From: a phage
Assembly (NCBI GenBank): GCA_022979955.1
Contig: GCA_022979955.1_3642.1
Length of the DNA: 64,000 nucleotides
Reading direction: 5' to 3' (one strand)
Notes under the pieces: generated by a model
What the model was told of the DNA's origin: nothing
The model's input: the letters and a program-made list of their open reading frames with translations, nothing else
Databases searched by the model: none
Made by a program: the position numbers and the translations under genes
In this document: in pieces, positions 1 through 64,000 of the stretch
How the letters are laid out: the number at the start of each line of letters is the position of its first letter
Numbering within the stretch: position 1 is the stretch's first letter

Positions 1-27
1 GGGGCCGTTTGGCCCCTTTCTTTTTAT
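1..27 (+). terminator. rho-independent terminator at window edge
   Basis: GGGGCC-GTTT-GGCCCC hairpin followed by TTTCTTTTT; shares the GGCCCCTTTCTTTTT core with the terminator at 45066. Confidence 0.5.
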
Positions 28-29
28 AG

Positions 30-230
30 TTAGTAATACTCCCAACATGCCCCATCTTCAGACGGCTTGACGCGCTTACCTTTATGGTCAACATAGGTAT
101 AGCCACAACCTTCACAAATAACAGGTGCTGCATAGCCTTCCTTCCACTGATCCTCAGTGATCAGACCTTCCAAATCTTTGCAGTCAAAGCCAAACAACTC
201 TTCAGAGCAATCTTTACAAAAATCAGCCAT
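30..230 (-). CDS. small Cys-rich protein (zinc-ribbon-like)
   Basis: 66-aa ORF with two CxxC pairs (CKDC, CEGC); co-directional with neighbouring minus-strand genes. Confidence 0.45.
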   Translation of the reverse strand: MADFCKDCSEELFGFDCKDLEGLITEDQWKEGYAAPVICEGCGYTYVDHKGKRVKPSEDGACWEYY

Positions 231-233
231 TTA

Positions 234-680
234 TCAGTCCTCGCATTTAACAAATTTTTCTACAGATCCACCAAGCACAGCTTGTTGTTTGATGGCACTT
301 TCTTCATCATAGTGGATAGACTTATGTTCCGTACCTCCAAACTTACCTGTGTGGAAGGTGTGCACCCAAATCTCTTTAGGAAGGGATTTATTCTCTTCTT
401 CCACCAACTCCCACATTCCCCATAAGTGATCTGTGATATCTCTGATGAAATATCCCTCGCCGAGGTTTGTATTCACACTATAAGCTGATTCGTGATCTCC
501 ACAAATATAACGGAAGGCGGTGTACTCTTTCCCTGGCGTGAAGTGGGTATCCATTAGTATAGCTGTTAAAGAATTAGGGTCTCGAAATCCCAAAAACTTT
601 AGTTTAACAATTTCGACGTTCACATTTGCAAGATTATCCATGACGATCTCCCCTGTTTGGTTGGTGAGATAATCATACAT
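234..680 (-). CDS. hypothetical protein (weak 2H-phosphoesterase-like HxT motifs)
   Basis: 148-aa ORF packed 3 nt from upstream gene; two H-x-T motifs (THFT, HTFHTG); functional call is inference only. Confidence 0.45.
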   Translation of the reverse strand: MYDYLTNQTGEIVMDNLANVNVEIVKLKFLGFRDPNSLTAILMDTHFTPGKEYTAFRYICGDHESAYSVNTNLGEGYFIRDITDHLWGMWELVEEENKSLPKEIWVHTFHTGKFGGTEHKSIHYDEESAIKQQAVLGGSVEKFVKCED

Positions 681-805
681 AGATCTGATGTTGGGGTCAA
701 GCTTAATTTTAAACGATTTTGGGGAGGTATTTTGTTCAGGAGGGTAATCACATAAGGTAGGGCAATTTAGGAAGGCACAGGCCTCGTTTGAGGCCTTAAA
801 ACAGA

Positions 806-1186
806 TTATGACGCTTTGACGTAGCGCTCTGACAAAGCTGGGAAGCCAAAAGCAGCACCTACACTACCGTACGCTATCCACCATTGAAGTTCATCGTGAC
901 ACCATTTTCCGATCAGAAAGGTGCTTGGGTAGCGGGTCAGTATTTTGGCATAAGCTTTAGGGTCTGCATCTTCTGGGATAATGATGCTTGGAACATCTTT
1001 GTTGTGACCACAGCAGCAGTTTAGAGTTTTCAATCCTGCTGCCCATAGACTCATAATAGGCTTAACCATGCACTTATCAAGGCACACACGTTTTTTGCCG
1101 TCACGGAGCTTTTTAGGCACATCAACGATAACATTTGGATGCTTGGCACCTTTCACTTTCCAATTATAGGATTTACACTTGCACAT
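806..1186 (-). CDS. hypothetical Cys-rich protein
   Basis: 126-aa ORF in minus-strand block; several Cys clusters (CKCK, NCCCGH). Confidence 0.4.
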   Translation of the reverse strand: MCKCKSYNWKVKGAKHPNVIVDVPKKLRDGKKRVCLDKCMVKPIMSLWAAGLKTLNCCCGHNKDVPSIIIPEDADPKAYAKILTRYPSTFLIGKWCHDELQWWIAYGSVGAAFGFPALSERYVKAS

Positions 1187-1489
1187 TTAATCAGTCTCCG
1201 TCTAGAAAGCTATGTAACTAAAAATGACGCACAAAACTACCTAGCAATGCAATCTTATACCTGCGGTGAGTTAAGTGCGCTGCAGGGGCTCCTGTTGCGT
1301 TTTAAGTCATATCTTACTTAAAGTCTTTATCACCTGCCACGATTGCATGAATCCACTCATTGTGATGCTCAATAGCGGTGAGATGTAGCATGATGTAGTG
1401 ATCGTCATTGCCAAACATGGTATGATAGGCTTTGGCAGCATTTTGATATAACTTCCACATCAGGTAATGATATCTTCGCCTCATGGCTC

Positions 1490-1960
1490 TTACTCCGGTT
1501 CAGGATCTGGGTAATCTTCAATAATAAAGGGCCATCCGTTCCGCTTAGCCTCAGACTTATACTCGATCTCCTTCATTGCAAACTCTAACTGATTCTTAGC
1601 CGGAATACATGCCGGAGAATCATCAATCCAGATATCTGGGTAGATATCAAACTGCGCCAGATAGGCTGCCTTCTGAACACCACCAGTATAAAACACACCA
1701 ACATTGAGCTCCTTGCGCCAATACTCGATGTCTACATTGTCTTGAGTAATGAATCGGAAAGTCACAAGGTAGACTGTCCACCCCTCTTTCTTCAGATCCC
1801 TGATCAGGCGGGAGAAGATGAAAGGGCTCGCATTAAACGTTCCATCAAAGTCAATGGCGATGATGTGCGTGCCGTGGCGAGTCTCATATGGATTGCTCGT
1901 GGTAAGATTGCTGTAGTTAAAAGGAACTTCTTCCCCGCAGTAGCTGTAGTCCATATTCAC
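1490..1960 (-). CDS. HAD-superfamily phosphatase-like protein
   Basis: HAD motif I DxDGT (IAIDFDGT) near N-terminus and acidic WIDD motif near C-terminus. Confidence 0.6.
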   Translation of the reverse strand: MNMDYSYCGEEVPFNYSNLTTSNPYETRHGTHIIAIDFDGTFNASPFIFSRLIRDLKKEGWTVYLVTFRFITQDNVDIEYWRKELNVGVFYTGGVQKAAYLAQFDIYPDIWIDDSPACIPAKNQLEFAMKEIEYKSEAKRNGWPFIIEDYPDPEPE

Positions 1961-2232
1961 ACCTTCTCGTTGATAAATTTACGGGCGGTTTGGTGAGTTG
2001 TTTCTGCTGTCTTCAGAATGATATTAATTTTATTGTCAAGATCATTCATCTCTGCAGTTAATTCAGGAATCTCTCCGGCATGCATGGTAAAATCATACAT
2101 AGACATGCCCAGAATCTCATTGATTCGGCGGTTGCATTCTGCAGCACGCTGGTTCATTTTCCAAGCTAACACCAGAGCCTCTTGCGTAGCCTCCAGTGCA
2201 AAGTCTAATACGTCAGCTTCTTCTTTCGTCAT
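1957..2232 (-). CDS. hypothetical protein
   Basis: 91-aa ORF; stop overlaps start of downstream gene (coupling). Confidence 0.4.
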   Translation of the reverse strand: MTKEEADVLDFALEATQEALVLAWKMNQRAAECNRRINEILGMSMYDFTMHAGEIPELTAEMNDLDNKINIILKTAETTHQTARKFINEKV

Positions 2233-2287
2233 CTCAGTCTCTCTTGTTGTATTGTTGGTAGGTGCATGAACACCTTATATCTCACTT

Positions 2288-2854
2288 TTATTCAAACTGC
2301 AATAGCAAGTCCACCACCGCACTAGGCCTGTCAACAAATTCCCCAGGTCCACATGCCCATAGAGGGTATCCATCAACATACCGCCATATCCAACCTGCAG
2401 TGTGAAGCTCAAGCAGGGCAGTGCCGTCCTTACTGTCAACCACCCTTTCCCACAGTGTTGGGCAGCGAAGCTTGAGAATCGGGTCCCCGCCCTTATACCC
2501 GTCCATGTAGATACCCATTGCAAAGTTCAGCATCATCTTTTTGTGCACTGATCTCTTACTGAGGGTGCTCATCACTTCCTCTTTGTGAATGTTTGTAAGC
2601 TTCTCTTTGGCTACCCGCAGATCATTGCAACCATTGTTCAGCAGATCTTCCAGACACTTGATCCGAAGGTCGTGAATGTCTTTGTCGTGTACAGTTGGCA
2701 CGGGGTCGTAGCGGTATAGCACCGTTGATACAAGGTTGCTCGGGTGTGGGTCTGACAGCAACCCATAACCCCAATACTCTTCTGTATCTGAAAGGACAAG
2801 ACACCCAATGTCTCTGTCAAGCTTTCCTGTGTTGTAAGCCACATTGACCGCCAT
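2288..2854 (-). CDS. hypothetical protein
   Basis: 188-aa ORF in co-directional block. Confidence 0.45.
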   Translation of the reverse strand: MAVNVAYNTGKLDRDIGCLVLSDTEEYWGYGLLSDPHPSNLVSTVLYRYDPVPTVHDKDIHDLRIKCLEDLLNNGCNDLRVAKEKLTNIHKEEVMSTLSKRSVHKKMMLNFAMGIYMDGYKGGDPILKLRCPTLWERVVDSKDGTALLELHTAGWIWRYVDGYPLWACGPGEFVDRPSAVVDLLLQFE

Positions 2855-2856
2855 GA

Positions 2857-3102
2857 CTATAGCTCCACTAGCAAAGTGCTTTCAAAGTGCCGTTCATGCA
2901 AACCGTTGTAAGGGACCACTTCTACAACGCCATCACGGACATATGGGGCCATCATGGTGGTATAATCTCCAAACGGGTTGGTATTGTCACTAACCACAAC
3001 CACCTTCTGCCCTTCCTTGGCAGAGTGCCAAATAGATCTGCACTTCATCAGGTGTTCGAGAGCTCCAGGTAAAATTTTGTTACGTTCTTTACGGGTCTTC
3101 AT
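2857..3102 (-). CDS. hypothetical protein
   Basis: 81-aa ORF, 2-nt gap to downstream gene. Confidence 0.4.
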   Translation of the reverse strand: MKTRKERNKILPGALEHLMKCRSIWHSAKEGQKVVVVSDNTNPFGDYTTMMAPYVRDGVVEVVPYNGLHERHFESTLLVEL

Positions 3103-3548
3103 AACAGATATAGCTCCTTATGAAAGTGGTCTTTTAATTTCTCACTGAGAAACTTCTTGATACCTTCCTCTAAAGTGTTTTCGATGTAGTCCAGCTTAAC
3201 TGCTTCGATGGACATATCATAGATTGCCAGCTCTAAGCTGTCAAGTCCCATCATAGCATGAACCATAAGATTTTCATCTTCAGATACATTCAGGGGACTT
3301 CCTATAACATCTGTAGGTAGGATAGTTTCCCAATTATTCTGGGGGGCAGTTCTCCCACCATCCACTTTACGGCGCAGTTCGAAGGTGTTCTTAGTGTAGA
3401 ACACTTCATAAGAAACGATACGACTATCACTCTCATAATAAACGAAGTTCAGGTAGGAGCCTAGCCGCAGTCGGCAAACTTCTACCCCAAACCATTGTTT
3501 CTTATAAGAATTCAGGCTAATGCTGTCGCATTCACGCTTGCTCAACAC
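3099..3548 (-). CDS. hypothetical protein
   Basis: 149-aa ORF, 4-nt overlap with downstream gene. Confidence 0.45.
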   Translation of the reverse strand: MLSKRECDSISLNSYKKQWFGVEVCRLRLGSYLNFVYYESDSRIVSYEVFYTKNTFELRRKVDGGRTAPQNNWETILPTDVIGSPLNVSEDENLMVHAMMGLDSLELAIYDMSIEAVKLDYIENTLEEGIKKFLSEKLKDHFHKELYLL

Positions 3549-3564
3549 GGCTATCTCCTTTTTG

Positions 3565-3798
3565 TTAATCTTCGTAAATCAGGATTTCTGCTTTAGGTTT
3601 TCGTGCTTTCAAGTCCAGCTCTATCCAGTGCACCATAGCTGTTTCAAGAAAAACAGCTTGGATGCATCCGTCCTCAGCGTGCCCCACCAACATAACAAGA
3701 TCTTCACCTTCGTCATCTGCATCACGAACATACAGAATCTCTCCAGATTCAAAGTCTTTCACAACCTGATTGCTGGATAATTTACGAATTTTTGCCAT
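3565..3798 (-). CDS. hypothetical protein
   Basis: 77-aa ORF in operon-like packing. Confidence 0.4.
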   Translation of the reverse strand: MAKIRKLSSNQVVKDFESGEILYVRDADDEGEDLVMLVGHAEDGCIQAVFLETAMVHWIELDLKARKPKAEILIYED

Positions 3799-3799
3799 A

Positions 3800-4063
3800 T
3801 CAGAAACCCTCTAAAAAGCTCTTGTAGAAAATAATTTCAGTATCAACACCAGTCACGATCTTGTCGTTCCTGATTTCATCGGTAAGATAGGTGTCAAAAC
3901 GCAGAACCTGTGTGGTATTGTCGCACATCCACTCAGCTGTGACCATGGCGAAAATCTTAGCATCTTCATTATCTGGTGTAAATGTTACCACCTCACCACA
4001 TTTAAATTTTTCGATAGGTTGCGTGTTAGCTTTCGGTTCTGCAATAGTGATTTTCGTGGTCAT
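3800..4063 (-). CDS. hypothetical protein
   Basis: 87-aa ORF, 1-nt gap to next gene. Confidence 0.4.
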   Translation of the reverse strand: MTTKITIAEPKANTQPIEKFKCGEVVTFTPDNEDAKIFAMVTAEWMCDNTTQVLRFDTYLTDEIRNDKIVTGVDTEIIFYKSFLEGF

Positions 4064-4326
4064 TACTCTTCCTCCATAGTTTCACCAAATACTTCGATAC
4101 GAGCATCGAGCTCGGTTGCTTTCAGCTCCCCAACAAAATATTTTAGTTCTTTCTTGTCCAGATCGTAAGCCCACACACAAGAAGAACATGCAGTCACAAT
4201 CAGCAGCGTAGATACACGACCTGACTCTGTGATCATGCTCACAATGGTTCCCACAGGGAACGTGTTGATAGCTTTTTTAACTGGGCGTTCAGCTTTAATT
4301 ACTACCTCTGTTGCCATAAATAACAT
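4063..4326 (-). CDS. hypothetical protein
   Basis: 87-aa ORF, overlaps neighbour by 1 nt. Confidence 0.4.
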   Translation of the reverse strand: MLFMATEVVIKAERPVKKAINTFPVGTIVSMITESGRVSTLLIVTACSSCVWAYDLDKKELKYFVGELKATELDARIEVFGETMEEE

Positions 4327-4332
4327 CCTCTC

Positions 4333-5826
4333 TTACTTAGCGTACTCGATTAATTCCACAGTTTTCCCAAAGCTAGGGATATAATTTTTATTATACCCTT
4401 CGGTGAGAACCCATAAAGTATCGTACTTTTTCCACTTGTTGTCAACAGCCTTTTGTTCAAAGTTATGCTCAAAGTATAGGTCGGTCAGGACGATGACATC
4501 TTTTGCATTCGGTATGTTGGCATCCAGATACTCGAACACGCAAGCAGCTGTTGTGCCCCATGTTGAGTGTACCTCATAGTTGATCATCTCGTCTATGTTG
4601 CCGCGAGTGTATACTTTAACCTCTCCGACTTCAGTTGACCAACAGAACATTGTAACCTTAAACTCTTTATACAGATTGCACAATCCGGTGATTTCATTGA
4701 ACATTTTCTTTAAAGTTCTTTGAGAGATCGAGCCAGAAACGTCTAAAGCTACCACAATATCTATGGTGTTTTCCGGATTACGACCAGGAACAATAACGTG
4801 CTGGTTCTTGTTTATAGCCCCAACTTTTCGCATTGTGCTGGTCAAAGACCCAGATCGGCGACCAGGTTTTCTGTAGGTCAGTTCAGCCTTTCGTTTAGAC
4901 AACATGCGTTGCTTGATGATGTCTATATAATTAATTACAGGCTTACCTCTATTCTTGACAAACTCACGAACCGCCTCAGGGCAACGGCCTCCGGAAGCTT
5001 GCATTGCTGCCTCCAGCATGTCACCAGAGTCCTGCATGGCCTGATCTTTATCAGATTGACTGATTACAGGTTGTGGCTGATCATACCCCATAGCCTTTCC
5101 AAGATCATCACTAGTGCCACCGTTACCACTCATGTGATCGTCGGTTTGTCGTTTATCTCCTTGAGAGTTCTCGCCTTTACCGTTCTTACTTTTACCGCTA
5201 TTCTGATCTCTTTGCTTATCAAGAACCGCATAGACGTTCTCAGCAATCCATCCATGGAACCTCATGTCACAGTAGCAACTAGCTAAGAAGCCAAAAGGCT
5301 TACCTTTTACAAACGTAGTGCTTTTCCCCTTCGGGAAGAAAACACAAGGGGGCTTGCTAAAGTCAACCACAAGACCTGTGTTGATAACATGATCACAGGC
5401 AATATTGAACAGCTCCGGCTCAAAACTTTTGCCACGGACCAGATGATCACAGATAATATGCCCCACCTCATGCGATAGAAGAAATGCCACCTCTTTCACA
5501 GATTTTGGGGAATAGAAAACCTCAGCCATCTCAAACTGCTTGTCAGTCAAAGATGCTTTAAGAATGGTTTTGCGCTCATCCGCCAATCCCATAATGAACT
5601 CAGGGCTGTAATAAATGCGTTTATGGTCTGTTGCCATGGTGGAGCACCATGTGTGGTTTTCTACGAACTGCAACCCTGACAACAGTGTGCCATAAAACGG
5701 CAGTTTTTCAAGAAGATACATACGTGCTGCCTGCAGCATTCGCAAGGCGTCATCTTTTTGTGCGGCAATGATTTCTGAACTTCTGCTATCCATTAAAACT
5801 CCAGAAGGGGACTTGGCCCCTGTCAT
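4333..5826 (-). CDS. vWA-domain protein with zincin-like HExxH motif
   Basis: HEVGH (HExxH) in N-terminal half; MIDAS-like DxSGS (ALDVSGS) in C-terminal half; a MoxR-type AAA+ ATPase is encoded at 9456. Confidence 0.7.
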   Translation of the reverse strand: MTGAKSPSGVLMDSRSSEIIAAQKDDALRMLQAARMYLLEKLPFYGTLLSGLQFVENHTWCSTMATDHKRIYYSPEFIMGLADERKTILKASLTDKQFEMAEVFYSPKSVKEVAFLLSHEVGHIICDHLVRGKSFEPELFNIACDHVINTGLVVDFSKPPCVFFPKGKSTTFVKGKPFGFLASCYCDMRFHGWIAENVYAVLDKQRDQNSGKSKNGKGENSQGDKRQTDDHMSGNGGTSDDLGKAMGYDQPQPVISQSDKDQAMQDSGDMLEAAMQASGGRCPEAVREFVKNRGKPVINYIDIIKQRMLSKRKAELTYRKPGRRSGSLTSTMRKVGAINKNQHVIVPGRNPENTIDIVVALDVSGSISQRTLKKMFNEITGLCNLYKEFKVTMFCWSTEVGEVKVYTRGNIDEMINYEVHSTWGTTAACVFEYLDANIPNAKDVIVLTDLYFEHNFEQKAVDNKWKKYDTLWVLTEGYNKNYIPSFGKTVELIEYAK

Positions 5827-6815
5827 TATTTAACGTGCTTGAAAATACCAGCCAACTCGGTCATTGTCATGCGGGTGGTCTTCATAAGGTCTGTCATAGC
5901 CTTCTCCATAATTGGAGATACTACCATAAAGTTACCTTTGGTGAAACCTTTATTCCAATCAGTCACTAATAGTGGTTTAAGTCCGGTCCCGAGACGCTCA
6001 CCAGTTAAAGCACAACATTTTCGAATATACGTGCTCTTAAACTGACTGAATGACAGATCAACTTTCATACCTGCATCGTAGAACGTCTGGCAATAGAAAG
6101 TGTAAGCTTTGGCAATCTCAACATCGTCAGGCAGTGCAGGAACCTCTTCTGTAAGCTCTTCTTCGGCCTCTTGAGGCTCTTTTTCCTCTTCGTGATCCTG
6201 TTGCATCATTTCTTCAATCTCTTCTGTTACAGGCTCATTTACGATGTCAGAAATGTGCTTGTTGGCTCCACGATTAGCCATGAAGTTTTTAAAATCCTGC
6301 ATTGGTGACATATCTTCCTCCCATTCTTCGTCAAAGAGTGCTAGTTTATCCTCTTCCGTTCCATATTGCAAGATGAAATCTTCAAAAGTGTAATCACCTT
6401 TCAATTTCTCCATACGCTCTTCGCTCAGGTGGAGCATCATCTGCTGGACAATTTTTCGATCAGTTTTGTCTTTAATCAAGACTGCGGTCTTTTTATCTAC
6501 CAGACAGTCCTTTAGAGAGTTGCATCTCAATCCCACCACACAACAATTATCAACAGCATAAGGACCTTCATCATCTATCCGCTCTAGGGAGGGGTAGAAA
6601 GGATTTCCCAGTCCGTTTTCATCTGTGTGCATATCGAAAGGTATAAGGGTATAGTCGCACACCCCCTCTCCTAAAAGTTTTTTACCAAATAGGAGGTATT
6701 CTTCCCATGACAGGTTGAACTCTATATCTCGTTTCCGTGCATTATTTTGTTTGCGTCTGTATTTTTTGAGCAAGCGCTCTAACTCTTCTGGTGTATAATA
6801 TTTTTCAAGATTCAT
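5826..6815 (-). CDS. hypothetical protein
   Basis: ORF is open to 7004, but ATG at 6815 lies about 25 nt downstream of a minus-strand promoter with AAGAGA SD-like sequence; the longer start would overlap the promoter and start of the divergent plus gene. Confidence 0.45.
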   Translation of the reverse strand: MNLEKYYTPEELERLLKKYRRKQNNARKRDIEFNLSWEEYLLFGKKLLGEGVCDYTLIPFDMHTDENGLGNPFYPSLERIDDEGPYAVDNCCVVGLRCNSLKDCLVDKKTAVLIKDKTDRKIVQQMMLHLSEERMEKLKGDYTFEDFILQYGTEEDKLALFDEEWEEDMSPMQDFKNFMANRGANKHISDIVNEPVTEEIEEMMQQDHEEEKEPQEAEEELTEEVPALPDDVEIAKAYTFYCQTFYDAGMKVDLSFSQFKSTYIRKCCALTGERLGTGLKPLLVTDWNKGFTKGNFMVVSPIMEKAMTDLMKTTRMTMTELAGIFKHVK

Positions 6816-6846
6816 GAGTTGTCTCTTGTGCTCTGTAGGTGAAGAA

Positions 6847-6875
6847 ATCTTATCAAGTGCCTCAACAGATGTCAA
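6847..6875 (-). promoter_or_regulatory. sigma70-like promoter (leftward)
   Basis: TTGACA-17-TAAGAT read on minus strand. Confidence 0.5.
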
Positions 6876-6888
6876 CCTCAAAAACGTG

Positions 6889-6917
6889 TTGACTTTACCC
6901 CAAATCCACGATATAGT
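6889..6917 (+). promoter_or_regulatory. sigma70-like promoter (rightward)
   Basis: TTGACT-17-TATAGT, back to back with the leftward promoter. Confidence 0.6.
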
Positions 6918-6957
6918 GCACCCATTCGAAAGAAAACGAACACAGGAGTACTTAATC

Positions 6958-7857
6958 ATGGCAAATCTTAACAGCTTTAGCACTCGATGGAAACAAGATA
7001 TCACAACTAATCTCTCAGCAGGCGATATCCTTTCTGCAATTTACGAGGCTTTGGATGATAAAGCTACTTCAAAATCGGTTTGTACCAACCCGTTAATTCC
7101 TATGGTAATGAAGGTGATTGAGCGTAGGTTGGTATCCGGATCTGATAAGTGGACATATCTGGATAATGGAGGCCACACTTACTCCAACGGATATGTCGAT
7201 ATAAAAGTAGAATATGCGGTATCATATCGCCGGAGCGGCTCTGTAACTTTCAACTTCTCTGGTGGTTTCCGATCTCTGGCAACTTCACCTTTTGTTTCCT
7301 CAGAGGAGAGGTTTGAACTTCCGTTCCTTTGGATGATGGCTAACGCGACAGGCAAAACCCCTGTAAGCATTCGCGTAAAATACAACTACAACGGATCTAG
7401 TAAGATCTATGCCGAGAGTGTCTCAGCAAGTTTTTATTTTGTGATGGGGGATGGAATCCTCAAACATATAAAGATGTGCGATATGCATGATGTTATAAAT
7501 GAAGTGACTGATAAGAATGTTCTAGTGAAAGACCTCAACAATTTTTATACACCCGGAGACTATTACGTCAGCCGTCCACTGTGCATCTTTAATGCCGCAC
7601 ACCCTCTAGGTGAGTATTTGATCGCCAATAGCGATATTGCCAATAACCGCTTCGAGGTAGCAAGAGTTCAGAATGAGGTATTGACATCTTGCAAGAGCGG
7701 TGATAAGTTTACCGAAGAAGAGATGGGTGTTTTAGAAATGATGGGATATAAGTGTAGCCTTTGGGTAGATGAGGTGTTTAATGATTGCATCTATGGACAG
7801 GATATTTACCCATTAAAGAAGTATACTGATTCCAGTTTAATTTACGCGGAGATTTGA
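6958..7857 (+). CDS. hypothetical protein
   Basis: ATG at 6958 preceded by AGGAG (6944-6948); the longest-ORF start at 6814 would lie inside the divergent promoter region. Confidence 0.5.
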   Translation: MANLNSFSTRWKQDITTNLSAGDILSAIYEALDDKATSKSVCTNPLIPMVMKVIERRLVSGSDKWTYLDNGGHTYSNGYVDIKVEYAVSYRRSGSVTFNFSGGFRSLATSPFVSSEERFELPFLWMMANATGKTPVSIRVKYNYNGSSKIYAESVSASFYFVMGDGILKHIKMCDMHDVINEVTDKNVLVKDLNNFYTPGDYYVSRPLCIFNAAHPLGEYLIANSDIANNRFEVARVQNEVLTSCKSGDKFTEEEMGVLEMMGYKCSLWVDEVFNDCIYGQDIYPLKKYTDSSLIYAEI

Positions 7858-8132
7858 CTATGATGAAGTCATGTGGTAGTGTATATTATGTTGGTGAGAA
7901 TGTTCAGGCAGATAGTGTGTGGAAATCCATTAAGTCCACCACCGATGATGCCTTTCTGAGCGGGTTATGTTTTCCCAGCCCAGGGGACACCCTCCCTTAC
8001 CCTGGAGATTTTGTTGTCAACAAGATGGACGGTTATACCGTGTGCCTGATGGTTGAAAAAATCTTTTTAGACACTAGACACAATCACCGTCTTGTGTTAA
8101 AATTTCAAGAATGTAAAATGACAATTGCCTAA
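7854..8132 (+). CDS. hypothetical protein
   Basis: 92-aa ORF, 4-nt overlap with upstream gene. Confidence 0.4.
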   Translation: MTMMKSCGSVYYVGENVQADSVWKSIKSTTDDAFLSGLCFPSPGDTLPYPGDFVVNKMDGYTVCLMVEKIFLDTRHNHRLVLKFQECKMTIA

Positions 8133-8145
8133 GGAGACCTTGCCG

Positions 8146-8502
8146 ATGTCTAAAGTTACTTATCGTGCAGCTATTTACTGCAATGAACACCCAATCAATA
8201 GTGATGGTCACTGCCTTTTTAAAGAAAATCAATTGGGCTGTATTGTCCTCCCTGATGAAGGGGAAGGTTATCTGATTGCATTGACAGGGTTTGAACCTGA
8301 AGCTCTGGAAGCCAATCTGGACTACCTGGTAGAAGAGGGTGCTGCAGACCTGGTTGCCAATGGCTTCTCCGTAAGCCTTGACGAAGTGGAGCGCTTCATG
8401 GGTAATTACCGTGTAGTGCGTGAGTTTACTATCGAGGTGGAAACTCCAGAGTGGGGTAGCACTGAAACTAATGCCGAAGAAAAAGAAGAGGAGGTAGAAT
8501 AA
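8146..8502 (+). CDS. hypothetical protein
   Basis: ATG 8 nt after AAGGAGA; longer ORF start at 8125 lacks SD. Confidence 0.45.
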   Translation: MSKVTYRAAIYCNEHPINSDGHCLFKENQLGCIVLPDEGEGYLIALTGFEPEALEANLDYLVEEGAADLVANGFSVSLDEVERFMGNYRVVREFTIEVETPEWGSTETNAEEKEEEVE

Positions 8503-8759
8503 TGAAAGTACAGATCTTGACTAATGCCGAGAAGATGTTTATTGAAGATACACCTTTTGAAGCTGGTGAGCTACAGTTTGTTTATTTTGTTGACTTAGAT
8601 AAGGTGTTTCCTGCACTGAATCTGGGTCTGGATGAAGTTCCTCATAAGGTTTTGTGCCAAGTTGTTCGTGCCTTAGCGGCAGAGGGGGAGTTCCACACCC
8701 TTCAAGATGTCCAGACCTACGGGTATCTTGAACTACAACGAGAAGAAGAGGTGGACTGA
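8502..8759 (+). CDS. hypothetical protein
   Basis: 85-aa ORF, stop/start overlap with upstream gene. Confidence 0.4.
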   Translation: MKVQILTNAEKMFIEDTPFEAGELQFVYFVDLDKVFPALNLGLDEVPHKVLCQVVRALAAEGEFHTLQDVQTYGYLELQREEEVD

Positions 8760-8761
8760 TA

Positions 8762-9142
8762 ATGGCACGGTGGAAGACAACAGTTGACCTTCATGATCAG
8801 TGGTTAGGACGCATCACTGAAGACGGGAAACTAGTGGAGTGGGACAATAAGCATGTTAGCGAGTTGGCAAGCATTGTGGCTGGCAAGTTACGCTCCAAGT
8901 TCCCTGAACAACTGGATCCTGATAATTCAAAGTTCGATCCTGAGTTGGAGGATGTTGTATACTACTTCGATACCGTGGATGACTACGATGCGTGGTTTGC
9001 AGCACGGGAGCTTTACCCACAAGGCTCTGCTATGCGCCAGATGGAAGAAGATTATCCTCCGTGTGAGCAATTCAATAGTGCAATGACTTGCCTCTATGAT
9101 TGGGCAGATAAGAACCTTGTCTGGATTCGGACTGCATTTTAG
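8762..9142 (+). CDS. hypothetical protein
   Basis: 126-aa ORF in co-directional block. Confidence 0.45.
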   Translation: MARWKTTVDLHDQWLGRITEDGKLVEWDNKHVSELASIVAGKLRSKFPEQLDPDNSKFDPELEDVVYYFDTVDDYDAWFAARELYPQGSAMRQMEEDYPPCEQFNSAMTCLYDWADKNLVWIRTAF

Positions 9143-9186
9143 TGGGCAGGAATGGCGGCAAGGATGCTGCTTAAGGAGTAGTAGAG

Positions 9187-9456
9187 ATGTTATACCAGCA
9201 ATATGAACTTCGTGCAGAAAAAGAGTTAAATTTTGACAAAGATATTCACAGATATTATTATGGGAAAGTTAGAGGGCAAGCAAGAAAGTGTACTCCAACA
9301 CTCTTTTATGCCAGCAGACGACTAGCGCCAGAAGAGGCAACAGTAGAAAGGGTTGCGTACAACTGGAGAGTCACGTATGATATTGATAGATTCGATGTGA
9401 TATCTGTTTTGGAAAACTTTGAAAACACTTACACACAAGTAGAGGACTTTTACTAA
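9187..9456 (+). CDS. hypothetical protein
   Basis: 89-aa ORF, overlaps start of AAA+ ATPase gene. Confidence 0.4.
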   Translation: MLYQQYELRAEKELNFDKDIHRYYYGKVRGQARKCTPTLFYASRRLAPEEATVERVAYNWRVTYDIDRFDVISVLENFENTYTQVEDFY

Positions 9457-10640
9457 TGTCAAGAAACGTATTTGAAAGTGGTCAAATCACTGTCCGTGAG
9501 TTGCCAGCTATCATTCAGTTTGCCCAGCGTCATAACCGATCTGTCCTGATTTTAGGACCAATGGGTGTGGGAAAGAGTCAGGTGATGAAGCAGATCGCTG
9601 ATAATATGTTCGGTGAGCGAGATGACAACCTGGTTGACGTGCGGCTGTCAGATAAAGATCCTGCCGACTTATCTGGGCTACCTATCCCTGTAGAAGCGGA
9701 TGGGACTACACGTACAGTGTTTGCAATCCCAGAATTTTGGCCTGCGGATCCTGACTGGAGCGGAATTGTCTTTCTGGATGAGCTCACTCATGCAGATAAC
9801 TACCTGCAAAAGGTTGCAATGCAGATTATGCTCGACCACAAGTGCGGCACCTATGCATTCCCTAAGGGCTCTGTTTTTGTAGCTGCAGGTAACCGTTCTA
9901 CAGATGGTGCTGTTCTTTCGGCGCTCGAAGCCCCTCTGGCTAACCGCTTTATCATTGTAGAAGTTACAAGCAACGCAGAGGTGTTTATTGAGGACTACGC
10001 ATTCCTTAATGGGGTGCACTCCTCTGTAATTGGATATCTGAAAAGAGTTCCATCAGCTATTGATAATTATGAGGCCATGGCTGAGATTAATTGTCCATCT
10101 TTTGCCACACCGCGATCTTGGGTTGCTGCATCTGATATCTTGCACGATTTTGACAGCGGTATTATTTCTGACGCTATGGCCCGTGTTCTTCTGCAAGGTG
10201 CTATTGGTCACACTGCAGCGGTAGAGATCTGGACTTACCACACCAAGAAACGCAACTTACCGGAAATCGGTCGGATTATGGCAGGAGGTTGCAAAGAATA
10301 CGTAGGCCCTAAACAGCCAGACATCTTGTGGATTCTTGGATCTGAAGGTTGTATCGCTATTCGTAATATGATGGAAAATGCAAGTATCTCCGACGAAGAT
10401 CTTGTTAGCTGTGTGGCAAACTTCCTCGATTTCCTTTGGGAAAACTTCAAGGACGAGAACCGAGATTTTGTATTCTCAGTCTTTATGGCGATGATGAAAC
10501 CTAATGCCTTAGGAAATGCCTTGCTTATCGGTAAAGGTCGTGACAAGATTGTTGCTCAGCTGATCAAAGCATACCCAAACCTGATGAAGATTGTAAAAGA
10601 GTTTGGTGAAGAGTTTAGCGCCATTTTGGCTAAAGCTTAA
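9456..10640 (+). CDS. AAA+ ATPase, MoxR/CbbQ-like
   Basis: Walker A GPMGVGKS and Walker B IVFLDELTHAD; size and motif spacing fit MoxR-type ATPases that partner with vWA proteins. Confidence 0.75.
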   Translation: MSRNVFESGQITVRELPAIIQFAQRHNRSVLILGPMGVGKSQVMKQIADNMFGERDDNLVDVRLSDKDPADLSGLPIPVEADGTTRTVFAIPEFWPADPDWSGIVFLDELTHADNYLQKVAMQIMLDHKCGTYAFPKGSVFVAAGNRSTDGAVLSALEAPLANRFIIVEVTSNAEVFIEDYAFLNGVHSSVIGYLKRVPSAIDNYEAMAEINCPSFATPRSWVAASDILHDFDSGIISDAMARVLLQGAIGHTAAVEIWTYHTKKRNLPEIGRIMAGGCKEYVGPKQPDILWILGSEGCIAIRNMMENASISDEDLVSCVANFLDFLWENFKDENRDFVFSVFMAMMKPNALGNALLIGKGRDKIVAQLIKAYPNLMKIVKEFGEEFSAILAKA

Positions 10641-10649
10641 GGAGGTTGT

Positions 10650-11030
10650 ATGGCTAAAGTAGGTAAGCGGGGAAACTACCTGGTGGTATTGACCGAGGAG
10701 CCGGAGAAGGAGTACGAATGCAGCTCCACTTGCGTGATCGATATCCGAGAAAAAGATGTAGATGAAATCTGGTTTAAAATATTGGACGCTTGCGATAGCA
10801 GTGATTATTTCTTCATCTATGTCAACGATAAGGCTGGGTTCTTCCATGACGACGGAGAGTTGCCGTATGAAATCTATGAACTTGTAGAGGCTTGCCATCG
10901 TGGAGATGCGGAGTTGTTTGGCTTACGGCTGAAAAGCGGTAAATTCTTCTATCAAGATGAGTGCATGAATCTTCATAACTTTGTAGAGGGAACTTGCAAC
11001 GATGGAGAGATTTTGGCACACTACGATTAA
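10650..11030 (+). CDS. hypothetical protein
   Basis: 126-aa ORF with GGAGG SD. Confidence 0.45.
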   Translation: MAKVGKRGNYLVVLTEEPEKEYECSSTCVIDIREKDVDEIWFKILDACDSSDYFFIYVNDKAGFFHDDGELPYEIYELVEACHRGDAELFGLRLKSGKFFYQDECMNLHNFVEGTCNDGEILAHYD

Positions 11031-11043
11031 TTTCTAAGACCTC

Positions 11044-11070
11044 CCCCGCTTCGGCGGGGATTTTCTATTT
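11044..11070 (+). terminator. rho-independent terminator
   Basis: CCCCGC-UUCG-GCGGGG hairpin (UUCG tetraloop) followed by ATTTTCTATTT. Confidence 0.6.
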
Positions 11071-11079
11071 GGAGTTATT

Positions 11080-11580
11080 GTGAAAATTAAGATCTTTGCT
11101 ATTATTTTGAGCGCATTTTTATCGCTGCCTGTTGTTGCAGCACCAAAACAAAAAGTATACCATACTTGCAAGCCATCAGATACTAAGGAAAACATTTTGG
11201 CATGTAATATCTACAGGGAAGCTAGAGGGGATGGCACGATGGGTATGCTGGCATCTGGGTTTGCCACATTAAACAGGAAATCTCACCCTAAATACCCAGA
11301 CACTATAAGAAAGATTGTCTACCAACCTAACCAGTTTTCGTGGACAAACCACGGCAAAACTTTTAAGGTGACAGAAAAAGATTCATGGGATCACGCTAAA
11401 AGTCTTGCAAAGATGCTTCTAAAGGTCTATAATAACAACCATGTTGCATACATGGCTATGGACATAACAGGTGGAGCAACACACTACCATACAACCAAAG
11501 TACGACCGAAATGGGCAAAAAAGATGCAGAGGACAGCTCAATTCGGGAGCCATATCTACTACAAGGAGCGCAATAAATGA
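11080..11580 (+). CDS. secreted cell-wall hydrolase, SleB/CwlJ-like
   Basis: GTG start after GGAG; N-terminal signal peptide; NIYREARGD, QPNQFSW and THYH motifs typical of SleB-type hydrolase domain. Confidence 0.7.
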   Translation: MKIKIFAIILSAFLSLPVVAAPKQKVYHTCKPSDTKENILACNIYREARGDGTMGMLASGFATLNRKSHPKYPDTIRKIVYQPNQFSWTNHGKTFKVTEKDSWDHAKSLAKMLLKVYNNNHVAYMAMDITGGATHYHTTKVRPKWAKKMQRTAQFGSHIYYKERNK

Positions 11581-13559
11581 TTGTAAACAGTAATGAAACT
11601 AAAGCAGTGCTAACCGGAAATATGGAGGTCACCAGGGGCTCAATTTCTCTTAACAAAGAGACTTTTGGGCTAATCATTAAAGGGATTTACGAAGATAAGG
11701 TGCTGGCAAGCTGCCGTGAACCAATCTTCAATGCTGTGGACTCTCATGTTGAGTCTGGACGGGGTGATGTGCCGATCATTATTCACTCTCCTACAGACCT
11801 TGAACCATACTTCTTTGTGCAGGACGTTGGATTGGGCATGTCAGAAGAGATGGTCCGCAACACTTTCATGAACCTCGGTGAGTCAACCAAGCGCAACAGC
11901 AACGCTCTGGTTGGCAATAAAGGTGTTGGTTCAAAGGCTCCGTTCAGCATGGTGGACACTTTCGATGTTATCAGTGTGCACAATGGTATTGAAAGCACAT
12001 ATCTATTGTTCTTGGATCAGGGTATCCCAAACGTTACCAAGATCCGCGAGCGGAAGACTGAAGAGCACAACGGGGTAAAAGTTCAGTTCCATGTTAAGAA
12101 AGAGCATGTTCTGAAATATCGCACTGCTATTGCGTCATGCCTACGCTATGCAAAGTTTCCGTTTACCGTTACCGACCCTATGACCAGTAAGATGCTGGAA
12201 GGTGACAAGGTTGAGGCGCAGTATCGCTACGAGAAAGATGGTTGGAAAATGACTATCCTGAAAGGTTATACCAGCTCTGATGAGAGCCGTGTGGTGATGG
12301 GACACCAACCTTACCGCTCTAAGTTTCTGGAAACATTGACAGACTACCCTGCAATCTGTGTAGAGATCCCTATCGGGGATTGCAATATTAACCCTGGGCG
12401 CGAATGGACCATAGAGGGGCACGACGATGGTGGATTCCAGGATCGCCTGGAGGCCTTTGTCAAAGAAGGTATACGTCTTCGTGGGGCAGAAGTTGTTGCA
12501 GAACTGGAGACGGCAAAAACCTCCGCAGAAGCACGTGAAATGATGAAGAATAGTGGGGTGTTCGGACACATCTTCGGCAAAAACTTTATGTGGAACCGTT
12601 GGGAAGAAACAGGACTTGGAGACTTAGGCGATTGTGAAATTTTCGCTGGCGGCTTAAATAAAGGCCGCATAGGCTATGCTCGTTATGGAAAGTCAGAGTT
12701 CTTACGGGGAGTCTATTTAGTATTTAACGACGGAGACGGCAAATATAACCGAAATAAGTGTAACTACTTAAGCGAGATCACCGGACGCAACGTTTTCTAT
12801 TGCCGTAACACGGATCTGGTGGAAGAGTTTAAAGAAGCGGCACACCACCCGTTCTTTGCAGATACAGTCAAATTGTTATCAGAGCTCCCTCGCCGACCTG
12901 TCAAGAAAGGTGAAACAAAAACTCGTTATGAGCCAGGCTATTGGGTTAAAAAACTTGAGAAGGATGGTTACTTCCGCCGTGAGCGTATTACTAAGGCAGA
13001 GTTCCGGAAGATTAAACACTGCATCCCTTATGAGGGTGATATCCAACGTGGAAGTTGTTGGCTGGGGCAGATGAGTAACATCTACCAGCAAGATTATGAC
13101 CGTGTACGTGCGGCACTTCAGATTCCTGAAGGTGAAGATCTGTATCTGGTATCTGAATCTCGTCTGCTTTGGACTGATCCTGATTGCCAGTATGTTACAG
13201 AGAAGAATGTGGAGCACCTGTTGAAAGAGGATGCTTGGAAATTCTTACTGACCCGTGCAGCAAATGAGACTTCTTATGACAGCCTGTATAGACAATTAGG
13301 GAAAATTATTCCCATGCAAGATTTTGGAAATTATCGGCCACATTTCCACAAGTGGGAAGGTAACACCACGTGGAAGCACAGTGAGCTAAATCATCGTGCC
13401 AAAATCTTAATCGCCAACCGAGTTAAATGCGGGAAGGCCTATATTGCAAGATTGGAAAAGAAATACCCACTTTTGAAGCATGTAGGCTTGAAATATTGGG
13501 ACACTCCTGCTATGATTGAATACCGTGAACTGATCGATACAAAGAATAACATCAAATAA
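11577..13559 (+). CDS. rIIA: rIIA-like protein with GHKL-type ATPase domain
   Basis: Bergerat-fold motifs: N-box REPIFNAVDS, G1 VQDVGLGMS, G2 GNKGVGSKAPFS, resembling the T4 rIIA N-terminal domain as recalled; followed by rIIB-like gene. Confidence 0.65.
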   Translation: MIVNSNETKAVLTGNMEVTRGSISLNKETFGLIIKGIYEDKVLASCREPIFNAVDSHVESGRGDVPIIIHSPTDLEPYFFVQDVGLGMSEEMVRNTFMNLGESTKRNSNALVGNKGVGSKAPFSMVDTFDVISVHNGIESTYLLFLDQGIPNVTKIRERKTEEHNGVKVQFHVKKEHVLKYRTAIASCLRYAKFPFTVTDPMTSKMLEGDKVEAQYRYEKDGWKMTILKGYTSSDESRVVMGHQPYRSKFLETLTDYPAICVEIPIGDCNINPGREWTIEGHDDGGFQDRLEAFVKEGIRLRGAEVVAELETAKTSAEAREMMKNSGVFGHIFGKNFMWNRWEETGLGDLGDCEIFAGGLNKGRIGYARYGKSEFLRGVYLVFNDGDGKYNRNKCNYLSEITGRNVFYCRNTDLVEEFKEAAHHPFFADTVKLLSELPRRPVKKGETKTRYEPGYWVKKLEKDGYFRRERITKAEFRKIKHCIPYEGDIQRGSCWLGQMSNIYQQDYDRVRAALQIPEGEDLYLVSESRLLWTDPDCQYVTEKNVEHLLKEDAWKFLLTRAANETSYDSLYRQLGKIIPMQDFGNYRPHFHKWEGNTTWKHSELNHRAKILIANRVKCGKAYIARLEKKYPLLKHVGLKYWDTPAMIEYRELIDTKNNIK

Positions 13560-13569
13560 GGAGACCAAG

Positions 13570-14775
13570 ATGATTTTCATCTACGAACATTTCAAAACTC
13601 GTAAAGAAGCACGCGACCGCCGTGCAGAACTTGAGAAGAAAGGTTTCACATGTGCCATTGAGAAAGGTGACACAACCTGGACACTGGCAGTGGGTGCCCC
13701 AGAATTGTTCGATCCTGACCGTGACAGCGTCTGCTACACCCGTGAGGATTTTGAAACCCGTGAAGAGGCCCGTCTATTTCGATATGGGCTGGAAGATAAC
13801 GGTAAGTACGCCATGATCTTAGACTTAGGCGAAGGTTCCGTTAAACGTTGGGGCGTGATATACCCACTGTGTGTTGTTCACGGTGTGGGGTTTACTGGGG
13901 TAGCAATCAAGTCAGAAGAACCTTTAGTAGAAGTCAAAGATCCGGTGCTGGAAGTGGTGAGCAGTGTGTCTCAGCAACAGACTCGAAGCATCGAGCCTTT
14001 GGTAGTTATTTGCGGGGAACTCCTCCAGATCACCTGCAACGAAGGAATTTTTGAAATTCGCCGCAGCGAAAGTGAGGAAGTTTACCAGAAAGTCTTCGAC
14101 CATATCTCTGTTCAGGAATATGATGAGGCAATTGGTGAAATCCTTGTCTGGCTGGAACGCAAGAATGAGTTCACCACACTTGCAGACAACCTGATCATGA
14201 AAGATGGTAAGCTCTACTACTACGGTGTAGAGATGCGATCCACCATTGCAAAGAAAATTGAGAAAGATTATGCAGACGGAACGCTGGATGACCGCTATGT
14301 GAAATTCCTCGTTCGCCTGCTACGCAATCCTTCTGCAAAATCTGTAAACATGCTCTACGATTTTATGCAGGCCAATGATATTCAGATTGCAGAAGATGGT
14401 CGAATCATTTGCTACAAAGGGGTTCAGTTTAACGGCAGCAAGTGGGTGGATTGGCACAGTGGTAAAGTTCCACAATACCAGGGTGCTTTTGTATCCATGC
14501 CTCGTAACTTTGTAGAGGATGATCCGGAAGCTGCGTGCTCCTATGGCTTACACTGCGCCAGCAAAGAGTATGCAAAGAGCTACGGCACTGTAATGACTGT
14601 TATGGTTGATCCTGCAGATGTGGTTAGTGTGCCATACCAACACAATAGCGCTAAGTGCCGTGCATGCCGCTATGAGATTGTGGTAGCTCCGGAAGCACGC
14701 AAGGACGGAGACCCGATTGAATACGTGGTTGACCGAGACGGTAACACTATCGACATTCTTTACGAGGAGGCGTAA
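13570..14775 (+). CDS. rIIB: rIIB-like protein
   Basis: C-terminal region (GLHCASK, DVVSVP, AKCRACRYEIV) resembles T4 rIIB as recalled; adjacent to rIIA-like gene. Confidence 0.55.
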   Translation: MIFIYEHFKTRKEARDRRAELEKKGFTCAIEKGDTTWTLAVGAPELFDPDRDSVCYTREDFETREEARLFRYGLEDNGKYAMILDLGEGSVKRWGVIYPLCVVHGVGFTGVAIKSEEPLVEVKDPVLEVVSSVSQQQTRSIEPLVVICGELLQITCNEGIFEIRRSESEEVYQKVFDHISVQEYDEAIGEILVWLERKNEFTTLADNLIMKDGKLYYYGVEMRSTIAKKIEKDYADGTLDDRYVKFLVRLLRNPSAKSVNMLYDFMQANDIQIAEDGRIICYKGVQFNGSKWVDWHSGKVPQYQGAFVSMPRNFVEDDPEAACSYGLHCASKEYAKSYGTVMTVMVDPADVVSVPYQHNSAKCRACRYEIVVAPEARKDGDPIEYVVDRDGNTIDILYEEA

Positions 14776-16145
14776 TGGAAAAAGGGCAGTATGATGTAGG
14801 CACAGATGCTGCCCTTGTTGCAATCATGAGTGGGGAGAATGTCTTCGTTTCAGGACCCGCAGGTTGTGGGAAGACGTACCTCATCAACATGATCCAGTCA
14901 ATGTATGGAGACTCTTGCATAACGGTTGCCCCGACAGGGGTAGCCGCTTTAAACGTTAATGGAGCAACAGCACACCGAACCTTCGATCTTGCAGCAGGTG
15001 TGAGCATGGAGTCTGACTGGACTGCAATAAGGGCAAAAACAGCAAAGCCTTTGAAAAGCAAGGCATTTACCATCCTAATTATCGATGAAATCTCTATGAT
15101 CCGTGCTGATAAGTTTATAGAGATGGATAGGAAACTCCGCTTCCTTCGAAAAAATGACAAACCTTTCGGAGGCATACAGGTCATATTGTTTGGCGATTTT
15201 TACCAGGCACCTCCTGTTGTCTCTTCTATGGAGAAGGAGGCCTACTTCAACTTCTACCACACAGACCTGTGTTGCTATACCGAATCTTGGAAAGAGCTGG
15301 ACCTTCACAACATAGCCCTAATAGACCAGTTCCGACAGGAGTCTATTCGATTTGCCACAATGCTCAACTGTGTTCGTGAGGGTCGTCGCATAAAAGAGGT
15401 TGTAGCAGAACTTAATGCTCGCTGTTACAAAGGCGGTGTACCAACAGACGCTCTCACAATTTGCGCCACCAACAAACAAGCAGAGGAAGTGAACAGAAGG
15501 TTCTATGATGCCATCAACGCCCCAGAGAAGGTATACACTGGTGAAATGAAGGGTAAGTTTCCCTCCACCCTGCCAGTTGAGCAGGAGATGAAGTTGAAAA
15601 TTGGCATGAAAGTTATGATAACCGCCAACGATGTTGACCCGACGCACAAAGTACCTTATTATGTTAACGGAACACGTGCCACAATTGTTAAATTTAAGAA
15701 CAAGGCGGTGGTGGTAGAGCTTGAAGATGGAACACAGGTTGACATAGAGCAGAGGTTGTGGGAAAATAACGAGTATAAGCCATCTCAGAGATACAACATT
15801 GCAGAAAGGAAGATGGAGAAGTTTATAGAGAGGGTAGTGATTGGGTCATACAGGCAACTTCCTCTGAAATCTGGGTATGCCGTAACATCTCATAAAAGTC
15901 AAGGACTTACGCTAGATTGTTACAACCTGGACCTTGGAAAGAACGGAGCTTTCTCTCCTGGGATGACGTATGTTGCTTTGAGTCGGGTTAAGACAATACA
16001 AGGAATAAACTTGTTGCGTCCACTAAGAGAAGTTGACATTATTGTTGACCCGCGAGTCGTAGAGTTTTACAATACAACATTCCCTGACTTAGACAAAATT
16101 GTCAGGAAAGATTTTGAAACCAGAGCCGAAGAGGGGGACGTATGA
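14775..16145 (+). CDS. dda: Dda/PIF1/RecD-like 5'-3' DNA helicase
   Basis: Walker A SGPAGCGKT, Walker B IIDEISM, GDFYQAPPV motif, TSHKSQGLT motif near C-terminus. Confidence 0.8.
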   Translation: MEKGQYDVGTDAALVAIMSGENVFVSGPAGCGKTYLINMIQSMYGDSCITVAPTGVAALNVNGATAHRTFDLAAGVSMESDWTAIRAKTAKPLKSKAFTILIIDEISMIRADKFIEMDRKLRFLRKNDKPFGGIQVILFGDFYQAPPVVSSMEKEAYFNFYHTDLCCYTESWKELDLHNIALIDQFRQESIRFATMLNCVREGRRIKEVVAELNARCYKGGVPTDALTICATNKQAEEVNRRFYDAINAPEKVYTGEMKGKFPSTLPVEQEMKLKIGMKVMITANDVDPTHKVPYYVNGTRATIVKFKNKAVVVELEDGTQVDIEQRLWENNEYKPSQRYNIAERKMEKFIERVVIGSYRQLPLKSGYAVTSHKSQGLTLDCYNLDLGKNGAFSPGMTYVALSRVKTIQGINLLRPLREVDIIVDPRVVEFYNTTFPDLDKIVRKDFETRAEEGDV

Positions 16146-16483
16146 GTTTGTGGAGAAATATAGTTAACTACGTGTGTGGCAATCCAACTCCTGAAGGGAA
16201 GGATGTTGTGATTCACGATTTTACTAAAAGATCTCGTGAAAAAGATCTACTGCTAACAAAGGTGACTGATAAAGATCCTGTAGTAGGGGACTGGGCAGGT
16301 TTTGCGTTTACATCGGACAAATACACCTTTAACAAAGGTGACTACCTTGTTGTGGATTTTAACGAAGACATTGAGGGTGCTGAACCTTACTATCAAACCC
16401 TTATTGTTGCAGGGTGTGTTAATCTCTCTGCAGGCATGCACAGTTTGATTCTTTTTGAGCTTGACTCTGAAGACCTTGAGTAG
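16142..16483 (+). CDS. hypothetical protein
   Basis: 113-aa ORF overlapping helicase stop. Confidence 0.4.
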   Translation: MSLWRNIVNYVCGNPTPEGKDVVIHDFTKRSREKDLLLTKVTDKDPVVGDWAGFAFTSDKYTFNKGDYLVVDFNEDIEGAEPYYQTLIVAGCVNLSAGMHSLILFELDSEDLE

Positions 16484-16489
16484 TAAGAT
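16461..16489 (+). promoter_or_regulatory. sigma70-like promoter
   Basis: TTGACT-17-TAAGAT, followed by leader hairpin GGGGAGG-CACT-CCTCCCC and AAGGAG before the methyltransferase ATG. Confidence 0.5.
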
Positions 16490-16544
16490 GTGAGTATAAA
16501 GGGGAGGCACTCCTCCCCACAAAAACTAAGGAGAGCACCAAACG

Positions 16545-17870
16545 ATGAGTAAAACCAAATTAGAACTTACCTGGATAGGTAAAAACGAGCGCAAAAAGTT
16601 AGAGCCGCACATTTTGTTAGAAGATTCTAGCAAATCTTACCACAGCCAGAAAGTGACCGAAAACGATATTTTTGATAATAAACTGATTTTTGGAGATAAC
16701 TTATTAGCATTGAAGGCGCTAGAGCAAGAGTATGCAGGCAAAGTGAAGTGTGTTTACATAGACCCACCATTCAATACTGGAAGGGCTTTTGAGCACTACG
16801 ATGATAGCCTGGAGCATTCCATTTGGCTGGGCTTAATGAGGGATAGGTTAGAAATAATTCGTAATCTTCTAAGTGATGATGGGGTAATATTCGTTCACTT
16901 AGATGATTGCGAAATGGCGTATTTAAAAGTTTTGATGGACGAGATTTTTGGTCGTGCAAATCAGTTAAATACCATATCGATGACCACAAATTCCCCTTCG
17001 GGATTTAAGGCAACAGGAGCCACAGTTTTCTCCACAGCAAACTTTTTGCTTGTATATGCAAAAGATCGCACCCAGAAGCCGCTTAACAAAATCTATATAC
17101 CTAAAGGGTATGATACAGGATATAACAAATACCTATTAAACCCGGATGACCATTATAAAAATTGGACGTGGTGCGGTATTGCCGATGCGTTTGCAAAGGC
17201 CAATGGCTATAAAGATGCAAAAGAAGCCAAGAAAAAACTGCCTGATACATTCGATGATGAATTAGCACAATTCGCAATTGATAATGCAGAACGTGTATTT
17301 CAATCTGTTGCAATTGGCGGTGGTGCTAAAATAAAGAGAAAAGAAACTATCGAGAAGTCAAAGAAAGATAGGGATAGGGTTTATGTACATCCAAATGAAG
17401 ATGTTGAAGGATTTTATATCGCAAATGGTAGGCAGATGGTCTTTTACTCCAACAGGCTTTTGGAAATTGACGGTGAGATGCAACCTGCGGAACTAATAAC
17501 TGATGTTTGGACAGACATTAGTTGGAATGGAATAGCAAATGAAGGCGGCGTTAGTTTCAAAAATGGGAAAAAACCAGAAGCGCTTTTGAAGCGGATTTTC
17601 GAAATGTGTACGCGAGAAGGCGATTTGGTATTGGATTCATTCGGTGGTTCGGGAACTACTGCTGCTGTAGCTCACAAGATGAAAAGACGTTGGATCTCAA
17701 TCGAGCTAGGTGATCATTGTCATACTCATATTATTCCGCGCTTGGAAAAAGTGATCGATGGTGAAGATCAAGGTGGTATTTCTAAGTATGTAAACTGGCA
17801 AGGTGGTGGTGGCTTCCGTTATTACAAACTTACTCCGACCTTAATTACGAAAGATAAGTCTGATCAATAA
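16545..17870 (+). CDS. DNA methyltransferase, beta-class (Type III Mod-like; N6-adenine or N4-cytosine)
   Basis: Motif IV DPPF (YIDPPFN) precedes SAM motif I FxGxG (DSFGGSGTT); N-terminal LTWIGK as in Mod subunits; no adjacent Res-like gene. Confidence 0.75.
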   Translation: MSKTKLELTWIGKNERKKLEPHILLEDSSKSYHSQKVTENDIFDNKLIFGDNLLALKALEQEYAGKVKCVYIDPPFNTGRAFEHYDDSLEHSIWLGLMRDRLEIIRNLLSDDGVIFVHLDDCEMAYLKVLMDEIFGRANQLNTISMTTNSPSGFKATGATVFSTANFLLVYAKDRTQKPLNKIYIPKGYDTGYNKYLLNPDDHYKNWTWCGIADAFAKANGYKDAKEAKKKLPDTFDDELAQFAIDNAERVFQSVAIGGGAKIKRKETIEKSKKDRDRVYVHPNEDVEGFYIANGRQMVFYSNRLLEIDGEMQPAELITDVWTDISWNGIANEGGVSFKNGKKPEALLKRIFEMCTREGDLVLDSFGGSGTTAAVAHKMKRRWISIELGDHCHTHIIPRLEKVIDGEDQGGISKYVNWQGGGGFRYYKLTPTLITKDKSDQ

Positions 17871-17883
17871 AGAGTACAATCAA

Positions 17884-18189
17884 ATGATGAAATGTTATAA
17901 ACCATACACTTTTGAAATCGATTTCGAACTTGACGATATGTTCACTGTGGAAGCTCAGGCAGTTGTCCAGTTGCCAGACCCAGAGTGCCGTGATTCTGAT
18001 GTTGACTATTACGGATTTAGACAAATTACCGATGTGCATGTTTACCACAACGGTGAAGAGGTGGACTTCCACAAACTGCCAAACGATATGCGCCACTCAA
18101 TTTACAAACGTGCAGCCCGTGAACTAGAGTCATATCTGGATGCAGCGACGACAGCAGCTGCATTTGCTGAAGAAGTGGGAGGTTTCTGA
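17884..18189 (+). CDS. hypothetical protein
   Basis: 101-aa acidic ORF. Confidence 0.4.
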   Translation: MMKCYKPYTFEIDFELDDMFTVEAQAVVQLPDPECRDSDVDYYGFRQITDVHVYHNGEEVDFHKLPNDMRHSIYKRAARELESYLDAATTAAAFAEEVGGF

Positions 18190-18587
18190 TGATTACAGGT
18201 GTGAAGGTTATCCAATACCACTTAACCAAATTGGAAGATGCTGAAAAAGAGCTTGCAGAAGTTCTGAATAGTGGATATACTTTGCTATCATGCGCCTGCT
18301 CAGACACCTACGTTGTGTGGACACTTATCCGGAAGGAAGAGCCTGCAGGGATCTTGGTGCCAAACCCTAAGATTATTAGTGAGGTGGATGACTATCCCCA
18401 GGACGGCCTGCCAGAAGGCTGGGAAGTATGGGAAGGTGGTGAAAACCCTGCACCAGGTAAGTGGGTAAAATATAAACTACGTAGTGGTGCACAGTACGCT
18501 GACTACTCTGATGACCTAGACTGGAGTCATTCTTCACCAGGATCGTCTGCAAGTTCATATGATATCGTTGCTTTTCAGGAAGAATAA
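18189..18587 (+). CDS. hypothetical protein
   Basis: 132-aa ORF, ATGA-type overlap with upstream gene. Confidence 0.45.
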   Translation: MITGVKVIQYHLTKLEDAEKELAEVLNSGYTLLSCACSDTYVVWTLIRKEEPAGILVPNPKIISEVDDYPQDGLPEGWEVWEGGENPAPGKWVKYKLRSGAQYADYSDDLDWSHSSPGSSASSYDIVAFQEE

Positions 18588-18599
18588 GGAGATAGTGTT

Positions 18600-19082
18600 A
18601 TGTCAGATTTTATGTGGAAAGTAGGTTACGCAGCTCCTGAAATGTGTGAGGCTTGCTTTGTGAAAATAGGTCGCGAGGATATCGACAAAGTGATCCTTAA
18701 GTTTCGTGATGTGGCTGTGATCGGCAACCGAGTGCTTAAGCACTTAAAGAATCTGAAGCTCACCAAAAAGAAATTCTTCGGGCTTTTCGAAGAGAAAGTT
18801 GATGCTTGGACCCATTGCATTCAGGAAGCTAAATCTCACTACAGTGCTATCGTTACCCCAGAACGGGTAGCCAAGATGGAAGGACTCATCAACAGCACAG
18901 AGTTCGAGTGTCTGAAAGCTGCACTCGATAGTTATCCGAAATGCCTCAAGCACTTGGACAAGTATGTAGAAAAGGATGGGGAAATGTATCTCACCCTGGA
19001 CGCATATTATGAGATGCAAGAAATTTTAAATTTAGATTTGACATTGGTATCCACCGAGTATACAATAGGTATCCGGGTTTAA
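18600..19082 (+). CDS. hypothetical protein
   Basis: 160-aa ORF with GGAG SD. Confidence 0.45.
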   Translation: MSDFMWKVGYAAPEMCEACFVKIGREDIDKVILKFRDVAVIGNRVLKHLKNLKLTKKKFFGLFEEKVDAWTHCIQEAKSHYSAIVTPERVAKMEGLINSTEFECLKAALDSYPKCLKHLDKYVEKDGEMYLTLDAYYEMQEILNLDLTLVSTEYTIGIRV

Positions 19083-19089
19083 CACTAGG

Positions 19090-19116
19090 CCCTGCCCGAA
19101 AGGGTGGGGCTTTTTG
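19090..19116 (+). terminator. rho-independent terminator (repeated motif)
   Basis: CCCTGCCC-GAAA-GGGTGGGG hairpin (two G-U wobbles) followed by CTTTTTG; same hairpin recurs at 30172. Confidence 0.6.
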
Positions 19117-19133
19117 CATTAGGAGACAGCAAA

Positions 19134-19895
19134 TTGAAATTTATCTACAAAGAACACTACCACAAAGGTGTTGTGTGGAGCCTATTTGACGGATCTGGTG
19201 GTGCAGTCATTGACTGGGCAAAAGCTGGATATCTGTGCCTGTGCTTTAACGCAGAAGGTGCTGACCACGGCAGTTATGCAGAGGTGATCACCGATCATCC
19301 AAATATTCACTATGTAGATTATTGGATTGATCCATGGTTCCCTCAGGAAACTTTCTGCATGTACCCAGCTCCGGACTTTGTTCTTGCATTTCCTCCGTGC
19401 ACCCACTTAGCGGTGTCAGGTGCTGCACACTTTAAGAAGAAGCTGGCTAAGGACCCGTTGATCCAGATTAATGCTGTAAAGGATGCTCGGGTTGCAGAAG
19501 AGTTGGGAGAGATTTACGATTGCCCGTGGCATGTAGAGAATCCTGTGGGTGTTATGTCCACACTGTGGCGCAAACCTGATTACCGTTTTCACCCTTCTGA
19601 CTATGGCGGGTATTTACCGGAGGATGATGTAAACCCCTGGTTTCCTGAATTTATAGCTCCACGTGATGCCTATCCAAAAATAACTTGCGGCTGGATAGGT
19701 AATGGATTTATAATCCCGGCCACAAAACCTGTCCCGCAAATAGTTGACGCGGTTAGCGGGTATTCCATGCAACACGCCAAGCTGGGTGGAAAGAGTGCAA
19801 GAACGAAGATGATCCGAAGCCTCACACCACGTGGCTGGGCAAAAGCCGTATTCTTAGCAAACGAGCCTGCAGTAAGGAGAAGGGCAAATGGTTGA
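19134..19895 (+). CDS. C5-cytosine methyltransferase-like protein (short, PCT variant)
   Basis: TTG start 7 nt after AGGAGA; motif I FDGSGG, motif IV PPCT (in place of PCQ), motif VI-like HVENPVG. Confidence 0.55.
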   Translation: MKFIYKEHYHKGVVWSLFDGSGGAVIDWAKAGYLCLCFNAEGADHGSYAEVITDHPNIHYVDYWIDPWFPQETFCMYPAPDFVLAFPPCTHLAVSGAAHFKKKLAKDPLIQINAVKDARVAEELGEIYDCPWHVENPVGVMSTLWRKPDYRFHPSDYGGYLPEDDVNPWFPEFIAPRDAYPKITCGWIGNGFIIPATKPVPQIVDAVSGYSMQHAKLGGKSARTKMIRSLTPRGWAKAVFLANEPAVRRRANG

Positions 19896-20559
19896 CTGGA
19901 GCAAGTATTTCACCTATAGCGACGGCAAACTGTTCTGGGCGTATACCGCAAAAGCCGGAAGGGGTAGGATCATACATTACGCAGGTGAGGAGGCCACAGG
20001 CACAGATAAAGATGGCTATAGAGTAATAAATGTGTCAGGTGTTGGAAGTGTTCGTAGGCACAGAATAATTTGGGAGATGCATTACGGAGAGATACCTGAA
20101 GGTCTTGTTGTTCGGCACAAGAACGACATAGCAGGGGACGACAGGATAGAGAACCTAATCCTGGGGACACAAGGTGATAATGCACGAGACATGATCTACA
20201 GTGACAAGCTAAACATTAACAATACCTCAGGGTATCGTGGCGTGCGCTATCATAGAGGTATAAAAAGATGGACTGCATCTGCTGGAGACATATACTTAGG
20301 GTGTTTTAAGACAAAAGAGGATGCAATTGCATGCAGAAAGTTATGGGAGAAAGGAAAATTCGTCCCGCAAGAATTAGATGTTAGAAACACTAGCGGTGTA
20401 ACAGGGGTGTTCTATGTGCCGAGCTCTGGAAGGTGGAGAGTCCGAGTGCAAAGCGGCAAAAAGAGAAAGAGCTATGGCACTTACAACACTTTAGAAGAAG
20501 CAAAAGCTGTAAGGGATAAAGTGATGAAAGAGATTGAGGAGTTTAAAGATGGGGAATAA
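19888..20559 (+). CDS. HNH homing endonuclease with AP2 DNA-binding domains
   Basis: HNH region RRHRIIWEMHYG...VRHKNDIAGDDRIENL; two AP2-like repeats (SGYRGVRYH...GCFKTKEDA and SGVTGVFYV...YNTLEEA). Confidence 0.75.
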   Translation: MVDWSKYFTYSDGKLFWAYTAKAGRGRIIHYAGEEATGTDKDGYRVINVSGVGSVRRHRIIWEMHYGEIPEGLVVRHKNDIAGDDRIENLILGTQGDNARDMIYSDKLNINNTSGYRGVRYHRGIKRWTASAGDIYLGCFKTKEDAIACRKLWEKGKFVPQELDVRNTSGVTGVFYVPSSGRWRVRVQSGKKRKSYGTYNTLEEAKAVRDKVMKEIEEFKDGE

Positions 20560-22627
20560 GTTTATACCCTCTGCATATAGCCGCTATGGAGAACCTAACC
20601 CAGTTGCAACAAGATACAAAAGCGGAGGTAGTATGAAACGAGACTATCGCGATGAAAAAGAGGTTGAAACTGTAGAGACCGTTTTAGAAAATACTAAAAT
20701 TGTCCCTGTCCCACAACAAAATATCGGTCTGATGGCTGCACAATATTTTGGTGTGCGATCAGCATTGTCCCAAGAGGACGGTGTGACAGTAACTGCAACA
20801 TATTTCCCATATTACGACCGCTACGGAAATCTATCTGGCTTTAAAAAGCGTGATTGGTCTAAGCCAAAAGAGCAGAAAGGGCACTGGTCTGTAGTGGGCA
20901 TAGTAAAGGCTAACTCCCAGATGTTTGGTCAAAAGCTGTGTGCATCTTCCAACAACCGTAAGCAGATTAATGTTTGTGAGGGAGAAGGTGATGTTATTGC
21001 AGCATGGCAGGCTGCATATCAAATACAAGTAAAAGGGATTCTCACCAACGCTAAAGCCCCGGCAAAGGTGAAACAGTGGGCTAAAGAGGTCCAGGACGGG
21101 ATCGATGCAGTTATCAACGGGGGTGATTTGGCAGGAAAACCCTGCCTGCCTTTTGTTGGAATTAACTGTGGATGTGCAAACGCAGTAGATACTTTTGCAA
21201 ACAATGAGAAATTTATCCGTAGCTACGGAACAGTGGTCCTTGCAATGGACAACGATGCGGCTAACGAGGTAGAGAAGCAAAAACACGTTATAAAAGGTGT
21301 TGAAGCCACACATAATATTGCAGCATTTTTGATGGCTGACAACGTTTACCACGTGGAATATCCTGGCGAGGTAAACGACCCTGATGGTGTAAAAGATATC
21401 CGTGACATGCTGAAGGCTAAAAAGCTGGAAGATATTGTAAACATGTTCCGGCATCCTGTTAAGTATGTGCCTGATGCTGTGTCGGATTTAGAAGACTTCT
21501 CTATCGAATCTTTGCGGAAAAAGACTTCCAACGGGGTAGATATCAGCGCAGAGTTTCCAAAACTGCAAAAAATGCTAAAAGGCTTGCACAAAGGGACACT
21601 CGTAATGCTTACAGGTCCATCAGGAGGTGGTAAAACAACTGTAGCCAAAAAACTGGAACACTGTATTGCAAGATACCTAATGGACCCGACATGTCCAAAG
21701 GCCGATGACTACGAAGAGGATGATCGTCTATGCATGATTCATCTTGAGGAGGACCCAGAGGAAGCAATTAACTCCTTGTATGCAAACCAGTTAGGGTTTG
21801 ATGTTAAAGAGTTTGTTGAAGATCCTAGCCAGTTTTTAACTGATCAAGAACATGCAGAGATTCACCAATCATGGGCAAAAGCTGGAAAAATCAAAGTGTT
21901 CAAACATTTCGGGTCTATTCCAGTGGACGAGTTGATTACCAAGCTTAAGCAAATGGTCTGCCTGTACCATTGTCGCTATATTGTGCTGGATCACCTGTCT
22001 ATGGTAATTTCAGGGCTTAATGTTAAAGATGAGCGAAAAGAACTGGACATGGCTATGACTCAGCTGGCTGCGTTTTGTAAGCAGTTTAACGTGTTTATCT
22101 TGGTGATCGCTCACCTCAAACGTACAGAGATTGTGCCTCCTAAGGACAAGGATGGTAACCCATTACCTTTCTGGTATCCTGTGCGAAAAGAGAATTTGCG
22201 AGGATCGGCTGGGCTTGAACAGTTGAGTTGGGTAGTCATAGGTGTCGAGGCCGAAGAAATGGTGGATCGTTCTCGTGGACGTGTCCGTCTGGTAGGTCTT
22301 AAAAACCGTCCAGCAAAAACTCTAGGTATTGCTGACACTTTGGTTATGGACCCGCACACAGGTAAGTTCCATGATGCCAGTAATTGGTACTGGGACAAAG
22401 AAATGCAAATGTTTACAGACGGAGAAGGTGGGGAGGTTGTTTGGAGACCTCAGGCTATGTTTGAGGATCAGGAGCATGCAGTTGTAGAAACACCTATGGG
22501 CAAGGTTGTGGCTGATAAGGTTGTAACTCCTACTGTTAAGCCTGTTGACACGCAGGAAGACCTCCAGTACGATGATCCATCCTCTGACCCGGTCCCTGGT
22601 TTTGAGGATGATGAAACGCCTTTTTAA
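20549..22627 (+). CDS. DNA primase-helicase (TOPRIM + DnaB-like)
   Basis: ATG 7 nt after GAGGAG; TOPRIM motifs CEGEGD and MDNDAA in N-terminal half; helicase Walker A GPSGGGKT and Walker B-like VLDHLS in C-terminal half. Confidence 0.8.
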   Translation: MGNKFIPSAYSRYGEPNPVATRYKSGGSMKRDYRDEKEVETVETVLENTKIVPVPQQNIGLMAAQYFGVRSALSQEDGVTVTATYFPYYDRYGNLSGFKKRDWSKPKEQKGHWSVVGIVKANSQMFGQKLCASSNNRKQINVCEGEGDVIAAWQAAYQIQVKGILTNAKAPAKVKQWAKEVQDGIDAVINGGDLAGKPCLPFVGINCGCANAVDTFANNEKFIRSYGTVVLAMDNDAANEVEKQKHVIKGVEATHNIAAFLMADNVYHVEYPGEVNDPDGVKDIRDMLKAKKLEDIVNMFRHPVKYVPDAVSDLEDFSIESLRKKTSNGVDISAEFPKLQKMLKGLHKGTLVMLTGPSGGGKTTVAKKLEHCIARYLMDPTCPKADDYEEDDRLCMIHLEEDPEEAINSLYANQLGFDVKEFVEDPSQFLTDQEHAEIHQSWAKAGKIKVFKHFGSIPVDELITKLKQMVCLYHCRYIVLDHLSMVISGLNVKDERKELDMAMTQLAAFCKQFNVFILVIAHLKRTEIVPPKDKDGNPLPFWYPVRKENLRGSAGLEQLSWVVIGVEAEEMVDRSRGRVRLVGLKNRPAKTLGIADTLVMDPHTGKFHDASNWYWDKEMQMFTDGEGGEVVWRPQAMFEDQEHAVVETPMGKVVADKVVTPTVKPVDTQEDLQYDDPSSDPVPGFEDDETPF

Positions 22628-22685
22628 TGTTTAACAAAGAGTGGGAGGGGTAGTACAACCGCCTCCCCTTTAAGGAGAACTGTAT

Positions 22686-25049
22686 ATGAGTATGTGGTCT
22701 TTCGATTTTGAGTCATCCGGTTTGCTGGAAGACCCAGATCTTTATTATCACTGCGGTCTGTTTAAAGAGCTGAATAAGAACCGTTTTATGCTGTTCCTTC
22801 CTCTAAATGACCGCACACACTACTCCGAGGAGGATATAGAAAAGGCTAAGAACTTCATTCTGGCAAAGAAAACTCTTTATAAAGATTTTGAAGTTCGCAT
22901 AGCAGATTTTTCGGAGTTGGAAGGTTGGCTTACAGGCAATTCTGACTGGTCACCAACAGCTTTGAACTGCCATAACTGCTACAGTTATGACTTTATGCTG
23001 ATGGAAAGATTATCCGGTATTCATTTTGACATGTTCCGTGATCCTAAATGCATGGGGACTATCAACGACCACCAGGTTAACCTGTTTGATACGTTGGCGA
23101 TGAGTCGAATCTTGTGGCCTGATCGCCCTTTACCAAAAGGTTGTCCGGACTCTGTATTCAACCCGGTCACTAAGAAAATGCAGCCTGTTGGTCCTCACGG
23201 CCTTATGGCATGGGGCTATGCTCTTGGTAACCAGAAAGTTCAAATTGATGACTGGCGCGATCTTCCGTTATGGAAGTATGTGGATCGTGTATTTGAGGAC
23301 GTTATCATCCAGGAGCTGCTCTGGAAAGAACTGGTAGCGGAATCAAAAGGTGTATTCTACGGCAAGTCTGACATGCAGAACTTTATGTACGATCCTGCCA
23401 AAGAGAAGCCGAAAGGGTTCAAGAAGATCACCTGGAAGAACGCACTACGCCGAGGCATGCTGCAGCACTTCCTGATGGAGCTGCAGGCCCGTCAGGGTGT
23501 GTATTTTGACATAGATGGAGCTATTGCTTTACGTGACCGTTGTGATGCGTGGATGAAAGAAATAGCTGATCGTGTTGAACCACAACTACCTTTAAAAGAG
23601 CTGTCAATGTCTCAGCGGCCCAAGTTCCCTGAAAAGCCGTTTAACCAAGATGGGACAATCTCCAATAATGGTTGGAAATGGTTAAAAGATAAGCTTGGCT
23701 ATCCTGTAGACATGAGCGCTTTAGAGTTCAAAGCCCCGCCTAAGCGAGCATTTACCTCCACAGGAGATGTCAGTAAGATGGGGATAAAATGGTGTGAAGA
23801 GATGGGCTGCAAAGACCCTGATAAGATGGCTGATTTCTTGAGAGGCTATATTAAGGGCACTTCCACACCACAACCTTTACCTAAAGAGCTGATGGATCAG
23901 GCAATAAGTGATCTACAGCAGAAGCGAATGCCGGACTGCAAGATACCTATGAAAATCAGCAATCAGGACGACATTAAGCGATACCTGATCAGTGCTGGTT
24001 GGCTTCCGACAATGTGGAGAACTAAGGATGTAACTAAAGACAGCAAGAAGAAAGCTCTACCTGATGCAGATGTTGATGCACGAGTATATGCATATATGGA
24101 CGAGCTTTTAGAGTCAGAGTATTGTGACCTGATTATCAACTTCTGGAACAAAACTGATGCTAAGTTCCAGACAACCGTGCACAAGTTCCGAAGCTTTCCT
24201 AACTCCGAAAGGATTAAAAAGGAAGTATTCGGGAAAATACGTAGAAAAGCTAGGGCACTTATTACTTCTCCGCAACTGAAAGATACGTTTGGACACCTAT
24301 GCCCTAATCTTGAAAAATTGAACGGAGAGATGGCTAAAGATATCGTCTTGTGGTTATCATTGCGAAACCGCAGATCGGTCCTTGATCCAATCAAGGAGGA
24401 TAAGGTTGATACTGGTCTTCTTAATCACCCACGTTTGAAGATTGACCATAAGCTTCCTGCTAAAAGTTCTGGATTAACAAACACTTCCCGACAGAAACAC
24501 AGTATTTGTGCAAACATGCCTAAACCATCTCCTAAAGTGGTTATGGGTAAAGAGATGCGTAGTCTGTGGGGTGTTCCTCCAGGATACTTTGAGATCGGTA
24601 TTGACGGGTCCAACTTAGAGCAGCTTATCGGGGCTTGGGGTGCCTTTGAGTTCGACAACGGCCTGTATTACGATGTTGTAAGTAACGGAGACGCACACCA
24701 AAACAATGCTGAGGCATATACAAAAGTAGCAGGCAGAGAGGTGTCCCGTAACGACGGTAAACCTATCACGTATGGGGTTATGTACGGAGCACAAAAAGAT
24801 AAAGTTGCAGATATGCTGGACATCTCTCCAGAGTTGGGACAAAGGGTAATCGATGCGCTTTGGGATGCCAACCCTGGTCTTAAGGGCCGTAAAGAGGATC
24901 TGGAGAAATTCTGGGAAGCAACGGGTAAGAAGTTTATCTACTCTTTTGATGGTCATGCCATCTGGACCAGATCTAAACACTCTTTACTTAATGCATACCA
25001 ACAGAATGGTGGTGCATCGCTGTGTGACTTGGTTGGGATACTCATGCAC
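22686..25049 (+). CDS. DNA polymerase family A (T7/Pol I-like), exon 1
   Basis: N-terminal 3'-5' exo motif SFDFESSGL...HCG; motif A-like IDGSNLEQL; motif B RNDGKPITYGVMYGA; reading frame continues to a stop at 25115 inside the putative intron. Confidence 0.7.
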
Positions 25050-25385
25050 CACCAAATGGTGAAGCGTGGGTGGTACGATGAAGGTGTTCGCCGTATTATT
25101 TATTACCATAAATAACATTGTGGCTTCATAGAGTAATCTATGTCGAATAACCTCTTTAACTGCGGGAAGCCTAAACCTTATGGCAAGGTAATCCGCAACG
25201 AAGCGCTCAAAAGAGCGAACGCTCAGAGGCCATTCCGAAAGGAAGTAGACCAGCAAGTGCGGTCGAAATGGGAGGATTCCTGTGGTTGCTTATCATAGGA
25301 ATATGAGATGGTCCGATCCTACGTGAAAACGTATGGCTATGCACGTAATGGTGCGGGGTAGCTTAACGACCTACCTGAACTATTG
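25050..25385 (+). ncRNA. putative group I self-splicing intron, ORF-less
   Basis: 336-nt insert between in-frame polymerase segments; P-like AACUGCGGGAAG (25159-25170), Q-like AAUCCGCAAC (25190-25199), R-like GUAGACCA (25245-25252), S-like GAGAUGGUCC (25305-25314), GNRA-capped hairpin UUCC-GAAA-GGAA; ends in G at 25385; exact junctions uncertain. Confidence 0.5.
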
Positions 25386-25739
25386 GATGAGTACCAACTT
25401 CAAGTGCCTGACACGCCTAAGTATAAGACTGTGTACACCTTCGACACAATTGAAGAACTGGAAGCATTTAAGGCAGAACAGGAGGCCAAACTTCATGTGT
25501 TCGACGGTCATAAGTACAAAAAGGCACGCAAAGATGAGGACGGAAACGAAGTAGTTGACAGGGACGGAAACACGGTGTACGATCCTATCCTGAACGATGA
25601 CGGAAAGCTTGAGCTTATCTGGAGCCCTGTGGGTGAAATGGTGGTGCATTGCTTCTGGCAAGCTTCTAAAATGATGGGAGTCCCGTTCCAGATCACAGGT
25701 GAATACCTGTGTGGTCGTAATTGGGGTGATTGTCACTAA
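25386..25739 (+). CDS. DNA polymerase family A, exon 2 (C-terminal segment)
   Basis: Begins DEYQLQV, which joined to ...GILMH gives motif C LMHDEYQ; ends GRNWGDCH like the T7 DNA polymerase C-terminus as recalled; no SD upstream. Confidence 0.55.
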   Translation, partial: DEYQLQVPDTPKYKTVYTFDTIEELEAFKAEQEAKLHVFDGHKYKKARKDEDGNEVVDRDGNTVYDPILNDDGKLELIWSPVGEMVVHCFWQASKMMGVPFQITGEYLCGRNWGDCH

Positions 25740-25788
25740 TGTAAACTATCAACACATGGAAGTGTTGTTGAGCAAAGAGGAGACTTTT

Positions 25789-26073
25789 ATGGTAGTAGAA
25801 CCAACAAAAACATTTACATCCATGACTATCCCTGTTATTATGCAGGTGGAGTGTGTTCAGGTATCTCAAGTGTGGCCAGGCACTAAAATCCCAACAGGGC
25901 CTGATTTCTTTCAGGTTGGGAAAGTGTACAATGTCTGGAAGGCACCAGATTGTCACCCTTTCATTAAAGATGACCGTGGAATGCTGTGGTATCTTGGAAA
26001 TGATTTGACACTGCACCTTGGGAATGCTATTATTGCAGTATTCAGACTTAACAAGAAGGAGACTGATCAATGA
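25789..26073 (+). CDS. hypothetical protein
   Basis: ATG 7 nt after GAGGAG; longer ORF start would overlap polymerase exon 2. Confidence 0.45.
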   Translation: MVVEPTKTFTSMTIPVIMQVECVQVSQVWPGTKIPTGPDFFQVGKVYNVWKAPDCHPFIKDDRGMLWYLGNDLTLHLGNAIIAVFRLNKKETDQ

Positions 26074-26297
26074 CGACTTTGGTTAAAGCTACCTTTGTAG
26101 AAGAAAAGATGACAGACCTGTCATTCTTTAAAGAAGGAAAGACCTACGAGGTTTATTACGATAAAGCTCGTGCAAACAAGATGATTAAAGACGAGGAAGG
26201 GATTGCCTGGTTTATCTCCCATCTGGCAAACGGTGAGTATCATATCTACGGAACCACCCTGCTTGCCAAGTTTGTAGCTGTTGAAGAGGACCTATGA
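26070..26297 (+). CDS. hypothetical protein
   Basis: 75-aa ORF, ATGA overlap with upstream gene. Confidence 0.4.
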   Translation: MTTLVKATFVEEKMTDLSFFKEGKTYEVYYDKARANKMIKDEEGIAWFISHLANGEYHIYGTTLLAKFVAVEEDL

Positions 26298-26488
26298 AAG
26301 TAAAGTATCTTGCTGAAGGTATGAATAGGTATTTTACCCTTGGTGAAGAATATTGGCCCTTTACAAACAACGGCGATGTCTACGTGAAAGATAATTTCGG
26401 CACGCCGTGGTTTCTGCACTCTAATGGGCTGGGATACTCTATTTACTGCGGTGCAGTGAACAACACAACTCTTGCAGAGTTCGTTTAG
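26294..26488 (+). CDS. hypothetical protein
   Basis: 64-aa ORF, ATGA overlap with upstream gene. Confidence 0.4.
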   Translation: MKVKYLAEGMNRYFTLGEEYWPFTNNGDVYVKDNFGTPWFLHSNGLGYSIYCGAVNNTTLAEFV

Positions 26489-26498
26489 AGGAGGTAGG

Positions 26499-26870
26499 AT
26501 GCTAGTAAAAGGTACCCACACAGTCAAACAACGTATTGAAGTTGAGATTGATGATTGTGAGCTGAAGCATATTTTACGGTCATGCTCCAACGTTTTGCTC
26601 CTTAGTATTCTTCAGGAGCGAGCGGAGAACGAGTTCTTAAATGCATTGGCAGGCCGTCCAGGTGACTTTTGTGTGCGTAAGCGTGGTGACAACAAGTCAT
26701 GGTTGTGGGAAATCGATGCCGACTGGGATTACCACAAAAATGAGGGCATAGATGAGCCTATTCGTGAACTGACGGACAAAGAGATTCAGATGTACAATGA
26801 AGTTTGTCATTGGGCAACACGCCAACAAATTTACCTAGACCCTGTGTGGCTGATTGAAAATAGCCATTGA
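26499..26870 (+). CDS. hypothetical protein
   Basis: ATG after AGAGGAGG. Confidence 0.45.
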   Translation: MLVKGTHTVKQRIEVEIDDCELKHILRSCSNVLLLSILQERAENEFLNALAGRPGDFCVRKRGDNKSWLWEIDADWDYHKNEGIDEPIRELTDKEIQMYNEVCHWATRQQIYLDPVWLIENSH

Positions 26871-26895
26871 CAAGAAGTAAGATTAGATATAAGAT
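26867..26895 (+). promoter_or_regulatory. sigma70-like promoter
   Basis: TTGACA-17-TAAGAT, then AAGGAG and ATG at 26947. Confidence 0.5.
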
Positions 26896-26946
26896 GCTTC
26901 CCACAAACAAAGCGTTGATTTTTAAATAACTAAGGAGACTGCCAAG

Positions 26947-27177
26947 ATGAAAATTACTTTGAAGCCAGAATGCGTTGCAAATGACCGAGCTTTTAAAGAT
27001 TGCACAGTCGGTGCAATCTATGAAGCAGAGTTTTGTGAGAACCCTCTGGTAAAAGCCCTTCTGGAAGAAGGGGCCCTTTATCACAAGAAGAGATTGATGA
27101 GCTGGAAAACTCAGCACAGTGCCTTACCTTTAAAGATGACGAAGGAGACTCTGTCTGGTGCACTGTTAATGAAGTAG
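26947..27177 (+). CDS. hypothetical protein
   Basis: 76-aa ORF with AAGGAG SD. Confidence 0.45.
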   Translation: MKITLKPECVANDRAFKDCTVGAIYEAEFCENPLVKALLEEGALYHKKRLMSWKTQHSALPLKMTKETLSGALLMK

Positions 27178-27203
27178 TTTTTGTAAAACCTGAACATTAA
27201 TAC

Positions 27204-27241
27204 TTGACAACAGTGATAGGGCCTAATATAATGGCCCTATC
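27204..27241 (+). promoter_or_regulatory. consensus sigma70 promoter with overlapping operator-like palindrome
   Basis: TTGACA-17-TATAAT; 9-bp inverted repeat GATAGGGCC/GGCCCTATC (27215-27223, 27233-27241) brackets the -10 hexamer. Confidence 0.6.
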
Positions 27242-27263
27242 AAAACGAAAGGGGACCACAGCA

Positions 27264-27536
27264 ATGACCAAACAATATCAACGAATTAAAGCCAAGGTTA
27301 AGCCAGACTATCTGGAGAAAGACTCTGCTTTTCGGGACTGCACAGCTGACAAAGTTTACACAGGGGCCGTCCTGTTGAACGATGAACTTGAAGTAGATAT
27401 TCTGGGTAAAGAGGCCACTATTAAGGACGACCAAGGCGATTATGTTTGCTGCACCACACGTGAGCTAGAAATCTTAGAATACTTCGGTGAAATCTTCACC
27501 TCTCTTGATGATTACTTAGATGATGAGGAAGCGTGA
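27264..27536 (+). CDS. hypothetical protein
   Basis: ATG downstream of promoter with AAAGGGGA SD-like; longer ORF start at 27204 lies within the promoter. Confidence 0.45.
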   Translation: MTKQYQRIKAKVKPDYLEKDSAFRDCTADKVYTGAVLLNDELEVDILGKEATIKDDQGDYVCCTTRELEILEYFGEIFTSLDDYLDDEEA

Positions 27537-27925
27537 TGAAAAATATTTGGGATATTGATATCTTTGAAGCCTCTAAGCTTGATGGTGCTGATGGAGTGAT
27601 TATGGTATCTGATGGCAAGGCAACACTAGCTTCCGGAGATATCATCTATGCCTTGGACGAGCTGGCGCTTCTGAAATCTACCGGTAACACTCTAGAGGAG
27701 CGTCTTCAAGGCTTCGCCTTCAAAGAAGGTACAAATACAGCCATGATGTGCACCACACGGACAGTTCAGATGGGTAACGGTGTCTATATGATTATTGCTG
27801 TGTGTCCTAAATTCAGCAACGTCAACAAAGATGATGCTGACGCGGTAAACGATGTGGTTGTTCTCTTCGTGGGTGACGCTATGGCAGATCTGATGAATGC
27901 GGGAGAAGCAGCAAATGAAGACTGA
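27533..27925 (+). CDS. hypothetical protein
   Basis: 130-aa ORF, ATGA overlap with upstream gene. Confidence 0.45.
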   Translation: MMKNIWDIDIFEASKLDGADGVIMVSDGKATLASGDIIYALDELALLKSTGNTLEERLQGFAFKEGTNTAMMCTTRTVQMGNGVYMIIAVCPKFSNVNKDDADAVNDVVVLFVGDAMADLMNAGEAANED

Positions 27926-28217
27926 AAACATCACCCCAGCAGGGTTCTTAAAAGTATACCGTGAACTGCTGTATACTACAGAGGACAGTGTTCTAGAGTA
28001 TCCAGAATATCTCTTGCTGTATAAGTATCTGCAGGAGGCTGGTGAAAATCTGCCAGTTAGTGCAGAAGGCGGTCCGAACTGGGTATACAGCGCATGGAGA
28101 AAGGTTGACATTCTCCCAGACCCAGGCAAAGATATGGTAGTTTGGCAGCTTATCAACAACATCGGGATTCCAATCTTTGATGAAGCTGTTAAAATCTATT
28201 TTGAACTTGACGATTAA
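27915..28217 (+). CDS. hypothetical protein
   Basis: ATG after GGGAGAAG; overlaps upstream stop by 11 nt. Confidence 0.4.
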   Translation: MKTENITPAGFLKVYRELLYTTEDSVLEYPEYLLLYKYLQEAGENLPVSAEGGPNWVYSAWRKVDILPDPGKDMVVWQLINNIGIPIFDEAVKIYFELDD

Positions 28218-28234
28218 TATCAGGAGACCTTAAG

Positions 28235-28480
28235 ATGACTGAAGTAGTTGCTCGCGCAGGACAGAAAGTACGTTGTGTTGAAGTAGGTTTTGGTGGCAAA
28301 GGGTGTCAAAACTTGACTCAAGGTAAGGAATACGCTGTTATCTCTGGTGGTGGCGACGAAAGTATTGTGTTTGAGGGCCACATCCTGGATGCTGAAAACT
28401 TTGAAATCTTTGACGACGATGGGGATCCGATCACCTGCCTGCTGGACGGGAATTGGGGAACTTTCGAAGTGATTGGCTAA
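28235..28480 (+). CDS. hypothetical protein
   Basis: 81-aa ORF with AGGAGA SD. Confidence 0.45.
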   Translation: MTEVVARAGQKVRCVEVGFGGKGCQNLTQGKEYAVISGGGDESIVFEGHILDAENFEIFDDDGDPITCLLDGNWGTFEVIG

Positions 28481-28563
28481 CAAATATCTATTGTAATTTG
28501 CAGAAGGGGATGCTAAAATAGTGTCTCCTTCTATGTTGTTCAAATAAAATCGGAGATTCCATA

Positions 28564-28929
28564 ATGGAACAAATGAACGATCAAACGTCGGTTGCAATGA
28601 ACGAGCAAGAACAACCTCAAGAATTTTTCTTAGGGTTAAGTAAAGATCAAGTGTCTCTTTTGCTAGTGCTTTCTTCTTTCATGGGAAGACTTCAGGAGCT
28701 CACACAACAACCGGAGGCTGAACAATTATTTCAGGCTCTGCGCGAAGAAGAAAAATATCGTCGTTTGGACTATGCCTTAGGTTGGGTAGCTCAACAACGA
28801 GATATGCTGATGGCTCTCTCTGGGACCACAAGTTTTGCAATGGGCCTGTTGGCTCAAGTTCAGGACAAATTAATTCAGGCAGGGTTTGCACACACGGCAA
28901 ACACTAACGAAGAACAAGGAGACAAATAA
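28564..28929 (+). CDS. hypothetical protein
   Basis: 121-aa ORF with GGAG SD; possible promoter TTGTAA-17-TAAAAT upstream. Confidence 0.45.
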   Translation: MEQMNDQTSVAMNEQEQPQEFFLGLSKDQVSLLLVLSSFMGRLQELTQQPEAEQLFQALREEEKYRRLDYALGWVAQQRDMLMALSGTTSFAMGLLAQVQDKLIQAGFAHTANTNEEQGDK

Positions 28930-30155
28930 TGAGCGTTATTCAACAATTCGCTAACCCGATGAATCCGCGTGAAACTGTTTTACTGGCTCACGGCATGATT
29001 AAACGTGTCAGCATCAAGCCTATCAAAGGTGCTGATCCTACAACAGGTATTAAAACCACTGTGTGGCAAGGTAAGAAAATTGAATCCAGCCACACCATCT
29101 CTTTACTGATTTCTGAACTGGATTCCTCTGATAACCTGCTTCAAGGTGGTGAAGAAGTTTGGATCAGTATGGGTGATAAGCTGCTTAAACCTGGTCATCA
29201 AGACTCTGTCTCTGTTAAAATTGATGACAAGTGGGAAACCGTAACGCCGGGATGGATCGTAAATATCCCTTTGAAGGCAAACGAGCATAACGGTAAGACC
29301 TATTACAAAGGCTCACTAGCTAAGATGGTCAAGCTGGGTGCAGGAGAGGCTCCAGCAGCGACCCAGCAGCAAAAACAGCAACAAGGTGCACAATCACAAG
29401 GCCAGAAGCAGAAACCTCAGCAGAATGCCAATCAGGACGTTTTACGCATCTATGGTGATGTGACTCAGATTGTTGGCAACGTGGTTACTGTCAATGACCA
29501 CAAGATTGGCGAAGGTGCTATGGTTGTCACCGATGAGCAGCTTAAAGATCTGGTGGTAGGTGGTCGTGTTGCAGCCATTGTTGACAAAGACACCGGAAAC
29601 ATTATCAGTGGTTTCAAAGCCTATCCCCCTAAGGCAGAGAACGGCACTCAAGGCTCCGGTGGCAAGCGTAAATCCTCTTACGACCCTATCGGTGTGGAAA
29701 CGGGGCATAGCATCAATGCGTTGCAGATTATCCTGGATCGCGGGTTTAAGGTAGACGACCCCCTAGGCGTGGCTAAAACACTGCACGTAGTCACCATCGA
29801 GCTTAAGAAAGAGTATGCTCAAGCCACCAACCGAACTGAAGATGAAGTAGGTGCCAGTGTCGGTAATGCGGTGTTGAACGCTTGTCGCCGTATTGACAAG
29901 AAAACGAAAGTTGATGATTTTGCAGCGGCAATTACTGCAGAAGCAAAAGATGTCTTGACTAATCTGGCTGAGCCGTTGTACGATTGGATCAAGAACGGTG
30001 CTGGGTCAACTGACCATCAAGAACCTCAGGCTGCCAAACAGGAAGCAGCTCCACAGCAAAACACTGTAGACGCTCCTCCTGTAAATGATGGGGAAGATGA
30101 CCCAATGGATCAGAATCCAGCACAGTACTCCTTTGATGATGACATCCCTTTTTAA
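28929..30155 (+). CDS. putative ssDNA-binding protein with SSB-type C-terminal acidic tip
   Basis: C-terminus ...YSFDDDIPF matches the bacterial SSB tail DDDIPF; Gln-rich linker; sits in replication module. Confidence 0.5.
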   Translation: MSVIQQFANPMNPRETVLLAHGMIKRVSIKPIKGADPTTGIKTTVWQGKKIESSHTISLLISELDSSDNLLQGGEEVWISMGDKLLKPGHQDSVSVKIDDKWETVTPGWIVNIPLKANEHNGKTYYKGSLAKMVKLGAGEAPAATQQQKQQQGAQSQGQKQKPQQNANQDVLRIYGDVTQIVGNVVTVNDHKIGEGAMVVTDEQLKDLVVGGRVAAIVDKDTGNIISGFKAYPPKAENGTQGSGGKRKSSYDPIGVETGHSINALQIILDRGFKVDDPLGVAKTLHVVTIELKKEYAQATNRTEDEVGASVGNAVLNACRRIDKKTKVDDFAAAITAEAKDVLTNLAEPLYDWIKNGAGSTDHQEPQAAKQEAAPQQNTVDAPPVNDGEDDPMDQNPAQYSFDDDIPF

Positions 30156-30171
30156 CAATTAGTTAACATAG

Positions 30172-30199
30172 CCCTGCCCGAAAGGGTGGGGCATTTTTG
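30172..30199 (+). terminator. rho-independent terminator (repeated motif)
   Basis: CCCTGCCC-GAAA-GGGTGGGG hairpin followed by CATTTTTGT; same hairpin as at 19090. Confidence 0.6.
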
Positions 30200-30217
30200 T
30201 ATAAGGAGATCTGAAAA

Positions 30218-30634
30218 ATGACATTAGAAGATATCATTGTTAAACCTGAGAACTATGACCAATACAACCTGTCAACTCAATCTGTAGACCTTGGATGCGC
30301 CACGGTCAGTGCGTGGCTGGTTAACGGAAAAGAGCTAGATAAATGCTTAGAAGCTCACATGTCTGTTAACAAGTTTCTAGATGAAAATACTCACTGGCTT
30401 GAGGGTGCAGGAGTATATGCTTCATGGTTGGAGAGTATGGGATTCGACTACCAATCTGAAGAGGGGTGGTGGAGCTATTTAGCTATCTGCCCAGAGACGC
30501 TGCAATGCTTCATGAAATATTCTGAAGATTTGGAGTACCGGGCGGTGGTTGACAGTGCTATTGCCCGTTATAGCCGTAAACCTTTTTCCCACGACATTAA
30601 AACTGTGGAAGAATTTGTTGAAGTTTTCTGTTGA
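30218..30634 (+). CDS. hypothetical protein
   Basis: 138-aa ORF with AAGGAGA SD. Confidence 0.45.
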   Translation: MTLEDIIVKPENYDQYNLSTQSVDLGCATVSAWLVNGKELDKCLEAHMSVNKFLDENTHWLEGAGVYASWLESMGFDYQSEEGWWSYLAICPETLQCFMKYSEDLEYRAVVDSAIARYSRKPFSHDIKTVEEFVEVFC

Positions 30635-30730
30635 CACAGGTTGAAAGGTGTGCAATTATAACTTCATATAACGGGAGGACGCGATGAACGAAGAAAACTG
30701 GGATGTATAACTAACAGGAGGCCACTGCCC

Positions 30731-30928
30731 ATGATTTATCGAATCCGTGTAAGAGAAGATGCACCAGGCTGTTACTTTGACTGGCGTGGGTGGTGGTTTC
30801 TACACCCAATGGATGGACTCACAGATAGAATGCTGGATGCTGCCCTTTATACAGATACCGACATAGAATATAATCTCTATCTGAAGGACGGTATAGATAA
30901 CGGCCTGTTTGAAGCAATTCCTGTGTAA
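30731..30928 (+). CDS. hypothetical protein
   Basis: 65-aa ORF with AGGAGG SD. Confidence 0.4.
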   Translation: MIYRIRVREDAPGCYFDWRGWWFLHPMDGLTDRMLDAALYTDTDIEYNLYLKDGIDNGLFEAIPV

Positions 30929-30996
30929 GAGACTGTGATAGCTATGTTTTATGATCTTCCTGTAGCACCACCACCTGTTGAACCTGGAGAACTAAG

Positions 30997-31422
30997 ATGA
31001 TCTATGAAATGCCAAAACTGATTCGTGACGATGCCCAAAACGCCCACACCTTTATCATGGGCAAGCGCATGGATATTATTTGTCATAAAGATTTCTGGGA
31101 AGGGAGTTACTTCACGGAATATTTTGGTAAACTGGATAATGGTCTGCTGATCCAGTTCTACACCGATGCGGAAAACAATATCTGCTGGGAGTTCGAAACT
31201 GAAGATATCCATAAACTTTTCACCTTCCTAGGTATTAAGGTTGAGGCCAAGTTCGAAGAAGGTGAGTGCGACGATTGTGGATTCTACGAGGTAACAGATT
31301 TCTATCTCCCAAGTGGTGAGAACCTTTACTATGAAAGCCACTTCGGCAACTCAAATATGCCACAAGGTTGGGATGAGTTTTTTGAAATTGTGGAAGAGGA
31401 GCTGGCATACCGTGATTATTGA
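30997..31422 (+). CDS. hypothetical protein
   Basis: 141-aa acidic ORF. Confidence 0.45.
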   Translation: MIYEMPKLIRDDAQNAHTFIMGKRMDIICHKDFWEGSYFTEYFGKLDNGLLIQFYTDAENNICWEFETEDIHKLFTFLGIKVEAKFEEGECDDCGFYEVTDFYLPSGENLYYESHFGNSNMPQGWDEFFEIVEEELAYRDY

Positions 31423-31870
31423 TACTGTAGAGGGAGATTTAATCTCCCTTTTTAAGAGCGGCGCTGGTCACCTGATCCACGGTTGTAACTGCTTCCACAC
31501 AATGGGCAAGGGGATAGCAAAACAGATTGCCCGTGAGTTCCCTCAAGCATTGGCAGCTGACAAAGAGACCAGACATGGTTGCCTAAGTAAACTGGGTGCG
31601 TTCTCCCGATGGGAGCACTTATCTCCGAGAGGTATTGTCTACGGAATCAATCTGTATACTCAGTTCTACCCAGGACCTAATGCTGAATATTTCTCAATCC
31701 TGAAAGGCTTTGAGCTAGTCAATGAGGTATTCAGTGGATCGACTTTACCATTCTACATCCCTAAGATCGGGTGCGGCATAGGCGGTTTGAAGTGGGAGCA
31801 CGTAGAGGACGTTATTAACCTTGCCACTTTTGATATGGATATTATCGTGGTGGAGTACAAAAAGTGTTGA
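31412..31870 (+). CDS. macro-domain protein (ADP-ribose binding/hydrolase-like)
   Basis: HGCNCFHTMGKGIAKQI and IGCGIGGL resemble the two glycine-rich macro-domain motifs; GTG start after GAGGAG (alternative ATG at 31373). Confidence 0.5.
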   Translation: MIIDTVEGDLISLFKSGAGHLIHGCNCFHTMGKGIAKQIAREFPQALAADKETRHGCLSKLGAFSRWEHLSPRGIVYGINLYTQFYPGPNAEYFSILKGFELVNEVFSGSTLPFYIPKIGCGIGGLKWEHVEDVINLATFDMDIIVVEYKKC

Positions 31871-31895
31871 CAGCTGGTTTTTGAGACGGTATAGT
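31867..31895 (+). promoter_or_regulatory. sigma70-like promoter
   Basis: TTGACA-17-TATAGT. Confidence 0.55.
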
Positions 31896-31923
31896 CACCA
31901 CAACGATTGAGAGAGGGAGCACT

Positions 31924-32094
31924 ATGGAGACTAAAATCTTAATTCTGGCTGTGATAGATACAACCGAAGGGGCTGTGTTCGAATCTGCAGGAGGGTATTT
32001 CTACCTACCTTACGGAAAAAGAACTGCTGAACCAGGTAAAGATTCAATCATCAAAGTGTTCCCGTGTGCTTTCTGGCTGGAGATTTTGGTATAA
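31924..32094 (+). CDS. small hypothetical protein (56 aa)
   Basis: ATG after GAGGGAG, downstream of promoter; below the 60-aa ORF-track cut-off. Confidence 0.4.
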   Translation: METKILILAVIDTTEGAVFESAGGYFYLPYGKRTAEPGKDSIIKVFPCAFWLEILV

Positions 32095-32120
32095 GATTGC
32101 AGAGGATTTGGGAGAGAATT

Positions 32121-32315
32121 ATGAGAAACAAGAGAGAGCTTTACTCTGGCGAGTGGATCAACGATCAACAAGTCGGAGAGGTAACCTGCTTCCGGTGTTT
32201 TACTCGGTACAATCTTAAAACTGCACCAAAAAGTGTTCCAAAGACTGATGGTTATTACATAAAAGAACCTCATTGCCCAAAATGTAAATGCCGATTGTAC
32301 TGGAGCAATCTATAA
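32121..32315 (+). CDS. small zinc-ribbon protein
   Basis: ATG after GGGAGAG; CxxC...CxxC (CFRC, CPKCKC). Confidence 0.45.
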   Translation: MRNKRELYSGEWINDQQVGEVTCFRCFTRYNLKTAPKSVPKTDGYYIKEPHCPKCKCRLYWSNL

Positions 32316-32319
32316 GAGG

Positions 32320-32347
32320 TTGACATCTGAAAACTGCAGTGTATAGT
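32320..32347 (+). promoter_or_regulatory. sigma70-like promoter
   Basis: TTGACA-16-TATAGT with TG immediately upstream of -10. Confidence 0.5.
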
Positions 32348-32378
32348 ATACGCATAAACTAAAAGAGAGCGATGTATT

Positions 32379-32570
32379 ATGGTAATTTTTAACCGGGATG
32401 GTATCATAGTTAGACAGCACCCGTTCCTTGAATACTATCAAATTGAGCAATGGTGCTACGGAGATTGCAGTCACTCCTATGGGCAAAGTTGGGGATATCG
32501 CACAGTTTTTGAATCAACAGACCTTGACAAAGTAAGACAGAAAGTTTTAGAACTTATTAACAACAAGTGA
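32379..32570 (+). CDS. hypothetical protein
   Basis: 63-aa ORF downstream of promoter. Confidence 0.4.
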   Translation: MVIFNRDGIIVRQHPFLEYYQIEQWCYGDCSHSYGQSWGYRTVFESTDLDKVRQKVLELINNK

Positions 32571-32579
32571 GTATGATAT

Positions 32580-32912
32580 ATGGTAACATTAGAAAGACGT
32601 AAAGCTATCGCCGCCACACTGGCAGACATCTTTTGGGATTGCAACTTAAAAGATACCAGAAATTGTGGCGCATCTGTAGATGTATTATTCCCACGGCCCA
32701 CCATTGTTGCAATGGGAAACCTGTTAAACGTAGTGTACGGAGCATGGGACAAAGAAGGTGGATTCTATATCTGGCAACCTGACTACGGAGCCTGGAAAGA
32801 GGTAAGGGGTGCGGTTGACTTTGGGCCTACAAGTGCTAAGATGGATGGCTGGGAAATTTATGTTGGAAACGACATGAAGCTGAAAGGCGAGATTGTTTAC
32901 TGGTTGCCTTAA
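32580..32912 (+). CDS. hypothetical protein
   Basis: 110-aa ORF. Confidence 0.45.
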   Translation: MVTLERRKAIAATLADIFWDCNLKDTRNCGASVDVLFPRPTIVAMGNLLNVVYGAWDKEGGFYIWQPDYGAWKEVRGAVDFGPTSAKMDGWEIYVGNDMKLKGEIVYWLP

Positions 32913-32932
32913 GAACGTGCAGGAGATAAAAT

Positions 32933-33178
32933 ATGAGCAAAGGGTGGACATTTGTAGACGGCGTTAAAAACATGCCTCTTGGAAAGTATATCGTAGCCAT
33001 GGCTGATGAGGATGGCAATGTAGATTTCGGAGCTTGCGAGGTTGTTCTTGCAGGATCTGGTAACTATGTGGACAAAACCGGGATAATTAACGGTCAGTTC
33101 TACTTTGATCACAACCCTGTTGTAGCGTATATGGCTATGCCAGAGTTCAAGTTCCCAAAGGAGGGTGCAGATGTTTAA
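32933..33178 (+). CDS. hypothetical protein
   Basis: 81-aa ORF with AGGAGA SD. Confidence 0.45.
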   Translation: MSKGWTFVDGVKNMPLGKYIVAMADEDGNVDFGACEVVLAGSGNYVDKTGIINGQFYFDHNPVVAYMAMPEFKFPKEGADV

Positions 33179-33368
33179 GCTTAAATCTGCATGGAACATC
33201 GCTGTGGGGGACGAGATCCGTATCCCAGGTGGAAAGACCATTATGAAGATATCTCGTATTGAGTACGAAGGTGACCGTGTATTCCACATCTTCGCAGAAG
33301 ATGGTCGAGAAATTTATATACAGGCAGGTTCTCACATCTATATCCGTAAGAAAGGGGACGACAAATGA
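33165..33368 (+). CDS. hypothetical protein
   Basis: 67-aa ORF overlapping upstream stop. Confidence 0.4.
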   Translation: MQMFKLKSAWNIAVGDEIRIPGGKTIMKISRIEYEGDRVFHIFAEDGREIYIQAGSHIYIRKKGDDK

Positions 33369-33697
33369 CAGAGATCATCGTTTCAACTGCAGGGTATGTA
33401 TTCCTGACAATCATTGCGCTGGCTATTCTGGTGGCGGTGTATGGATTTGTTATCCTGCCTATTCTTGAGACATTTAGTTTGTGTCGGTGTTGGAGAAAAG
33501 CTTACGGACCACAACCGTGGAAAGACTGGTTCCATTTGGTGCGTATAGCGTTCTCTTATGCCTATGACCACTCTAGCAGTGCATGCGTAACCGGGTACCA
33601 TGCCTACAACTGGAACTGGGAAGGGCTGGGGAGATGGACTGTTACAAAAACTATACCCTTACGGTTGTACAAAGGAAAGAACACACTGGGAGCCTGA
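33365..33697 (+). CDS. small membrane protein
   Basis: ATGA overlap; N-terminal hydrophobic helix. Confidence 0.45.
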   Translation: MTEIIVSTAGYVFLTIIALAILVAVYGFVILPILETFSLCRCWRKAYGPQPWKDWFHLVRIAFSYAYDHSSSACVTGYHAYNWNWEGLGRWTVTKTIPLRLYKGKNTLGA

Positions 33698-33740
33698 TAT
33701 TTTAAGTTATCAGGTTGCCAGAGATCAGGAGGATTTCTAA

Positions 33741-34190
33741 AATGGATTTCCTCCTTTTGATATTTCACCGGGCCGGATATTTTAAAATTCTTAGAAAATC
33801 AGAAAATGGATCGAAAACTAAAATGGATTTTTCAGAGTAGGCGCGACAAGCTGAATAACTCATCCTATCGTTTGCACCATATTCCAGGCCACCATTATAG
33901 ATTTCCCACACATGCTAACCTCTCTCTACTAGAACTTCCTCCACTTACCCTTGACCTTCTATGGTAACAATCTAACCGCTATCTTGAAGTTGCGGTGCAG
34001 CTTTCCAGGTACTCGATCTACTTTTCATTTCAGGGCTTGGATTTTCTGAAAATTTTTCTCGATAAATTTCTCAGTACTCGATCTGTTTTTCGTTTTCTGA
34101 ATCGGATTTTCTGGAAATCGTTCCGGCTCTCAACCTGAAATTTTGGGGACGAAATCGATTTTTCGTTTTCAGAAATGGATTTTTAAAATT
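33741..34190. repeat. iteron-like short direct repeat cluster
   Basis: Recurring AAAATGGAT(T), GGATTTTCTG, GTACTCGATCT and TTTTCGTTTTC units in an ORF-free, AT-rich stretch. Confidence 0.5.
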
Positions 34191-34331
34191 TCTATATGGG
34201 AATATTTTAGTGGATACTATTTTATAGTAAATTGTTACGGAGGGTAATTAGCGTGCTAATTAAATTTATTAAATGCGAGGAGTTCTCATTTAGAATTTTG
34301 AATGATAATCATTCTCGTTTGCAGAATAATG

Positions 34332-34354
34332 GGCAGGCCCGGTGATTGTCTCCC
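34332..34354 (+). repeat. 23-nt repeat GGCAGGCCCGGTGATTGTCTCCC, copy 1
   Basis: Exact reverse-complement copy at 43757-43779; degenerate copy at 34471-34488. Confidence 0.6.
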
Positions 34355-34470
34355 GGCCCCTGCTGCCCCGGCTTGTTATTATAGTATCACACAGGACAAA
34401 GAAAGCAAGGATTTTTTGCATAAACTTTTAAATGATAATGATAACCGTTCTCATTTTATGCAGCGCCCAT

Positions 34471-34488
34471 CCCCGGTGGTTGTCTCCC
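34471..34488 (+). repeat. degenerate copy 2 of the 23-nt repeat
   Basis: CCCCGGTGGTTGTCTCCC preceded by the same AATGATAA...TTCTC context as copy 1. Confidence 0.5.
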
Positions 34489-34711
34489 CCGTCACCGGTG
34501 CCTGCCGTCCTTTCGATAGGTATATTGTGCCACCTGGCGGGGCCGCTGTCAACACTTTTCAAAAAATTTTTCTAACCTGATGCGCTAACCGCTGCAACCT
34601 GGCGGGGCCAGCCTGGCAGGACCTAACTGACCAGGTAGGAGAGAATGAAGGCTTGTAAACCTGGTGGGCCTATGCTATAGGAGAGGTAACAATTGAAGAG
34701 GAGGTACAAAA

Positions 34712-34888
34712 ATGGAAGGTAATATGATCCCCCTGGAAAATGTAGCTATTAATGACGCTGAGGCTATCGCCCTGGTTGAAAAGGCTATGGCGGGAGCGTT
34801 GGAATATAAAGAAGAGTACGAAAAAATGATGGTTAACCTGGCAGGGGCGGCGGCTGGAGAATTCCGCCCAAAAAATAATTTTAACTAA
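34712..34888 (+). CDS. small hypothetical protein (58 aa)
   Basis: ATG after GAGGAGG; first gene of the small-gene array. Confidence 0.4.
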   Translation: MEGNMIPLENVAINDAEAIALVEKAMAGALEYKEEYEKMMVNLAGAAAGEFRPKNNFN

Positions 34889-34891
34889 TGG

Positions 34892-34920
34892 TTGACAGCT
34901 CGGACAGTTCTTGTTATTCT
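34892..34920 (+). promoter_or_regulatory. sigma70-like promoter
   Basis: TTGACA-17-TATTCT. Confidence 0.5.
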
Positions 34921-34973
34921 TATCCTCACAAGGTGAACAACACCACACTAATTAACAGAGAGGATAAAAAATC

Positions 34974-35171
34974 ATGAACGCCTACGGAATCAAAGTACGT
35001 CGCAGCACTCGCCAGGTGGTCACCGATCAAATGGTTTGCCAGGTGGATGTAACCATCAACAACGGGCAAGGCCTTTATAAATTTCGTCGCGGTCATAGCT
35101 ATACCCTGCAACAGCTTAATCGTTGCGCCCTGACAAAAGGCCAGATCAACCACTGGTTTAATAAAAAATAA
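34974..35171 (+). CDS. hypothetical protein
   Basis: 65-aa basic ORF with AGAGGA SD. Confidence 0.45.
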   Translation: MNAYGIKVRRSTRQVVTDQMVCQVDVTINNGQGLYKFRRGHSYTLQQLNRCALTKGQINHWFNKK

Positions 35172-35174
35172 ATA

Positions 35175-35203
35175 TTGACATATAGTCTGACACAAAATAT
35201 ACT
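35175..35203 (+). promoter_or_regulatory. sigma70-like promoter
   Basis: TTGACA-17-TATACT. Confidence 0.55.
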
Positions 35204-35235
35204 GAAATCACAAAAGACACTAAGAGGATAAAATC

Positions 35236-35634
35236 ATGAAAACCACAACCTTTAATTTTGATAATGCCGACTTCTCTTTTTCTGATGTCAAGAACTGCCG
35301 CCGTGATCGTGGATTTTACAAGGCTTATAATCTGGTTGGCCTGGACGATGATAATAATTTGCACGAAGTAGCGGAGATCCGGTACTATGCCGCCGCCAGC
35401 GGTAACACTAACTATTGCGTTTTTTGGATACACGACAACAAGAACAATAAGTACGGTTATACTGGCGGCAAGGCGAGCGGTCACGGTTATGATAAAGCTA
35501 ACGCAGCACTTGAGAGCGCATTAAATGCTATGGGGATCACTGCCAACGGCTGGGTCTATGAAGAAGAGTTTTTGTCGGCACTTGCTGACCATCTAGGCTA
35601 TAAAAAGCACATTGTAACATGCGCCCACGAATAA
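35236..35634 (+). CDS. hypothetical protein
   Basis: 132-aa ORF with AAGAGGA SD. Confidence 0.45.
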   Translation: MKTTTFNFDNADFSFSDVKNCRRDRGFYKAYNLVGLDDDNNLHEVAEIRYYAAASGNTNYCVFWIHDNKNNKYGYTGGKASGHGYDKANAALESALNAMGITANGWVYEEEFLSALADHLGYKKHIVTCAHE

Positions 35635-35640
35635 AAATCA

Positions 35641-35668
35641 TTGACACGCTGCAAAATTTAAGTAAACT
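35641..35668 (+). promoter_or_regulatory. sigma70-like promoter
   Basis: TTGACA-16-TAAACT followed by leader hairpin GGGAA-TGT-TTCCC. Confidence 0.5.
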
Positions 35669-35716
35669 AGGCACAAAAGGTGGGAATGTTTCCCGCCAAC
35701 ACGAAGGAAAAAGATC

Positions 35717-36121
35717 ATGAATAAGAACATACGCCGCATCATGAACGAACTGGCAAACGATGAAAAAATTATTGACATGCATTTAGTCAACATTTGCCGC
35801 CGTTGTGTAACATATAACAACCGCGCCGCAAAAGCGCGTGAGATGAACGCAAAAGGCACCTTAAAGCCATTCCAGGTGGTGGTAAAGGCCATTAAAGATG
35901 TAACTAATACGGCAAACCAGGTACAGGGGAACACCAACGAGAGTACCAATATTGATCCGGCTTACATCATGAAACGGATCCGGACCTGCAAGAACAAAGA
36001 GCAAGTGTATAATGTCATAGACTGGTTGGATTCTATGGGCGATGTGGTTTACAATAGGTTTTCTGCAGCTATCGAGATCCAGCTTGACAGGTTGGACGGT
36101 AAAGTACTGAAAACTTACTAA
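35717..36121 (+). CDS. hypothetical protein
   Basis: 134-aa ORF with AAGGAAAAAG SD. Confidence 0.45.
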   Translation: MNKNIRRIMNELANDEKIIDMHLVNICRRCVTYNNRAAKAREMNAKGTLKPFQVVVKAIKDVTNTANQVQGNTNESTNIDPAYIMKRIRTCKNKEQVYNVIDWLDSMGDVVYNRFSAAIEIQLDRLDGKVLKTY

Positions 36122-36139
36122 GTTTATTTTTAGATGGCC

Positions 36140-36169
36140 TTGACTCCAGGGTCATCAATAAAGTAAACT
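36140..36169 (+). promoter_or_regulatory. promoter within repeated 50-nt cassette (copy A)
   Basis: TTGACT-18-TAAACT inside TTTATTTTTAGATGGCC-TTGACT-CCAGGGTCATC cassette. Confidence 0.5.
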
Positions 36170-36202
36170 AATCTCAACTAAGCGAAAAAGGGGGGCTTTA
36201 AG

Positions 36203-36322
36203 ATGAGCACTACACGCCAATACACAAAGGTAACTATTATCGTTTGCGTTGTCGGTTACATCCTGGCGCAAATGTTAATGAGTAGCGCTAACAGTTTTGC
36301 AAAATTTTTCTTAAATTTTTAA
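36203..36322 (+). CDS. small hydrophobic peptide (39 aa)
   Basis: ATG after AAAGGGGGG; predicted single TM helix; below ORF-track cut-off. Confidence 0.35.
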   Translation: MSTTRQYTKVTIIVCVVGYILAQMLMSSANSFAKFFLNF

Positions 36323-36350
36323 TTGACAAACTAACTTAGATCGATATACT
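36323..36350 (+). promoter_or_regulatory. sigma70-like promoter
   Basis: TTGACA-16-TATACT followed by leader hairpin GGGAAAACTTCCC. Confidence 0.55.
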
Positions 36351-36401
36351 TAAACACGTAAACGGGAAAACTTCCCAGAGCACACAAAAGGAGAAAACAC
36401 C

Positions 36402-36743
36402 ATGACTACTATGACCGCCGCAGAAAAAGCTATGCAGATCGCCGCGCTGAAAAAACAGATCGCAGACCTTGAGAATAAGATCGATAACTTTGAAATCGAC
36501 GAGGACAAGTACGACGAAAACTATGATGAATGGTTAGACGAGATCTACGGCGAAATCATGATCGGAAACATTTCTTTTCTTCCGTCGCGTATCCTCAAGG
36601 AGCTAGATCCTATCGCTTACCGCTGCGGATTTAGCGACTACATCGACAGCCTGGATATTGAGGACGATGAAGAATACCAGGAATTACAGACAGAGCTCGA
36701 AGAAGTGAAAGAAGAGCTTGCAGAACTGGAAGAAAACGAGTAA
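36402..36743 (+). CDS. highly acidic coiled-coil-like protein
   Basis: 113-aa ORF rich in D/E with AAGGAGA SD. Confidence 0.45.
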   Translation: MTTMTAAEKAMQIAALKKQIADLENKIDNFEIDEDKYDENYDEWLDEIYGEIMIGNISFLPSRILKELDPIAYRCGFSDYIDSLDIEDDEEYQELQTELEEVKEELAELEENE

Positions 36744-36761
36744 ATTTATTTTTAGATGGCC

Positions 36762-36791
36762 TTGACTTCAGGGCCATCAATAAAGTAAACT
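36762..36791 (+). promoter_or_regulatory. promoter within repeated 50-nt cassette (copy B)
   Basis: TTGACT-18-TAAACT; -35 hexamer sits between inverted repeat GATGGCC/GGCCATC. Confidence 0.5.
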
Positions 36792-36832
36792 TTAGACTGT
36801 TAACACTTAACCAATACAGAGGAGTTAAAACC

Positions 36833-37078
36833 ATGGCCGCACTAATTACCAAATATTATGCCCCTACCAACACCAAAAGCGCCCGTATCATGGTAAAAGG
36901 CTTCGGACGTAAAAAGGTTTACACCTGGGATTATGCCTTAGACACGGAAGACAACTACACCAACGCGATGACCGATTTTATTAATGATCTGAACACGCGG
37001 ATCTTAACAAATTATAAAATTACCGACATTGCTTATATAGGTGAAGGCGGGATCTGTTTTGTAGGCATTGTGAAATAG
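36833..37078 (+). CDS. hypothetical protein
   Basis: 81-aa ORF with GAGGAG SD. Confidence 0.45.
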   Translation: MAALITKYYAPTNTKSARIMVKGFGRKKVYTWDYALDTEDNYTNAMTDFINDLNTRILTNYKITDIAYIGEGGICFVGIVK

Positions 37079-37152
37079 TTATTTTTTCGGTGGTCCTGGC
37101 TGCAGGGCCATCTATAAAGATAATTTATTAACACAATGAAAGGAGAAAGTAC

Positions 37153-37506
37153 ATGATCAGCGGGGCAAGTTTTATTATTGGCGCTATTGCTACGGCTTTA
37201 ATTGTAAACAAGATCCAATCTAAAAACGAAAAAGAGAGCAACGCGCTCACAGAATACCCATTTTGGGTATTCAACGACAATGAAGACTACATTATCAAGT
37301 ACAAGAATGAGAAGGGCGACCAGGTAACACCGCGACCGATCCCAGCTTACAAGATGCAAGAAACACTATACCGCCTAAAGGCTGGAGGCGCAAAAATCGT
37401 AGACTTTTGGGGATATGATTGCAAGGATCAGGAGGTTATAAAACGGCGTATCCGGGCGATTCAGGCAAATATTGAAGTTAGCAAGGGGGGAATATATGAA
37501 GATTAA
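37153..37506 (+). CDS. hypothetical protein with N-terminal TM helix
   Basis: 117-aa ORF with AAAGGAGA SD. Confidence 0.45.
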   Translation: MISGASFIIGAIATALIVNKIQSKNEKESNALTEYPFWVFNDNEDYIIKYKNEKGDQVTPRPIPAYKMQETLYRLKAGGAKIVDFWGYDCKDQEVIKRRIRAIQANIEVSKGGIYED

Positions 37507-37693
37507 TTTTGAGAAGATTGTAAAGCGATCTCATGATTCCGAAGAGTTGCCGGAACGCCGCCAGCGCAACAATAAATTGAATAAGCCAAAAAGATTTGGG
37601 AAGATCTGGCGGAATCATTATGATCGTAAATTGCCGGGCCTACTTTTGGAACGTGAACGACAGGCGGAACGATACCGCCACAAAGGCAAATAA
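37496..37693 (+). CDS. small basic protein
   Basis: ATG after AAGGGGGG; overlaps upstream stop; Lys/Arg-rich. Confidence 0.4.
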   Translation: MKINFEKIVKRSHDSEELPERRQRNNKLNKPKRFGKIWRNHYDRKLPGLLLERERQAERYRHKGK

Positions 37694-37701
37694 CAACCAA
37701 C

Positions 37702-37730
37702 GCCCCGCCATTGTGCGGGGCTTTTTATTT
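37702..37730 (+). terminator. rho-independent terminator
   Basis: GCCCCGC-CATTGT-GCGGGGC hairpin followed by TTTTTATTT. Confidence 0.65.
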
Positions 37731-37851
37731 CTATCATACGAATAGCGCCCCTGGTTGGCCCTGTAAGCGCCAAAAAGGCCCCCACCTATGCAATCGCCCC
37801 CTTTAACCTGAAAACATCGCCCAGGGCCGTTTTATGGCGTTAAAAATATCA

Positions 37852-37879
37852 TTGACATCGTCAACAGGTTAGCTATACT
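37852..37879 (+). promoter_or_regulatory. sigma70-like promoter
   Basis: TTGACA-16-TATACT. Confidence 0.55.
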
Positions 37880-37911
37880 AACCACATCAAAGAGAGGAAG
37901 GAGTAAACGCC

Positions 37912-38172
37912 ATGCGTAAATTAAAAAATTTTGATAAAGTTGATGTTATCCTGAATAATTTTTACTACTGCAACAACAAGGCTATTTGGTGGCGTGATAG
38001 TTCCACCGATAAAGTCAAGGCGCGCTTTCTCCAAGGGCACTGGCAAGGCCGCCCAGTGATTAAAATCATGGGGCAATTGGTAGCGTTTAAAAATTGCCGC
38101 CGTGTTGATGACGTTGAGGAGATTTTAAACATTTTGCGCCACAATAATTTAAAAAATAGTGTTGACAAGTAA
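37912..38172 (+). CDS. hypothetical protein
   Basis: 86-aa ORF with GGAAGGAG SD. Confidence 0.45.
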   Translation: MRKLKNFDKVDVILNNFYYCNNKAIWWRDSSTDKVKARFLQGHWQGRPVIKIMGQLVAFKNCRRVDDVEEILNILRHNNLKNSVDK

Positions 38173-38189
38173 ATCTCAATAAGTATACT
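38162..38189 (+). promoter_or_regulatory. sigma70-like promoter
   Basis: TTGACA-16-TATACT followed by leader hairpin GGCGGGAA-AACT-TCCCGCC. Confidence 0.55.
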
Positions 38190-38246
38190 TAAACACACAG
38201 GCGGGAAAACTTCCCGCCACTAACAAAGAAAATAGGAGAAAATATC

Positions 38247-38870
38247 ATGACCACCGTTAACATTACCGCAGGTTACAATTTATCTTTCGACGTGCTGACC
38301 GACGAACAAAAAGAAAAAGCTATTGAAATGGTCCGCGAAAGAGAAGAACACAGTGGGGATAACTTTTTTGCAGAAAGTGTAATTGAATACTATAAAGAAT
38401 ATGTTTTTCCAGAGTACGGGCTTGAAGATACAAAAGTACATTGGTCAGGCTTTTGGTGCCAGGGTGACGGCGCGTCAATCAGTGCGGAAAACGTGGATTT
38501 AGAAAAATTCTTGCGTAAAGTCAAGTCTCTGACTAAATTCCGCTCAATTCGTCGCTTGTTCGGCACAATGCACGATGGCGAACTATCCGCAAGTGTTGAG
38601 CGTGATCCATATAGCCGCTATAGTCACGAAAACACTGTAAGCGGGTACATCGATACTACATGGCTAGACCTGACCGCCAAACAAGAAAATAAAGTGGAAG
38701 ATCTGGAAGAGCTGATCACCGAGACGGTACGGGAGCTATCCCGCAAGGTTTACGTAGACCTGGAGGAGGCCTATCTAGAACAGTTCACTACCGAAAACCT
38801 GATCGGCCTTATTGAGGCCAATGATTGGCGGTTTGATGTAGATGAATATGGAGAGATGAGTTTTTCATAA
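38247..38870 (+). CDS. hypothetical protein
   Basis: 207-aa acidic ORF with TAGGAGA SD. Confidence 0.5.
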   Translation: MTTVNITAGYNLSFDVLTDEQKEKAIEMVREREEHSGDNFFAESVIEYYKEYVFPEYGLEDTKVHWSGFWCQGDGASISAENVDLEKFLRKVKSLTKFRSIRRLFGTMHDGELSASVERDPYSRYSHENTVSGYIDTTWLDLTAKQENKVEDLEELITETVRELSRKVYVDLEEAYLEQFTTENLIGLIEANDWRFDVDEYGEMSFS

Positions 38871-38959
38871 ATAAAGTGTTGCAATAATCTAAAAACCTGC
38901 TATATTAAAACTCAAGGGGCAAGACGTTTGCCCCCACACAAAACAAAGAGGAAAACATC

Positions 38960-39340
38960 ATGAAAAACACTACTAAAGCTATTGACACCGTCATGTTTAA
39001 CCTAGTTACCTTTCGCGAGGATATGAAAGATCTTCCACGTGAAACAGTGTGCGATCACATTGAAAACTATCGCAAACTAATCAAAGAGTTGCCTTTAAAA
39101 CGTGATCAGTATGCGGCTAACGCCATGCTTAATGCCATGATCAAAAAGATGATCCAGTGTGATTTAACTCTGGCCTATGACTATGCGGGTGGTCGTTTTG
39201 CAGTATACAATCAGCCCGTGCCCGGTATGGGCACCACCGAAGAATTGCACGCGTTAAATCTGAAGCAAGATGTATGGGATAACATGCCCCGCGTGGTGGT
39301 GTGGGCAGAAAGCGGAAAGATTTACGGCGATAATTTTTAA
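38960..39340 (+). CDS. hypothetical protein
   Basis: 126-aa ORF with AAGAGGA SD; leader hairpin GGGGCAA-GACG-TTTGCCCC upstream. Confidence 0.45.
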   Translation: MKNTTKAIDTVMFNLVTFREDMKDLPRETVCDHIENYRKLIKELPLKRDQYAANAMLNAMIKKMIQCDLTLAYDYAGGRFAVYNQPVPGMGTTEELHALNLKQDVWDNMPRVVVWAESGKIYGDNF

Positions 39341-39350
39341 TCAGGTAACA

Positions 39351-39376
39351 GGCGGCATATTTGCCGCCTTATTGTT
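39351..39376 (+). terminator. rho-independent terminator
   Basis: GGCGGCA-TATT-TGCCGCC hairpin followed by TTATTGTT. Confidence 0.55.
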
Positions 39377-39404
39377 AAACAGAACTGCAAAAGAGGTACA
39401 TAGA

Positions 39405-39776
39405 ATGGAATTTATTATTTTGGCTGTAGTAGTTGCCTTGTTCAACGCCTGGATCGCTGGCAAGATAGGTAGATCCGCTTTTCTATGGTTTGTTATATCT
39501 ATTTTCCTGGGAGTGGTTGCAACTATTGTATTGGTTATCCTTGCAATTGTTGACAAGGGCGATAATAGAAAGGGTAAAGTGTTTTCCGACCTGTATGACG
39601 CACAAACGTTTGTCAACGCCTATTATAGTGATCTTCCAGTCTCCCTACGCTGCAGCCTGGCACAACAGGTTTTTGATGAGGCTAAAACCAGAGACCAAGC
39701 CCATGAGATATGTTTAACTGAGGCGGATCGCCTATTTGAGAGGAATAGAAAATATGTGGACCAGCCGTTTAAATAA
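39405..39776 (+). CDS. membrane protein (two predicted TM helices)
   Basis: ATG after AAAGAGG; longer ORF start at 39270 would overlap upstream gene and terminator. Confidence 0.45.
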   Translation: MEFIILAVVVALFNAWIAGKIGRSAFLWFVISIFLGVVATIVLVILAIVDKGDNRKGKVFSDLYDAQTFVNAYYSDLPVSLRCSLAQQVFDEAKTRDQAHEICLTEADRLFERNRKYVDQPFK

Positions 39777-39999
39777 CGCCACGTTAATTAATCCCTTTAG
39801 TGAAGATTTGAAGCCAGCCGCCTGGCGTGACGGATTCAATAACGAACGCTTTATTTTCAGGCCTGATCTTGAGGAATTTTATAACAATGGATCGAACAAC
39901 AGCGGAGATAATTTTTCTTGTGATGTGCGTGGTGATGGTACTCCTGGGGGCCATTGTAAACCACGTCACTACTACCAGGAGGAAAGGGGGAGACGATGA
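39754..39999 (+). CDS. hypothetical protein (uncertain frame choice)
   Basis: ATG after GAGAGGAA; an alternative overlapping frame encodes a 41-aa TM peptide. Confidence 0.3.
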   Translation: MWTSRLNNATLINPFSEDLKPAAWRDGFNNERFIFRPDLEEFYNNGSNNSGDNFSCDVRGDGTPGGHCKPRHYYQEERGRR

Positions 40000-40040
40000 C
40001 AACCAAGGATAAGCCCCGCACCGATAAGGTGCGCCAGGTT

Positions 40041-40115
40041 ATGGTATGGCTTGAGATCATCGCCCTTGAAATATTGTTAGGGGTAGGAATGTACTTTATT
40101 GCTATAAGTAACTGA
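40041..40115 (+). CDS. small hydrophobic peptide (24 aa)
   Basis: ATG 9 nt after AAGGTG; followed by terminator. Confidence 0.3.
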   Translation: MVWLEIIALEILLGVGMYFIAISN

Positions 40116-40120
40116 TAACG

Positions 40121-40148
40121 CCCCCGATCATGGGGGCTTAACTTTTTC
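40121..40148 (+). terminator. rho-independent terminator
   Basis: CCCCC-GATCAT-GGGGG hairpin followed by CTTAACTTTTTC. Confidence 0.55.
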
Positions 40149-40254
40149 AAAAAATTTTTCTTCCAGGGTGTTGCAATCTGGTCCGCAATATGGATAATAA
40201 CAATCAACGGGGAAACATCCCCACCAACACAAAAACCAGAAAGGAGAAACAAAA

Positions 40255-40455
40255 ATGAGCAACAATATCCGCGTTATTAACTTCAAAAAAGAAGAAAAAA
40301 TTGCCGTGCTGATTGACGGTCAAGAAATATTCAAGGGGTATTATGAAGATCATCAAACGGCGATTAGTATCACTCGCGTGATTGGTTACCATAATTTTTA
40401 CCCTCAAGGCGCTGAGGCAGCAGTAAAACGAATTAAAGAGATTGTAGGCCTGTAA
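40255..40455 (+). CDS. hypothetical protein
   Basis: 66-aa ORF with AAAGGAGA SD; leader hairpin GGGGAAACATCCCC; promoter-like TTGCAA-17-ATAATA upstream. Confidence 0.45.
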   Translation: MSNNIRVINFKKEEKIAVLIDGQEIFKGYYEDHQTAISITRVIGYHNFYPQGAEAAVKRIKEIVGL

Positions 40456-40474
40456 AATTTATTTTTAGATGGCC

Positions 40475-40504
40475 TTGACTCCAGGGCCATCAATAAAGTA
40501 AATT
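40475..40504 (+). promoter_or_regulatory. promoter within repeated 50-nt cassette (copy C)
   Basis: TTGACT-18-TAAATT; identical GATGGCC-TTGACT-CCAGGGCCATC core to copy B. Confidence 0.5.
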
Positions 40505-40546
40505 TAAACCCTGTTAAAATAATCAGTGCAAAAAGGAGTAATGATC

Positions 40547-40846
40547 ATGTTTATCCAGGCTAATAATCTTTATTTCTTTGATGGTCAGATCGTAGACGGC
40601 GTGGAGGTGGAAATCACCGGGTGCCCTGGCGGTCAGGTTATGACTTTTCGGAATAATGCCTTTGATGATTCTCATATCGTTATGAGAATGGAAGTTAGTA
40701 AGCTGGATGACAAGAAAACACTTATCGACTATTCCGTCAAAGATCATCCAGACTACCACATGATCTATGGTGATTTGTGCATTGTTGACCGTGACAAGGT
40801 GAACGGCATTGTTATAGCCATTGTGAACGATGTTTTCTCTGAATAA
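40547..40846 (+). CDS. hypothetical protein
   Basis: ATG 8 nt after AAGGAG. Confidence 0.45.
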   Translation: MFIQANNLYFFDGQIVDGVEVEITGCPGGQVMTFRNNAFDDSHIVMRMEVSKLDDKKTLIDYSVKDHPDYHMIYGDLCIVDRDKVNGIVIAIVNDVFSE

Positions 40847-41069
40847 TTCCGGCAAATGATGCAAAATAAGGCCCCTAGCAGGGCCTGCAGCGATATAATC
40901 ACATAAAGGCTATGCGGTTGCATGTCCTTTATTATTTTAGCGTTACAGCGGCCCCAAGGCGCTTAAAAAAATTTTTAAAGAAGTACTTGCATCAAGCCCT
41001 ACAATATGGATAATAGGACGTGTCAGGGGGAGGCCCCAATCATTAACCGGATAGATAGGAGTTAAAACC

Positions 41070-41354
41070 ATGGCTATTGTTACCGCTGGCGATGTAGTAG
41101 AAATGGAAGCAAAATACTTAAAAGCGGGTATGCATATCCTACGCAACGATCTTGAACTGGTCCTGACAATGGTTGACTATAACCCAGGGCAAGATTATCC
41201 AAGTGTTGACTACTTTTTTGAGTATGTTGATGAAGAGTTGAAAGAGGATGAGGCCTATTGCGGTGAGTTCTGCAACTTCTTTTGTCCTGATGAGGTTGTA
41301 AAGGTTATCTATCAACCTGGCGTAGCTTTCCCGCTGCACGCTATCAATAAATAA
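41070..41354 (+). CDS. hypothetical acidic protein
   Basis: 94-aa ORF with TAGGAG SD. Confidence 0.45.
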   Translation: MAIVTAGDVVEMEAKYLKAGMHILRNDLELVLTMVDYNPGQDYPSVDYFFEYVDEELKEDEAYCGEFCNFFCPDEVVKVIYQPGVAFPLHAINK

Positions 41355-41416
41355 ACCTGGCGGGGCCGAAAAGGCCCCCGCCTGAAATTATGAAAAATAA
41401 AAAGAGGCAAACTATC

Positions 41417-41650
41417 ATGATGGAACAAATTAAACGCGCTGAGGCTATTAATGGCAATGTGATCTATTTTGTCAGCAAAAACGAAAAAGGCGTACCCTAT
41501 GCGGCGGTAATAGTACAGCCTGACGGCGATTATTGGTGCACTGTGTACGGCGCTTATTCTTTTGGGCGTCCAGTGCATGATAAAATTTTGAAAGTAGCGA
41601 ACCCTACCGGGAAAAATATTACAGCAGAAAAATTTTTTGAAAATAGTTGA
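41417..41650 (+). CDS. hypothetical protein
   Basis: ATG after AAAGAGG; longer ORF start lacks SD. Confidence 0.4.
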   Translation: MMEQIKRAEAINGNVIYFVSKNEKGVPYAAVIVQPDGDYWCTVYGAYSFGRPVHDKILKVANPTGKNITAEKFFENS

Positions 41651-41674
41651 CATGACCATATAAAACTGTAGTAT
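41647..41674 (+). promoter_or_regulatory. sigma70-like promoter
   Basis: TTGACA-16-TAGTAT with TG upstream of -10; leader hairpin GGGGGC-AACAA-GCCCC follows. Confidence 0.5.
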
Positions 41675-41725
41675 ATAAATCAAAGGGGGCAACAAGCCCC
41701 ACCAACCACAAAGAGGATAAAAATC

Positions 41726-41905
41726 ATGGCTATTATTGCAAAGACTGAGATCGTAGGCTTAGATTCTATTCTCCTCGCATATGAGGAAGCTATAGAAATG
41801 TATGTAGTTTCCTATGGTGAGTATATCCGTGAATATAAATCTATTGATCTGGCTTTTGAATGTTATATTCGCCAGGTAAATAAAGCATATGATGATTATC
41901 GTTAA
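41726..41905 (+). CDS. small hypothetical protein (59 aa)
   Basis: ATG after AAGAGGA; below ORF-track cut-off. Confidence 0.4.
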   Translation: MAIIAKTEIVGLDSILLAYEEAIEMYVVSYGEYIREYKSIDLAFECYIRQVNKAYDDYR

Positions 41906-41911
41906 AATAGT

Positions 41912-41939
41912 TTGACAACAATTACAAATCGGGTAGAAT
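41912..41939 (+). promoter_or_regulatory. sigma70-like promoter
   Basis: TTGACA-16-TAGAAT. Confidence 0.5.
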
Positions 41940-41996
41940 GTATTTCGTAGGGGAGACAAGCGCCCCATTAAACGCAACAGGAAGAGGATAAACACC

Positions 41997-42242
41997 ATGA
42001 AAAGCAATAAAGGTTATAACGGTTACAAAAACAAAACTCATTGGAATGTAAGCCTTTGGATTAATAACGATGAGTCATTGTACCGGTTGGCCCAAGGCTT
42101 TATTAACGCTAATGCTAATCGTAATGATGCGGCGCGGGATATGATGCTTTTTCTGGAGCTAACCGGACAAGATAAGACCCCGGACGGCTTCAAGTACAGC
42201 ACTACGGCGATCCGTTCCGCGATGGTTGGAATGAAACACTAA
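41997..42242 (+). CDS. hypothetical protein
   Basis: 81-aa ORF with AAGAGGA SD. Confidence 0.45.
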   Translation: MKSNKGYNGYKNKTHWNVSLWINNDESLYRLAQGFINANANRNDAARDMMLFLELTGQDKTPDGFKYSTTAIRSAMVGMKH

Positions 42243-42319
42243 AAGCACATAGCCGCCTTACCCTGGGGCTGTAGTAGCGGCCCCATGAATAAGGTTACTA
42301 ACAGAAGAGAATAAACACC

Positions 42320-42424
42320 ATGAAACAGAAATTAATCGATGCAGTGATCTTGGTTATTGCCCTTGGTATTGGCCTGATTGCAACCATGTCTAATATGATC
42401 TTGTCTTCCAACGGTATCGGGTGA
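42320..42424 (+). CDS. small hydrophobic peptide (34 aa)
   Basis: ATG after AGAAGAGA; single predicted TM helix. Confidence 0.35.
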   Translation: MKQKLIDAVILVIALGIGLIATMSNMILSSNGIG

Positions 42425-42433
42425 GGTTGGCAA

Positions 42434-42649
42434 ATGATCACTAACAAAACAGGCAAAACAGAATTTTTACGCGGCTTGCAAATAGGTAAGCCTGAGATCT
42501 GGCATTGCACTAAAACACCACGCGACGAAATGAAAGACTTTACCGCCACGCTGAAGCGGGTAAAGATATCCATTACGCAGAAAAAAGCCTTGATAGTGGT
42601 GGAAGGTGAGATCCCTCAAGCCGTTGTTATAGTTGAGCGTACAGCATAG
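42434..42649 (+). CDS. hypothetical protein
   Basis: 71-aa ORF with GGTGAGG SD. Confidence 0.4.
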   Translation: MITNKTGKTEFLRGLQIGKPEIWHCTKTPRDEMKDFTATLKRVKISITQKKALIVVEGEIPQAVVIVERTA

Positions 42650-42740
42650 TTTAATTTATACCGATACCCGAAAATTAACCAACAAAGCATAAACAGGCGG
42701 TTGCCGCCGCCTTAAACGTAGCAGAAAGAGGATAGATACA

Positions 42741-43025
42741 ATGAAAAAGATGATCGCAGTGGTTGCCCTGGTTGTTGGACTTAATGCGCCTGTAATGGCC
42801 AAAGAGCTGGCAAAAGAGGTAGATCTAACTGATATCCATGCCGTCAATCAAATCGGTGTTACTTATCGCCTATGCCTTGCCGCTAAAACTTTCCAGGATG
42901 GCACGACAGAGTACTACGGATTCGAGGGCGTTCGGTGCGGTGAACTTGCTCACGACCTTAAAGAAGATCCAGACCTGGAGGATCTGCCGATAACCGTAAA
43001 CGGGAAAACTTACGTGAACCGTTAA
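42741..43025 (+). CDS. secreted small protein (signal peptide)
   Basis: N-terminal MKKMIAVVALVVGLNAPVMA signal-peptide-like sequence; AAGAGGA SD. Confidence 0.45.
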   Translation: MKKMIAVVALVVGLNAPVMAKELAKEVDLTDIHAVNQIGVTYRLCLAAKTFQDGTTEYYGFEGVRCGELAHDLKEDPDLEDLPITVNGKTYVNR

Positions 43026-43027
43026 CC

Positions 43028-43162
43028 ATGAGAAAGATAATTATTACCATTGGGATCGTGGCGGCAATGTTGGCGATCTTTCCCTTTATGGTTAGGTATG
43101 TGCTGATTAATGTTGTCCTGGTAGTCAGTGATCTGGTGTTATATATTAACTCATTGTTTTAG
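43028..43162 (+). CDS. small hydrophobic peptide (44 aa)
   Basis: ATG 2 nt after upstream stop; no clear SD; two hydrophobic segments. Confidence 0.3.
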   Translation: MRKIIITIGIVAAMLAIFPFMVRYVLINVVLVVSDLVLYINSLF

Positions 43163-43170
43163 GCGCGATA

Positions 43171-43362
43171 ATGACAGCGGAAGAAGTTAAAAAAGTACTG
43201 GCGGTACTGCGTTATCATAATCATTGCAAGGTGAAGAATGATCCTGATTATCTTGATTCATCCCTTGAAGAGGATACACTACAAGCCATAAGCAACATGC
43301 AAGAATTGCTTAAGCGTATGACAGAGAAAAACCGACCGGACTACATAGGGGGTAAAATATGA
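43171..43362 (+). CDS. hypothetical protein
   Basis: 63-aa ORF. Confidence 0.4.
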   Translation: MTAEEVKKVLAVLRYHNHCKVKNDPDYLDSSLEEDTLQAISNMQELLKRMTEKNRPDYIGGKI

Positions 43363-43670
43363 TCGCTATTACGCCAACCGTTTTAGATTGGTATCGGCAA
43401 CGCATAGCGCCTCCGCTGGCTATCTTCAAAGATGCGGAAGCAAAACAACGCCGGATCTCAATACATGAGATCATCAACCTTAACGCCGGAGGCACACCAT
43501 ACCGCCCAGGACCTGGCCGTGAGATGGACAATACGTTAGCGATCCTGAAGATACGCCGTAAACGGTCCTCCCTTACTCTGGACTCATTACACACAATGCA
43601 GCCTCCGTTCCAGGTGACCGGGAAACGGATCGCCAGGTCCTGGACAAAGGCCAATGATCGGACCGTATAA
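43359..43670 (+). CDS. hypothetical protein
   Basis: 103-aa ORF, ATGA overlap, GGGGG SD. Confidence 0.45.
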   Translation: MIAITPTVLDWYRQRIAPPLAIFKDAEAKQRRISIHEIINLNAGGTPYRPGPGREMDNTLAILKIRRKRSSLTLDSLHTMQPPFQVTGKRIARSWTKANDRTV

Positions 43671-43699
43671 ATAAAAGTGTTTTGGTACTGATTTTGGGG

Positions 43700-43728
43700 T
43701 TGACTTGTTCGGCCCCTTTTGCTATTCT
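43700..43728 (+). promoter_or_regulatory. sigma70-like promoter
   Basis: TTGACT-17-TATTCT, immediately upstream of repeat copy 3. Confidence 0.45.
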
Positions 43729-43756
43729 TATTAAACGGGCGGCACTTGGGAACAGG

Positions 43757-43779
43757 GGGAGACAATCACCGGGCCTGCC
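43757..43779 (-). repeat. 23-nt repeat, copy 3 (inverted)
   Basis: GGGAGACAATCACCGGGCCTGCC is the exact reverse complement of 34332-34354. Confidence 0.6.
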
Positions 43780-43804
43780 TGTCATATAAGAACTATAAAA
43801 ACCG

Positions 43805-43833
43805 TTGACATCTGCCATGGGGTGAGGTAACAT
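43805..43833 (+). promoter_or_regulatory. sigma70-like promoter
   Basis: TTGACA-17-TAACAT followed by leader hairpin GGGCA-AAAG-TGCCC. Confidence 0.5.
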
Positions 43834-43887
43834 TTATCTTGAAGGGGCAAAAGTGCCCACACAACAACCAGGAGAGAGGAAAACACT

Positions 43888-44160
43888 ATGTCAAGCTGGA
43901 TTAATCAAGAAGTCGAATCACGTTTTAATGCTATTTGGGATCTCATCGAAAAAGAGGACGGAACATCAAGCCCCTATCTCAACAATTTGGAATTCCATTT
44001 TGTGGAAGCGATGAACGCAGAACATGATCACGAAGGTGGCGCGGATGAGTTCGCTAAAGGTTATGGCTTTAACAATGCCAACGAAATGATCGAGGCGGTC
44101 GTACTCCAAGCTGAGGAAGATTATCAATTAAAAACGCTTGAATTCTGCCGCCATAAGTAA
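43888..44160 (+). CDS. hypothetical protein
   Basis: 90-aa acidic ORF with GGAGAGAGGA SD. Confidence 0.45.
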   Translation: MSSWINQEVESRFNAIWDLIEKEDGTSSPYLNNLEFHFVEAMNAEHDHEGGADEFAKGYGFNNANEMIEAVVLQAEEDYQLKTLEFCRHK

Positions 44161-44220
44161 TAAGATAATGACACGGGCCAAAAGGCCCACTAATCAGAAC
44201 CGCACAAAGAGGTAAACATC

Positions 44221-44484
44221 ATGAAACGTCTTGATCAGCTCAAATTAGTTCAATATATGGCTTATCGTGTTCTTGAAGTCCAGAAAGGTAGCAAAAAAGA
44301 GGTTTGCGAGAAAGCTTATAAGATCTTCACTCGCAAAAAAGATGACTGGATGCTACGCCAGACTAAAAAGGCTGACATCTTGGGGTACCTGGAAGAAGAG
44401 ATCCGCCTTGAAGAGCAAGAAGAGATCCGCCGTAGTGAGGCAGATTATCAGGCAGCTTGGGAAAACTGGATGAGCAACAAATAA
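44221..44484 (+). CDS. hypothetical protein
   Basis: 87-aa charged ORF with AAGAGG SD; leader hairpin GGGCC-AAAA-GGCCC. Confidence 0.45.
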   Translation: MKRLDQLKLVQYMAYRVLEVQKGSKKEVCEKAYKIFTRKKDDWMLRQTKKADILGYLEEEIRLEEQEEIRRSEADYQAAWENWMSNK

Positions 44485-44540
44485 TACAACAAGTTACATG
44501 GTCAGGGGCAATAAAGCCCCTTGATCACATAAAAATTATG

Positions 44541-44569
44541 CTATCCCTGGTTGACAGGGATCGGCAGTT
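44541..44569 (+). promoter_or_regulatory. sigma70-like promoter with palindrome around -35
   Basis: TTGACA-17-TATATT; TCCCTG/CAGGGA inverted repeat flanks the -35. Confidence 0.5.
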
Positions 44570-44627
44570 TTGCTATATTCTTTTTGAAGGGAAGTTGTAA
44601 GAAAATTAACTAAGAGGTAAAAACACC

Positions 44628-45047
44628 ATGAACATTAAATCTAATAATCCGGCATATAGCTTTGATAACGCTTTTTGTCACGGTCCGGCGGCGAAAGGAT
44701 TCGAAATCGATGGTAAACTAATTATTGTCAATGTTGACGGGGAAGAGGTTGCAGTATATCCGGTGGCAGACGTAAAAAGCCGTTTACAATGCCGCATGGA
44801 TGTTACCGCCTATCAGCTTGATCCGGTCCGCATAGTTGCCCTGGTCCTGGAAGAAGAAATTAAAGCCATGCACCATAGCAACAGATTTATTGGTGACGCG
44901 CAGGATAATATGAAAGTATGCCGCCATAAAGTTAATGAAGTGCTTAAAGAGTACGGCTATAGAGATCTTATGATCAAACGTGAGGAAAAATTCCGCTACC
45001 GTAACGACCTGGCAAATCGGATTTTTGAAATATACGAATCATTATAA
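44628..45047 (+). CDS. hypothetical protein
   Basis: 139-aa ORF with AAGAGG SD; last gene of plus-strand array. Confidence 0.45.
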   Translation: MNIKSNNPAYSFDNAFCHGPAAKGFEIDGKLIIVNVDGEEVAVYPVADVKSRLQCRMDVTAYQLDPVRIVALVLEEEIKAMHHSNRFIGDAQDNMKVCRHKVNEVLKEYGYRDLMIKREEKFRYRNDLANRIFEIYESL

Positions 45048-45065
45048 TTTTTTAACTGAATTATC

Positions 45066-45092
45066 AAGGGGCTTAGGCCCCTTTCTTTTTGT
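45066..45092 (+). terminator. rho-independent terminator
   Basis: AAGGGGC-TTAG-GCCCCTT hairpin followed by TCTTTTTGT. Confidence 0.65.
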
Positions 45093-45689
45093 CTGCTCTT
45101 CTCCTACCATAAACGGCCCTACCTGGCAAGTGGAATAATTGACTAGCCATCAATCCCACATACTGTACAAATATACATGGAAAATAACTATTGCATAATT
45201 TTTCATTGTGTGGTAGCAAGTCCATTTTTACCCGTTTTCTCTCCCAAAAGTGCACGTAATGCCGCTATTGCACAAATTTTAACCTGATGCACATCTCTAA
45301 TATCTTGTCAACAACTAAAAATCTTTATAAGTCATACACTTACACAGCATCGAAAGCGTGTTCTACGCGAAAAATCGAGTATAACTATAGCCGCCAGATC
45401 TCAGAATTCACGTACGCACGCCATTCTATAGCCTGCAAAGTATTTATTCCAACCACAGAATAACGGAATAGTCAATACCTGCATAAAATAATTATTCGTG
45501 TAAACTGCATAACATAAATCAGCTCAGGTGTCAACATTTTTCGTAAACAGTTCGAAATTGTCACGGTAAGTTATTATACACAGAGAAATCTTTAGTCGTC
45601 TAATGGTTACTATACATTACTAATCTGACTGGAATCATTAGATGACTAATAGAAAGATAAGAAATAATTAACAGTCTAATTATATTAAC

Positions 45690-45970
45690 GATAACAATAA
45701 CAGCGGTTAAAGTCATGGCGCGACGGAGTCGCGACATAATAACACCGAGTAACCCTCACCCCCGTGAGCGTTGCGAATGTTATTATGCCATGACTAAATC
45801 ATTTCAACACGTAACTATAGGCATAACAACATTCCCTCGGTGTTATTATGTCGCTAGTTATTATATAACTGTTAACAATAACGCCTCGGGAATAGTTCTG
45901 CCTGCACGATGTTTATAACAGCAAGTTATGATCAACATTTCACAGATTATAATAACAGCGGTTAAAGTCA
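45690..45970. repeat. direct-repeat pair flanking a 19-bp inverted repeat
   Basis: AATAACAGCGGTTAAAGTCA exact at 45696-45715 and 45951-45970; inside, GCGACATAATAACACCGAG (45731-45749) and its reverse complement (45836-45854). Confidence 0.6.
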
Positions 45971-46597
45971 GGCGTAGAAACAGTGGAAGTGTAAACAGTC
46001 AATCATGTAAATGATAAGTATGTGAACAGTTATCCATGTAAACTATTAGACATGTAAACAATCAGGTGTGCAAAAGTGTCAAGGGTGTCACCATTGTGTC
46101 TAAAGTGTCGTATGTCATCAGTATGTCAGACAAGTTTTTCTCCTCTTTGTCAAGTGCTGCATGAAAAATTTACAATCTTGTATGGTAGCATTTTTGCGGT
46201 CCTGTTTACATTCAGAGATGTATGTATAATCCTTGTTGTGTGGGCGTTTAGACGTCTAGACGGTCAGAAGTCTGCAGGTCAATATCTAATCTATTGGCTG
46301 CTAACTATATCCCACACAAATAGTAAGAAATATAATTGTTATATGCGTAAACAGTAACCCATGTTATCAATCCCTGTATGGATCGCCAGTGGTGCGCATA
46401 ATGGGTATTATGTTAAATTGCCCGTAATGATAATGGTTCTCACAATGATATGTATTCTCATTCCCCCACACAAAATAGATTGCAAATGTTGTGCCACTAT
46501 GTGAACGGCCTCACCTATTAATTTGCCTCACTGCCTCGATATTTGAGAATTATTATAAGAATGAGAAGTATTCCCATTTCGTCCGCCTGGCAGCGCT

Positions 46598-46657
46598 CCT
46601 GTAGGTCCTGCAAGGACTCTAGCTGAAAGCTAGACCCTTCGGGCCTCCCTGTAGGTC
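46598..46657. other. three consecutive tetraloop hairpins bracketed by CCTGTAGGTC direct repeats
   Basis: GTCCT-GCA-AGGAC, CTAGC-TGAAA-GCTAG, CCC-TTCG-GGG; CCTGTAGGTC at 46598 and 46648. Confidence 0.4.
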
Positions 46658-46705
46658 AGGTCAAAATCGTGGTAGAATTGGGCCTATTCAGATATTTCTG
46701 GCTGG

Positions 46706-46900
46706 CTCTTCAGGTCTGTGTGGGAAAAGCCAACCTCTCCGGCGGGGCAGGGGGAGGTAAATTAAAAAATTTACGGGGTATATGAAGCGCTCTTCAGGTA
46801 AGGCATGTACTATGGGATGAAACCCTCTTCAGGCAATGATATTTGTGGGTGTGATATTTGCTGGAAAGCCAGATATGACGGGACTCCCGGCGGGGCAGGG
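46706..46900. repeat. degenerate tandem unit CTCTTCAGG...CCGGCGGGGCAGGG
   Basis: CTCTTCAGG at 46706, 46790, 46825 (also 47238, 47886); CCGGCGGGGCAGGG at 46739 and 46887. Confidence 0.55.
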
Positions 46901-47596
46901 GTAGTACAGACAGGGAAAATATGAGAATGTAGTTGGGGAAATTGATCAGACAGGTAGAGTATGGAATATGTTACAAGTATGTTAAATATGGAGGTTGAAT
47001 ATCTGTAGGATTTGTGTGTAAAATCAAAGACTTAAGGGGTGTTGTGGTATTTTCTATAAATAATTCAAGTTTAATAGGCAATATTTGTCTCTATCCGCTT
47101 TGTGTGGTAAACAGATTCAGATTAGATTGGTTTACAAGTGTATACATAATATACAAATTAAAGATACAAGAAACCCCCCTCCCCCTTCGGCTACCATTCA
47201 CCTTTTCCTCTGACTGGTACTTAAACACTTATTCAGACTCTTCAGGTTATCACCCATATATCATATGGCAGTGACTGGTGTCCTCCGGCCCCTCTTTCGT
47301 CACCCGTCCGCTTCGCCATGCTAATGCCATAGCTAATGGTTCGGTTGTTCACCCTGTTCACTCAGGTGTATCTCTATACCCCTTCAAACCGAAGAGAACA
47401 GAAAACCCGAATTACTCGGTAAAAGAAAAGAGAAGAACTTAATTTTATCAGGATAGGCAAGAATGTCAAGGCATGACTGCTCACTAAACAAGCAAACAGT
47501 CATGTGTGGGAGGTAAGTGATTGTGGTGGTAGGAAATTTAGTTGAAAGATGTGTTATAGGTGCTTCCAGCACTTTAGCCTGGCAGCTAATTGTGTG

Positions 47597-47812
47597 TCAG
47601 TCCAGCGGTTCATCCTCTACTTCACTGAAATCAATGTTCATGGTCTCTTCCCAACCATCGATCTCAGCACAAGAGTGGAGTTCTTTAGGGTTTACTCCCA
47701 AAGCCTCAGCAACAGAGTCTATATTTAACACCTCTGGCAGGTATGTTTCATCGAATTCAAGGTAAATCAGGCCACGAGTGTTGTCAGCTCCACCAAATAT
47801 TTCTATCTTCAT
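47597..47812 (-). CDS. hypothetical acidic protein
   Basis: 71-aa ORF; last gene of minus-strand block. Confidence 0.4.
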   Translation of the reverse strand: MKIEIFGGADNTRGLIYLEFDETYLPEVLNIDSVAEALGVNPKELHSCAEIDGWEETMNIDFSEVEDEPLD

Positions 47813-47933
47813 GAAATCTCCTCTGGAAATGAGAGTGTGAACAGGGTTTTATACGTTCCAATGCACTGGAATTATACACGTTTGCCTCTTCAGGCCATGC
47901 TTTAGCATGAGGAGCCTGTGTGGGCTCGGTGCT

Positions 47934-48347
47934 TCATAGTCTACCACCTCTGAACTCTTCGTGCTCAGGCATAATAGAGAACCAGATATCTACGATGTCT
48001 TCCCACGTTAGGTCATCAGCCTCAGGATCTGTCTGGGACGAAGATGGAGAATCTTCAGAATCGAAGTTTTCCTCTTGCACTGGCTCAGTCAAGGGACATA
48101 TAGTCACTCCTTTGGATGTCTCTTCAGATGCATGTGTGTTTATCATGTTCCACCCGTGAGTATTCCGGCAACAGCCACTATGGACGTAATGATCATCAGG
48201 ATCACCACCAAAACCTCTGACAATGTTTTCATTGTGTATCCCATATTCTCCAAACGATGTGTGGATACTATCACTGGAGCGGCAATGTGTCAACAGAAAC
48301 GCCGCGAGGGTTTGGTTAAAATCCGAGCGTATGGTGATTTGGGTCAA
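47934..48347 (-). CDS. hypothetical protein
   Basis: 137-aa ORF. Confidence 0.45.
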   Translation of the reverse strand: MTQITIRSDFNQTLAAFLLTHCRSSDSIHTSFGEYGIHNENIVRGFGGDPDDHYVHSGCCRNTHGWNMINTHASEETSKGVTICPLTEPVQEENFDSEDSPSSSQTDPEADDLTWEDIVDIWFSIMPEHEEFRGGRL

Positions 48348-48506
48348 AACGGACGTGCGTTCTCGCTACGCTCGAAAGAGAGACTTGTTTGTAGAAAGCT
48401 CTTAAACGCTCTGTAACGAGATTATCTGTCCAAGGTATGCAATCGTGCACCAGATAAAGAAAAGGACGCCACAGAGCGTCCTAGGTGTCTTAAATTTGAT
48501 ATTTTG

Positions 48507-48818
48507 CTATACCCATGAGGGCTTATCAAGGTTGGAGTAGCTGAAAGGTGTCAAAAGGTGACTGTCAAAATCCCTCAAACTATCCAAATCTTTTTCCTCG
48601 TCCTGACACCATCTGTGCCTACATTTATTGTTGTAGTGCATAGAATGCATAGCGTTCTGCAACTTAACAGGTACAAGTGATTCAGGAGTAGATAGTATTG
48701 TTGGGTATGCCAGAATCACCTCAAACAGTGGAAACACATCGAAACTAAAGTCTACCTCTGCAGAGGTTGATGGCATATAGGAGTATTTAGCCGCCTTTGT
48801 AGACATAATCCACCTCAC
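48507..48818 (-). CDS. hypothetical protein
   Basis: 103-aa ORF. Confidence 0.4.
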   Translation of the reverse strand: MRWIMSTKAAKYSYMPSTSAEVDFSFDVFPLFEVILAYPTILSTPESLVPVKLQNAMHSMHYNNKCRHRWCQDEEKDLDSLRDFDSHLLTPFSYSNLDKPSWV

Positions 48819-49141
48819 ACAGGTTTGATAATACCTTTACCGAATAATTCTTCGTATCTAATCTTATCCGGATCCCACTCTTGGATAATTTCGAAGACAA
48901 TATCCAACCCAGGGATAATCACTTCTCCAGTGTCAAGTTTGGCAAGAACAAAACCAGAAGGCTGAATGGTTTCCCAGTTGCGCCGATTGGAATAGAAGAC
49001 CTCGAAAATATCGCCGACCTTTATCTGTTGATCAAGATGTTCAAGATTCTCTTTCATATAGACGCAGCGGATTTTTCGTGCAGGCCATAGACCACCTGCA
49101 TCACGTTCATTTAGCTCTTTTACAGTAATCGGTATACCCAT
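48815..49141 (-). CDS. hypothetical protein
   Basis: 108-aa ORF overlapping downstream gene start. Confidence 0.45.
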   Translation of the reverse strand: MGIPITVKELNERDAGGLWPARKIRCVYMKENLEHLDQQIKVGDIFEVFYSNRRNWETIQPSGFVLAKLDTGEVIIPGLDIVFEIIQEWDPDKIRYEELFGKGIIKPV

Positions 49142-49168
49142 CTCAAATCTCCTTCATAGATAGTAAAA

Positions 49169-49193
49169 AGAGGGGCCCAAGCCCCCCTCTTTG
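49169..49193 (-). terminator. rho-independent terminator (possibly bidirectional)
   Basis: AGAGGGG/CCCCTCT stem with 8-nt loop; U-rich run on minus strand (TTTTACTATCT). Confidence 0.5.
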
Positions 49194-49196
49194 TCA

Positions 49197-49502
49197 TTAT
49201 TCTACAGAGCGTTTGAACAGAATGTCTGCCTCAGACATGTGCTCAACCTCTTCTTCGATTTTAGCGCGACGTTTTTCAGCCTCATAGCGAATATCGAACT
49301 CGGTAGCCACCAGAGATTTGATGAATTTAGGAGAATACAGGTGATCCTGCTTCTCAACGAGAATGATATCCTTAATGGCATCTTTCAGATCTTTAATCTG
49401 AAGTTGGAGTTCTACCAGTTCTTCGATTGTTTTGCGAAGGCGATCACGCTCTGCAGTGTCAGAAGGAAGAGAGGTGAACAGTTCAACTTTAGATTTAGCC
49501 AT
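49197..49502 (-). CDS. hypothetical charged protein
   Basis: 101-aa ORF. Confidence 0.45.
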   Translation of the reverse strand: MAKSKVELFTSLPSDTAERDRLRKTIEELVELQLQIKDLKDAIKDIILVEKQDHLYSPKFIKSLVATEFDIRYEAEKRRAKIEEEVEHMSEADILFKRSVE

Positions 49503-49530
49503 AGTAAGAGTCTCCTTATGTTGTTTTAAA

Positions 49531-49782
49531 TTAACGTTCTACAAAAATACCGTTCAGTTCAATAACCAGGAATTTCTGGTCTTCACTATCGTCTCGTGCC
49601 AGCACCTCACAGACGTATCGGTCATCCCCATCATCATCGCAGTCAAATACAAGACTGAGGACTTTATCATGGTAAACCTTCGCCACTACCGCCTCGTAAG
49701 TATTGCCGATTGTGAATCCAAGATAATCTCCGATGCATTTGACAACAACATGGTCTCCAGCATTTAAGTCAATCTTCGTCAT
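49531..49782 (-). CDS. hypothetical protein
   Basis: ATG at 49782 lies 7 nt after AAGGAG; longer ORF start at 49848 lacks SD. Confidence 0.45.
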   Translation of the reverse strand: MTKIDLNAGDHVVVKCIGDYLGFTIGNTYEAVVAKVYHDKVLSLVFDCDDDGDDRYVCEVLARDDSEDQKFLVIELNGIFVER

Positions 49783-49937
49783 TACTGCGCTCCTTGGGTA
49801 ATAATACTGTATGTAAAACTTTAACCAGAGATGTGAATAACGCCCCAAAACACACCGATAGCGCTAAAACAGACAAGGCCATCATTAAAGCTTCAGTAAA
49901 ATCAGTCATTCCTCACCTCTTGTTAGTCACTATACTA

Positions 49938-50201
49938 TCATTTATCCTTGTCGTCAAGAACTTTTTTAAATCTTTCAGGGATATCTCCCGTTCTTAGATA
50001 GTTCATGACCTCGCAAGGTTCCCACTTGAATTTCTTACAGAGCAGGGCGGCTGAGATTGTTTCATTGCGAAAAGAAAGGATATTAATATCCCACTCTGAG
50101 AACCCCAACTTCCGAAGGGTAGCTACAGAAATCCTCACCGCAACCCAGCAGCAAAAACATGCAACAAACGCCACTGCTACAACCCACATCAGGATGTTCA
50201 T
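49938..50201 (-). CDS. small protein with N-terminal TM helix
   Basis: 87-aa ORF with hydrophobic N-terminus. Confidence 0.4.
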   Translation of the reverse strand: MNILMWVVAVAFVACFCCWVAVRISVATLRKLGFSEWDINILSFRNETISAALLCKKFKWEPCEVMNYLRTGDIPERFKKVLDDKDK

Positions 50202-50290
50202 ATAAGCACCTTACTGAAATACAAGACACAGTGTTAAGGTTACTGACCAGCAAATAATTAACAGTGCCGTTGCAACCTTGGCAAGATTTA

Positions 50291-50578
50291 TCATAGTGCC
50301 TCTAAGATTTCATATCCTTCGGGTCGGAATACAAGCCACTCTGTGGCTCCGTTTGGTCGATACGCTTTATACAGAACAACCTGGTCTCGGCACATGCACA
50401 TGGCTACATAGTTTTCATCCACACCTGCAGCCTGCATTGTATCTTCTTCTCCGGCAACTGCTTTGCTTACAACCTCCTTGGTAGGCAGGTGTGCGATCAG
50501 CTCGTCACCATCATTAATTCCAAAATGGCTGAGTTCTCCATTGGTATCTTTAATCTTAATCTTAACCAGATCTTTCAT
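50291..50578 (-). CDS. hypothetical protein
   Basis: 95-aa ORF. Confidence 0.4.
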   Translation of the reverse strand: MKDLVKIKIKDTNGELSHFGINDGDELIAHLPTKEVVSKAVAGEEDTMQAAGVDENYVAMCMCRDQVVLYKAYRPNGATEWLVFRPEGYEILEAL

Positions 50579-50907
50579 TAGTCTTCCTCCAGGTTCAAAG
50601 GTCCTAAGATTTCATATGCCAGATTAGAAGTTACCAGAGGGTCTTCTGCATCTTTAGTATTATACCACCCGTGAATAACCAGAGTCCCACTCTGTTTCAT
50701 ATCTAACTGGAACTGTTCTGCAGTTTCCTCATCCATCTCTAAGATCTCCATAAGGTACTTGATGTTAGGAAGGTATGCAGCTGTTACAGTTCCCTCTACC
50801 AGACCTTCGGGCCAACCTACATCCGGATGACAAGTAGGAACCAGGTTGGTCAGCTTAATGGTGTACGCTTTTTCTGCACGAGCCTTCAGTAACGGGTCAA
50901 TTTTCAT
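50578..50907 (-). CDS. hypothetical protein
   Basis: 109-aa ORF, 1-nt overlaps with both neighbours. Confidence 0.4.
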   Translation of the reverse strand: MKIDPLLKARAEKAYTIKLTNLVPTCHPDVGWPEGLVEGTVTAAYLPNIKYLMEILEMDEETAEQFQLDMKQSGTLVIHGWYNTKDAEDPLVTSNLAYEILGPLNLEED

Positions 50908-51257
50908 TATTCGTCCTCCTCTTCGGTGCCTGCTTCCAGTAATAAGTTAAGAATATCTTCTGCACAAGGCTCATAGAACTCTTGGCCTTCATTATCGATG
51001 ATTTTGTAGTCATCTCCACGAATAATCAGGGGATCACTCTCAAAATTATCGAGACCTTTAACAACGACAACACGATCGATTGCCATCATTGTAAGAACTT
51101 TATCGACATTTTCCTCTGCTACACCATACTGCAGCAGAATGTCTTTGGTAGGAGGAACAGCATCCACAACAACACCGTTACCAAAACCTTCCGGAAGTTT
51201 AACTAAAATATCTTCCGGAACAACATTCACATCAAAACCAGTAATTTCTACTTTCAT
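50907..51257 (-). CDS. hypothetical acidic protein
   Basis: 116-aa ORF starting MKVEI, acidic C-terminus. Confidence 0.4.
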   Translation of the reverse strand: MKVEITGFDVNVVPEDILVKLPEGFGNGVVVDAVPPTKDILLQYGVAEENVDKVLTMMAIDRVVVVKGLDNFESDPLIIRGDDYKIIDNEGQEFYEPCAEDILNLLLEAGTEEEDE

Positions 51258-51518
51258 TTACAGCACCTCTTCGTCAACTACTTCATAAAAATGGCTTGGG
51301 ATTGCAATAGCGTTCTCACCTTCACCCAAGAACACTGTCCCACTAACGATTAACATTAGAAGAACGTCTGCGATACCTTCCTCGGGGACGTTGCCAAAAC
51401 CTTTAATCAGCTCGTAGGTTGGAATATTTACCTCTAAGATGTCACCATCTTTAGAACGGAAATCAACACCGTCCTGAATCTCTGCCGTTTCAAGGTTTTT
51501 CAATTTAATCTTCATCAA
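51258..51518 (-). CDS. small acidic protein, paralog family A
   Basis: MMKIKL... ending ...YEVVDEEVL; shares N- and C-terminal pattern with 52685, 54211, 54455, 57972. Confidence 0.45.
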   Translation of the reverse strand: MMKIKLKNLETAEIQDGVDFRSKDGDILEVNIPTYELIKGFGNVPEEGIADVLLMLIVSGTVFLGEGENAIAIPSHFYEVVDEEVL

Positions 51519-51594
51519 TCGGTCTCCTATCTTGTTAAGATGAAGGTATTATTTCACACAGGGTTGGCGTTGTCAACACCTGTGTGCAAGAAAA

Positions 51595-51990
51595 TTACTG
51601 AAACAGTGCGGATAAATTACCTTCTGGTGGGAACTTATCTGCCAAAAACGGTGTTAGCACAGTAGCCTTCTGAAGATCTGGGGTCCACTCGTTGTTCAGA
51701 ACATCCCAGTAGTACGCAATGTTACTGTGTGGGTGCCGCATTACGAACTTTTTCCCCTCGTAGTCATCTGAAACCTCTACAGAAGAAATAACAACAGAAT
51801 CTTCAAGGGTTTCTTCATAGAAAGATCCGCCTTCAAATTTCCAACGAGATGCAAGAGCCCCTGCCTTGAACGCTGCAGATAACGGACTGTCGGCAAGAAC
51901 ATACATTTCTTGCACTCTGTCGCTGCGATCTTTGCTTCTTACGTTGTATACAGTATCTGAGCTATACTCAACACGGTATAGGCTTACCAT
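51595..51990 (-). CDS. hypothetical protein, paralog family B
   Basis: Shares KFVMRHPHS...YW...EWTP with 53800..54198. Confidence 0.45.
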   Translation of the reverse strand: MVSLYRVEYSSDTVYNVRSKDRSDRVQEMYVLADSPLSAAFKAGALASRWKFEGGSFYEETLEDSVVISSVEVSDDYEGKKFVMRHPHSNIAYYWDVLNNEWTPDLQKATVLTPFLADKFPPEGNLSALFQ

Positions 51991-52322
51991 TACCGCACCT
52001 CCTCAATAACTTCCACATCTGAACCCACCACAAATGCAAAAGGACAGGTTTCATGAAAGACATCCGGATCGCCGCCAAGCTTGCTAACAATTTCTCCACC
52101 ACTAATAAACACAAGCTCACCGATATTCATCAGATTGCTGAAATAGTATCCATAATGATTAAAGAATGCAGCAGGGTCAGGTAGACTAGTAGCCTCAAGT
52201 TCTACATCGGTTGAGATTACTTTCTTATCATAACCTCTCGCCTTCTGAGATGCAAGATCTGCAGAATCTTCAGGCGACCGGAGATGCACAGGAATTGTTT
52301 CACCAATAAATCGTACTTTCAT
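51990..52322 (-). CDS. small acidic protein, paralog family A
   Basis: ATG at 52322 (MKVRFIG...); ends ...DVEVIEEVR; the track start at 52349 is a TTG without SD. Confidence 0.4.
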   Translation of the reverse strand: MKVRFIGETIPVHLRSPEDSADLASQKARGYDKKVISTDVELEATSLPDPAAFFNHYGYYFSNLMNIGELVFISGGEIVSKLGGDPDVFHETCPFAFVVGSDVEVIEEVR

Positions 52323-52326
52323 ATTC

Positions 52327-52590
52327 TTACCCAACAACCATAGCTTCAAAAGGAGTCATGAACGAATAAACGGCATCATCATCTGCTTCAGGAAATGCTC
52401 CCAAAGACTTCATATCTGAGCCCTTGACAAATACAAGGTTTTGATCAAAAGCTTCTTGAGGGTCAATCCGATACATATCTCGTAGGATATCGCTTACCTC
52501 CTCATCAAGAGGTGAGTATGCTGTGCACGTTTTTCCGATCAAGCTTTGAGAATCAGGGTATCCACCTGAAGTTTTAAAATAAACAATCAT
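52327..52590 (-). CDS. hypothetical protein
   Basis: 87-aa ORF. Confidence 0.4.
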   Translation of the reverse strand: MIVYFKTSGGYPDSQSLIGKTCTAYSPLDEEVSDILRDMYRIDPQEAFDQNLVFVKGSDMKSLGAFPEADDDAVYSFMTPFEAMVVG

Positions 52591-52684
52591 ATAGTATCAC
52601 CTCTGGCAAGAGATGGGGATTCCTTTCCCACAAATAATTACAAACTTTTCTTTTTATTGAGGGAGTATGCTAATCAAAGCAGGA

Positions 52685-52954
52685 TTACTCTTCTACAATC
52701 TCATACACATCAGGAGTTACAATCAACTCTTCTCCGTTACCTGGTGCAACAAACACCACCAAGCCTTCAGGTGTGTGCTTTTTAGCCATCTCGATGACAT
52801 CTTCTCGCAGAGCTGGCTCCATCAGATCAAAGCCTTCACCCAGTGCATCACGAACTACCTTCATGTAGTCCACTGGTTGTGCTTCAACGATCATGCCTTC
52901 AACCAGTCCGCAGTTTTTGTCTGCCAGCTCAGTTTTGAATAATTTAATTTTCAT
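52685..52954 (-). CDS. small acidic protein, paralog family A
   Basis: MKIKLF... ending ...YEIVEE. Confidence 0.45.
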   Translation of the reverse strand: MKIKLFKTELADKNCGLVEGMIVEAQPVDYMKVVRDALGEGFDLMEPALREDVIEMAKKHTPEGLVVFVAPGNGEELIVTPDVYEIVEE

Positions 52955-52980
52955 TTAGAGGTCTCCTCGATTATTTGATA

Positions 52981-53082
52981 TTAATAGCCGTAACCTAACA
53001 CATTAACTACAACTGCGATTGCAAACATAATTTCAAAGCATGCAATCTCTACATTTGGGACTAATTTCTTAATCATACCCAT
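52981..53082 (-). CDS. small hydrophobic peptide (33 aa)
   Basis: ATG after GAGGTG on minus strand; hydrophobic core. Confidence 0.3.
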   Translation of the reverse strand: MGMIKKLVPNVEIACFEIMFAIAVVVNVLGYGY

Positions 53083-53091
53083 TGTAGCACC

Positions 53092-53409
53092 TCAATCCCA
53101 AAAGTCAATCTTTACTTTACCTTTTCCCTTACCTTTCTTTCCACCGCATTTAGCCAACTGGCGTGCTGCAACATCCACCATACGGTCAGTTGCCTCGTAA
53201 GCATCGCTACCTTTAGCTTTGGCGATAACTTCTTTCCCAGAATTGTCAAAAATAAAAGCCATAACTTCCTGGTGATCATTTTCAACTTTTACACTCACAC
53301 GTGCATAGTTGGCAGAGGGGTGCAAGCGCTCCAGCTTGGACATTTTGTGGGAAATGAAAGACACCATACCTTCAGTGATCTCTACGTTGCCAGTGATTTC
53401 AATCTGCAT
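53092..53409 (-). CDS. hpf: ribosome hibernation promoting factor (HPF/RaiA family)
   Basis: MQIEITGNVEITEGM...KLER...VKVE...AKGSDAYEATDRMVDVAARQLAK closely follows bacterial HPF/YfiA sequence pattern as recalled; Lys/Gly-rich tail. Confidence 0.8.
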   Translation of the reverse strand: MQIEITGNVEITEGMVSFISHKMSKLERLHPSANYARVSVKVENDHQEVMAFIFDNSGKEVIAKAKGSDAYEATDRMVDVAARQLAKCGGKKGKGKGKVKIDFWD

Positions 53410-53456
53410 AACGTGCTCCTTTTAAAGAAGAGGGAACCAAACCCTCTTTGAAAATA

Positions 53457-53485
53457 ATGATACTAAAGATCAAATGTTGTGTCAA
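53457..53485 (-). promoter_or_regulatory. sigma70-like promoter for hpf
   Basis: TTGACA-17-TATCAT on minus strand, then leader hairpin AAGAGGG-TTTGGTT-CCCTCTT and AAGGAG. Confidence 0.55.
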
Positions 53486-53491
53486 CAGTTT

Positions 53492-53782
53492 TTACAGCTT
53501 GTCGTCGATAGTTTTTAAAATATCTACTGCAAGATCTGCCATTTTACGAACATACTCTGCAAACTCAACAGGATCCTTGATCAATGAGTTCACAGGGTCA
53601 TACCCTAAAGCGTTTAAAATGGCTACAGCATCCACAACCTTCTCATCATTTGCGAAGATCTCACCGTCAAACTTGTAGGTCCATTTTGAGTCAATCTTGG
53701 CATGGCAGGATTGGTCCATGCTTATTACACCATCTTTTTTAAACGATTCGGTGTTATCAGTGTCCAAAACTAAATCCATCAT
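53492..53782 (-). CDS. hypothetical protein
   Basis: 96-aa ORF. Confidence 0.4.
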   Translation of the reverse strand: MMDLVLDTDNTESFKKDGVISMDQSCHAKIDSKWTYKFDGEIFANDEKVVDAVAILNALGYDPVNSLIKDPVEFAEYVRKMADLAVDILKTIDDKL

Positions 53783-53799
53783 GTAAGTACCCCACTATT

Positions 53800-54198
53800 T
53801 CAGCTTATTTTTTCTTCAACAACCCCGTAGCTCGGGGCAGAGTCAAGAGCTTTCTGGTTTAAAAGTGGTGTAGCAGAATCTGCAAACGGTGTCCAAGTTT
53901 TTGTTCTGGCATTCCAGTAATGCTTCACTCTGGAATCCGGATGCACTATAACAAAAACTTTTTCACTTGTCAACACATTAATTTCTTCTACACCCTTGCT
54001 GATAATTTCTCCGTCATAGCCCCCAGTCTGGTATCCTTCGTACCAGGTTCTTGCATAGGCATAGCCAGCCTGCCAGCATGCAGCCTCCTCCGAGGTGGAG
54101 ACTACGTAGAAGTCTTTCTCAAATTCCGGAATACGCCCTTGCTTTACGCTCCAAGCTCCGCGAATTTTCATTGTAACTTTGAACAGTTTATTTTTCAC
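53800..54198 (-). CDS. hypothetical protein, paralog family B
   Basis: Shares KVFVIVHPDS...YW...TWTP with 51595..51990. Confidence 0.45.
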   Translation of the reverse strand: MKNKLFKVTMKIRGAWSVKQGRIPEFEKDFYVVSTSEEAACWQAGYAYARTWYEGYQTGGYDGEIISKGVEEINVLTSEKVFVIVHPDSRVKHYWNARTKTWTPFADSATPLLNQKALDSAPSYGVVEEKIS

Positions 54199-54210
54199 AA
54201 CGGTTACCCA

Positions 54211-54465
54211 TCACAGCTCTACAATATCTGCATCTGACCCTGCCCCAAAGGCATAATAGGACTCTTCCCCGAAATAATATTCAGGTGCACCAGCGGTGAT
54301 CAGGTCTGCTCCTAAGATAAACACCACGTTGTGGCCTACATAACTGTGATGTTGCCGCACAGGATCATCCCACGGCAACCCTTCGAAGTATACCGCAGGA
54401 ACGACCTTTCCATTCAGGAAGGATTGTCCCAAGTAGACGTTAGAATCAAGAATTTTAACCTTCAT
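54211..54465 (-). CDS. small acidic protein, paralog family A
   Basis: MKVKILDSNVYLGQ...GADLITAGA...; tandem with 54455. Confidence 0.45.
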   Translation of the reverse strand: MKVKILDSNVYLGQSFLNGKVVPAVYFEGLPWDDPVRQHHSYVGHNVVFILGADLITAGAPEYYFGEESYYAFGAGSDADIVEL

Positions 54466-54682
54466 GATCGTCCTCCACTACCTCTACATCCTCACCTAGG
54501 GCAAAGTTGTAGGTCCACTGACTGTCAAAGCATTCCTGAGATGCACCAGCGGCAATAAGATCTGCTCCTTTTATTTTTAAAAGGTCATGGTAATCTTCGT
54601 TAGGGACAGCAGTAAACACTTTTCCTACTAAAGGATCCTGACCAATATAGAAGCTTGAATCTAAAACTTTAACTTTCATCAA
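54455..54682 (-). CDS. small acidic protein, paralog family A
   Basis: MMKVKVLDSSFYIGQ...GADLIAAGA...EVVEDD. Confidence 0.45.
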   Translation of the reverse strand: MMKVKVLDSSFYIGQDPLVGKVFTAVPNEDYHDLLKIKGADLIAAGASQECFDSQWTYNFALGEDVEVVEDDHEG

Positions 54683-54963
54683 CGGTCTCCATCAGGTGGT
54701 TGTGGGACGTAAACACTGTTACGAATATCGTCCGCAGTATAGTAATAAGTGTCTCCAACCCTATCTCTGGCTGCAATGTACTCTGCTATACCAATAAGTG
54801 CCATTGATTTGGTGGCGTATCTTCCCCATTCGTTAGCTCCCCAGCAAAATCTCTGCCAAAACGGTATGAAACCGAATAGGTACACCTTCTGTTTCACTAT
54901 CCAATAAGTTCCTTTACAGATCACTTTAAACTCTGCAGCACTGTTACTGACACCATTGTTCAT
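54679..54963 (-). CDS. hypothetical protein
   Basis: 94-aa ORF. Confidence 0.4.
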   Translation of the reverse strand: MNNGVSNSAAEFKVICKGTYWIVKQKVYLFGFIPFWQRFCWGANEWGRYATKSMALIGIAEYIAARDRVGDTYYYTADDIRNSVYVPQPPDGDR

Positions 54964-54975
54964 TATCTTCTCCTT

Positions 54976-55260
54976 TTATTTTTCTGGGTTTGGCAGATAT
55001 TGCACATTGGCAGGAGGAACACCGGATAGCTCCCAAACAACCATAGTGCTGTACCCTGGCACACTTCTAACATTTAAAAGAGTAGGAGCACCAACACATT
55101 TAAACTTCCTTTTCCCAAATCCGTTCTCCATCATAACCCAGTATCCGGTATCCTGATCACCTGGAATTTGTGTTCCATCATCGTCCACCCAGCGGACGGT
55201 CCATTTTGATACAGCAACGGCTCGGTATTTAAACTTTTTAAACCACTCAAACAGTTTCAT
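54976..55260 (-). CDS. hypothetical protein
   Basis: ATG at 55260 lies 8 nt after GAGG; longer ORF start overlaps upstream gene. Confidence 0.4.
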   Translation of the reverse strand: MKLFEWFKKFKYRAVAVSKWTVRWVDDDGTQIPGDQDTGYWVMMENGFGKRKFKCVGAPTLLNVRSVPGYSTMVVWELSGVPPANVQYLPNPEK

Positions 55261-55444
55261 CTTCAGCCTCGCTTGGCAGCTCTTCCATTTTGACATACCG
55301 GAAAGTGTTGCCGTAATAGTTGATCCATGACATCAGCTCGCTTTCTTGCTCTTCCTCTGGGATTGACTCTCGGATGCTGACAAGTTTTAAGAAAATCCAA
55401 TCACAATCTACACCCATCCTACCAGACAGGCAATAGTGCTTCAT
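55247..55444 (-). CDS. hypothetical acidic protein
   Basis: 65-aa ORF. Confidence 0.35.
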   Translation of the reverse strand: MKHYCLSGRMGVDCDWIFLKLVSIRESIPEEEQESELMSWINYYGNTFRYVKMEELPSEAEDETV

Positions 55445-55462
55445 AGAACCCTCCCGACTGGT

Positions 55463-55657
55463 TTAGAATATTGCTTCTTCCATTGCACCTGAGAGCAACA
55501 AAGAGGTAATATGGCTAACATTCATCTCAGACTCTACTTCCTCCCCTTTGAAAGGTTCGCGGCAGAATAGGACTGTTTCAGGACTTTTACTTCGAACAAT
55601 ATAATACAAATCATTCAAAGTGTTGTAGTAATAAGTGTTAAAACGTAAGTTTTTCAT
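55463..55657 (-). CDS. hypothetical protein
   Basis: 64-aa ORF. Confidence 0.4.
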   Translation of the reverse strand: MKNLRFNTYYYNTLNDLYYIVRSKSPETVLFCREPFKGEEVESEMNVSHITSLLLSGAMEEAIF

Positions 55658-55941
55658 TTTCTAGTCCCCTTCTTAGATTTTTGTGCAGAAACGCTTTCTG
55701 CAATACGAGACAGGCGTTCTTCTGAAGCTTTACCTACCCCAGGTTTCTTGAGCGGGTTATCTTTATGACCGCAATCCAATTGGATGCTAGATACCTCCCC
55801 AACCTTGTAAGTCAATTCTAACAAAAGGTTGTCGTCCTTGTCAAATGTTTTTACGATAAATTTTTTATCGTCCTCCTGAACCTCATATCGGGTACCTGCA
55901 GTATACAGCATGGTGCCATCAGTATAGGATATCCAGATCAT
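55654..55941 (-). CDS. hypothetical protein
   Basis: 95-aa ORF, overlaps neighbours by 4 nt. Confidence 0.4.
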   Translation of the reverse strand: MIWISYTDGTMLYTAGTRYEVQEDDKKFIVKTFDKDDNLLLELTYKVGEVSSIQLDCGHKDNPLKKPGVGKASEERLSRIAESVSAQKSKKGTRK

Positions 55942-56285
55942 TGAGCCTCCTTCTGCTGCAACAGCATTAACTCTTTGTTAGAGATCTTTACTGCTGTTTT
56001 TATTGTTCCATCTTCACGGAACCACGACCAGAACTCTACAGTGTCACCACTATCAAGCAAAGCATGCCCATGGTAAAAATCCTTGTCCTTAGACAGTTTC
56101 TCATCTATATCTGCATCAACACATTCGTGATCCATAGCATTTTGCCTGAATGCATCGGTTATGCCAATGCATGCCTTGCTCTCAAGACTGGTATATCCGA
56201 TATCTTTTAATTCAGTTTCCCAAGTCCAGTATCCTACAAAAGCTACAACAGCTGCCCACATTAATACCGACTTAATCTTTGGCAT
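55938..56285 (-). CDS. protein with N-terminal signal/TM segment
   Basis: N-terminus MPKIKSVLMWAAVVAFVGYWTW. Confidence 0.4.
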   Translation of the reverse strand: MPKIKSVLMWAAVVAFVGYWTWETELKDIGYTSLESKACIGITDAFRQNAMDHECVDADIDEKLSKDKDFYHGHALLDSGDTVEFWSWFREDGTIKTAVKISNKELMLLQQKEAQ

Positions 56286-56345
56286 TCTCTCTACCTCTTT
56301 CTTAGTTTATTTAATCATGGCACATCCTTTGTGCCTTGTTGCACA

Positions 56346-56807
56346 CTACTTGAACAACAGTTCAAGATAGTGCAAAATTAACAGAAGTTGAATTACGCCT
56401 AGCACAACGGCGAGTATGTTAATCTTAGAATCAAAAAACTTCTTAACTTTTACCCTAAAAGGCTCTTTAATGTCCTTTACGATCCTATTTATAGATGATT
56501 TCATATCCCTGATTACCATCCTAAACATTAGAGACGGATCCTCCTTCTCTGTAACAGAATCGAAAACATACTCTCTTCGGTCATAAGGCCCTCCAGATCT
56601 GCGTATTAACCTCTCCACAGAGACCTCGTACGACACACCTGTAACGTAATCATCTATGACAAGTAGTGACGGGTCTTTATCATCCAAGGGTATCAAAGTT
56701 ATCTTTCCAGATCTTGTTAAAATTTCTCCTTTTTCAAGCAAGGTGTACCAATGCTCTCTACCAAGGTTGTTGAGGCACGTTTTTACATATTTAACAAACA
56801 TCGTCAC
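56346..56807 (-). CDS. protein with C-terminal TM anchor
   Basis: C-terminus ...ILAVVLGVIQLLLILHYLELLFK. Confidence 0.45.
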   Translation of the reverse strand: MTMFVKYVKTCLNNLGREHWYTLLEKGEILTRSGKITLIPLDDKDPSLLVIDDYVTGVSYEVSVERLIRRSGGPYDRREYVFDSVTEKEDPSLMFRMVIRDMKSSINRIVKDIKEPFRVKVKKFFDSKINILAVVLGVIQLLLILHYLELLFK

Positions 56808-57007
56808 CCCTCATCACACGTCTGATATAACCATTCTATGAAATCTTGATACCACTCTCCCTCTGAGCGCTCCGTAGGCCAATAATCTTCCCCCTCTCTT
56901 GCATTAAAATCTGAGTATTCGACTTTCCACTCCTTTACCAGCTCGTGGAGAAGGTTTTCAGCCTGTTCTAAGGATTTATTTTTTGTCATTACTGTCCCCT
57001 TTTTCAA
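56804..57007 (-). CDS. hypothetical protein
   Basis: 67-aa ORF. Confidence 0.4.
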   Translation of the reverse strand: MKKGTVMTKNKSLEQAENLLHELVKEWKVEYSDFNAREGEDYWPTERSEGEWYQDFIEWLYQTCDEG

Positions 57008-57209
57008 GATAATTATACATTAGTGCCGCACCACCCAAAATGGCTACCAGCAGTAATACTCCGGAGAGCATTTCAATAAACATGGCTTGAAACATTAGAA
57101 GGTCCCCTCTAATTTCACGCACCATTTTAAATACACACTCTTTTCCCATGAAGATACTGAACTAAGGTCTGTATAGAATGCAATCTCCCTAAGAACAGTA
57201 TAAACAGTT

Positions 57210-57446
57210 TCAGTCACTGTTACCATTCTTATCTTCCTCCTTCATTTTTCTGACGGTTTTACAGTGATCTACCAAGCACATAACAACAATGAAGAGAACG
57301 ACAGGCCAAAAAGGTGCGGCAGTGATTATAGTTATAAAGTCGTCAAACTTAATTTTTCTACAAGATATGATGCAAAGAGTTGCTAAAACAACCATTGTCA
57401 GAAAGGTCAATGCGCAATACCAAACCAACACAGTATCTATGGCCAT
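57210..57446 (-). CDS. small membrane protein (two TM helices)
   Basis: 78-aa hydrophobic ORF. Confidence 0.4.
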   Translation of the reverse strand: MAIDTVLVWYCALTFLTMVVLATLCIISCRKIKFDDFITIITAAPFWPVVLFIVVMCLVDHCKTVRKMKEEDKNGNSD

Positions 57447-57447
57447 A

Positions 57448-57975
57448 TTACATCTCCTGGTTCAAACTGTTAAGAAAGGATACTCTGTCTTCGCTATTTT
57501 TCTCTGTGATATACCCTCCAAACATGGAAAGAATCACATGCTTCAAGTAATCTTTTTCTGGGTCGCTTAGATGATTGCGTGGCTTTATTTCCACATCATG
57601 GTAGTCATACAATCCACAATCATGATACCCCCAGTATCGACACACCTCAATACTGATCGGGAGTTTTTTGTCACACGAAACTTTCCAACGGGTTACGTTG
57701 TTACCAGGGGATAAATCCTCGCCCACCTTCACGAATGACAAATCGTAATTCATAAACTTTTCGTGCAGTTTAAGTACAAAACCCTCTACCTGTGGAGAAA
57801 CACCAGCCACTAGCTGGGCGTATCTATATTTACTTTCAATAATTTTTCGGCGCTTTGCTGTAAGGTTTATTGCAGCAATTTGACTCTCTGAGTATCTCCA
57901 AGGCTTATATATAAATGCTTTCGGGTCTTTATCGCCATAAAAATCTTTCCAATCAACCAGTAGCATACCTGTCAC
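57448..57975 (-). CDS. hypothetical protein
   Basis: 175-aa ORF. Confidence 0.45.
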   Translation of the reverse strand: MTGMLLVDWKDFYGDKDPKAFIYKPWRYSESQIAAINLTAKRRKIIESKYRYAQLVAGVSPQVEGFVLKLHEKFMNYDLSFVKVGEDLSPGNNVTRWKVSCDKKLPISIEVCRYWGYHDCGLYDYHDVEIKPRNHLSDPEKDYLKHVILSMFGGYITEKNSEDRVSFLNSLNQEM

Positions 57976-58205
57976 TCCTCCACAACTTCAAGGCCTTTGC
58001 CGCCTCGTTCTGGTAGATTACTTAAAGACAGGTAATACGTATAGTCAGGAGAGATCCTGCCAGACTCTGCACCTGCAGATAGTAAATCTTTTCCCTTAAC
58101 CATGACAACATTATCGTTTGCAGATAGTCGTTTTGCTTCCACAATTTTACCAACGCAGTCAACCAAGGAAGGGTACCCTAAATCTGTAAGAAATTTAACT
58201 TTCAT
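57972..58205 (-). CDS. small acidic protein, paralog family A
   Basis: MKVKFLTDLGY...GKDLLSAGAE...LEVVEE. Confidence 0.45.
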   Translation of the reverse strand: MKVKFLTDLGYPSLVDCVGKIVEAKRLSANDNVVMVKGKDLLSAGAESGRISPDYTYYLSLSNLPERGGKGLEVVEE

Positions 58206-58244
58206 GCTACCTCCTACTTCTACCGTCCCTGGTAAGATAAATTA

Positions 58245-58643
58245 TTACTGAACAGAGCGCGGAGCTGGGAAGGATAACTCTTCTAAAGAGAAGATTTCAT
58301 TCCCCACAATCCATGTTGCAGGATCATCTGGGTTGACTGGATAGATAATCATCACCTCGTCAGTGTTACATACCCGCTTTTTACCTGTGGAGTCATCAGC
58401 GACCAGCATGCGCGGTTCTTCAGAAATGCACAGGTAGCCTCCTCGGCCCACTGTTCCTTCCACAGGATCTTGTCCTTTGATCACGATGATTATCTTCTCT
58501 CCTGAGGTGATATTACCTTGCACACTCACCGTTTGACCAACTTTAGATGTGCCGAACTTGGTGGTTTCAAACATTAAATCTCGAATTACTGTTGCATAGT
58601 CTCCAGACACTTTCTTACCTTCTTTAGTGATCTCAATCTTCAT
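58245..58643 (-). CDS. hypothetical protein
   Basis: 132-aa ORF starting MKIEIT. Confidence 0.45.
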   Translation of the reverse strand: MKIEITKEGKKVSGDYATVIRDLMFETTKFGTSKVGQTVSVQGNITSGEKIIIVIKGQDPVEGTVGRGGYLCISEEPRMLVADDSTGKKRVCNTDEVMIIYPVNPDDPATWIVGNEIFSLEELSFPAPRSVQ

Positions 58644-58906
58644 ACACTGGGCTCCTTAAATGAATCTATGTAATCAATTAAATCCCAAGCATCCCTATGA
58701 CCTGTCAGAGGGTATACTTCTCCAAGAGGGATCATAGCAATAAGTCTATCAAAAACCCAATCTGGGCGCAACATTTTATGGTGATACTCCCACTCACCTT
58801 CTACAGATTTTTTCTGAGTAATCAGGATCTCTGTGTAGTGTTTCGCCTGTCTTGAGTAAATTGAAAATGACTTGTACATAAATGACCCCCTTGTTGAGAA
58901 CAACAA
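58640..58906 (-). CDS. hypothetical protein
   Basis: 88-aa ORF. Confidence 0.4.
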   Translation of the reverse strand: MLFSTRGSFMYKSFSIYSRQAKHYTEILITQKKSVEGEWEYHHKMLRPDWVFDRLIAMIPLGEVYPLTGHRDAWDLIDYIDSFKEPSV

Positions 58907-58913
58907 TACATAA

Positions 58914-59198
58914 CTACCAGGTTACTGTCAAGTAGGCAACCGTGTTATTTTTCTCTGGAGAGATGCCAACAACATCTACCTGCAGACCTCCTGCCCTCAA
59001 ATCCCCAACAATATGCGGGAAGTAATCTGAGAGATGTGAGGGTAGATTTATCGAAAATCCGCATCCCAGAAAGCCTGCTAACGCTTTATTTTGTATCTCC
59101 CCTACAATCGCATCATAAATGGAGTTAAGCTCGTCAGGGAGCGTTACAGGACGTTTTAGCGCTAACTGGTGCAACTTGTCCTTAGCACTCATTTTCAT
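58914..59198 (-). CDS. hypothetical protein
   Basis: ATG at 59198 forms ATGA overlap with the Dam-like gene stop; the longer ORF to 59267 would overlap that gene by 73 nt. Confidence 0.4.
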   Translation of the reverse strand: MKMSAKDKLHQLALKRPVTLPDELNSIYDAIVGEIQNKALAGFLGCGFSINLPSHLSDYFPHIVGDLRAGGLQVDVVGISPEKNNTVAYLTVTW

Positions 59199-59728
59199 TT
59201 CAAATCTGCCTCTGGTGGTGCCAACCACATAAATGGCGGCAAGTTTAGACGGTTTTTCTTGTCCCATACAAAATATGCATATGCCTGCCCATCCGTTCTA
59301 CCATTGGATTGGAATGACGGGCGCTTAGATATTGTGATCACAGTGGTAGGTGCATTATCAAGCCACCATTCAAATCTGGCCTTGCTTTCCAGAAAATTAA
59401 GACGCAAAAGCATAATAACTACGTCAGCATCTTTCAACGCCTTGTCTACAAACTCACGAGCCAGGCTGTATGGTGGGTTGGTGATAATACAGTCAACATG
59501 GTTGTATTCTGTATTCAGATAGTCAACACCTTCTTGGATTTCTCCCCATGCAGATCCTAACGGCATACGGGAGTAGAACACACCTGAGGCACTATTCCTG
59601 CAAGGCTCTAAGTAGGTCCAGTCTTCTGGGAACGGAATAAGGTCATACAGCCCTTCTGCACACCACTCCGGTGTCACATACTCATCGTAGGCGTTACGTT
59701 GTTCATCAGGTTTTCTAGCACAAGTCAT
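59195..59728 (-). CDS. phage Dam-like N6-adenine DNA methyltransferase
   Basis: Catalytic NPPY motif (DCIITNPPYS); N-terminal YVTPEW motif. Confidence 0.65.
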   Translation of the reverse strand: MTCARKPDEQRNAYDEYVTPEWCAEGLYDLIPFPEDWTYLEPCRNSASGVFYSRMPLGSAWGEIQEGVDYLNTEYNHVDCIITNPPYSLAREFVDKALKDADVVIMLLRLNFLESKARFEWWLDNAPTTVITISKRPSFQSNGRTDGQAYAYFVWDKKNRLNLPPFMWLAPPEADLK

Positions 59729-59779
59729 GCAAATCTCCAGATCATAAAAGCCCTCCGAAGAGGGCTTTAGAATTAATGT

Positions 59780-60826
59780 TTAAGCTTCTTCGACAATTCC
59801 TGCACCCAGGATTTTTTCATTGAGCTCTTTTGCTGTTTTAATAATATTGTCCACCAGACGCTTGCGAGTCTTATCTTTCACCTTAACCTCTTCACCGCCG
59901 TTCAGAGTAGTCTTCAATTGAGACAGAATATCCTGAAGTTCAACGACAGAGAATCTCTGCAGATCTTCTGAAGTAATCTCACCTAGGGCAATTCTGACGG
60001 TCTCGCCACTTTCCATCTGCAGATTCAGGAACACAGTGTGAACATCACCTTTCGAACCAACCGCTTTCGCAGATTCAACAGCATGAACTAACTCATCTAA
60101 AGAGGTGCACTGGTGAATCTCAGGAAGACCTGCTTCACCTAACACTCCTTCATCACCTTTTGCCAGAAGCTTTTTAGGTTTTTGTCCGTTCTGGATGCGT
60201 TGTATGTTACCTTCATCCAGAATAATAGCTCCAGTGCGTGCTGCCAGCTCTTCTCCGTCCAACCACACTTCGCCACCAGCTGTGATGGATGCGATCTCAT
60301 CTTCTGTCAGCACCCCACCGTAGTATTTTTCGATCAGGCGTTCGAAACGTTTTTTCCAGTAGCTGACCTGAGTATTCATGTTCACACCGTTACCATAAGT
60401 GCCGCCTTGATAGTAGTGGAACATAAACTCTGTGTCCGGAGCCACGGTGCGTTCTTTGCAACCCAGCCATAGGATTGTTCCAGCAGAGCAGCACATCCCT
60501 TCAGCATGTGCAACAACGCTTGCCTGAGATTCGCGGAATGCCTGCAGATAAGCCATTGCAATGTGCACGCAACCCCCAGGGCTATTGATGATTACCCGAA
60601 TGCTTTCTTCCGGCTGAGCCATACGGATCGTCTGCAGACGAGACATATGATCCTGCAGGTCTTCCAAATCGTCGATATAAAGAACGTGGTCAACAACAGG
60701 TGTTGGGTAGCTGTATGTTTCCATGATACCGCCCGGCATACCAAACATTTTATTACTCATAGGTTCGAAACCGTTCTGTTTTTCTTTCATGCCGTGTACC
60801 ATGGTGCTGCGAGGTGTTAAATTCAT
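59780..60826 (-). CDS. ClpP-like serine protease (S14 family) with C-terminal extension
   Basis: INSPGG, catalytic Ser context GMCCSAGT and His context FMFHYY in N-terminal ~180 aa; ~170-aa charged extension; ATG 7 nt after AAGGA. Confidence 0.65.
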   Translation of the reverse strand: MNLTPRSTMVHGMKEKQNGFEPMSNKMFGMPGGIMETYSYPTPVVDHVLYIDDLEDLQDHMSRLQTIRMAQPEESIRVIINSPGGCVHIAMAYLQAFRESQASVVAHAEGMCCSAGTILWLGCKERTVAPDTEFMFHYYQGGTYGNGVNMNTQVSYWKKRFERLIEKYYGGVLTEDEIASITAGGEVWLDGEELAARTGAIILDEGNIQRIQNGQKPKKLLAKGDEGVLGEAGLPEIHQCTSLDELVHAVESAKAVGSKGDVHTVFLNLQMESGETVRIALGEITSEDLQRFSVVELQDILSQLKTTLNGGEEVKVKDKTRKRLVDNIIKTAKELNEKILGAGIVEEA

Positions 60827-60886
60827 GAGAAATCCTTAATATTGGAAGTTGAAAGCTATTTATTTAAACCTGATTCACATTTACCT

Positions 60887-61198
60887 TTATTTAGCAATCA
60901 CTATGGAATACTTACGATTGTCAGAAGCATCACAACTCAATGATTGCCAGTCTACCACATACCACGTATCATTGTCAACAATTACTTTATCGCCTGTTCT
61001 GTAGCAGGTGCTGCTTTCAATAATCCGAGACTCGATAAAGAATCTGTGTCGGCGCTCACGTAGCAACGCTAAGTTGATTATATTACCACCACTGTCCTTG
61101 ATCCACACATTCTTGGATCCTTTATTTGCCAAAATTGTCTCGCCGTTATAGACAAACAGGCAGTATATTTTATTCAGTTTCTCTTGTATTGTAGCCAT
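60887..61198 (-). CDS. hypothetical protein
   Basis: ATG at 61198 after GGAGGAGG; longer ORF start at 61321 overlaps phoH and lacks SD. Confidence 0.4.
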   Translation of the reverse strand: MATIQEKLNKIYCLFVYNGETILANKGSKNVWIKDSGGNIINLALLRERRHRFFIESRIIESSTCYRTGDKVIVDNDTWYVVDWQSLSCDASDNRKYSIVIAK

Positions 61199-61299
61199 AC
61201 TGTCCTCCTCCTTGTTTTGTCCGATAATAATATCTAAAGCTTGCCTATTTGTCAACAACTGTTTTAGATATTTAAGGGTGGAATAACCACCCTTCTGTA

Positions 61300-62088
61300 T
61301 TACTCGGAAACAGGGGTCCAAATATGATTTGCACGATCCTCAATAAGATTGAGTGCAATCTGACGACCCAACCCGGAACGAACGACATCATCTGGACTAT
61401 CAAAGCTGATCATTCCAACCTCAGGATCTGGATGACGAGTAAAGAAATCCGTCACCCATGCAAGGCCAGATTTACCAGGGATGTCACGTTGGCTATTATC
61501 GCCCATAATTACAAGGGTTGCCTGATCAGAGATCCTTGTGATAATTGACAACATTTCTTCAGGGTTAGTTTGCTGTGCCTCGTCAATCAGGACAAAGCAT
61601 CGCTCATCGAAACTACGACCACGAATGCTTTCAACTTCACAAATCTCGATACGGCTGTTCTGACCGTCTCCCAGCATTGCGGCAAAAGCACCTTTACCAA
61701 CACGACGACAAATCGTGTCCATCATGCTTCGAAGATAGGGCCACAGTTTCTGCATTGCATTTCCGGGTTTAAATCCTGAAGTCTTTCCTGTCTGGACGTA
61801 AGGACGTGCAACAATGATCTTATCAATCTCGTTCTTACGCAGAAGATCACCTGCATATGCAGATGCCATGAATGTCTTACCGGATCCAAACACACCGTTT
61901 ACAATAATAATCTTACGTGACCCTAGATAATCAAGATACTTTTGCTGCTTCTTATTCATTGGTCGGAGAGCTGGAGCGGTGTGCTCTCGTTCGTCAGCAA
62001 ATTTCTCAGCAGCCTTACGCAGGCGATCAGATTTGCGAGCCTCTCTAGCTTCATCACGCATGCGTTTTGTTTCTTTAGCTCGACCCAT
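61300..62088 (-). CDS. phoH: PhoH-like ATPase
   Basis: Walker A GVFGSGKT, Walker B FVLIDEAQ, GDNSQRD motif, matching PhoH family pattern. Confidence 0.85.
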   Translation of the reverse strand: MGRAKETKRMRDEAREARKSDRLRKAAEKFADEREHTAPALRPMNKKQQKYLDYLGSRKIIIVNGVFGSGKTFMASAYAGDLLRKNEIDKIIVARPYVQTGKTSGFKPGNAMQKLWPYLRSMMDTICRRVGKGAFAAMLGDGQNSRIEICEVESIRGRSFDERCFVLIDEAQQTNPEEMLSIITRISDQATLVIMGDNSQRDIPGKSGLAWVTDFFTRHPDPEVGMISFDSPDDVVRSGLGRQIALNLIEDRANHIWTPVSE

Positions 62089-62126
62089 GTTGGGACTCCT
62101 TTCAGATTGAGATGTGCCAAGTACTT

Positions 62127-62477
62127 TTACTGCAACAGTTTTTCAATAGCCGCTTCCATGCTGCTTGCAACAGCCTGAACTCGGATATTCATCTCTTCTT
62201 GGTGGATCAGCTCCTTAAGCTCTTTAATGGTAAATTCTTTAGAGAAACCTTCCACCATAATCTTGTGTAAGGCTTCTTGCGTATCTACTTGCAAGAACTT
62301 TTCCAGTTTGTTGGCAGAGGCTTCTAAATCAGCCCGAATACGAGGGTCATCTGTGCGATTCAGCATTAGGCGTAAGCCATCAAGATTAGTAGAAATAGCA
62401 TCTGCATGTTGAGTAACTAACCGTGGCAAAATGAGATCTACAAACTTATTAGCCAAATCGATACGTTCTTGTGTCAC
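62127..62477 (-). CDS. hypothetical protein
   Basis: GTG start after GAGGGGGTG. Confidence 0.45.
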   Translation of the reverse strand: MTQERIDLANKFVDLILPRLVTQHADAISTNLDGLRLMLNRTDDPRIRADLEASANKLEKFLQVDTQEALHKIMVEGFSKEFTIKELKELIHQEEMNIRVQAVASSMEAAIEKLLQ

Positions 62478-62587
62478 TGTTGCACCCCCTCTTCATCTTC
62501 ATGATGTTTCTTTTCACGCTTGTGTTTTTTCTTAAGCTCAAGCGCAATCTCTTTCTTGTACGCCTTCTTCAAGGCTTTTTTAGCCAT
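62474..62587 (-). CDS. small basic peptide (37 aa)
   Basis: ATG after GAGGAGGTG; Lys-rich; stop overlaps downstream GTG start. Confidence 0.35.
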   Translation of the reverse strand: MAKKALKKAYKKEIALELKKKHKREKKHHEDEEGVQQ

Positions 62588-62649
62588 TTGGCACCTCCTC
62601 TGCTTTCATTACGGCAATTATAACCAACTCAACAAAGCTTTGTCAACAA

Positions 62650-63123
62650 CTAGTCCACCTGAACCCAACCGCCTGATACTTTTTTAAACATTCTTTGGTT
62701 ATCACTGCCTCGGAACGGTTTCTTGGTTGGTAAATCTTTTACATACTTACCGTCAATGATGATATCAGCCAGTTTAAGAACATCACTAGAGATATGGTCA
62801 AATGTGAACCCAGTATATACAAGAATAGTTTTCTTGTCACCAAATTTTTCCTTAATTTTCTCCATCAGGCTAATAATATCTGGCTCATTATAGTATGCTA
62901 AGGGTTCTCCACCCAGTAGAGAGATACCGCACACAGACGGGTTATCTAAATCTGACAAGATTTTTTGCAAATCTTCTTCAGTGAACTCTCTCCCCTTATC
63001 CTTTGACCAAAATGCCTGATTAAAGCAACCAGGGCAAGCGTGTGGGCACCCAGATACCCACAAGGCAGTTCTAATACCTGGCCCTTCGATGTAAGATATT
63101 TCTGTATATCCGGCAATGTTCAT
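62650..63123 (-). CDS. nrdG: anaerobic ribonucleotide reductase activating protein (radical SAM)
   Basis: VSGCPHACPGCFN cysteine motif and overall similarity to NrdG pattern; adjacent to nrdD. Confidence 0.85.
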   Translation of the reverse strand: MNIAGYTEISYIEGPGIRTALWVSGCPHACPGCFNQAFWSKDKGREFTEEDLQKILSDLDNPSVCGISLLGGEPLAYYNEPDIISLMEKIKEKFGDKKTILVYTGFTFDHISSDVLKLADIIIDGKYVKDLPTKKPFRGSDNQRMFKKVSGGWVQVD

Positions 63124-63236
63124 AGATACTCCGCATCACATTTGGGGCAATGCCAAATAAAATCGTCCAGTGCCTTGCACCAACGAAGATTGCAATGACA
63201 ACCACACTTGCAAATTTTATAAATACCTGATGACAT
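63120..63236 (-). CDS. small Cys-rich zinc-ribbon-like peptide (38 aa)
   Basis: ATG after AGGAGGTG; seven Cys (CKCGCHC...CPKC); TGA stop overlaps nrdG ATG. Confidence 0.5.
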   Translation of the reverse strand: MSSGIYKICKCGCHCNLRWCKALDDFIWHCPKCDAEYL

Positions 63237-63299
63237 ACTGCACCTCCTAGCTCGCTGTGTGTCAATAATATGCCACATCCTTGTGGCTTTTGTCAAGAA

Positions 63300-64000
63300 T
63301 CAGCAACCACAACTTCCGTAGTGCTTAACTCGCTCGATAACTTCCGCTTGCTTACCTTTATTGTAAGGACGGGAGTTAGGACTGGAAAGATATCCAGACA
63401 CTCTTCGGATCACTGAGATATATTGTTCATCGTGGCATCCACACGCAGGGCAGCAGAACCCTTTAGCTGTTGCACTGAACTCACCAGAGAAACCGCACTT
63501 AAGACATTTATCCACAGGCTGGTTAATACCAAAATACATAATGTGTTTATATCCGAAATCAACAAGAGCTTCCAAAGCATCTAAGTTGTTTTTCAGATTT
63601 GGTGTCTCTATGTACCCAATGTTGCCACCAGAGGAGATCATAGCAAAACCTTCCTCATACTTCCACTTATCAAAAGGCGAGCTATTTATCCATACTGGCT
63701 GATGGAAACTGTTGGTGAGATATTCATGCTCATGCTTCAACACTTCAGGATATTCACGATCCAGACAGGTTGCAGCTTTATAGCATAGACTCTCAGAAGG
63801 GGTGCCGTACAAGCTAAACGCTAGTCTACTTTCCTTCTTGTATCGCTCACAAGCATCTCTCATGTGCTGAAGGATTCCAAGAGCTAAAGCCTTGTCACCC
63901 TCTCTGCCCAAAATCTGACAGGTTTCATACACACCAATATACCCAATACTGATGGAAGCGTACCCGTCATAGAAGAGTTTATCAATACTCTCTTCAGGAT
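63300..64000 (-). CDS. nrdD: anaerobic ribonucleoside-triphosphate reductase, C-terminal part (5' end beyond window)
   Basis: Zinc-ribbon CLKCG...CPACG and glycyl-radical-type motif RRVSGYL near C-terminus; reading frame open to the window edge. Confidence 0.8.
   Translation of the reverse strand, partial: PEESIDKLFYDGYASISIGYIGVYETCQILGREGDKALALGILQHMRDACERYKKESRLAFSLYGTPSESLCYKAATCLDREYPEVLKHEHEYLTNSFHQPVWINSSPFDKWKYEEGFAMISSGGNIGYIETPNLKNNLDALEALVDFGYKHIMYFGINQPVDKCLKCGFSGEFSATAKGFCCPACGCHDEQYISVIRRVSGYLSSPNSRPYNKGKQAEVIERVKHYGSCGC

Follow-up and report, generated by a model that had tools for sequence, protein, structure and literature searches.

The 23-nt sequence GGCAGGCCCGGTGATTGTCTCCC, which occurs in inverted orientation at two sites in the phage DNA analysed here, is the conserved centre of a short leader that follows each of three predicted, outward-facing phage promoters, and not a recombination site. 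Most likely, it acts as a strand-specific 5' leader signal, or as a non-template-strand signal, that is read by host machinery. The stretch of DNA that was analysed (the window, 64 kb) is from an rV5-like coliphage, Vequintavirus, and the element is present in it as three copies, which we call A, B and C.

The inverted pair had been described in an initial annotation made from the sequence alone, and its coordinates and orientation were exact: the 23-mer lies on the plus strand at 34332-34354 and its perfect reverse complement at 43757-43779, where zero matches are expected by chance (100 dinucleotide-preserving shuffles). Copy A (34332..34354) reads GGGAGACAATCACCGGGCCTGCC on the minus strand, with GGAGACAAWCACCGG as its invariant core, and copy C (43757..43779) reads GGGAGACAATCACCGGGCCTGCC on the plus strand. 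A degenerate copy had been placed at 34471-34488 within a duplicated context. This was recovered to within one base, as a third copy of the 17-nt core GGGAGACAAYCACCGGG with one difference (copy B, 34472..34488; GGGAGACAACCACCGGG on the minus strand), and the duplicated context consists of the repeat families D5 and D6 at a spacing of 134-136 nt. A genome-wide check for further copies had also been suggested; run on the 64-kb window with a profile HMM for which 30 homologous copies were used, it gave three sites in all (E = 9e-10, 3e-9 and 4.5e-5), with the next-best match at E = 2.9. All three copies fall in gaps to which careful annotations of relatives assign no gene, in agreement with the ORF-free gaps originally noted, and the two read-through ORFs (34302-34580, plus strand; 43573-43833, minus strand) do both contain GRPGDCLP. 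The proposal that the copies bracket the small-gene array held for their 9.4 kb separation but not for the array as a unit: the array runs ~2.6 kb past copy C, and the copies are not its bounds.

No family, host homologue or paper matching the element was found in Rfam, host genomes or the literature, and the Rfam covariance models gave nothing at the repeats even with E up to 10. The only Rfam match in the window to reach the gathering score was a group I intron elsewhere. The annotation of a relative had suggested a tRNA gene; ARAGORN found none in the window, and none at the annotated 'tRNA-Met' of OY978796.1.

In all three copies the core lies ~23-35 nt 3' of the -10 box of a sigma70-type promoter predicted from the consensus, and the strand that shares the direction of the promoter reads GGAGACAAWCACCGG or GGAGACAA. 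Since each copy follows the direction of its own promoter, the geometry is inverted, and the 'inverted repeat' is shown to be a by-product of promoter direction. Copies A, B and C are three paralogous promoter-leader modules. Copies A and B lie behind tandem leftward promoters, antisense to all neighbouring genes. P_A (34378..34408, minus strand), as read from the sequence, has a -35 box TTGCTT (34408..34403), a 19-nt spacer and a -10 box TATAAT (34383..34378) that is 23 nt from the start of the core. Its -35 box is poor and its spacer is outside the criteria of the promoter scan; at the same position, orthologous copies carry TTGACA-16-TATTAT or TTGCAA-17-TATATT. P_B (34524..34552, minus strand; TTGACA-17-CACAAT with a TG extension) has its -10 box 35 nt from the core. 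For the predicted leftward transcripts, neither a product nor a terminator is obvious, and no minus-strand terminator was found 3' of copies A and B in the window. Copy C follows the upstream one of two rightward tandem promoters. This promoter, P1_C (43700..43728, plus strand), has the sequence TTGACT-17-TATTCT and a TG extension; it shares part of its length with a terminator-like hairpin (43696-43716), and its -10 box is 28 nt from the core. The downstream member, P2 (43805..43833, plus strand; TTGACA-17-TAACAT), is equivalent to P168 of rV5 and is followed by an ordinary short leader and a ribosome-binding site for the gene at 43888-44160. Transcription would start near 34371 (minus), 34517 (minus) and 43735 (plus); these positions are consensus predictions.

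P_A and P_B point through two Fur-box-like palindromes into an AT-rich iteron region. Palindrome A (34298..34316; TTGAATGATAATCATTCTC) lies 21 nt past the core on the minus strand and agrees with GATAATGATAATCATTATC at 15/19 positions; palindrome B (34434..34452; GATAATGATAACCGTTCTC) agrees at 16/19. They are the two best matches to GATAATGATAATCATTATC in the window, against a criterion of at least about 13/19. The non-coding stretch beyond (33730..34290) carries iterons spaced 65-73 nt apart (D1-D4), and the GC content at 34100-34299 is 0.31. This stretch is the predicted target of the leftward transcripts, and it looks origin-like.

To explore the distribution of the element, we compared complete genomes of relatives, almost all of which have three copies. 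The promoter-leader module is kept across Vequintavirinae and Stephanstirmvirinae, whereas non-conservation in related genomes had been named at the outset as a result that would count against the element. By inspection, orthologous copies keep the promoter position and strand in rV5, naam, ESCO13, CR9, POP18 and SSBI34, as do those of KaOmega, F1M1E, Hena1, GEC_vB_MG, ZCKP1, KKP_3264 and A7_1. In distant genera, alignment is limited to the promoter-to-core block (query positions 38-93) or to a block from the Fur box to the core, and in the region of P1_C nothing outside the first of these blocks is retained there. Across 54 distinct contexts, invariance reaches 96-100% at each of the core positions G,G,A,G,A,C,A,A,-,C,A,C,C, with the GGAG at 52-54/54 for each position, followed by ACAAWCACC and then by GG or GA. 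The spacing from the -10 box to the core is variable in rV5-like phages (21 to 36 nt), and the Fur-like boxes after the core fall into two spacing classes, 6 bp apart. A simple -10 test was passed by 54/77 contexts and by 36/77 controls, and so set the contexts only poorly apart from the opposite strand, which is AT-rich.

The core is also found in unrelated metagenomic phages, with at least 28 copies, always 21-22 nt past a TATAAT box. At least 11 of them are on one 42-kb contig, ahead of ordinary genes. TGTAAC..TGTAA operator-like repeats follow the core, several copies have an intrinsic terminator within ~50 nt, and the P1 leaders closely resemble the P2 leaders. When 104 kb of these phages was compared with the window plus relatives, no protein common to both groups was found. 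In bacterial genomes the motif was not above chance level, in E. coli genomes it had no match, and no T5-like phage was matched by the core.

A structured RNA element, one of the functions first suggested for the repeats, is weakly supported: there is a basal helix in the rV5-like copies, but no family-wide structure. RNAalifold gave no consensus structure over 30 copies (0 pairs), and pairing between the 5' and 3' arms of one copy is no better than between arms that are not cognate (p = 0.65). The basal helix of the rV5-like copies is weak but above controls: 61% of cells are paired, and 35-47% when the partner is slid. Folding favours the sense over the antisense strand, with z-scores near zero for many copies. 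Conservation is mainly at the level of primary sequence.

The Shine-Dalgarno-like GGAG and C/A-rich spacer of the core resemble real ribosome-binding sites of the phage, and core-like sites of this kind occur in both phage groups (e.g. CCGGAGUAAUCACC-AUG and GGAGAAAACACC-ATG). No inspected copy has ATG, GTG or TTG at the start-codon position. A weight matrix was derived from 34 real initiation regions; with GGG at the start-codon position, it gave the three cores 3.4, 2.1 and 0.0 bits, where real sites have a median of 8.7, and one shifted register of copy C scored 10.4 bits. Because the cores score low, a 'startless ribosome-binding site' is a resemblance and not a demonstrated property.

Regulator binding was among the original suggestions, and it stands in the form of a strand-specific regulatory signal tied to transcription, as judged by position and conservation. 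Our proposed explanation is that the 23-mer forms the conserved centre of a promoter-proximal leader of ~55-60 nt, three paralogous copies of which are present per Vequintavirus genome, each transcribed from its own sigma70-type promoter. The copy would correspond to about nt +17 to +45 of the RNA, or to the equivalent non-template DNA in an early elongation complex, and GGAGACAAWCACCGG would be read single-stranded and strand-specifically by host machinery. We infer a host rather than a phage partner from the absence of a shared protein between the phage groups and of an above-chance motif in bacteria. In the preferred version, the 5' leader signal would dock the 30S subunit and/or pause RNA polymerase (by inspection, the core fits the pause pattern G-10/Y-1/G+1), which would protect or condition transcripts that are untranslated over long stretches. 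The rV5-like copies would gain a weak 5'-terminal hairpin from their G/C-rich arms. Taken as a whole, this explanation has in our judgement an even chance of being right. A bolder extension is that GGAGACAAWCACCGG is a new host-factor recruitment signal (ops-/put-like or ribosome-docking) that confers resistance to termination or decay on RNA polymerase or the transcript, and that unrelated virulent phages have in common through convergence or transfer; a link to Fur operators in rV5-like phages would make early or origin-directed transcription responsive to the iron status of the host. We regard this extension as quite unlikely.

The element may instead exert its effect as DNA, on RNA polymerase or through a regulator, either as an ops-like, promoter-proximal pause and loading site or as a roadblock operator at +20 to +40, working with the adjacent Fur-like (rV5-like) or TGTAAC (metagenomic) operator arrays. 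Consistent with a DNA-level site are the strand-specific conservation of primary sequence in the absence of conserved RNA structure, the fixed -10 spacing in the metagenomic family, the fit of the core by inspection to a consensus pause (G-10 ... C-1 G+1), and operator-like repeats that are always 3' of the core. The variable -10 spacing in rV5-like phages argues against it, as does the asymmetry of the motif, which is unlike operators of dimeric repressors. In addition, the RfaH ops sequence (GGCGGTAGnnTG) is matched just partly and in few copies, and no common phage-encoded factor was found. We consider this alternative unlikely.

It is rather improbable that the modules encode small trans-acting RNAs, with the core at the 5' end as a seed or protein-binding site. 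The orphan promoters of copies A and B, which have no downstream gene, would suit such RNAs, as would the metagenomic terminators ~50 nt on, which would define ~90-nt RNAs with A/U-rich middles. Against this, no minus-strand terminator follows A or B in the window, and most copies, including C, are mRNA leaders with a second promoter and a gene downstream. Moreover, no complementary target (up to 3 mismatches) was present in the window besides the copies themselves, and E. coli genomes gave no match. Delimitation by a promoter and an intrinsic terminator, as in an Hfq-type small RNA gene, is seen only for some metagenomic copies.

Alternatively, P_A and P_B could be origin-activating or primer promoters, with the G-rich leader seeding an R-loop into the iteron region and copy C a second site or relic. 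Two tandem promoters are indeed aimed at a 0.6-kb AT-rich, iteron-bearing non-coding region, and Mydovirus and Aeromonas phage 2L372D have the same layout, in which a promoter and its G-rich leader are combined with Fur-like boxes and AT-rich repeats. However, in this phage copy C is followed by neither an AT-rich region nor iterons, the metagenomic phages carry their many copies before ordinary genes, and in rV5 no sign of an origin at this region came from a published analysis of GC skew (PMC3606486). An origin function as the explanation of the element is accordingly a decidedly poor prospect.

Far less credible is that the copies are neutral relics of duplicated promoter/ribosome-binding-site units whose genes were lost. 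The resemblance of the core to real ribosome-binding sites and of P1 to P2 leaders in the metagenomic phages would fit, but the core is near-invariant across genera whose flanking intergenic DNA no longer aligns, no inspected copy has a start codon at the equivalent position, and the core is present in two unrelated phage groups.

Recombination, with the copies as crossover sites for inversion of the 9.4-kb segment or with their identity kept by recombination, we regard as almost certainly wrong: the exact 23-bp identity, the inverted orientation and a variable 3' arm allele shared by copies A and C in six genomes (gcctgcc in five, gggtgcc in rV5) speak for it, but a synthetic inversion-junction query was found in one piece in 0/122 related genomes, phage naam gave a collinear single-piece alignment across both 23-mer copies, at least 80% of the region is covered on a single strand by 62 records, an identity of 23 bp is short for homologous recombination, and the orientation of the copies always follows the promoter. 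A lack of structural variation between copies had been listed beforehand as a refuting outcome, and as regards inversion this is what the 122 relatives show. Nor was there a recombinase signature in ten neighbouring proteins, which had no Pfam match and fell only into PHROGs families of unknown function. The shared 3' arm alleles may be a trace of gene conversion that takes place occasionally.

rV5-like phages are widely used candidates for therapy and biocontrol, and their regulation is essentially unmapped. What was an anonymous repeat can now be defined as a testable unit of promoter, 15-nt invariant leader signal and operator array, which marks two orphan antisense promoters by a probable origin and one tandem promoter. 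Unrelated uncultured phages use the same signal dozens of times. If a host factor is recruited, this would be a new member of the small nut, put and ops set and possibly a compact part for phage engineering; if it is merely an RNA-stabilising leader, it would still be a useful annotation feature for locating early promoters.

Several known systems invite comparison. The T5 injection-stop region has IRC-spacer-IRD / IRD'-spacer-IRC' repeats of 131 bp with paired DnaA boxes (bioRxiv 10.1101/866236). Like the present copies, these are conserved and inverted, lie in large untranslated regions on either side of small early genes that span a few kb, and belong to a virulent coliphage with a large genome; unlike them, they are not described as promoter leaders. 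Copies A and B, as tandem promoters firing into AT-rich repeats, recall the T7 primary origin (phi1.1A/1.1B) and T4 oriF/oriG, although here the promoters are of the host sigma70 type, the same leader also precedes ordinary genes and the origin is a candidate one. The palindromes, as distinct from the 23-mer, share with Fur boxes such as the iucA operator the 7-1-7 pattern TGAnAATnATTnTCA; these putative sites are downstream of the promoter, not over it, and their consensus favours TGAGAAT/ATTCTCA.

At the RNA level, STAB-SD and the polypurine 5' mRNA stabilisers of phage SP82 (Bacillus) similarly have a GGAG near the 5' end and no start codon. The likeness is one of sequence; the host here is Gram-negative, the core has an additional invariant ACAAWCACCGG and its weight-matrix score is low. 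Lambda nut and HK022 put are processive antitermination signals that act with host machinery; as short transcribed elements after diverging early promoters, they occur as inverted copies in the genome. The core is likewise placed in inverted copies, within the predicted transcript just downstream of a promoter, a likeness of position; it differs in having no boxA/boxB, two-stem put architecture or conserved secondary structure, and no genes follow copies A and B on which antitermination could act. Finally, although the core is GGAGACAAWCACCGG and not GGCGGTAGnnTG, and ops-like fragments (GGCGGTAG or GGTAGCGTG) are confined to the variable flanks, in some copies, and are unconserved, the element has in common with RfaH ops and elemental pause sites a strand-specific, conserved non-template leader signal of 12-15 nt, situated 20-40 nt after the start.

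The 10 kb around the repeat share 93-96% identity with rV5-like coliphages (Vequintavirus: naam, A6-1, rV5 and others), and the annotated genes from ~31 kb to ~46 kb all lie on the plus strand. We located the exact 23-mer at 34332-34354 (+) and, reverse-complemented, at 43757-43779 (zero expected by chance), with a third copy of its 17-nt core, GGGAGACAAYCACCGGG, at 34472-34488 inside a tandem duplication of ~135 nt periodicity (repeat families D5 and D6). These are called copies A, C and B, respectively. The inverted 23-nt repeat of the initial annotation, and its degenerate second copy in a duplicated context, are thus both present as described; GRPGDCLP occurs in the two ORFs that it had named, and the ORF-free gap that it had placed at copies A and B is left empty in the naam annotation too. 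When the window was searched for more copies, as had been proposed, a profile HMM trained on 30 homologous copies returned A, B and C only, and motif searches gave no others. A GGGGCAGGGGGAGG-like sequence at 46.7 kb was discarded as a further copy, its HMM match not being significant.

Every copy in the window is preceded by a predicted sigma70-type promoter on the strand reading GGAGACAA, which is the minus strand for A and B and the plus strand for C. At copy B this is TTGACA-17-CACAAT (34552..34524, minus), at copy C TTGACT-17-TATTCT (43700-43728, plus), and at copy A a perfect TATAAT (34383..34378, minus) with a weak -35, TTGCTT, at 19 nt, read from the sequence. The leftward promoters of copies A and B (P_A and P_B) are antisense to all neighbouring genes. 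At copy C, a second promoter (P2), the counterpart of rV5's annotated P168, follows 105 bp beyond the first (P1_C) and supplies gene 43888 with an ordinary leader and ribosome-binding site. The copies are inverted because each promoter's direction sets their orientation. The suggestion that they bracket the small-gene array was only partly upheld: they are exact and inverted, but the 9.4 kb between them do not form a delimited unit, since the array extends to ~46.4 kb. An anatomy of three promoter-leader modules is well supported.

Many genes of the array (34890-44580, +) carry an individual promoter of TTGACA-16/17-TATACT type and a GGAG-N8-ATG ribosome-binding site, and short 5' hairpins, e.g. 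GGGAAAACUUCCC, are frequent. A terminator hairpin overlaps the next promoter at 43696-43716, with equivalents in relatives and in the metagenomic locus L011; the loop contains the -35 and the spacer the T-tract, making one compact unit between early genes.

The predicted leftward transcripts cross two Fur-like palindromes, the window's best matches to the Fur consensus (15/19 at 34298 and 16/19 at 34434), and continue into 0.6 kb of AT-rich DNA with iterons 65-73 nt apart. This non-coding stretch (33730-34290), with GC down to 0.31, AAATGGATTT repeats and GATC sites, looks origin-like; GATC-rich repeats occupy the equivalent position in Mydovirus and Seunavirus relatives. Palindromes close to the Fur-box consensus (TGAATGATAATCATTCTC), often arrayed in tandem, were seen at 34298-34316 and 34434-34452 and at the retrieved loci L020, L029, L036, L034 and L040. 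The Fur-box block is ~83% conserved over ~65 nt between Vequintavirinae and Aeromonas phage 2L372D-like phages (contigs L026 and L034). The predicted boxes suggest that virulent phages may use iron-responsive control or titrate Fur. A Fur-repressed promoter on the plus strand, yielding a tiny hairpin RNA, was rejected, its putative -10 (CAGAAT, CTGAAT, AAAACG) not being conserved. A second non-coding region of ~1 kb (46400-47450), where gene orientation switches, holds four more Fur-like half-palindromes, at 46423-46460 and at 46544-46576, as well as the repeats CTCTTCAGG and CCGGCGGGGCAGGGG.

With a 30-nt core query, nearly all complete Vequintavirus genomes were matched at three places per record. 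About 20 GenBank records named 'Campylobacter phage' (MG0656xx; BLAST matches H11, H19, H20, H86 and others) are 93-100% identical to the window phage; this host label is doubtful. In distant genera (including Phapecoctavirus, Justusliebigvirus, Certrevirus, Seunavirus, Mydovirus and Henunavirus) BLAST alignment is restricted to the module itself, from promoter to core for copy C (query 38-93) and from Fur box to core for copy A (query 3-87). The 14 distant loci examined have a good promoter (e.g. TTGCAA-17-TATATT or a TGn-extended TATACT), separated from the core by 21-36 nt of variable G/C-rich sequence, except GAP31, where no core was found with the pattern used. In Certrevirus and Seunavirus a Fur-like box also follows copy C; core and box are therefore a coupled module, and the box has been lost from copy C in Vequintavirus. 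Across 54 distinct promoter-linked contexts, every position but W in G-G-A-G-A-C-A-A-W-C-A-C-C is 96-100% invariant. The initial annotation was thus partly right: of the three functions that it offered, a regulatory signal is the one supported, as promoter position and conservation tie the element to transcription.

Pattern scans of IMG/VR and metagenomes revealed a second, unrelated phage family, with at least 28 distinct core copies on 42-47-kb contigs and one 215-kb contig. In each copy the spacing from the TATAAT box to the core is 21-22 nt, and the box itself lies directly 3' of a terminator hairpin. In most, TGTAAC..TGTAA repeats come after the core, and beyond them a further promoter serves a gene through a normal leader, which repeats the P1/P2 arrangement of copy C; a few face a terminator ~50 nt away, with predicted orphan RNAs of ~90 nt. 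No proteins common to these phages and the window or its relatives were detectable, and a GenBank search with one metagenomic-phage protein gave no phage relative. A shared trans-factor was rejected because the two groups have no homologous proteins. In uncultured phages that have no GenBank relative, the core recurs in numerous promoter leaders of each genome: L011, L082, L085, L090 and L102 (Ga0255090_1000022, Ga0228700_1000372, ERZ650304.5-NODE-5), with at least 11 copies on one 42-kb contig. The TGTAAC..TGTAA repeats amount to AUGUAA start-stop-like elements.

Because the motif is transcription-strand-locked, asymmetric and common to phages without shared proteins, we favour its recognition by host machinery. 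That machinery would read either the nascent RNA, by 30S docking or 5' protection, or the non-template strand, at a pause or during loading; by inspection, the core fits the consensus pause pattern G-10 ... C-1 G+1. We put the explanation as a whole, three promoter-leader modules with a signal read by the host, at about even odds, and any specific mechanism is much less well supported than the anatomy. The core also resembles these phages' real translation-initiation regions (GGAG, a C/A-rich spacer and a CACC end), such as GGAGAAAACACC-ATG in the window and CCGGAGUAAUCACC-AUG at P2 of the metagenomic phages, with GG(G) at the start-codon position. Scored as startless ribosome-binding sites by a weight matrix of 34 real sites, the cores come out low in that register, and the resemblance is a lead rather than a result.

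A structured RNA element, also offered initially, was not demonstrable. Single rV5-like copies can be folded into a 5'-terminal hairpin that pairs the transcript start with sequence after the core (AUAGCGGG with CCCGCUAU in KaOmega; GGCAGGCACC with GGUGCCUGUC in rV5 copy C). Scored in register across the alignment, this basal helix has pairs in 61% of cells (56% when shuffled, 35-47% with the partner slid), and double changes number 23 against 9.8 expected, a modest signal. The sense strand folds ~2 kcal/mol better than the antisense (p = 0.002; the sequences are not independent). Against this, RNAalifold over all 30 copies gave no consensus pairs, cognate arms paired no better than swapped ones (p = 0.65), the mean folding z-score is only -0.7, and the metagenomic copies are essentially unstructured. 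We take what is conserved to be a sequence signal in single-stranded form, and the hairpin to be a weak, lineage-specific addition.

Recombination sites, the remaining function envisaged earlier, are not supported. A synthetic A-C inversion junction was found in one piece in 0/122 related genomes, and naam gives a collinear single-piece alignment spanning both copies; inversion between the copies was rejected accordingly. The sole hint of exchange is the variable 3' arm (gcctgcc or gggtgcc): in six genomes (the window and the relatives L001, L016, L043, L064 and L087/L101) copies A and C agree in its allele. This hints at concerted evolution of paralogues and would fit either rare gene conversion or co-selection.

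A tRNA remnant was dismissed: ARAGORN finds no tRNA in the window or in the homologous DNA annotated 'tRNA-Met' in a relative, Klebsiella phage OY978796.1 (L015). The tRNA features of that record (15004-15699) have no ARAGORN match at those coordinates, so the annotation seems misplaced. The repeats match no Rfam family at gathering scores or at E up to 10. The window's only gathering-score match is a group I intron (RF00028, 64.7 bits; 25100-25335, +), starting at the end of the 809-aa ORF 22686-25115, a DNA-polymerase region by synteny with rV5 ORF228; the gene appears to be split by the intron. A host origin was rejected: by BLAST against 5,426 E. coli genomes the core has no match and the Fur-box block one marginal 25-nt match only, and the motif's 8 matches in 185,579 bacterial species genomes are at chance level.

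Sigma70 promoters and a non-coding box are listed in the rV5 genome paper, from which the element is absent (PMC3606486), and the Certrevirus CB7 paper describes only the general early promoter (PMC7344957); sequence-string and transcriptome searches of the literature returned nothing relevant. The motif is undescribed, well conserved and promoter-proximal. By eye, boxB, a sigma-dependent pause (-10-like GACAAT), a Pho box and CRP, IHF and sigma54 sites are absent or not conserved. The core does not match RfaH ops or boxA/boxB, and the injection-stop repeats of T5 are an analogue of the window's inverted copies in geometry only.

Follow-up and report, generated by a model that had tools for sequence, protein, structure and literature searches.

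Small-gene array of an rV5-like coliphage

In the window analyzed here, a 64,000-nt stretch of phage DNA (contig GCA_022979955.1_3642.1), the array region is 94% identical to Vequintavirus genomes, and by this measure the source is an rV5-like E. coli phage (Vequintavirus, Vequintavirinae). Between positions 34712 and 45047 lie 30 plus-strand genes (given g numbers here), in agreement with the roughly 30 small genes of the original prediction, with products of 34 to 207 amino acids (median, 83.5); 22 of the gaps between the genes are 50 nt or longer. Each of the 30 proteins matches, over nearly its full length, a PHROG family of unknown function; the only Pfam matches were for g09 (T7 gp1.1 family, PF08200) and g21 (DUF7249). 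The earlier description of the array as a host-takeover module is reasonable by analogy, although PHROG and Pfam searches gave no informative match for 28 of the 30 proteins. A promoter of its own had also been expected for each gene, but only 17 of the 30 have a recognizable one, and seven of the 30 overlap or abut the preceding gene.

Promoter-hairpin leaders

Strong promoters, defined as plus-strand matches to at least 10 of the 12 positions of TTGACA-N16-18-TATAAT, number 10 in the array region, compared with 0.74 ± 0.81 (maximum, 3) in dinucleotide shuffles, and the 22 nt 5' of the -35 boxes are 79% A+T, versus 57% region-wide. Composites of promoter and hairpin occur 12 times, versus 0.59 ± 0.74 in shuffles, and those with at least four G-C pairs nine times, versus 0.09; in the composites, the hairpin starts cluster 10 to 14 nt past the -10 box. 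With one double count and one intragenic site dropped from the 12 composites, we counted 11 leaders (g02 [weak], g04, g06, g11, g12, g16, g18, g20, g21, g28, and g29), the minimum that had been predicted, in which a sigma-70 promoter is followed by a GC hairpin, an A/C-rich tract, a strong Shine-Dalgarno sequence (SD), and ATG. The stereotyped leader is therefore real and far above chance, judging from the shuffle counts and from the composition of the A/C tract given below. Hairpins of -8 kcal/mol or stronger occupy 18 of the 22 gaps of at least 50 nt, compared with 5% of coding windows; among these gaps, only the g03 leader (35175 to 35235; TTGACA-17-TATACT) is devoid of any hairpin.

The cassette, of about 80 to 100 nt, begins with an AT-rich UP-like stretch and a near-consensus sigma-70 promoter with a pyrimidine-purine start step, continues with a GC hairpin whose G-run arm comes first, an A/C stretch unable to pair with itself, and a strong SD, and ends in a stereotyped start, AAAACAYC-ATG-A. 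On the plus strand, such cassettes precede g02 (34892 to 34973; TTGACA-17-TATTCT; weak hairpin at 34932 to 34944, -3.0 kcal/mol; A/C tract and SD), g04 (35641 to 35716; TTGACA-16-TAAACT; hairpin at 35679 to 35697, -11.2 kcal/mol), g06 (36323 to 36401; TTGACA-16-TATACT; hairpin at 36364 to 36376), g11 (38162 to 38246; TTGACA-16-TATACT; hairpin at 38200 to 38218, -13.1 kcal/mol), g12 (38879 to 38959; TTGCAA-16-TATATT; hairpin at 38916 to 38934, -11.1 kcal/mol; tract CACACAAAACAAA), g16 (40171 to 40254; TTGCAA-16-GATAAT; hairpin at 40209 to 40222), g18 (40987 to 41069; TTGCAT-16-GATAAT; hairpin at 41026 to 41037), g20 (41647 to 41725; TTGACA-16-TAGTAT; hairpin at 41686 to 41700), g21 (41912 to 41996; TTGACA-16-TAGAAT; hairpin at 41950 to 41966), g28 (43805 to 43887; TTGACA-17-TAACAT; hairpin at 43845 to 43858), and g29 (44138 to 44220; TTGAAT-17-TAAGAT; hairpin at 44175 to 44188). 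The g06 and g11 cassettes are 74% identical over 54 nt (family D8).

Six cassettes of the array carry the hairpin around the -35 or -10 box instead of at the transcript start. A 51-nt repeat (family D1) is found before g05 (36120 to 36170; hairpin at 36133 to 36156 around the -35 box TTGACT; -10 box TAAACT), g07 (36742 to 36792; hairpin at 36755 to 36778 around the -35 box), and g17 (40455 to 40505; hairpin at 40468 to 40491 around the -35 box), with a degenerate copy before g08 (37076 to 37126; hairpin at 37089 to 37112) that has lost its promoter. The g10 hairpin (37867 to 37883; cassette at 37852 to 37911, TTGACA-16-TATACT) overlaps the -10 box, and that of g30 (44543 to 44561; cassette at 44543 to 44627) surrounds the -35 box of TTGACA-17-TATATT. 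Promoterless hairpins precede g13 (39350 to 39369; terminator-like, with a T-rich tail), g19 (41359 to 41382), g22 (42264 to 42285), and g24 (42695 to 42712). Canonical terminators lie 3' of g09 (37702 to 37721; seven G-C pairs, tail TTTTTATT) and at the end of the array (45066 to 45083), and terminator-like hairpins lie between g15 and the g16 promoter (40120 to 40137) and 3' of g27, around a TTGACT box and with a T-rich tail (43696 to 43716).

The leader hairpins have stems of 4 to 9 bp and start 9 to 14 nt past the last -10 base, i.e., at about +2 to +7 of the predicted transcript, and as a whole occupy about +3 to +28, closer to the 5' end than the 10 to 30 nt into the transcript originally proposed. 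Because they lie downstream of the predicted start site, a conserved pyrimidine-purine step 8 nt past the -10 box, they are part of the predicted transcript; a start at this step would leave an unpaired 5' tail of 1 to 6 nt (median, 3.5). Upon folding, the hairpin was the sole structure in 9 of 12 predicted leaders, with the SD and ATG open. The tract between hairpin and SD, which had been described as A/C rich, is 56% A, 27% C, 7% G, and 9% T (n = 161), versus 33, 20, 23, and 25% in the region (binomial P value = 1.6e-16), and a CACAA, ACACA, ACAAA, or AACAC word is present in 9 of the 12 tracts. On either strand, the G-run arm of the hairpins is the first to be transcribed.

The same design had been reported at three sites outside the array. 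It is complete before the DNA methylase gene (16461 to 16544, plus strand; promoter at 16461, hairpin at 16501 to 16518, A/C tract ACAAAAACT). Before the hpf-like gene (53410 to 53485, minus strand; reported at 53417), the promoter (53485 to 53457) and hairpin (53448 to 53428) are present but the A/C tract is missing, and before the polymerase gene, the hairpin (22643 to 22668, plus strand) lies directly 5' of the SD but has no adjoining promoter. The promoter-hairpin element is confined to one gene class, made up of the methylase gene, the hpf gene, and the small-gene array. Other strong promoters of the window have short leaders with no hairpin, and the hairpin is therefore not generally needed for expression.

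Conservation, recombination, and distribution of the cassettes

Among 15 relatives, pairwise differences per site were 0.189 in loops, 0.075 in stems, and 0.071 to 0.087 in flanks, so that loops vary 2.5 times as much as stems. A few stem pairs were altered on both sides, and the G and C runs often vary in length; the g18 stem was rebuilt from GGGG/CCCC to GGAGG/CCTCC and the g12 stem from GGGGCAAG to GGCGGGCGAG, with the 3' arm changed to match. These comparisons support the view that pairing is maintained while the sequence changes and that the structure is under selection. The constant register of the hairpin, on the other hand, could come from common descent of the cassettes rather than from selection.

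Being repeated, the cassette also serves as the substrate for homologous recombination. Relatives differ in whether they have g21 via a 22-nt repeat, GAAGAGGATAAACACCATGAAA, the gain/loss unit extending from the g21 cassette to the hairpin before g22; phage Gotham has an extra gene in the g29 leader, joined at CACAAAGAGG; and an IMG/VR relative has an extra 590 nt joined at the -35 box TTGACA. The three junctions that we read in detail fall in a repeat of the -35 box, SD, or ATG, and none falls in the hairpin. Several further indel junctions are found at 43717, immediately past the hairpin 3' of g27. Junction sequences thus show cassette repeats acting as the substrate for adding, removing, and reordering single genes. 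LTH01 and jumbo phage 121Q have six segments in common (70 to 334 nt, 79 to 90% identity) in permuted order, one of which is a whole cassette plus the start of a gene, showing by sequence that cassette-plus-gene units move between unrelated coliphage families.

The promoter-hairpin design was found in six phage lineages. Coding-strand composites number 16 in Phapecoctavirus 536P1, 14 in Justusliebigvirus muut, 15 in LTH01, 5 in SSBI34, and 3 in CR9, compared with 0 to 1 on the opposite strand of these five, and 121Q has 10. Across eight loci, 58 of 63 hairpins start 9 to 15 nt past the -10 box, and the distance from hairpin to SD is more variable (10.9 ± 4.2 nt). The hairpins of the relatives include two dominant sequence families, GGCGGGAA-N3-TTCCCGCC and GGGCGGCA-ATGG-TGCCGCTC, which recur in unrelated phages.

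Proposed role of the hairpin and alternatives

We lean toward the interpretation that this locus is a hyperplastic early-gene array built from cassettes of the promoter-early stem-loop (PeSL) type, in which the hairpin serves as RNA punctuation and the repeated cassette as a recombination substrate. We infer all of the RNA-level steps from sequence. Given the promoter match, unmodified host RNA polymerase would fire at every cassette straight after infection, and spacing and folding suggest that the first ~20 nt of each mRNA would fold into the hairpin. This "punctuation mark" may give short early mRNAs a structured 5'-proximal end and may keep sequence lying farther 5', also that of read-through transcripts, away from the open ribosome-binding site; it might also block 3' exonucleases on transcripts coming from upstream. 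The hairpin itself is, in silico, not a canonical terminator, and the repeated cassette doubles as the substrate by which single genes are gained, lost, and reordered and cassette-plus-gene units move between phage families.

A possible but considerably less probable explanation, proposed by the authors who described PeSL cassettes, is that the hairpins attenuate or terminate transcription and so damp read-through from the many promoters upstream, and perhaps output from the very strong promoter of the cassette itself, which would prevent overproduction of small early proteins that may be toxic. The RB49 PeSL211/210 stem-loop was reported to reduce expression of a downstream lacZ gene to the same degree as rrnB T1, and native PeSL promoters were reported to be hard to clone (PMC2839356); the tail of that stem-loop, ATACTACACAC, likewise has no U-tract. 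Hairpins in the array also number one to each intergenic gap irrespective of promoters, and four of them are promoterless. However, T makes up 10 of the 96 positions (10%) in the first 8 nt past the 12 leader hairpins, versus 28 of 40 (70%) past the five terminator-like hairpins of the region, and a plus-strand terminator scan called no leader hairpin, ruling out canonical terminators in silico. The A/C-only tail looks instead to be selected for avoidance of termination. Moreover, a hairpin 3' of its promoter would give no protection from occlusion and would affect the cassette's own transcript as well. In the g16, g18, and g28 leaders, a hairpin is kept after the promoter even with a terminator-type hairpin already closing the preceding gene, which argues that the leader hairpin belongs to the downstream unit.

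It is improbable that the hairpin, as RNA or DNA, is the binding site of a regulator, from phage or host, by which all genes of the early class are turned off or on together, for example, one like T4 RegA or RegB or an early-transcription shut-off factor. The restriction of the element to one gene class and the two recurrent hairpin families are in line with such a site, but stems and loops vary from leader to leader in the window, loops are the fastest-changing part, and no candidate RNA-binding protein was found in PHROG and Pfam searches of the 30 array proteins; the sharing of sequence is explained by recombination between cassettes. The same variation makes the sequence-specific translational operator of the original prediction unlikely.

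We give an equally low probability to hairpins having no role in expression, either as DNA-only inverted repeats promoting recombination or replication slippage between cassettes or as relics spread when one ancestral cassette was copied. Gain/loss junctions in cassette repeats, the frequent changes in G- and C-run length, a lineage-specific register as descent predicts, and the speculation that GGGG...CCCC is a possible target of a recombination protein (PMC2839356) all fit this explanation. Nevertheless, the junctions read in detail lie outside the hairpin, pairing has been kept with loops changing faster than stems, the G-first orientation follows transcription, and the strength of the A/C tract points to selection at the RNA level. 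Finally, weak promoter-like sites are generally frequent (51 versus 33 expected at a loose threshold), but an origin by chance or composition has a negligible probability, being refuted by the shuffles, the hairpin-bearing gaps, and the recurrence of the design in six lineages.

Comparison with known systems

Like intrinsic (Rho-independent) terminators, the leader hairpins are short, GC rich, and placed in intergenic gaps; unlike them, they lie just 3' of a promoter and are followed by A/C-rich sequence. The early genes of T7 are separated by RNase III processing hairpins, which also punctuate an early multigene region and finish at mRNA ends. RNase III requires a duplex of ~20 bp, however, whereas the stems here are far shorter and the genes have their own promoters.

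The 5' untranslated region stem-loops that stabilize ompA and papA mRNAs in E. coli (Emory, Bouvet and Belasco 1992, as listed in PMC3997798) similarly place a stable hairpin near the 5' end, followed by an open ribosome-binding site. Protection of this type needs fewer than 2 to 3 unpaired 5' nucleotides. For RppH and RNase E, two unpaired nucleotides suffice and at least three are preferred (PMC8833179), and RNase E readily bypasses an ordinary stem-loop (PMC9943677); with the predicted tails, protection of the 5' end would therefore be borderline. The proposed mRNA-stabilizing role is thus plausible as far as a paired hairpin within the predicted transcript is concerned, but it is weakened by the length of the tail.

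The closest known element, which the original prediction missed, is the PeSL cassette of the T4-like phages RB49/phi1, PST/T4, and nt-1/KVP40 (Arbiol et al. 2010, PMC2839356; Comeau et al. 2014, PMC4122927). In PeSLs, a strong sigma-70 promoter, AT rich on its 5' side, is combined with a GGGG...CCCC stem-loop in one of five registers and with a 3'-terminal SD and start codon; they are found in hyperplastic regions and were assigned roles as terminators or attenuators and as recombination linkers (PMC2839356). All testable sequence-level features of PeSLs are found in the window: the near-consensus promoter and AT-rich upstream stretch, the G-run...C-run stem-loop, the 3'-terminal SD and start codon, the A/C-rich leader (...CCCAACACAAAACAAAAGGAG in RB49 and ...CCCCCACACAAAACAAAGAGG here), a hyperplastic region with one cassette per small functionally uncharacterized open reading frame, and indels between close relatives with junctions in cassette repeats. 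The six cassettes with a hairpin around the -35 or -10 box add to the likeness. The PeSL phages are Straboviridae, whereas the window phage belongs to Vequintavirinae, and the terminator activity and mini-circles shown for PeSLs are those of RB49/phi1. The register differs as well: most RB49 hairpins (10 of 12) are inside the promoter spacer and a single one of the 12 is at the transcript start, compared with 44 of 47 at the transcript start in this phage and in four related or unrelated lineages, among them phi92-, phAPEC8-, and 121Q-like phages. A hairpin inside the promoter, as in RB49, cannot act on its own transcript, and any function shared by the two groups would therefore have to be something else, whereas the transcript-start register suggests that in the window phage and its kin the hairpin belongs to the mRNA of its own cassette. 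A mobile regulatory cassette of the PeSL type thus appears to be present outside the T4-like phages, with its hairpin inside the transcript.

A conserved array of small genes

The plus strand at 34712-45047 of this rV5-like E. coli phage (Vequintavirus) carries 30 genes, g01 to g30, encoding products of 34 to 207 aa; 22 of the gaps between them are 50 nt or longer. Each of the 30 products aligns with a PHROG family along almost its entire length, and we therefore regard the genes as real; every one of these families is of unknown function, and the only Pfam matches among the array products were those of g09 (T7 gp1.1 family) and g21 (DUF7249). Among the 307 phage records that match 34700-45050, those of the Vequintavirus coliphages ECP2303, naam, rV5_ev168, and Murica are 94% identical to it over its whole length. 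Matching Vequintavirus records annotate the region as about 28 to 30 hypothetical proteins, plus some predicted terminators and ribosome-binding sites, and software-predicted promoters are present in one such record. Gene content in the array differs among 15 relatives. About 22 records labeled as Campylobacter phages are also 93 to 96% identical to the array region; the one that we opened, A112b, is marked UNVERIFIED, and the Campylobacter host assignment of these near-identical records is doubtful.

The rV5 genome paper reports 33 sigma-70-type promoters and 20 terminators and leaves leader hairpins unmentioned (PMC3606486), and papers on the related Certrevirus CB7 and on the jumbo phage CBB likewise go no further than sigma-70-like early promoters that cluster between small ORFs. 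A literature search for start-site or RNA-seq data on Vequintavirinae found none.

The array has unusual noncoding surroundings. Just upstream, 34002-34183 holds two to three tandem copies of an approximately 65- to 73-nt unit (ATCT..TTTTC.TTTTC...GGATTTT) without a convincing gene; Tandem Repeats Finder gave no score for these units. The 12-mer CCTGGCGGGGCC occurs in three exact plus-strand copies (34533, 34598, and 41356), and near matches lie at 34612, 34837, 40874, and 46886; at up to two mismatches there are 8 copies (1.8 expected), mostly in noncoding DNA around the array. Where the array meets a minus-strand gene block, about 2 kb (approximately 45100-47400) lacks a long ORF; this stretch corresponds to the "non-coding" box on the genome map of the rV5 paper, and its left boundary is a terminator at 45066-45083. 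Three long gaps between array genes (40847-41069, 37694-37851, and 43671-43804; about 220 nt) show conservation among relatives. They hold additional GC hairpins and GC-rich segments and could represent small RNAs or the remains of genes.

Promoter-hairpin leaders

We observed 10 plus-strand promoters with at least 10 of 12 consensus positions in the array, compared with 0.74 ± 0.81 in dinucleotide shuffles. This excess bears out part of the original prediction, which placed a promoter before nearly every gene; a recognizable promoter precedes only 17 of the 30. The 22 nt upstream of the −35 element of the strong promoters are 79% A+T, and the UP-like word TTTTCAAAAAATTTTTCT recurs among the array repeats. 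A promoter followed within 7 to 14 nt by a GC hairpin, which we call a composite, occurs 12 times (0.59 ± 0.74 in shuffles), with hairpin starts concentrated 10 to 14 nt past the −10 element. With one double count and one intragenic site set aside, 11 leaders with the full design remain, in agreement with the predicted minimum of 11. The A/C-rich tract that had been noted before the Shine-Dalgarno (SD) sequence is equally evident, since the stretch from hairpin to SD is 83% A+C (52% expected; P = 1.6e-16), and a CACAA-like word is present in 9 of 12 such tracts. The block from SD to ATG also recurs as a repeat, AAAGAGGAAAACAYCATGA, in 9 copies that are at least 79% identical.

Hairpins of −8 kcal/mol or lower are present in 18 of the 22 gaps, compared with 5% of length-matched coding windows, and hairpin energies in the array cassettes range from −3 to −16 kcal/mol. 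In 11 gaps a promoter is followed by a hairpin downstream of −10; in 6, including those with a 51-nt repeat present in four copies, the hairpin lies around −35 or −10; 4 have a hairpin and no promoter; and 1, before g03, has a promoter and no hairpin. The hairpin before g08, a degenerate copy of the 51-nt repeat whose promoter has been lost, is counted among the 6 wrapped-promoter gaps. The leader feature is thus real, highly nonrandom, and conserved.

Elsewhere in the window, strong promoters have short leaders without a hairpin, which makes the hairpin element a property of the small-gene array. The same design had also been predicted at three genes outside the array: it is complete at the methylase gene and partial at the minus-strand hpf-like gene, whereas the polymerase gene has a hairpin and no adjacent promoter. 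The product of the hpf-like gene (53092-53409, minus strand) resembles ribosome hibernation factors (Pfam Ribosomal_S30AE, E = 1.8e-12), and the gene has a consensus promoter and a leader hairpin of its own. Rfam at gathering score found a single match in the whole window and none in the array region: a group I intron at 25100-25335, plus strand (RF00028, 64.7 bits, E = 4e-14), which starts at the extreme end of the polymerase ORF. The family A DNA polymerase gene (ORF 22686-25115) appears to be split by this intron. No tRNA genes were found in the array region.

A pyrimidine-purine step is conserved at +7/+8 after the −10 element, and hairpins start 9 to 14 nt after −10, which predicts their position in the transcript. 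The hairpins would begin at about +2 to +7, not 10 to 30 nt into the transcript as originally proposed. Of 12 predicted leaders, 9 form no structure other than the hairpin and leave the SD and ATG open.

Several known elements do not account for the leader hairpins. They are not canonical intrinsic terminators, as the 8 nt past them contain 10 T in 96 positions, compared with 28 in 40 past the region's five terminator-like hairpins. RNase III sites need a duplex of about 20 bp or more, and the leader stems have 4 to 9 bp. In N4-type hairpin promoters, used by the virion RNA polymerase, the hairpin lies upstream of the start site, whereas here a sigma-70 promoter precedes the hairpin. In T4, Srd stimulates RNase E. 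An Srd homologue has been reported for rV5 (PMC3606486); because Pfam found no match in the small ORFs at 7854-9453, we claim no link to Srd.

The same cassettes in other phages

Cassettes of the kind known as promoter-early stem-loop (PeSL) cassettes in the T4-like phages RB49 and phi1 were found in the Vequintavirus window, Stephanstirmvirinae, and Asteriusvirus. Coding-strand composites number 16 in Phapecoctavirus 536P1, 14 in Justusliebigvirus muut, 15 in LTH01, 5 in SSBI34, and 3 in CR9, with 0 or 1 on the opposite strand of each; a 14-kb stretch of the unrelated 350-kb jumbo phage 121Q holds 10. The layout is even more regular in these distant phages than in the window. In a set of 8 loci, the hairpin start falls 9 to 15 nt after −10 in 58 of 63 cases, and the spacing between hairpin and SD is less strict (10.9 ± 4.2 nt). 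In IMG/VR, a protein-based search returned only 8 loci, 2 of them close, and a scan for the cassette pattern picked out 14 stretches, spread over 11 contigs; contigs of roughly 100 to 150 kb account for about half of the stretches.

Individual array genes also have homologues in distant phages. The genes g12 (38991-39326) and g21 (42025-42233) lie 3 kb apart in the window, and their homologues, with 73% and 85% nucleotide identity, respectively, are adjacent in 121Q (locus L027, 6001-6672). Phage CLB_P1, which is T7-like, carries a homologue of g19 (41417-41650), gp0.15, in its early region (locus L028, 452-772; 75% nucleotide identity over 196 nt); a promoter-like site is present there and the hairpin cassette is absent. 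The first 540 nt of MT119359, "Enterococcus phage heks," contain a g12 homologue (76% nucleotide identity) after a promoter-hairpin cassette of coliphage type, and a second cassette lies alongside; this end has the look of contamination or a chimeric assembly, and otherwise the transfer would be a surprising one.

Recombination at cassettes

Three gain/loss junctions among relatives were determined base by base, and each falls in a cassette, as in PeSL regions, although indels that leave a phage viable would be expected between genes in any case. In phage V18, g22 directly follows the leader that stands before g21 in the window, with the fusion at the 22-nt SD-ATG repeat, GAAGAGGATAAACACCATGAAA. 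An additional gene in phage Gotham is attached at the CACAAAGAGG leader upstream of g29, and in an IMG/VR relative 590 additional nt are attached at the −35 TTGACA of the g10 promoter. Other breakpoints among relatives lie at 41921, 42300, 43717, and 44197-44216. Over a larger distance, LTH01 (Vequintavirinae) and 121Q (Asteriusvirus) have six segments in common (70 to 334 nt, 79 to 90% identity) in permuted order, one comprising a whole cassette plus a gene start and another little beyond a cassette. The same hairpin sequence families recur across 121Q and the other cassette-bearing phages.

Function of the hairpin

Among 15 Vequintavirus relatives, differences per site amount to 0.189 in loops, 0.075 in stems, and 0.071 to 0.087 in flanks. 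Folding is retained in nearly all hairpin variants, with several stems reconstructed from other bases; these comparisons argue that the pairing is under selection. In a comparison aimed at selection on the RNA strand, G-T and A-C mismatches in stems were about equally frequent, at 5 versus 5 outside the core helix and 11 versus 8 at the loop end. Covariation among close orthologues, for which divergence is too low and the alignments are disturbed by length changes in the G/C runs, amounted to a single both-sided pair per alignment in two cases and to none in a third. The leader hairpins belong to the downstream unit, since g16, g18, and g28 keep one even though the upstream gene has its own terminator-type hairpin.

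The original suggestion of an mRNA-stabilizing element or translational operator finds only partial support. Assuming a start 8 nt after −10, at the conserved pyrimidine-purine step, the predicted unpaired 5' tails are 1, 2, 3, 3, 3, 3, 4, 4, 4, 4, 4, and 6 nt (median, 3.5 nt) and would vary with the true start site. RppH and RNase E require two unpaired 5' nucleotides and prefer three or more (PMC8833179), and RNase E bypasses ordinary stem-loops (PMC9943677). Tails of 1 to 6 nt together with this bypass are a weakness of the simple 5'-end-protection model.

We favor, with slightly better than even confidence, a role as general RNA "punctuation" combined with use of the cassette as a recombination linker. 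Each early mRNA would receive a structured 5'-proximal end that may insulate the open ribosome-binding site and block 3' exonucleases on read-through transcripts, and the repeated cassette would double as the linker.

The authors of the PeSL work hold that the stem-loops are attenuators, and lowered downstream transcription is a PeSL hallmark. The tails of the leader hairpins, with only 10% T, speak against attenuation here; the RB49 stem-loop tested by those authors likewise has no U-tract, and we consider this reading unlikely for the window without dismissing it. It is more doubtful that the cassettes are joints of gene-cassette exchange across families (rV5-like, phi92/phAPEC8-like, 121Q-like jumbo, and RB49-like phages) with an actively recognized hairpin. 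Such recognition might conceivably act on the hairpin as a folded-DNA recombination site resembling integron attC or on a 5' RNA mark read by a factor; in the latter version, which we hold just as tentatively, a dedicated factor would distinguish early phage mRNAs from host mRNAs. Our analysis showed no recombinase or binding factor for the cassettes. We give very little credence to the hairpin being a regulator site, and as little to a DNA-only or hitchhiking role.

Implications for early regions

The shared anatomy shows that PeSL cassettes are general units from which large virulent coliphages build their fast-changing early regions, home to most of the genes of unknown function; this breadth takes in an rV5-like phage, phi92-, phAPEC8-, and LTH01-like phages, and a 350-kb jumbo phage. 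Single early genes likely include anti-defense and host-takeover functions, and the junction sequences provide a concrete mechanism for the gain and loss of such genes and their passage between unrelated phages. Because the hairpin lies at the start of the cassette's own predicted mRNA, the role of the PeSL stem-loop becomes directly testable with simple reporters. The cassettes may also serve as compact, strong, self-contained expression units and as markers of early genes in new genomes.

Comparison with known systems

Known 5'-terminal stem-loop stabilizers have their hairpin in the transcript and lengthen mRNA half-life; the leader hairpins of the array would lie in the transcript if it starts where predicted. 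The closest likeness is to the PeSL cassettes of RB49 and phi1, in which a strong sigma-70 promoter with an AT-rich upstream stretch is combined with a GGGG...CCCC stem-loop and a 3' SD and start codon, in hyperplastic regions full of ORFans and with five hairpin registers relative to the promoter (PMC2839356; PMC4122927). Another hallmark in RB49 and phi1 is the small circular DNAs (mini-circles) that arise by recombination between neighboring cassettes. The window array likewise has near-consensus promoters with an AT-rich upstream stretch, and its stem-loops are joined physically to the promoter, often as a G-run followed by a C-run. Its registers (downstream of −10, over −35, and over −10) are all among the five described, and its cassettes lie between small uncharacterized ORFs of a hyperplastic region and have a stereotyped SD-ATG end. 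RB49 leaders are also A/C-rich (e.g., ...CCCAACACAAAACAAAAGGAG).

The two systems differ in the prevailing register. PeSL hairpins of RB49 and phi1 lie mostly between −35 and −10 or over −10, and an identical scan of the RB49 hyperplastic region found a single hairpin of 12 at the transcript start and 10 in the spacer of the promoter; in the window, three relatives, and 121Q, in contrast, 44 of 47 are at the predicted transcript start. PeSL had previously been described only in T4-like phages, although an earlier mention is possible in the PVP-SE1 and phi92 genome papers, which our survey did not cover. Since the window belongs to a Vequintavirus and not to a T4-like myovirus, it is the host range of the element that differs and not its anatomy. 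Judged by this shared anatomy, the window cassettes are PeSL cassettes outside the T4-like phages, in a register in which the hairpin is predicted to be transcribed.

Follow-up and report, generated by a model that had tools for sequence, protein, structure and literature searches.

In the 64-kb window (the whole stretch of DNA analysed, 64,000 nucleotides) we found an intergenic cassette of about 52 nt, present in three near-identical copies and one diverged copy. The element belongs to a type already described in phages, here in a phage group that is new for it. It resembles the promoter-early stem-loops (PeSLs) described for the T4-type phages RB49/phi1, PST/T4 and nt-1/KVP40 (Arbiol et al. 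2010, PMC2839356; Comeau et al. 2014, PMC4122927), and we interpret it as probably being a composite intergenic element of the PeSL type, for which three roles are proposed below. Judged by its 94-95% identity to Vequintavirus genomes, the window comes from an rV5-like phage (Vequintavirus), a coliphage. All four cassettes lie on the coding strand in a 4.4-kb region, where they separate small genes whose functions are unknown:

36119-36170, + strand: cassette A, dG -22.3, z -5.8, covariance model 84 bits; stop codon TAA of a 134-aa ORF at 36119-36121; outer stem 36121-36130 / 36160-36169; inner stem 36133-36142 / 36147-36156 with one G·U pair (GGGTCATC); loop 36143-36146
36741-36794, + strand: cassette B, dG -20.9, z -5.2, covariance model 81 bits; stop codon TAA at 36741-36743; outer stem 36743-36752 / 36782-36791, extendable to 36741/36794; inner stem 36755-36764 / 36769-36778; loop 36765-36768
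37076-37126, + strand: cassette C, diverged (73%), dG -22.4, z -4.3, covariance model 72.5 bits; stop codon TAG at 37076-37078; outer stem 37077-37086 / 37116-37125; inner stem 37089-37098 / 37103-37112 with two G·U pairs; loop GCUG; no -35 (CTGGCT), 117-aa ORF starting at 37153
40453-40505, + strand: cassette D, dG -23.6, z -6.2, covariance model 80.6 bits; stop codon TAA at 40453-40455; outer stem 40455-40465 / 40495-40505; inner stem 40468-40477 / 40482-40491; loop 40478-40481

A repeat search of the window returned a single family of four copies of 51 nt each, at 36120-36170 (92%), 36742-36792 (the reference), 37076-37126 (73%) and 40455-40505 (96%), and the 24-nt core GATGGCCTTGACTYCAGGGCCATC occurred three times at up to three mismatches, with 0.00 occurrences expected (100 shuffles). 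The recurrence reported in the initial annotation is thus real and not due to chance; the variant right arm of copy A (GGGTCATC) was found as described, and the diverged variant is our copy C. ORF ends at 36121, 36743, 37078 and 40455 confirmed that the stop codon of the preceding ORFan marks the start of each copy. This codon (TAA/TAG) occupies alignment columns 10-13 and abuts or overlaps the first outer-stem pair in all slots. The cassettes begin inside an AT-rich tract, as PeSLs do, and a GGAG-type SD and an ATG lie 34-42 nt past the -10-like hexamer in all four slots. A search for further copies, which had been suggested at the outset, found none beyond the four in the 64-kb window, either with a sequence profile or with the covariance model run with filters off, and the complete 138-kb genome of the relative PDX carried these four slots and no fifth. 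All four slots were kept across the examined Vequintavirus genomes (about 121 records with copies, 21 genomes compared slot by slot). In Vequintavirus genomes, annotation of the cassette sites is missing or inconsistent.

Cassettes A, B and D contain a motif TTGAC(T/A/G)-N18-TAAA(C/T)T with an AT-rich tract upstream:

36140-36169, + strand: putative promoter of cassette A, TTGACT-N18-TAAACT, 9/12; 39-aa ORF starting at 36203
36762-36791, + strand: promoter-like site of cassette B, TTGACT-N18-TAAACT; 81-aa ORF starting at 36833
40475-40504, + strand: promoter-like site of cassette D, TTGACT-N18-TAAATT; 101-aa ORF starting at 40541

A modest promoter of the sigma70 type, TTGACN-N18-TAAAYT, is a plausible reading of these hexamers. 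The match is mediocre (9-10/12, 18-nt spacer) compared with 11/12 for neighbouring promoters. PhagePromoter predicted two sites on Gotham that are orthologues of the promoter-like sites in cassettes B and D, and the -10 half AAGTAAACT recurs in other promoter-like sites, at window position 35641, where it is paired with a consensus -35 (TTGACA-N16-TAAACT), and in the unrelated phage PD114 (TTGCAA-N16-TAAACT). The stringent promoter scan of the rV5 authors did not annotate the cassette sites, and no Vequintavirus transcriptome was found in the literature. The proposal that each cassette supplies the promoter for the next gene is plausible for A, B and D, where a sigma70-like -35/-10 pair is present, and falls for copy C, which has no -35; L007 copy A, with its -35/-10 spacing changed to 20, likewise has no usable promoter.

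The palindrome around the -35 had been described as a 7-bp inverted repeat. These 7 bp are the core of a sense-strand RNA hairpin with two tiers, a 10-bp inner stem and a 10-bp A/U-rich outer stem that starts at the stop codon and reaches as far as the -10 hexamer. On the + strand all four copies take the same fold (dG -21 to -24, z -4.3 to -6.2); the - strand folded much worse. In a pairing alignment of 47 distinct copies from 21 genomes paired cells amounted to 98.0%, against 34-54% in slid controls and 0/500 shuffles, the shuffle statistics being inflated because the aligned sequences are closely related (about 94% identity). Pairing was strand-asymmetric (98.0% on +, 85.3% on -), with ten stem positions showing G·T and two showing A·C. 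Compensatory changes were present at four outer-stem pairs (GC/AU, UA/CG, UA/AU/GU/GC and AU/UA), six inner-stem pairs varied through G·U only, and 6/7 one-sided inner-stem changes kept pairing (P about 0.0001-0.006), this covariation deriving largely from one old paralogue split (C vs A/B/D) and a few within-slot events. RNAalifold independently predicted the same 20 pairs. Within slots the inner-stem halves were nearly invariant (pi 0-0.03), to which gene conversion could have added, and the loop was as variable as the flanks (pi 0.13-0.25 vs 0.05-0.22). The internal loop (2x3) is conserved in size in all slots, with A52/U54 nearly invariant though unpaired. Copy C, diverged at 27% of positions, keeps every pair via compensatory or wobble changes and retains the full hairpin with CTGGCT/CTGGTA/CTGGTT where the others have TTGACN; the hairpin is also intact in L007 copy A, and Gotham copy A carries an 8-nt deletion in the 3' arm. 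On the evidence of strand-asymmetric wobble and compensatory changes the palindrome is an mRNA structure, and because copy C has the hairpin but no -35, this structure has been conserved even where the promoter that it was thought to control is missing.

The initial annotation had seen in the palindrome an operator, with a dimeric regulator on GATGGCC/GGCCATC around the -35 co-regulating three downstream genes. Palindromic operators such as repressor or LexA-type sites may overlie -35 boxes, and the cassettes share with them an inverted repeat over this hexamer, which brackets the -35 in three copies and has highly conserved inner arms; further promoters in the window also overlap palindromes. 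We nevertheless consider an operator very unlikely, as symmetric DNA half-sites over a functional promoter were not found in every copy. On the sense strand nearly every departure from symmetry is a G·T (10 positions vs 2), the A/U flanks also pair and show compensatory changes, copy C has the structure with three left-arm changes and no -35, and L007 slot A keeps the hairpin at a spacing of 20. The symmetry of the cassette therefore differs from that of an operator in lying at the level of RNA pairing and in persisting without a promoter. No regulator candidate was found beside the cassettes, where the flanking genes are ORFans of unknown function, we know of no cognate protein for the palindrome, and nothing requires protein binding to cassette DNA. 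The two further palindromes claimed to overlap promoters are both real and belong to elements of the same architectural class with unrelated sequence:

27204-27242, + strand: 12/12 promoter TTGACA-N17-TATAAT, with TATAAT in the loop of a 10-bp hairpin (27214-27242)
44543-44579, + strand: promoter TTGACA-N17-TATATT with TG extension; a 7-bp hairpin ATCCCTG/CAGGGAT (44543-44561) overlaps the -35 TTGACA

Since their sequences differ from those of the cassettes, they share no operator with them.

For the mRNA hairpin we tentatively consider it possible that it is a signal for processing by host RNase III, comparable to the intercistronic R sites in the early mRNA of T7, which often adjoin promoters. 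This would refine the hairpin step of the PeSL-type explanation and is compatible with it: a single-strand cut at the internal loop, on its 3' side, would give the upstream mRNA a protective 3' hairpin and separate the fates of neighbouring cistrons. The helix measures 10+10 bp around the 2x3 internal loop, with a possible U-A stack across it, and thus comes to the roughly two helical turns (~22 bp) of RNase III substrates (PMC1540722). The internal loop lies 10 bp below the apical loop; in known substrates a loop so placed confines cutting to a single strand, and a 3' hairpin results (PMC1540722). Its conserved size and the near-invariant A52/U54 fit this possibility. T7 early-mRNA signals such as R1.1 (Pertzev & Nicholson 2006, PMC1540722) are likewise hairpins of about two turns between short early cistrons, built of upper stem, internal loop and lower stem, with a 3'-hairpin upstream mRNA as the expected product. 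They differ in showing no sequence similarity and no host-type promoter inside the hairpin, and the top pairs of the cassette (U·G, U-A, G-C) depart from the canonical UA/UG distal box, cleavage of the cassette being a prediction. An Rfam search with the cassette gave no match, and a plain exonuclease-barrier hairpin would account equally for the conservation. Intercistronic stabiliser or REP-type hairpins in bacterial operons can block 3'-5' exonucleases and, like the cassettes, are stable sense-strand hairpins after stop codons without a U-tract. REPs differ in that they are repeats of the host genome, have a consensus and binding proteins of their own and carry no promoters, and to our knowledge they do not form gene-module boundaries in phages.

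Taken literally, a PeSL would end each upstream transcript with an intrinsic (rho-independent) terminator or attenuator. A stable GC-rich hairpin does stand right after the stop codon, and stem-loops of RB49/phi1 PeSLs lowered read-through in a lacZ assay (PMC2839356). We regard termination of this type as extremely unlikely for the cassettes, as the hairpin is followed not by an immediate U-tract but by A-rich sequence on both strands (CAAUAAAGUAAA), so that the sequence gives no sign of a PeSL's terminator half. The cassette hairpin was not reported in a terminator scan of the window, and the rV5 and Alma terminator pipelines did not annotate it, though nearby terminators were called.

Genome comparison linked the cassettes to the gain and loss of small genes:

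36171-36740, + strand: excisable module from A to B, with a 39-aa ORF (36203-36322) and a 113-aa ORF (36402-36743)
36323-36350, + strand: strong internal promoter of the module, TTGACA-N16-TATACT, with leader hairpin

In L003, ECP32, ime and phiWec189 the A/B module (620 bp) is precisely deleted and A and B are fused. Slots A and B had loop variants in common in 8/13 genomes, where 3.1 were expected (p 0.0006). Justusliebigvirus KKE7M encodes the module from 36322 onward together with the cassette at 96% identity, with both breakpoints inside promoter sequence, which identifies it as a cassette-ended module that has moved into a phage of another subfamily. Judging from these documented recombination events, which are of two kinds only, the cassettes recombine and serve as swap points for small genes. 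Two more suspected breakpoints were rejected, as they were not located at a cassette.

The likeness of the copies might also reflect gene conversion or recent duplication of a selfish or neutral repeat in which promoter and hairpin are incidental. There are just four copies, clustered in 4.4 kb, conversion between them has evidence, and Gotham copy A tolerates the 8-nt deletion in its 3' arm. Conversion should homogenise the loops too, yet loops vary while stems stay constant; paralogue C still keeps every pair at 27% divergence and the four slots are retained across the examined Vequintavirus genomes, and we find such a repeat highly improbable.

The PeSL-type explanation draws on several likenesses. 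As in PeSLs, the cassette is repeated between genes of an ORFan-rich early region and extends from the upstream stop codon in an AT-rich tract to the SD and start codon of the next ORFan at its 3' end, and its putative sigma70-like -35/-10 (in A, B and D) is overlapped by a stable stem-loop that includes G·T pairs. Close relatives differ in whether they have the flanked ORFans, the junctions falling inside the cassette, and the fusion in four genomes, the shared loops and KKE7M represent the insertion, deletion and exchange of ORFans by copies that characterise PeSLs. The cassettes differ from PeSLs in forming four copies of one sequence family per genome, in a 20-bp two-tier hairpin that encloses both hexamers, whereas PeSL stem-loops overlap one of them or sit beside them, in having no U-tract after this hairpin, and in a putative promoter that is sub-consensus (N18). 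Their host is rV5-like (Vequintavirinae) and PeSL hosts are T4-type; this lies outside the T4-type myovirus distribution of PeSLs and limits taxonomic membership, not mechanism.

Under the PeSL-type explanation, transcription of the upstream ORFan would let the cassette fold in the mRNA, with the 10-bp A/U outer stem at the stop codon followed by the small internal loop, the 10-bp G/C inner stem and the 4-nt loop. For the upstream cistron this hairpin would most likely act as a 3'-end barrier, processing site or insulator rather than as a classical terminator, because no U-tract follows it. As DNA, the cassette may provide a moderate sigma70 promoter that restarts transcription for the next ORFan, with TTGACN placed in the apical loop and stem and TAAAYT in the outer stem's 3' strand, a role that would be lost in copy C. 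Being four near-identical direct repeats, the cassettes are also recombination substrates, and genome comparison shows that homologous recombination and gene conversion between copies delete, insert and export small genes. A bolder reading, which we think unlikely, is that the same 50 nt are read twice, as a sigma70 promoter in DNA and as an RNase III-type processing hairpin in sense-strand RNA, with -35 and -10 forming the apical loop and the 3' basal strand, and that the ORFans are insulated units recombinable between subfamilies. If true, every ORFan would be equipped with a promoter, a 3' end and a decay rate of its own, and an ORFan unit could be cut and pasted from Vequintavirinae to Stephanstirmvirinae by recombination within these signals.

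The cassettes widen the PeSL idea, by which promoter-plus-stem-loop cassettes organise early transcription and act as ORFan-shuffling joints, from T4-type to rV5-like and phi92-like phages, and this case supplies sequence-level breakpoints and a cross-subfamily transfer. They also indicate that a palindrome around a -35 need not be an operator, a natural misreading that is corrected here. Members of Vequintavirus are candidates for phage therapy and biocontrol, and the cassettes mark spots in these genomes where gene content is likely to vary.

The region around the cassettes was 94-95.5% identical over 6 kb to Vequintavirus genomes (rV5 and relatives). It forms a long early-type unit of small ORFs, all encoded on the same strand. 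The cassette-flanking genes all fell into PHROG families of unknown function, and none carried a Pfam domain above the curated threshold. A repeat search found a single repeat family with four 51-nt copies:

Copy A: position 36120, plus strand
Copy B: position 36742, plus strand
Copy C: position 37076, plus strand, diverged (73% identity)
Copy D: position 40455, plus strand

The stop codon of the upstream ORF marks the beginning of every copy, SD and ATG follow after 34-42 nt, and the 24-nt core would be expected by chance 0.00 times. The repeated cassette described in the initial annotation was thereby confirmed. No fifth copy was found in the 64-kb window by sequence profile or by covariance model with filters off, and the relative PDX, whose complete genome spans 138 kb, had the identical set of four slots and no more. 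In the phage database the cassette occurred in about 121 Vequintavirus records, typically at three blastn-detectable places each, and outside this group in one phage of another subfamily. Pattern scans of IMG/VR and metagenomes gave, beyond rV5-like contigs, chance partial matches only among the matches listed. Distant homologues (40-61% identity) of the 113-aa gene located between A and B were found in IMG/VR with no cassette after them, so cassette and gene family are not linked. A transposon or MITE appears unlikely, as the copies are all in one orientation and exactly intergenic, without target duplications or a nearby transposase.

Some neighbouring features were also recorded. Unrelated phages (Seuratvirus CAjan and slur01, Pseudomonas KIL-type phages and Klebsiella podoviruses) had homologues, with 30-47% identity, of the 81-aa ORF between B and C (36833-37075), which marks it as an ORFan that has travelled widely. 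At 34002-34183, a stretch without a convincing ORF, imperfect direct repeats formed a cluster in which 57-nt units lie 65 nt apart, with a 30-nt motif ATCTNTTTTTCGTTTTC.GAA..GGATTTT at 34016, 34081 and 34154; Tandem Repeats Finder reported only a weak 12-nt array there. This cluster may correspond to a region that the rV5 paper depicts as non-coding, and is a possible origin or iteron. About 17-22 unannotated MG0656xx records labelled as Campylobacter jejuni phages ('Campylobacter phage' D1, A142, C5 and others) shared 94-95% identity with rV5-like or phi92-like genomes of E. coli phages; their host labels look doubtful.

As sense-strand RNA, all four copies folded into one common structure (dG -20.9 to -23.6 kcal/mol, z -4.3 to -6.2) with the following elements:

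Outer stem: 10 bp, A/U-rich, from the stop codon
Internal loop: 2x3 nt
Inner stem: 10 bp, G/C-rich
Apical loop: 4 nt

The antisense strand folded much more poorly (-8 to -16 kcal/mol). Within the hairpin, TTG of the -35 hexamer forms the top of the 5' inner stem with AC(N) in the loop, and the -10 hexamer TAAAYT lies in the 3' strand of the outer stem. A U-tract after the hairpin is absent on both strands, which argues against an intrinsic terminator, and a terminator scan did not report the cassette. Rfam searches of 34-42 kb in E-value mode returned three sub-threshold chance matches only and none at the cassettes, which argues against known antitoxin or antitermination RNAs.

Copies were gathered from the window, from 16 GenBank relatives and from several metagenomic contigs, 79 in all, and the 47 distinct sequences were aligned. 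Standard pairs were present in 98.0% of cells, compared to 34-54% for slid partners and 0/500 for shuffles, the shuffle statistics being inflated by the close relatedness of the aligned sequences. The same 20 pairs were predicted independently by RNAalifold. Both-sided changes occurred at four outer-stem pairs (14-63 GC/AU; 15-62 UA/CG; 17-60 UA/AU/GU/GC; 18-59 AU/UA), with much of this covariation reflecting the early divergence of C from A/B/D. Six inner-stem pairs varied on one side only and in each case via G·U, and pairing was kept in 6/7 one-sided inner-stem changes (P about 0.0001-0.006 under neutral expectations). On the opposite strand pairing dropped to 85.3%. Within-slot pi was 0-0.03 in the inner-stem halves, 0.13-0.25 in the loop and 0.05-0.22 in flanking coding sequence and leaders. 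Copy C kept every pair, yet has CTGGCT, CTGGTA or CTGGTT in place of the TTGACN of the other copies, and the slot-A copy of a metagenomic relative (L007) retained the hairpin with its hexamers 20 nt apart. The sense-strand hairpin is thus under constraint. Pairing, strand asymmetry, stem versus loop diversity, copy C and the L007 copy together argue that the selected feature is a single-stranded structure of the sense strand, most simply mRNA, and not a symmetric DNA site. In Gotham, slot A (3887-3936) has lost 8 nt and with them the 3' arm of the inner stem (TTGACTCCA--ATCAATAAAG); hairpin and hexamer spacing are both destroyed, so that one copy is naturally knocked out in this viable phage.

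The 7-bp inverted repeat flanking the -35 had been interpreted as an operator for a dimeric regulator. This reading was not supported by the sequence comparison: G·T appeared at ten stem positions versus A·C at two, pairing was that of the sense strand, and C keeps its pairs without the -35. Hairpins accompany about 11 of the window's 36 strong promoter-like sites, lying before, across or after the hexamers, and the previously noted palindromes at promoters 27215 and 44535 are indeed among them. Sequences of these hairpins were unrelated to each other, arguing against a shared operator.

The cassette had also been proposed to supply the promoter of the next gene, and here the picture was mixed. 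A, B and D encode sigma70-like hexamers, TTGAC(T/A/G)-N18-TAAA(C/T)T (9-10/12), behind an AT-rich tract, while C is without TTGACN. The -10 region AAGTAAACT recurs at 35641, 16 nt after a consensus TTGACA, and in Justusliebigvirus PD114, 16 nt after TTGCAA and without a hairpin there. PhagePromoter called two cassette slots in Gotham. Against a promoter, the spacer is long, neighbouring promoters score 11/12, and the stringent scan of the rV5 authors did not call the cassette sites. Promoter function is therefore plausible for A, B and D. A second repeat family (36323-36376 and 38162-38215, 74% identity) combines a strong promoter, TTGACA-N16-TATACT, with a downstream leader hairpin of the CGGGAAAACTTCCCG type, and comparable promoter and 5'-hairpin units recur in Justusliebigvirus loci (GGCGGGAAATGGTTTCCCGCC).

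We propose that the hairpin would act as an exonuclease barrier or a processing site, marking or insulating the upstream cistron at its 3' end, and that the embedded promoter would restart transcription. Processing by RNase III would refine this model. The geometry fits the published rules, by which about 22 bp are recognized and an internal loop limits cleavage to one cut, leaving a 3' hairpin that protects the RNA (PMC1540722), but the distal-box-like pairs are non-canonical and do not match the canonical distal box, for which reason we consider RNase III unlikely.

Four genomes (the relative L003, ECP32, ime and phiWec189) carry a single cassette, flanked on the left as A is and on the right as B is, in place of A, the 39-aa ORF, the strong promoter, the 113-aa ORF and B. 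This fusion is a precise deletion via the repeats or, seen the other way round, an insertion. Loop variants ACAC and ACTT were common to slots A and B of one genome in 8 of 13 genomes versus 3.1 expected (p 0.0006; the genomes are non-independent, and several different variants are each common to two slots), which indicates gene conversion. KKE7M (Justusliebigvirus, Stephanstirmvirinae) matched 36322-36789 at 96% identity, a segment comprising the strong promoter, leader hairpin, 113-aa ORF and cassette, in place of an unrelated 71-aa gene of its relative PD114. The left junction lies within a TTGACA promoter (common TTGACAAGATAACTAAAATC) and the right one within AATAAAGTAAAYT, the -10 half of the cassette. 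Cassette copies thus recombine and the module is mobile; judged from these genomes, a recombination role of the cassette is well documented. The first copy of the second repeat family (36323-36376) forms the left end of the module common to KKE7M.

Two further candidates were rejected. A supposed gene replacement downstream of slot A in L007 aligned as a merely diverged orthologue of the 39-aa ORF, and an indel of about 350 bp between window-type and isim-type genomes has its breakpoint at about 40855, some 350 nt past cassette D, and both types have the same gene after D. This indel (about 40855-40860) concerns an extra gene of about 350 bp (116 aa) that is present in isim, slur12, ECP32, ime and others and missing from the window and rV5; a terminator-like hairpin lies nearby on the minus strand (40869-40886). 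In the window (40541-40846) and in isim, the gene after D is intact and encodes 101 aa. In rV5 (DQ832317, 8582-8889) it is frameshifted, giving a product of 34 aa, and its annotation is divided into two small ORFs, 178 and 177; the reference has either an error of sequencing or a pseudogene here.

Three other gene-sized segments were common to the window and KKE7M:

Segments shared between the window and KKE7M
Window 41714-41907, KKE7M 4278-4471, 93% identity
Window 42369-42647, KKE7M 10121-10400, 87.5% identity
Window 38991-39326, KKE7M 2759-3094, 76% identity

The segment 41714-41907 is flanked by two promoter-like sites (41647 and 41912).

PeSLs, the promoter-early stem-loop cassettes of T4-type phages, combine a stop codon in an AT-rich tract, a sigma70 promoter, a stem-loop, and SD and ATG; the stem-loop contains G·T pairs and may overlap the -35 or -10, and ORFans are exchanged between copies (PMC2839356; PMC4122927). 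By sequence, layout and behaviour of our cassette fit this published definition (PMC2839356; PMC4122927). It differs in phage group, small copy number, weaker promoter and a two-tier hairpin that encloses both hexamers. Our literature search turned up no account of the cassette, or of any PeSL, for rV5-like phages, and no Vequintavirus transcriptome. The cassette would thus be a PeSL-like element in Vequintavirus, of a kind that is itself already known, and the comparison with KKE7M suggests that the two subfamilies may exchange early ORFans quite generally as promoter-bounded units.
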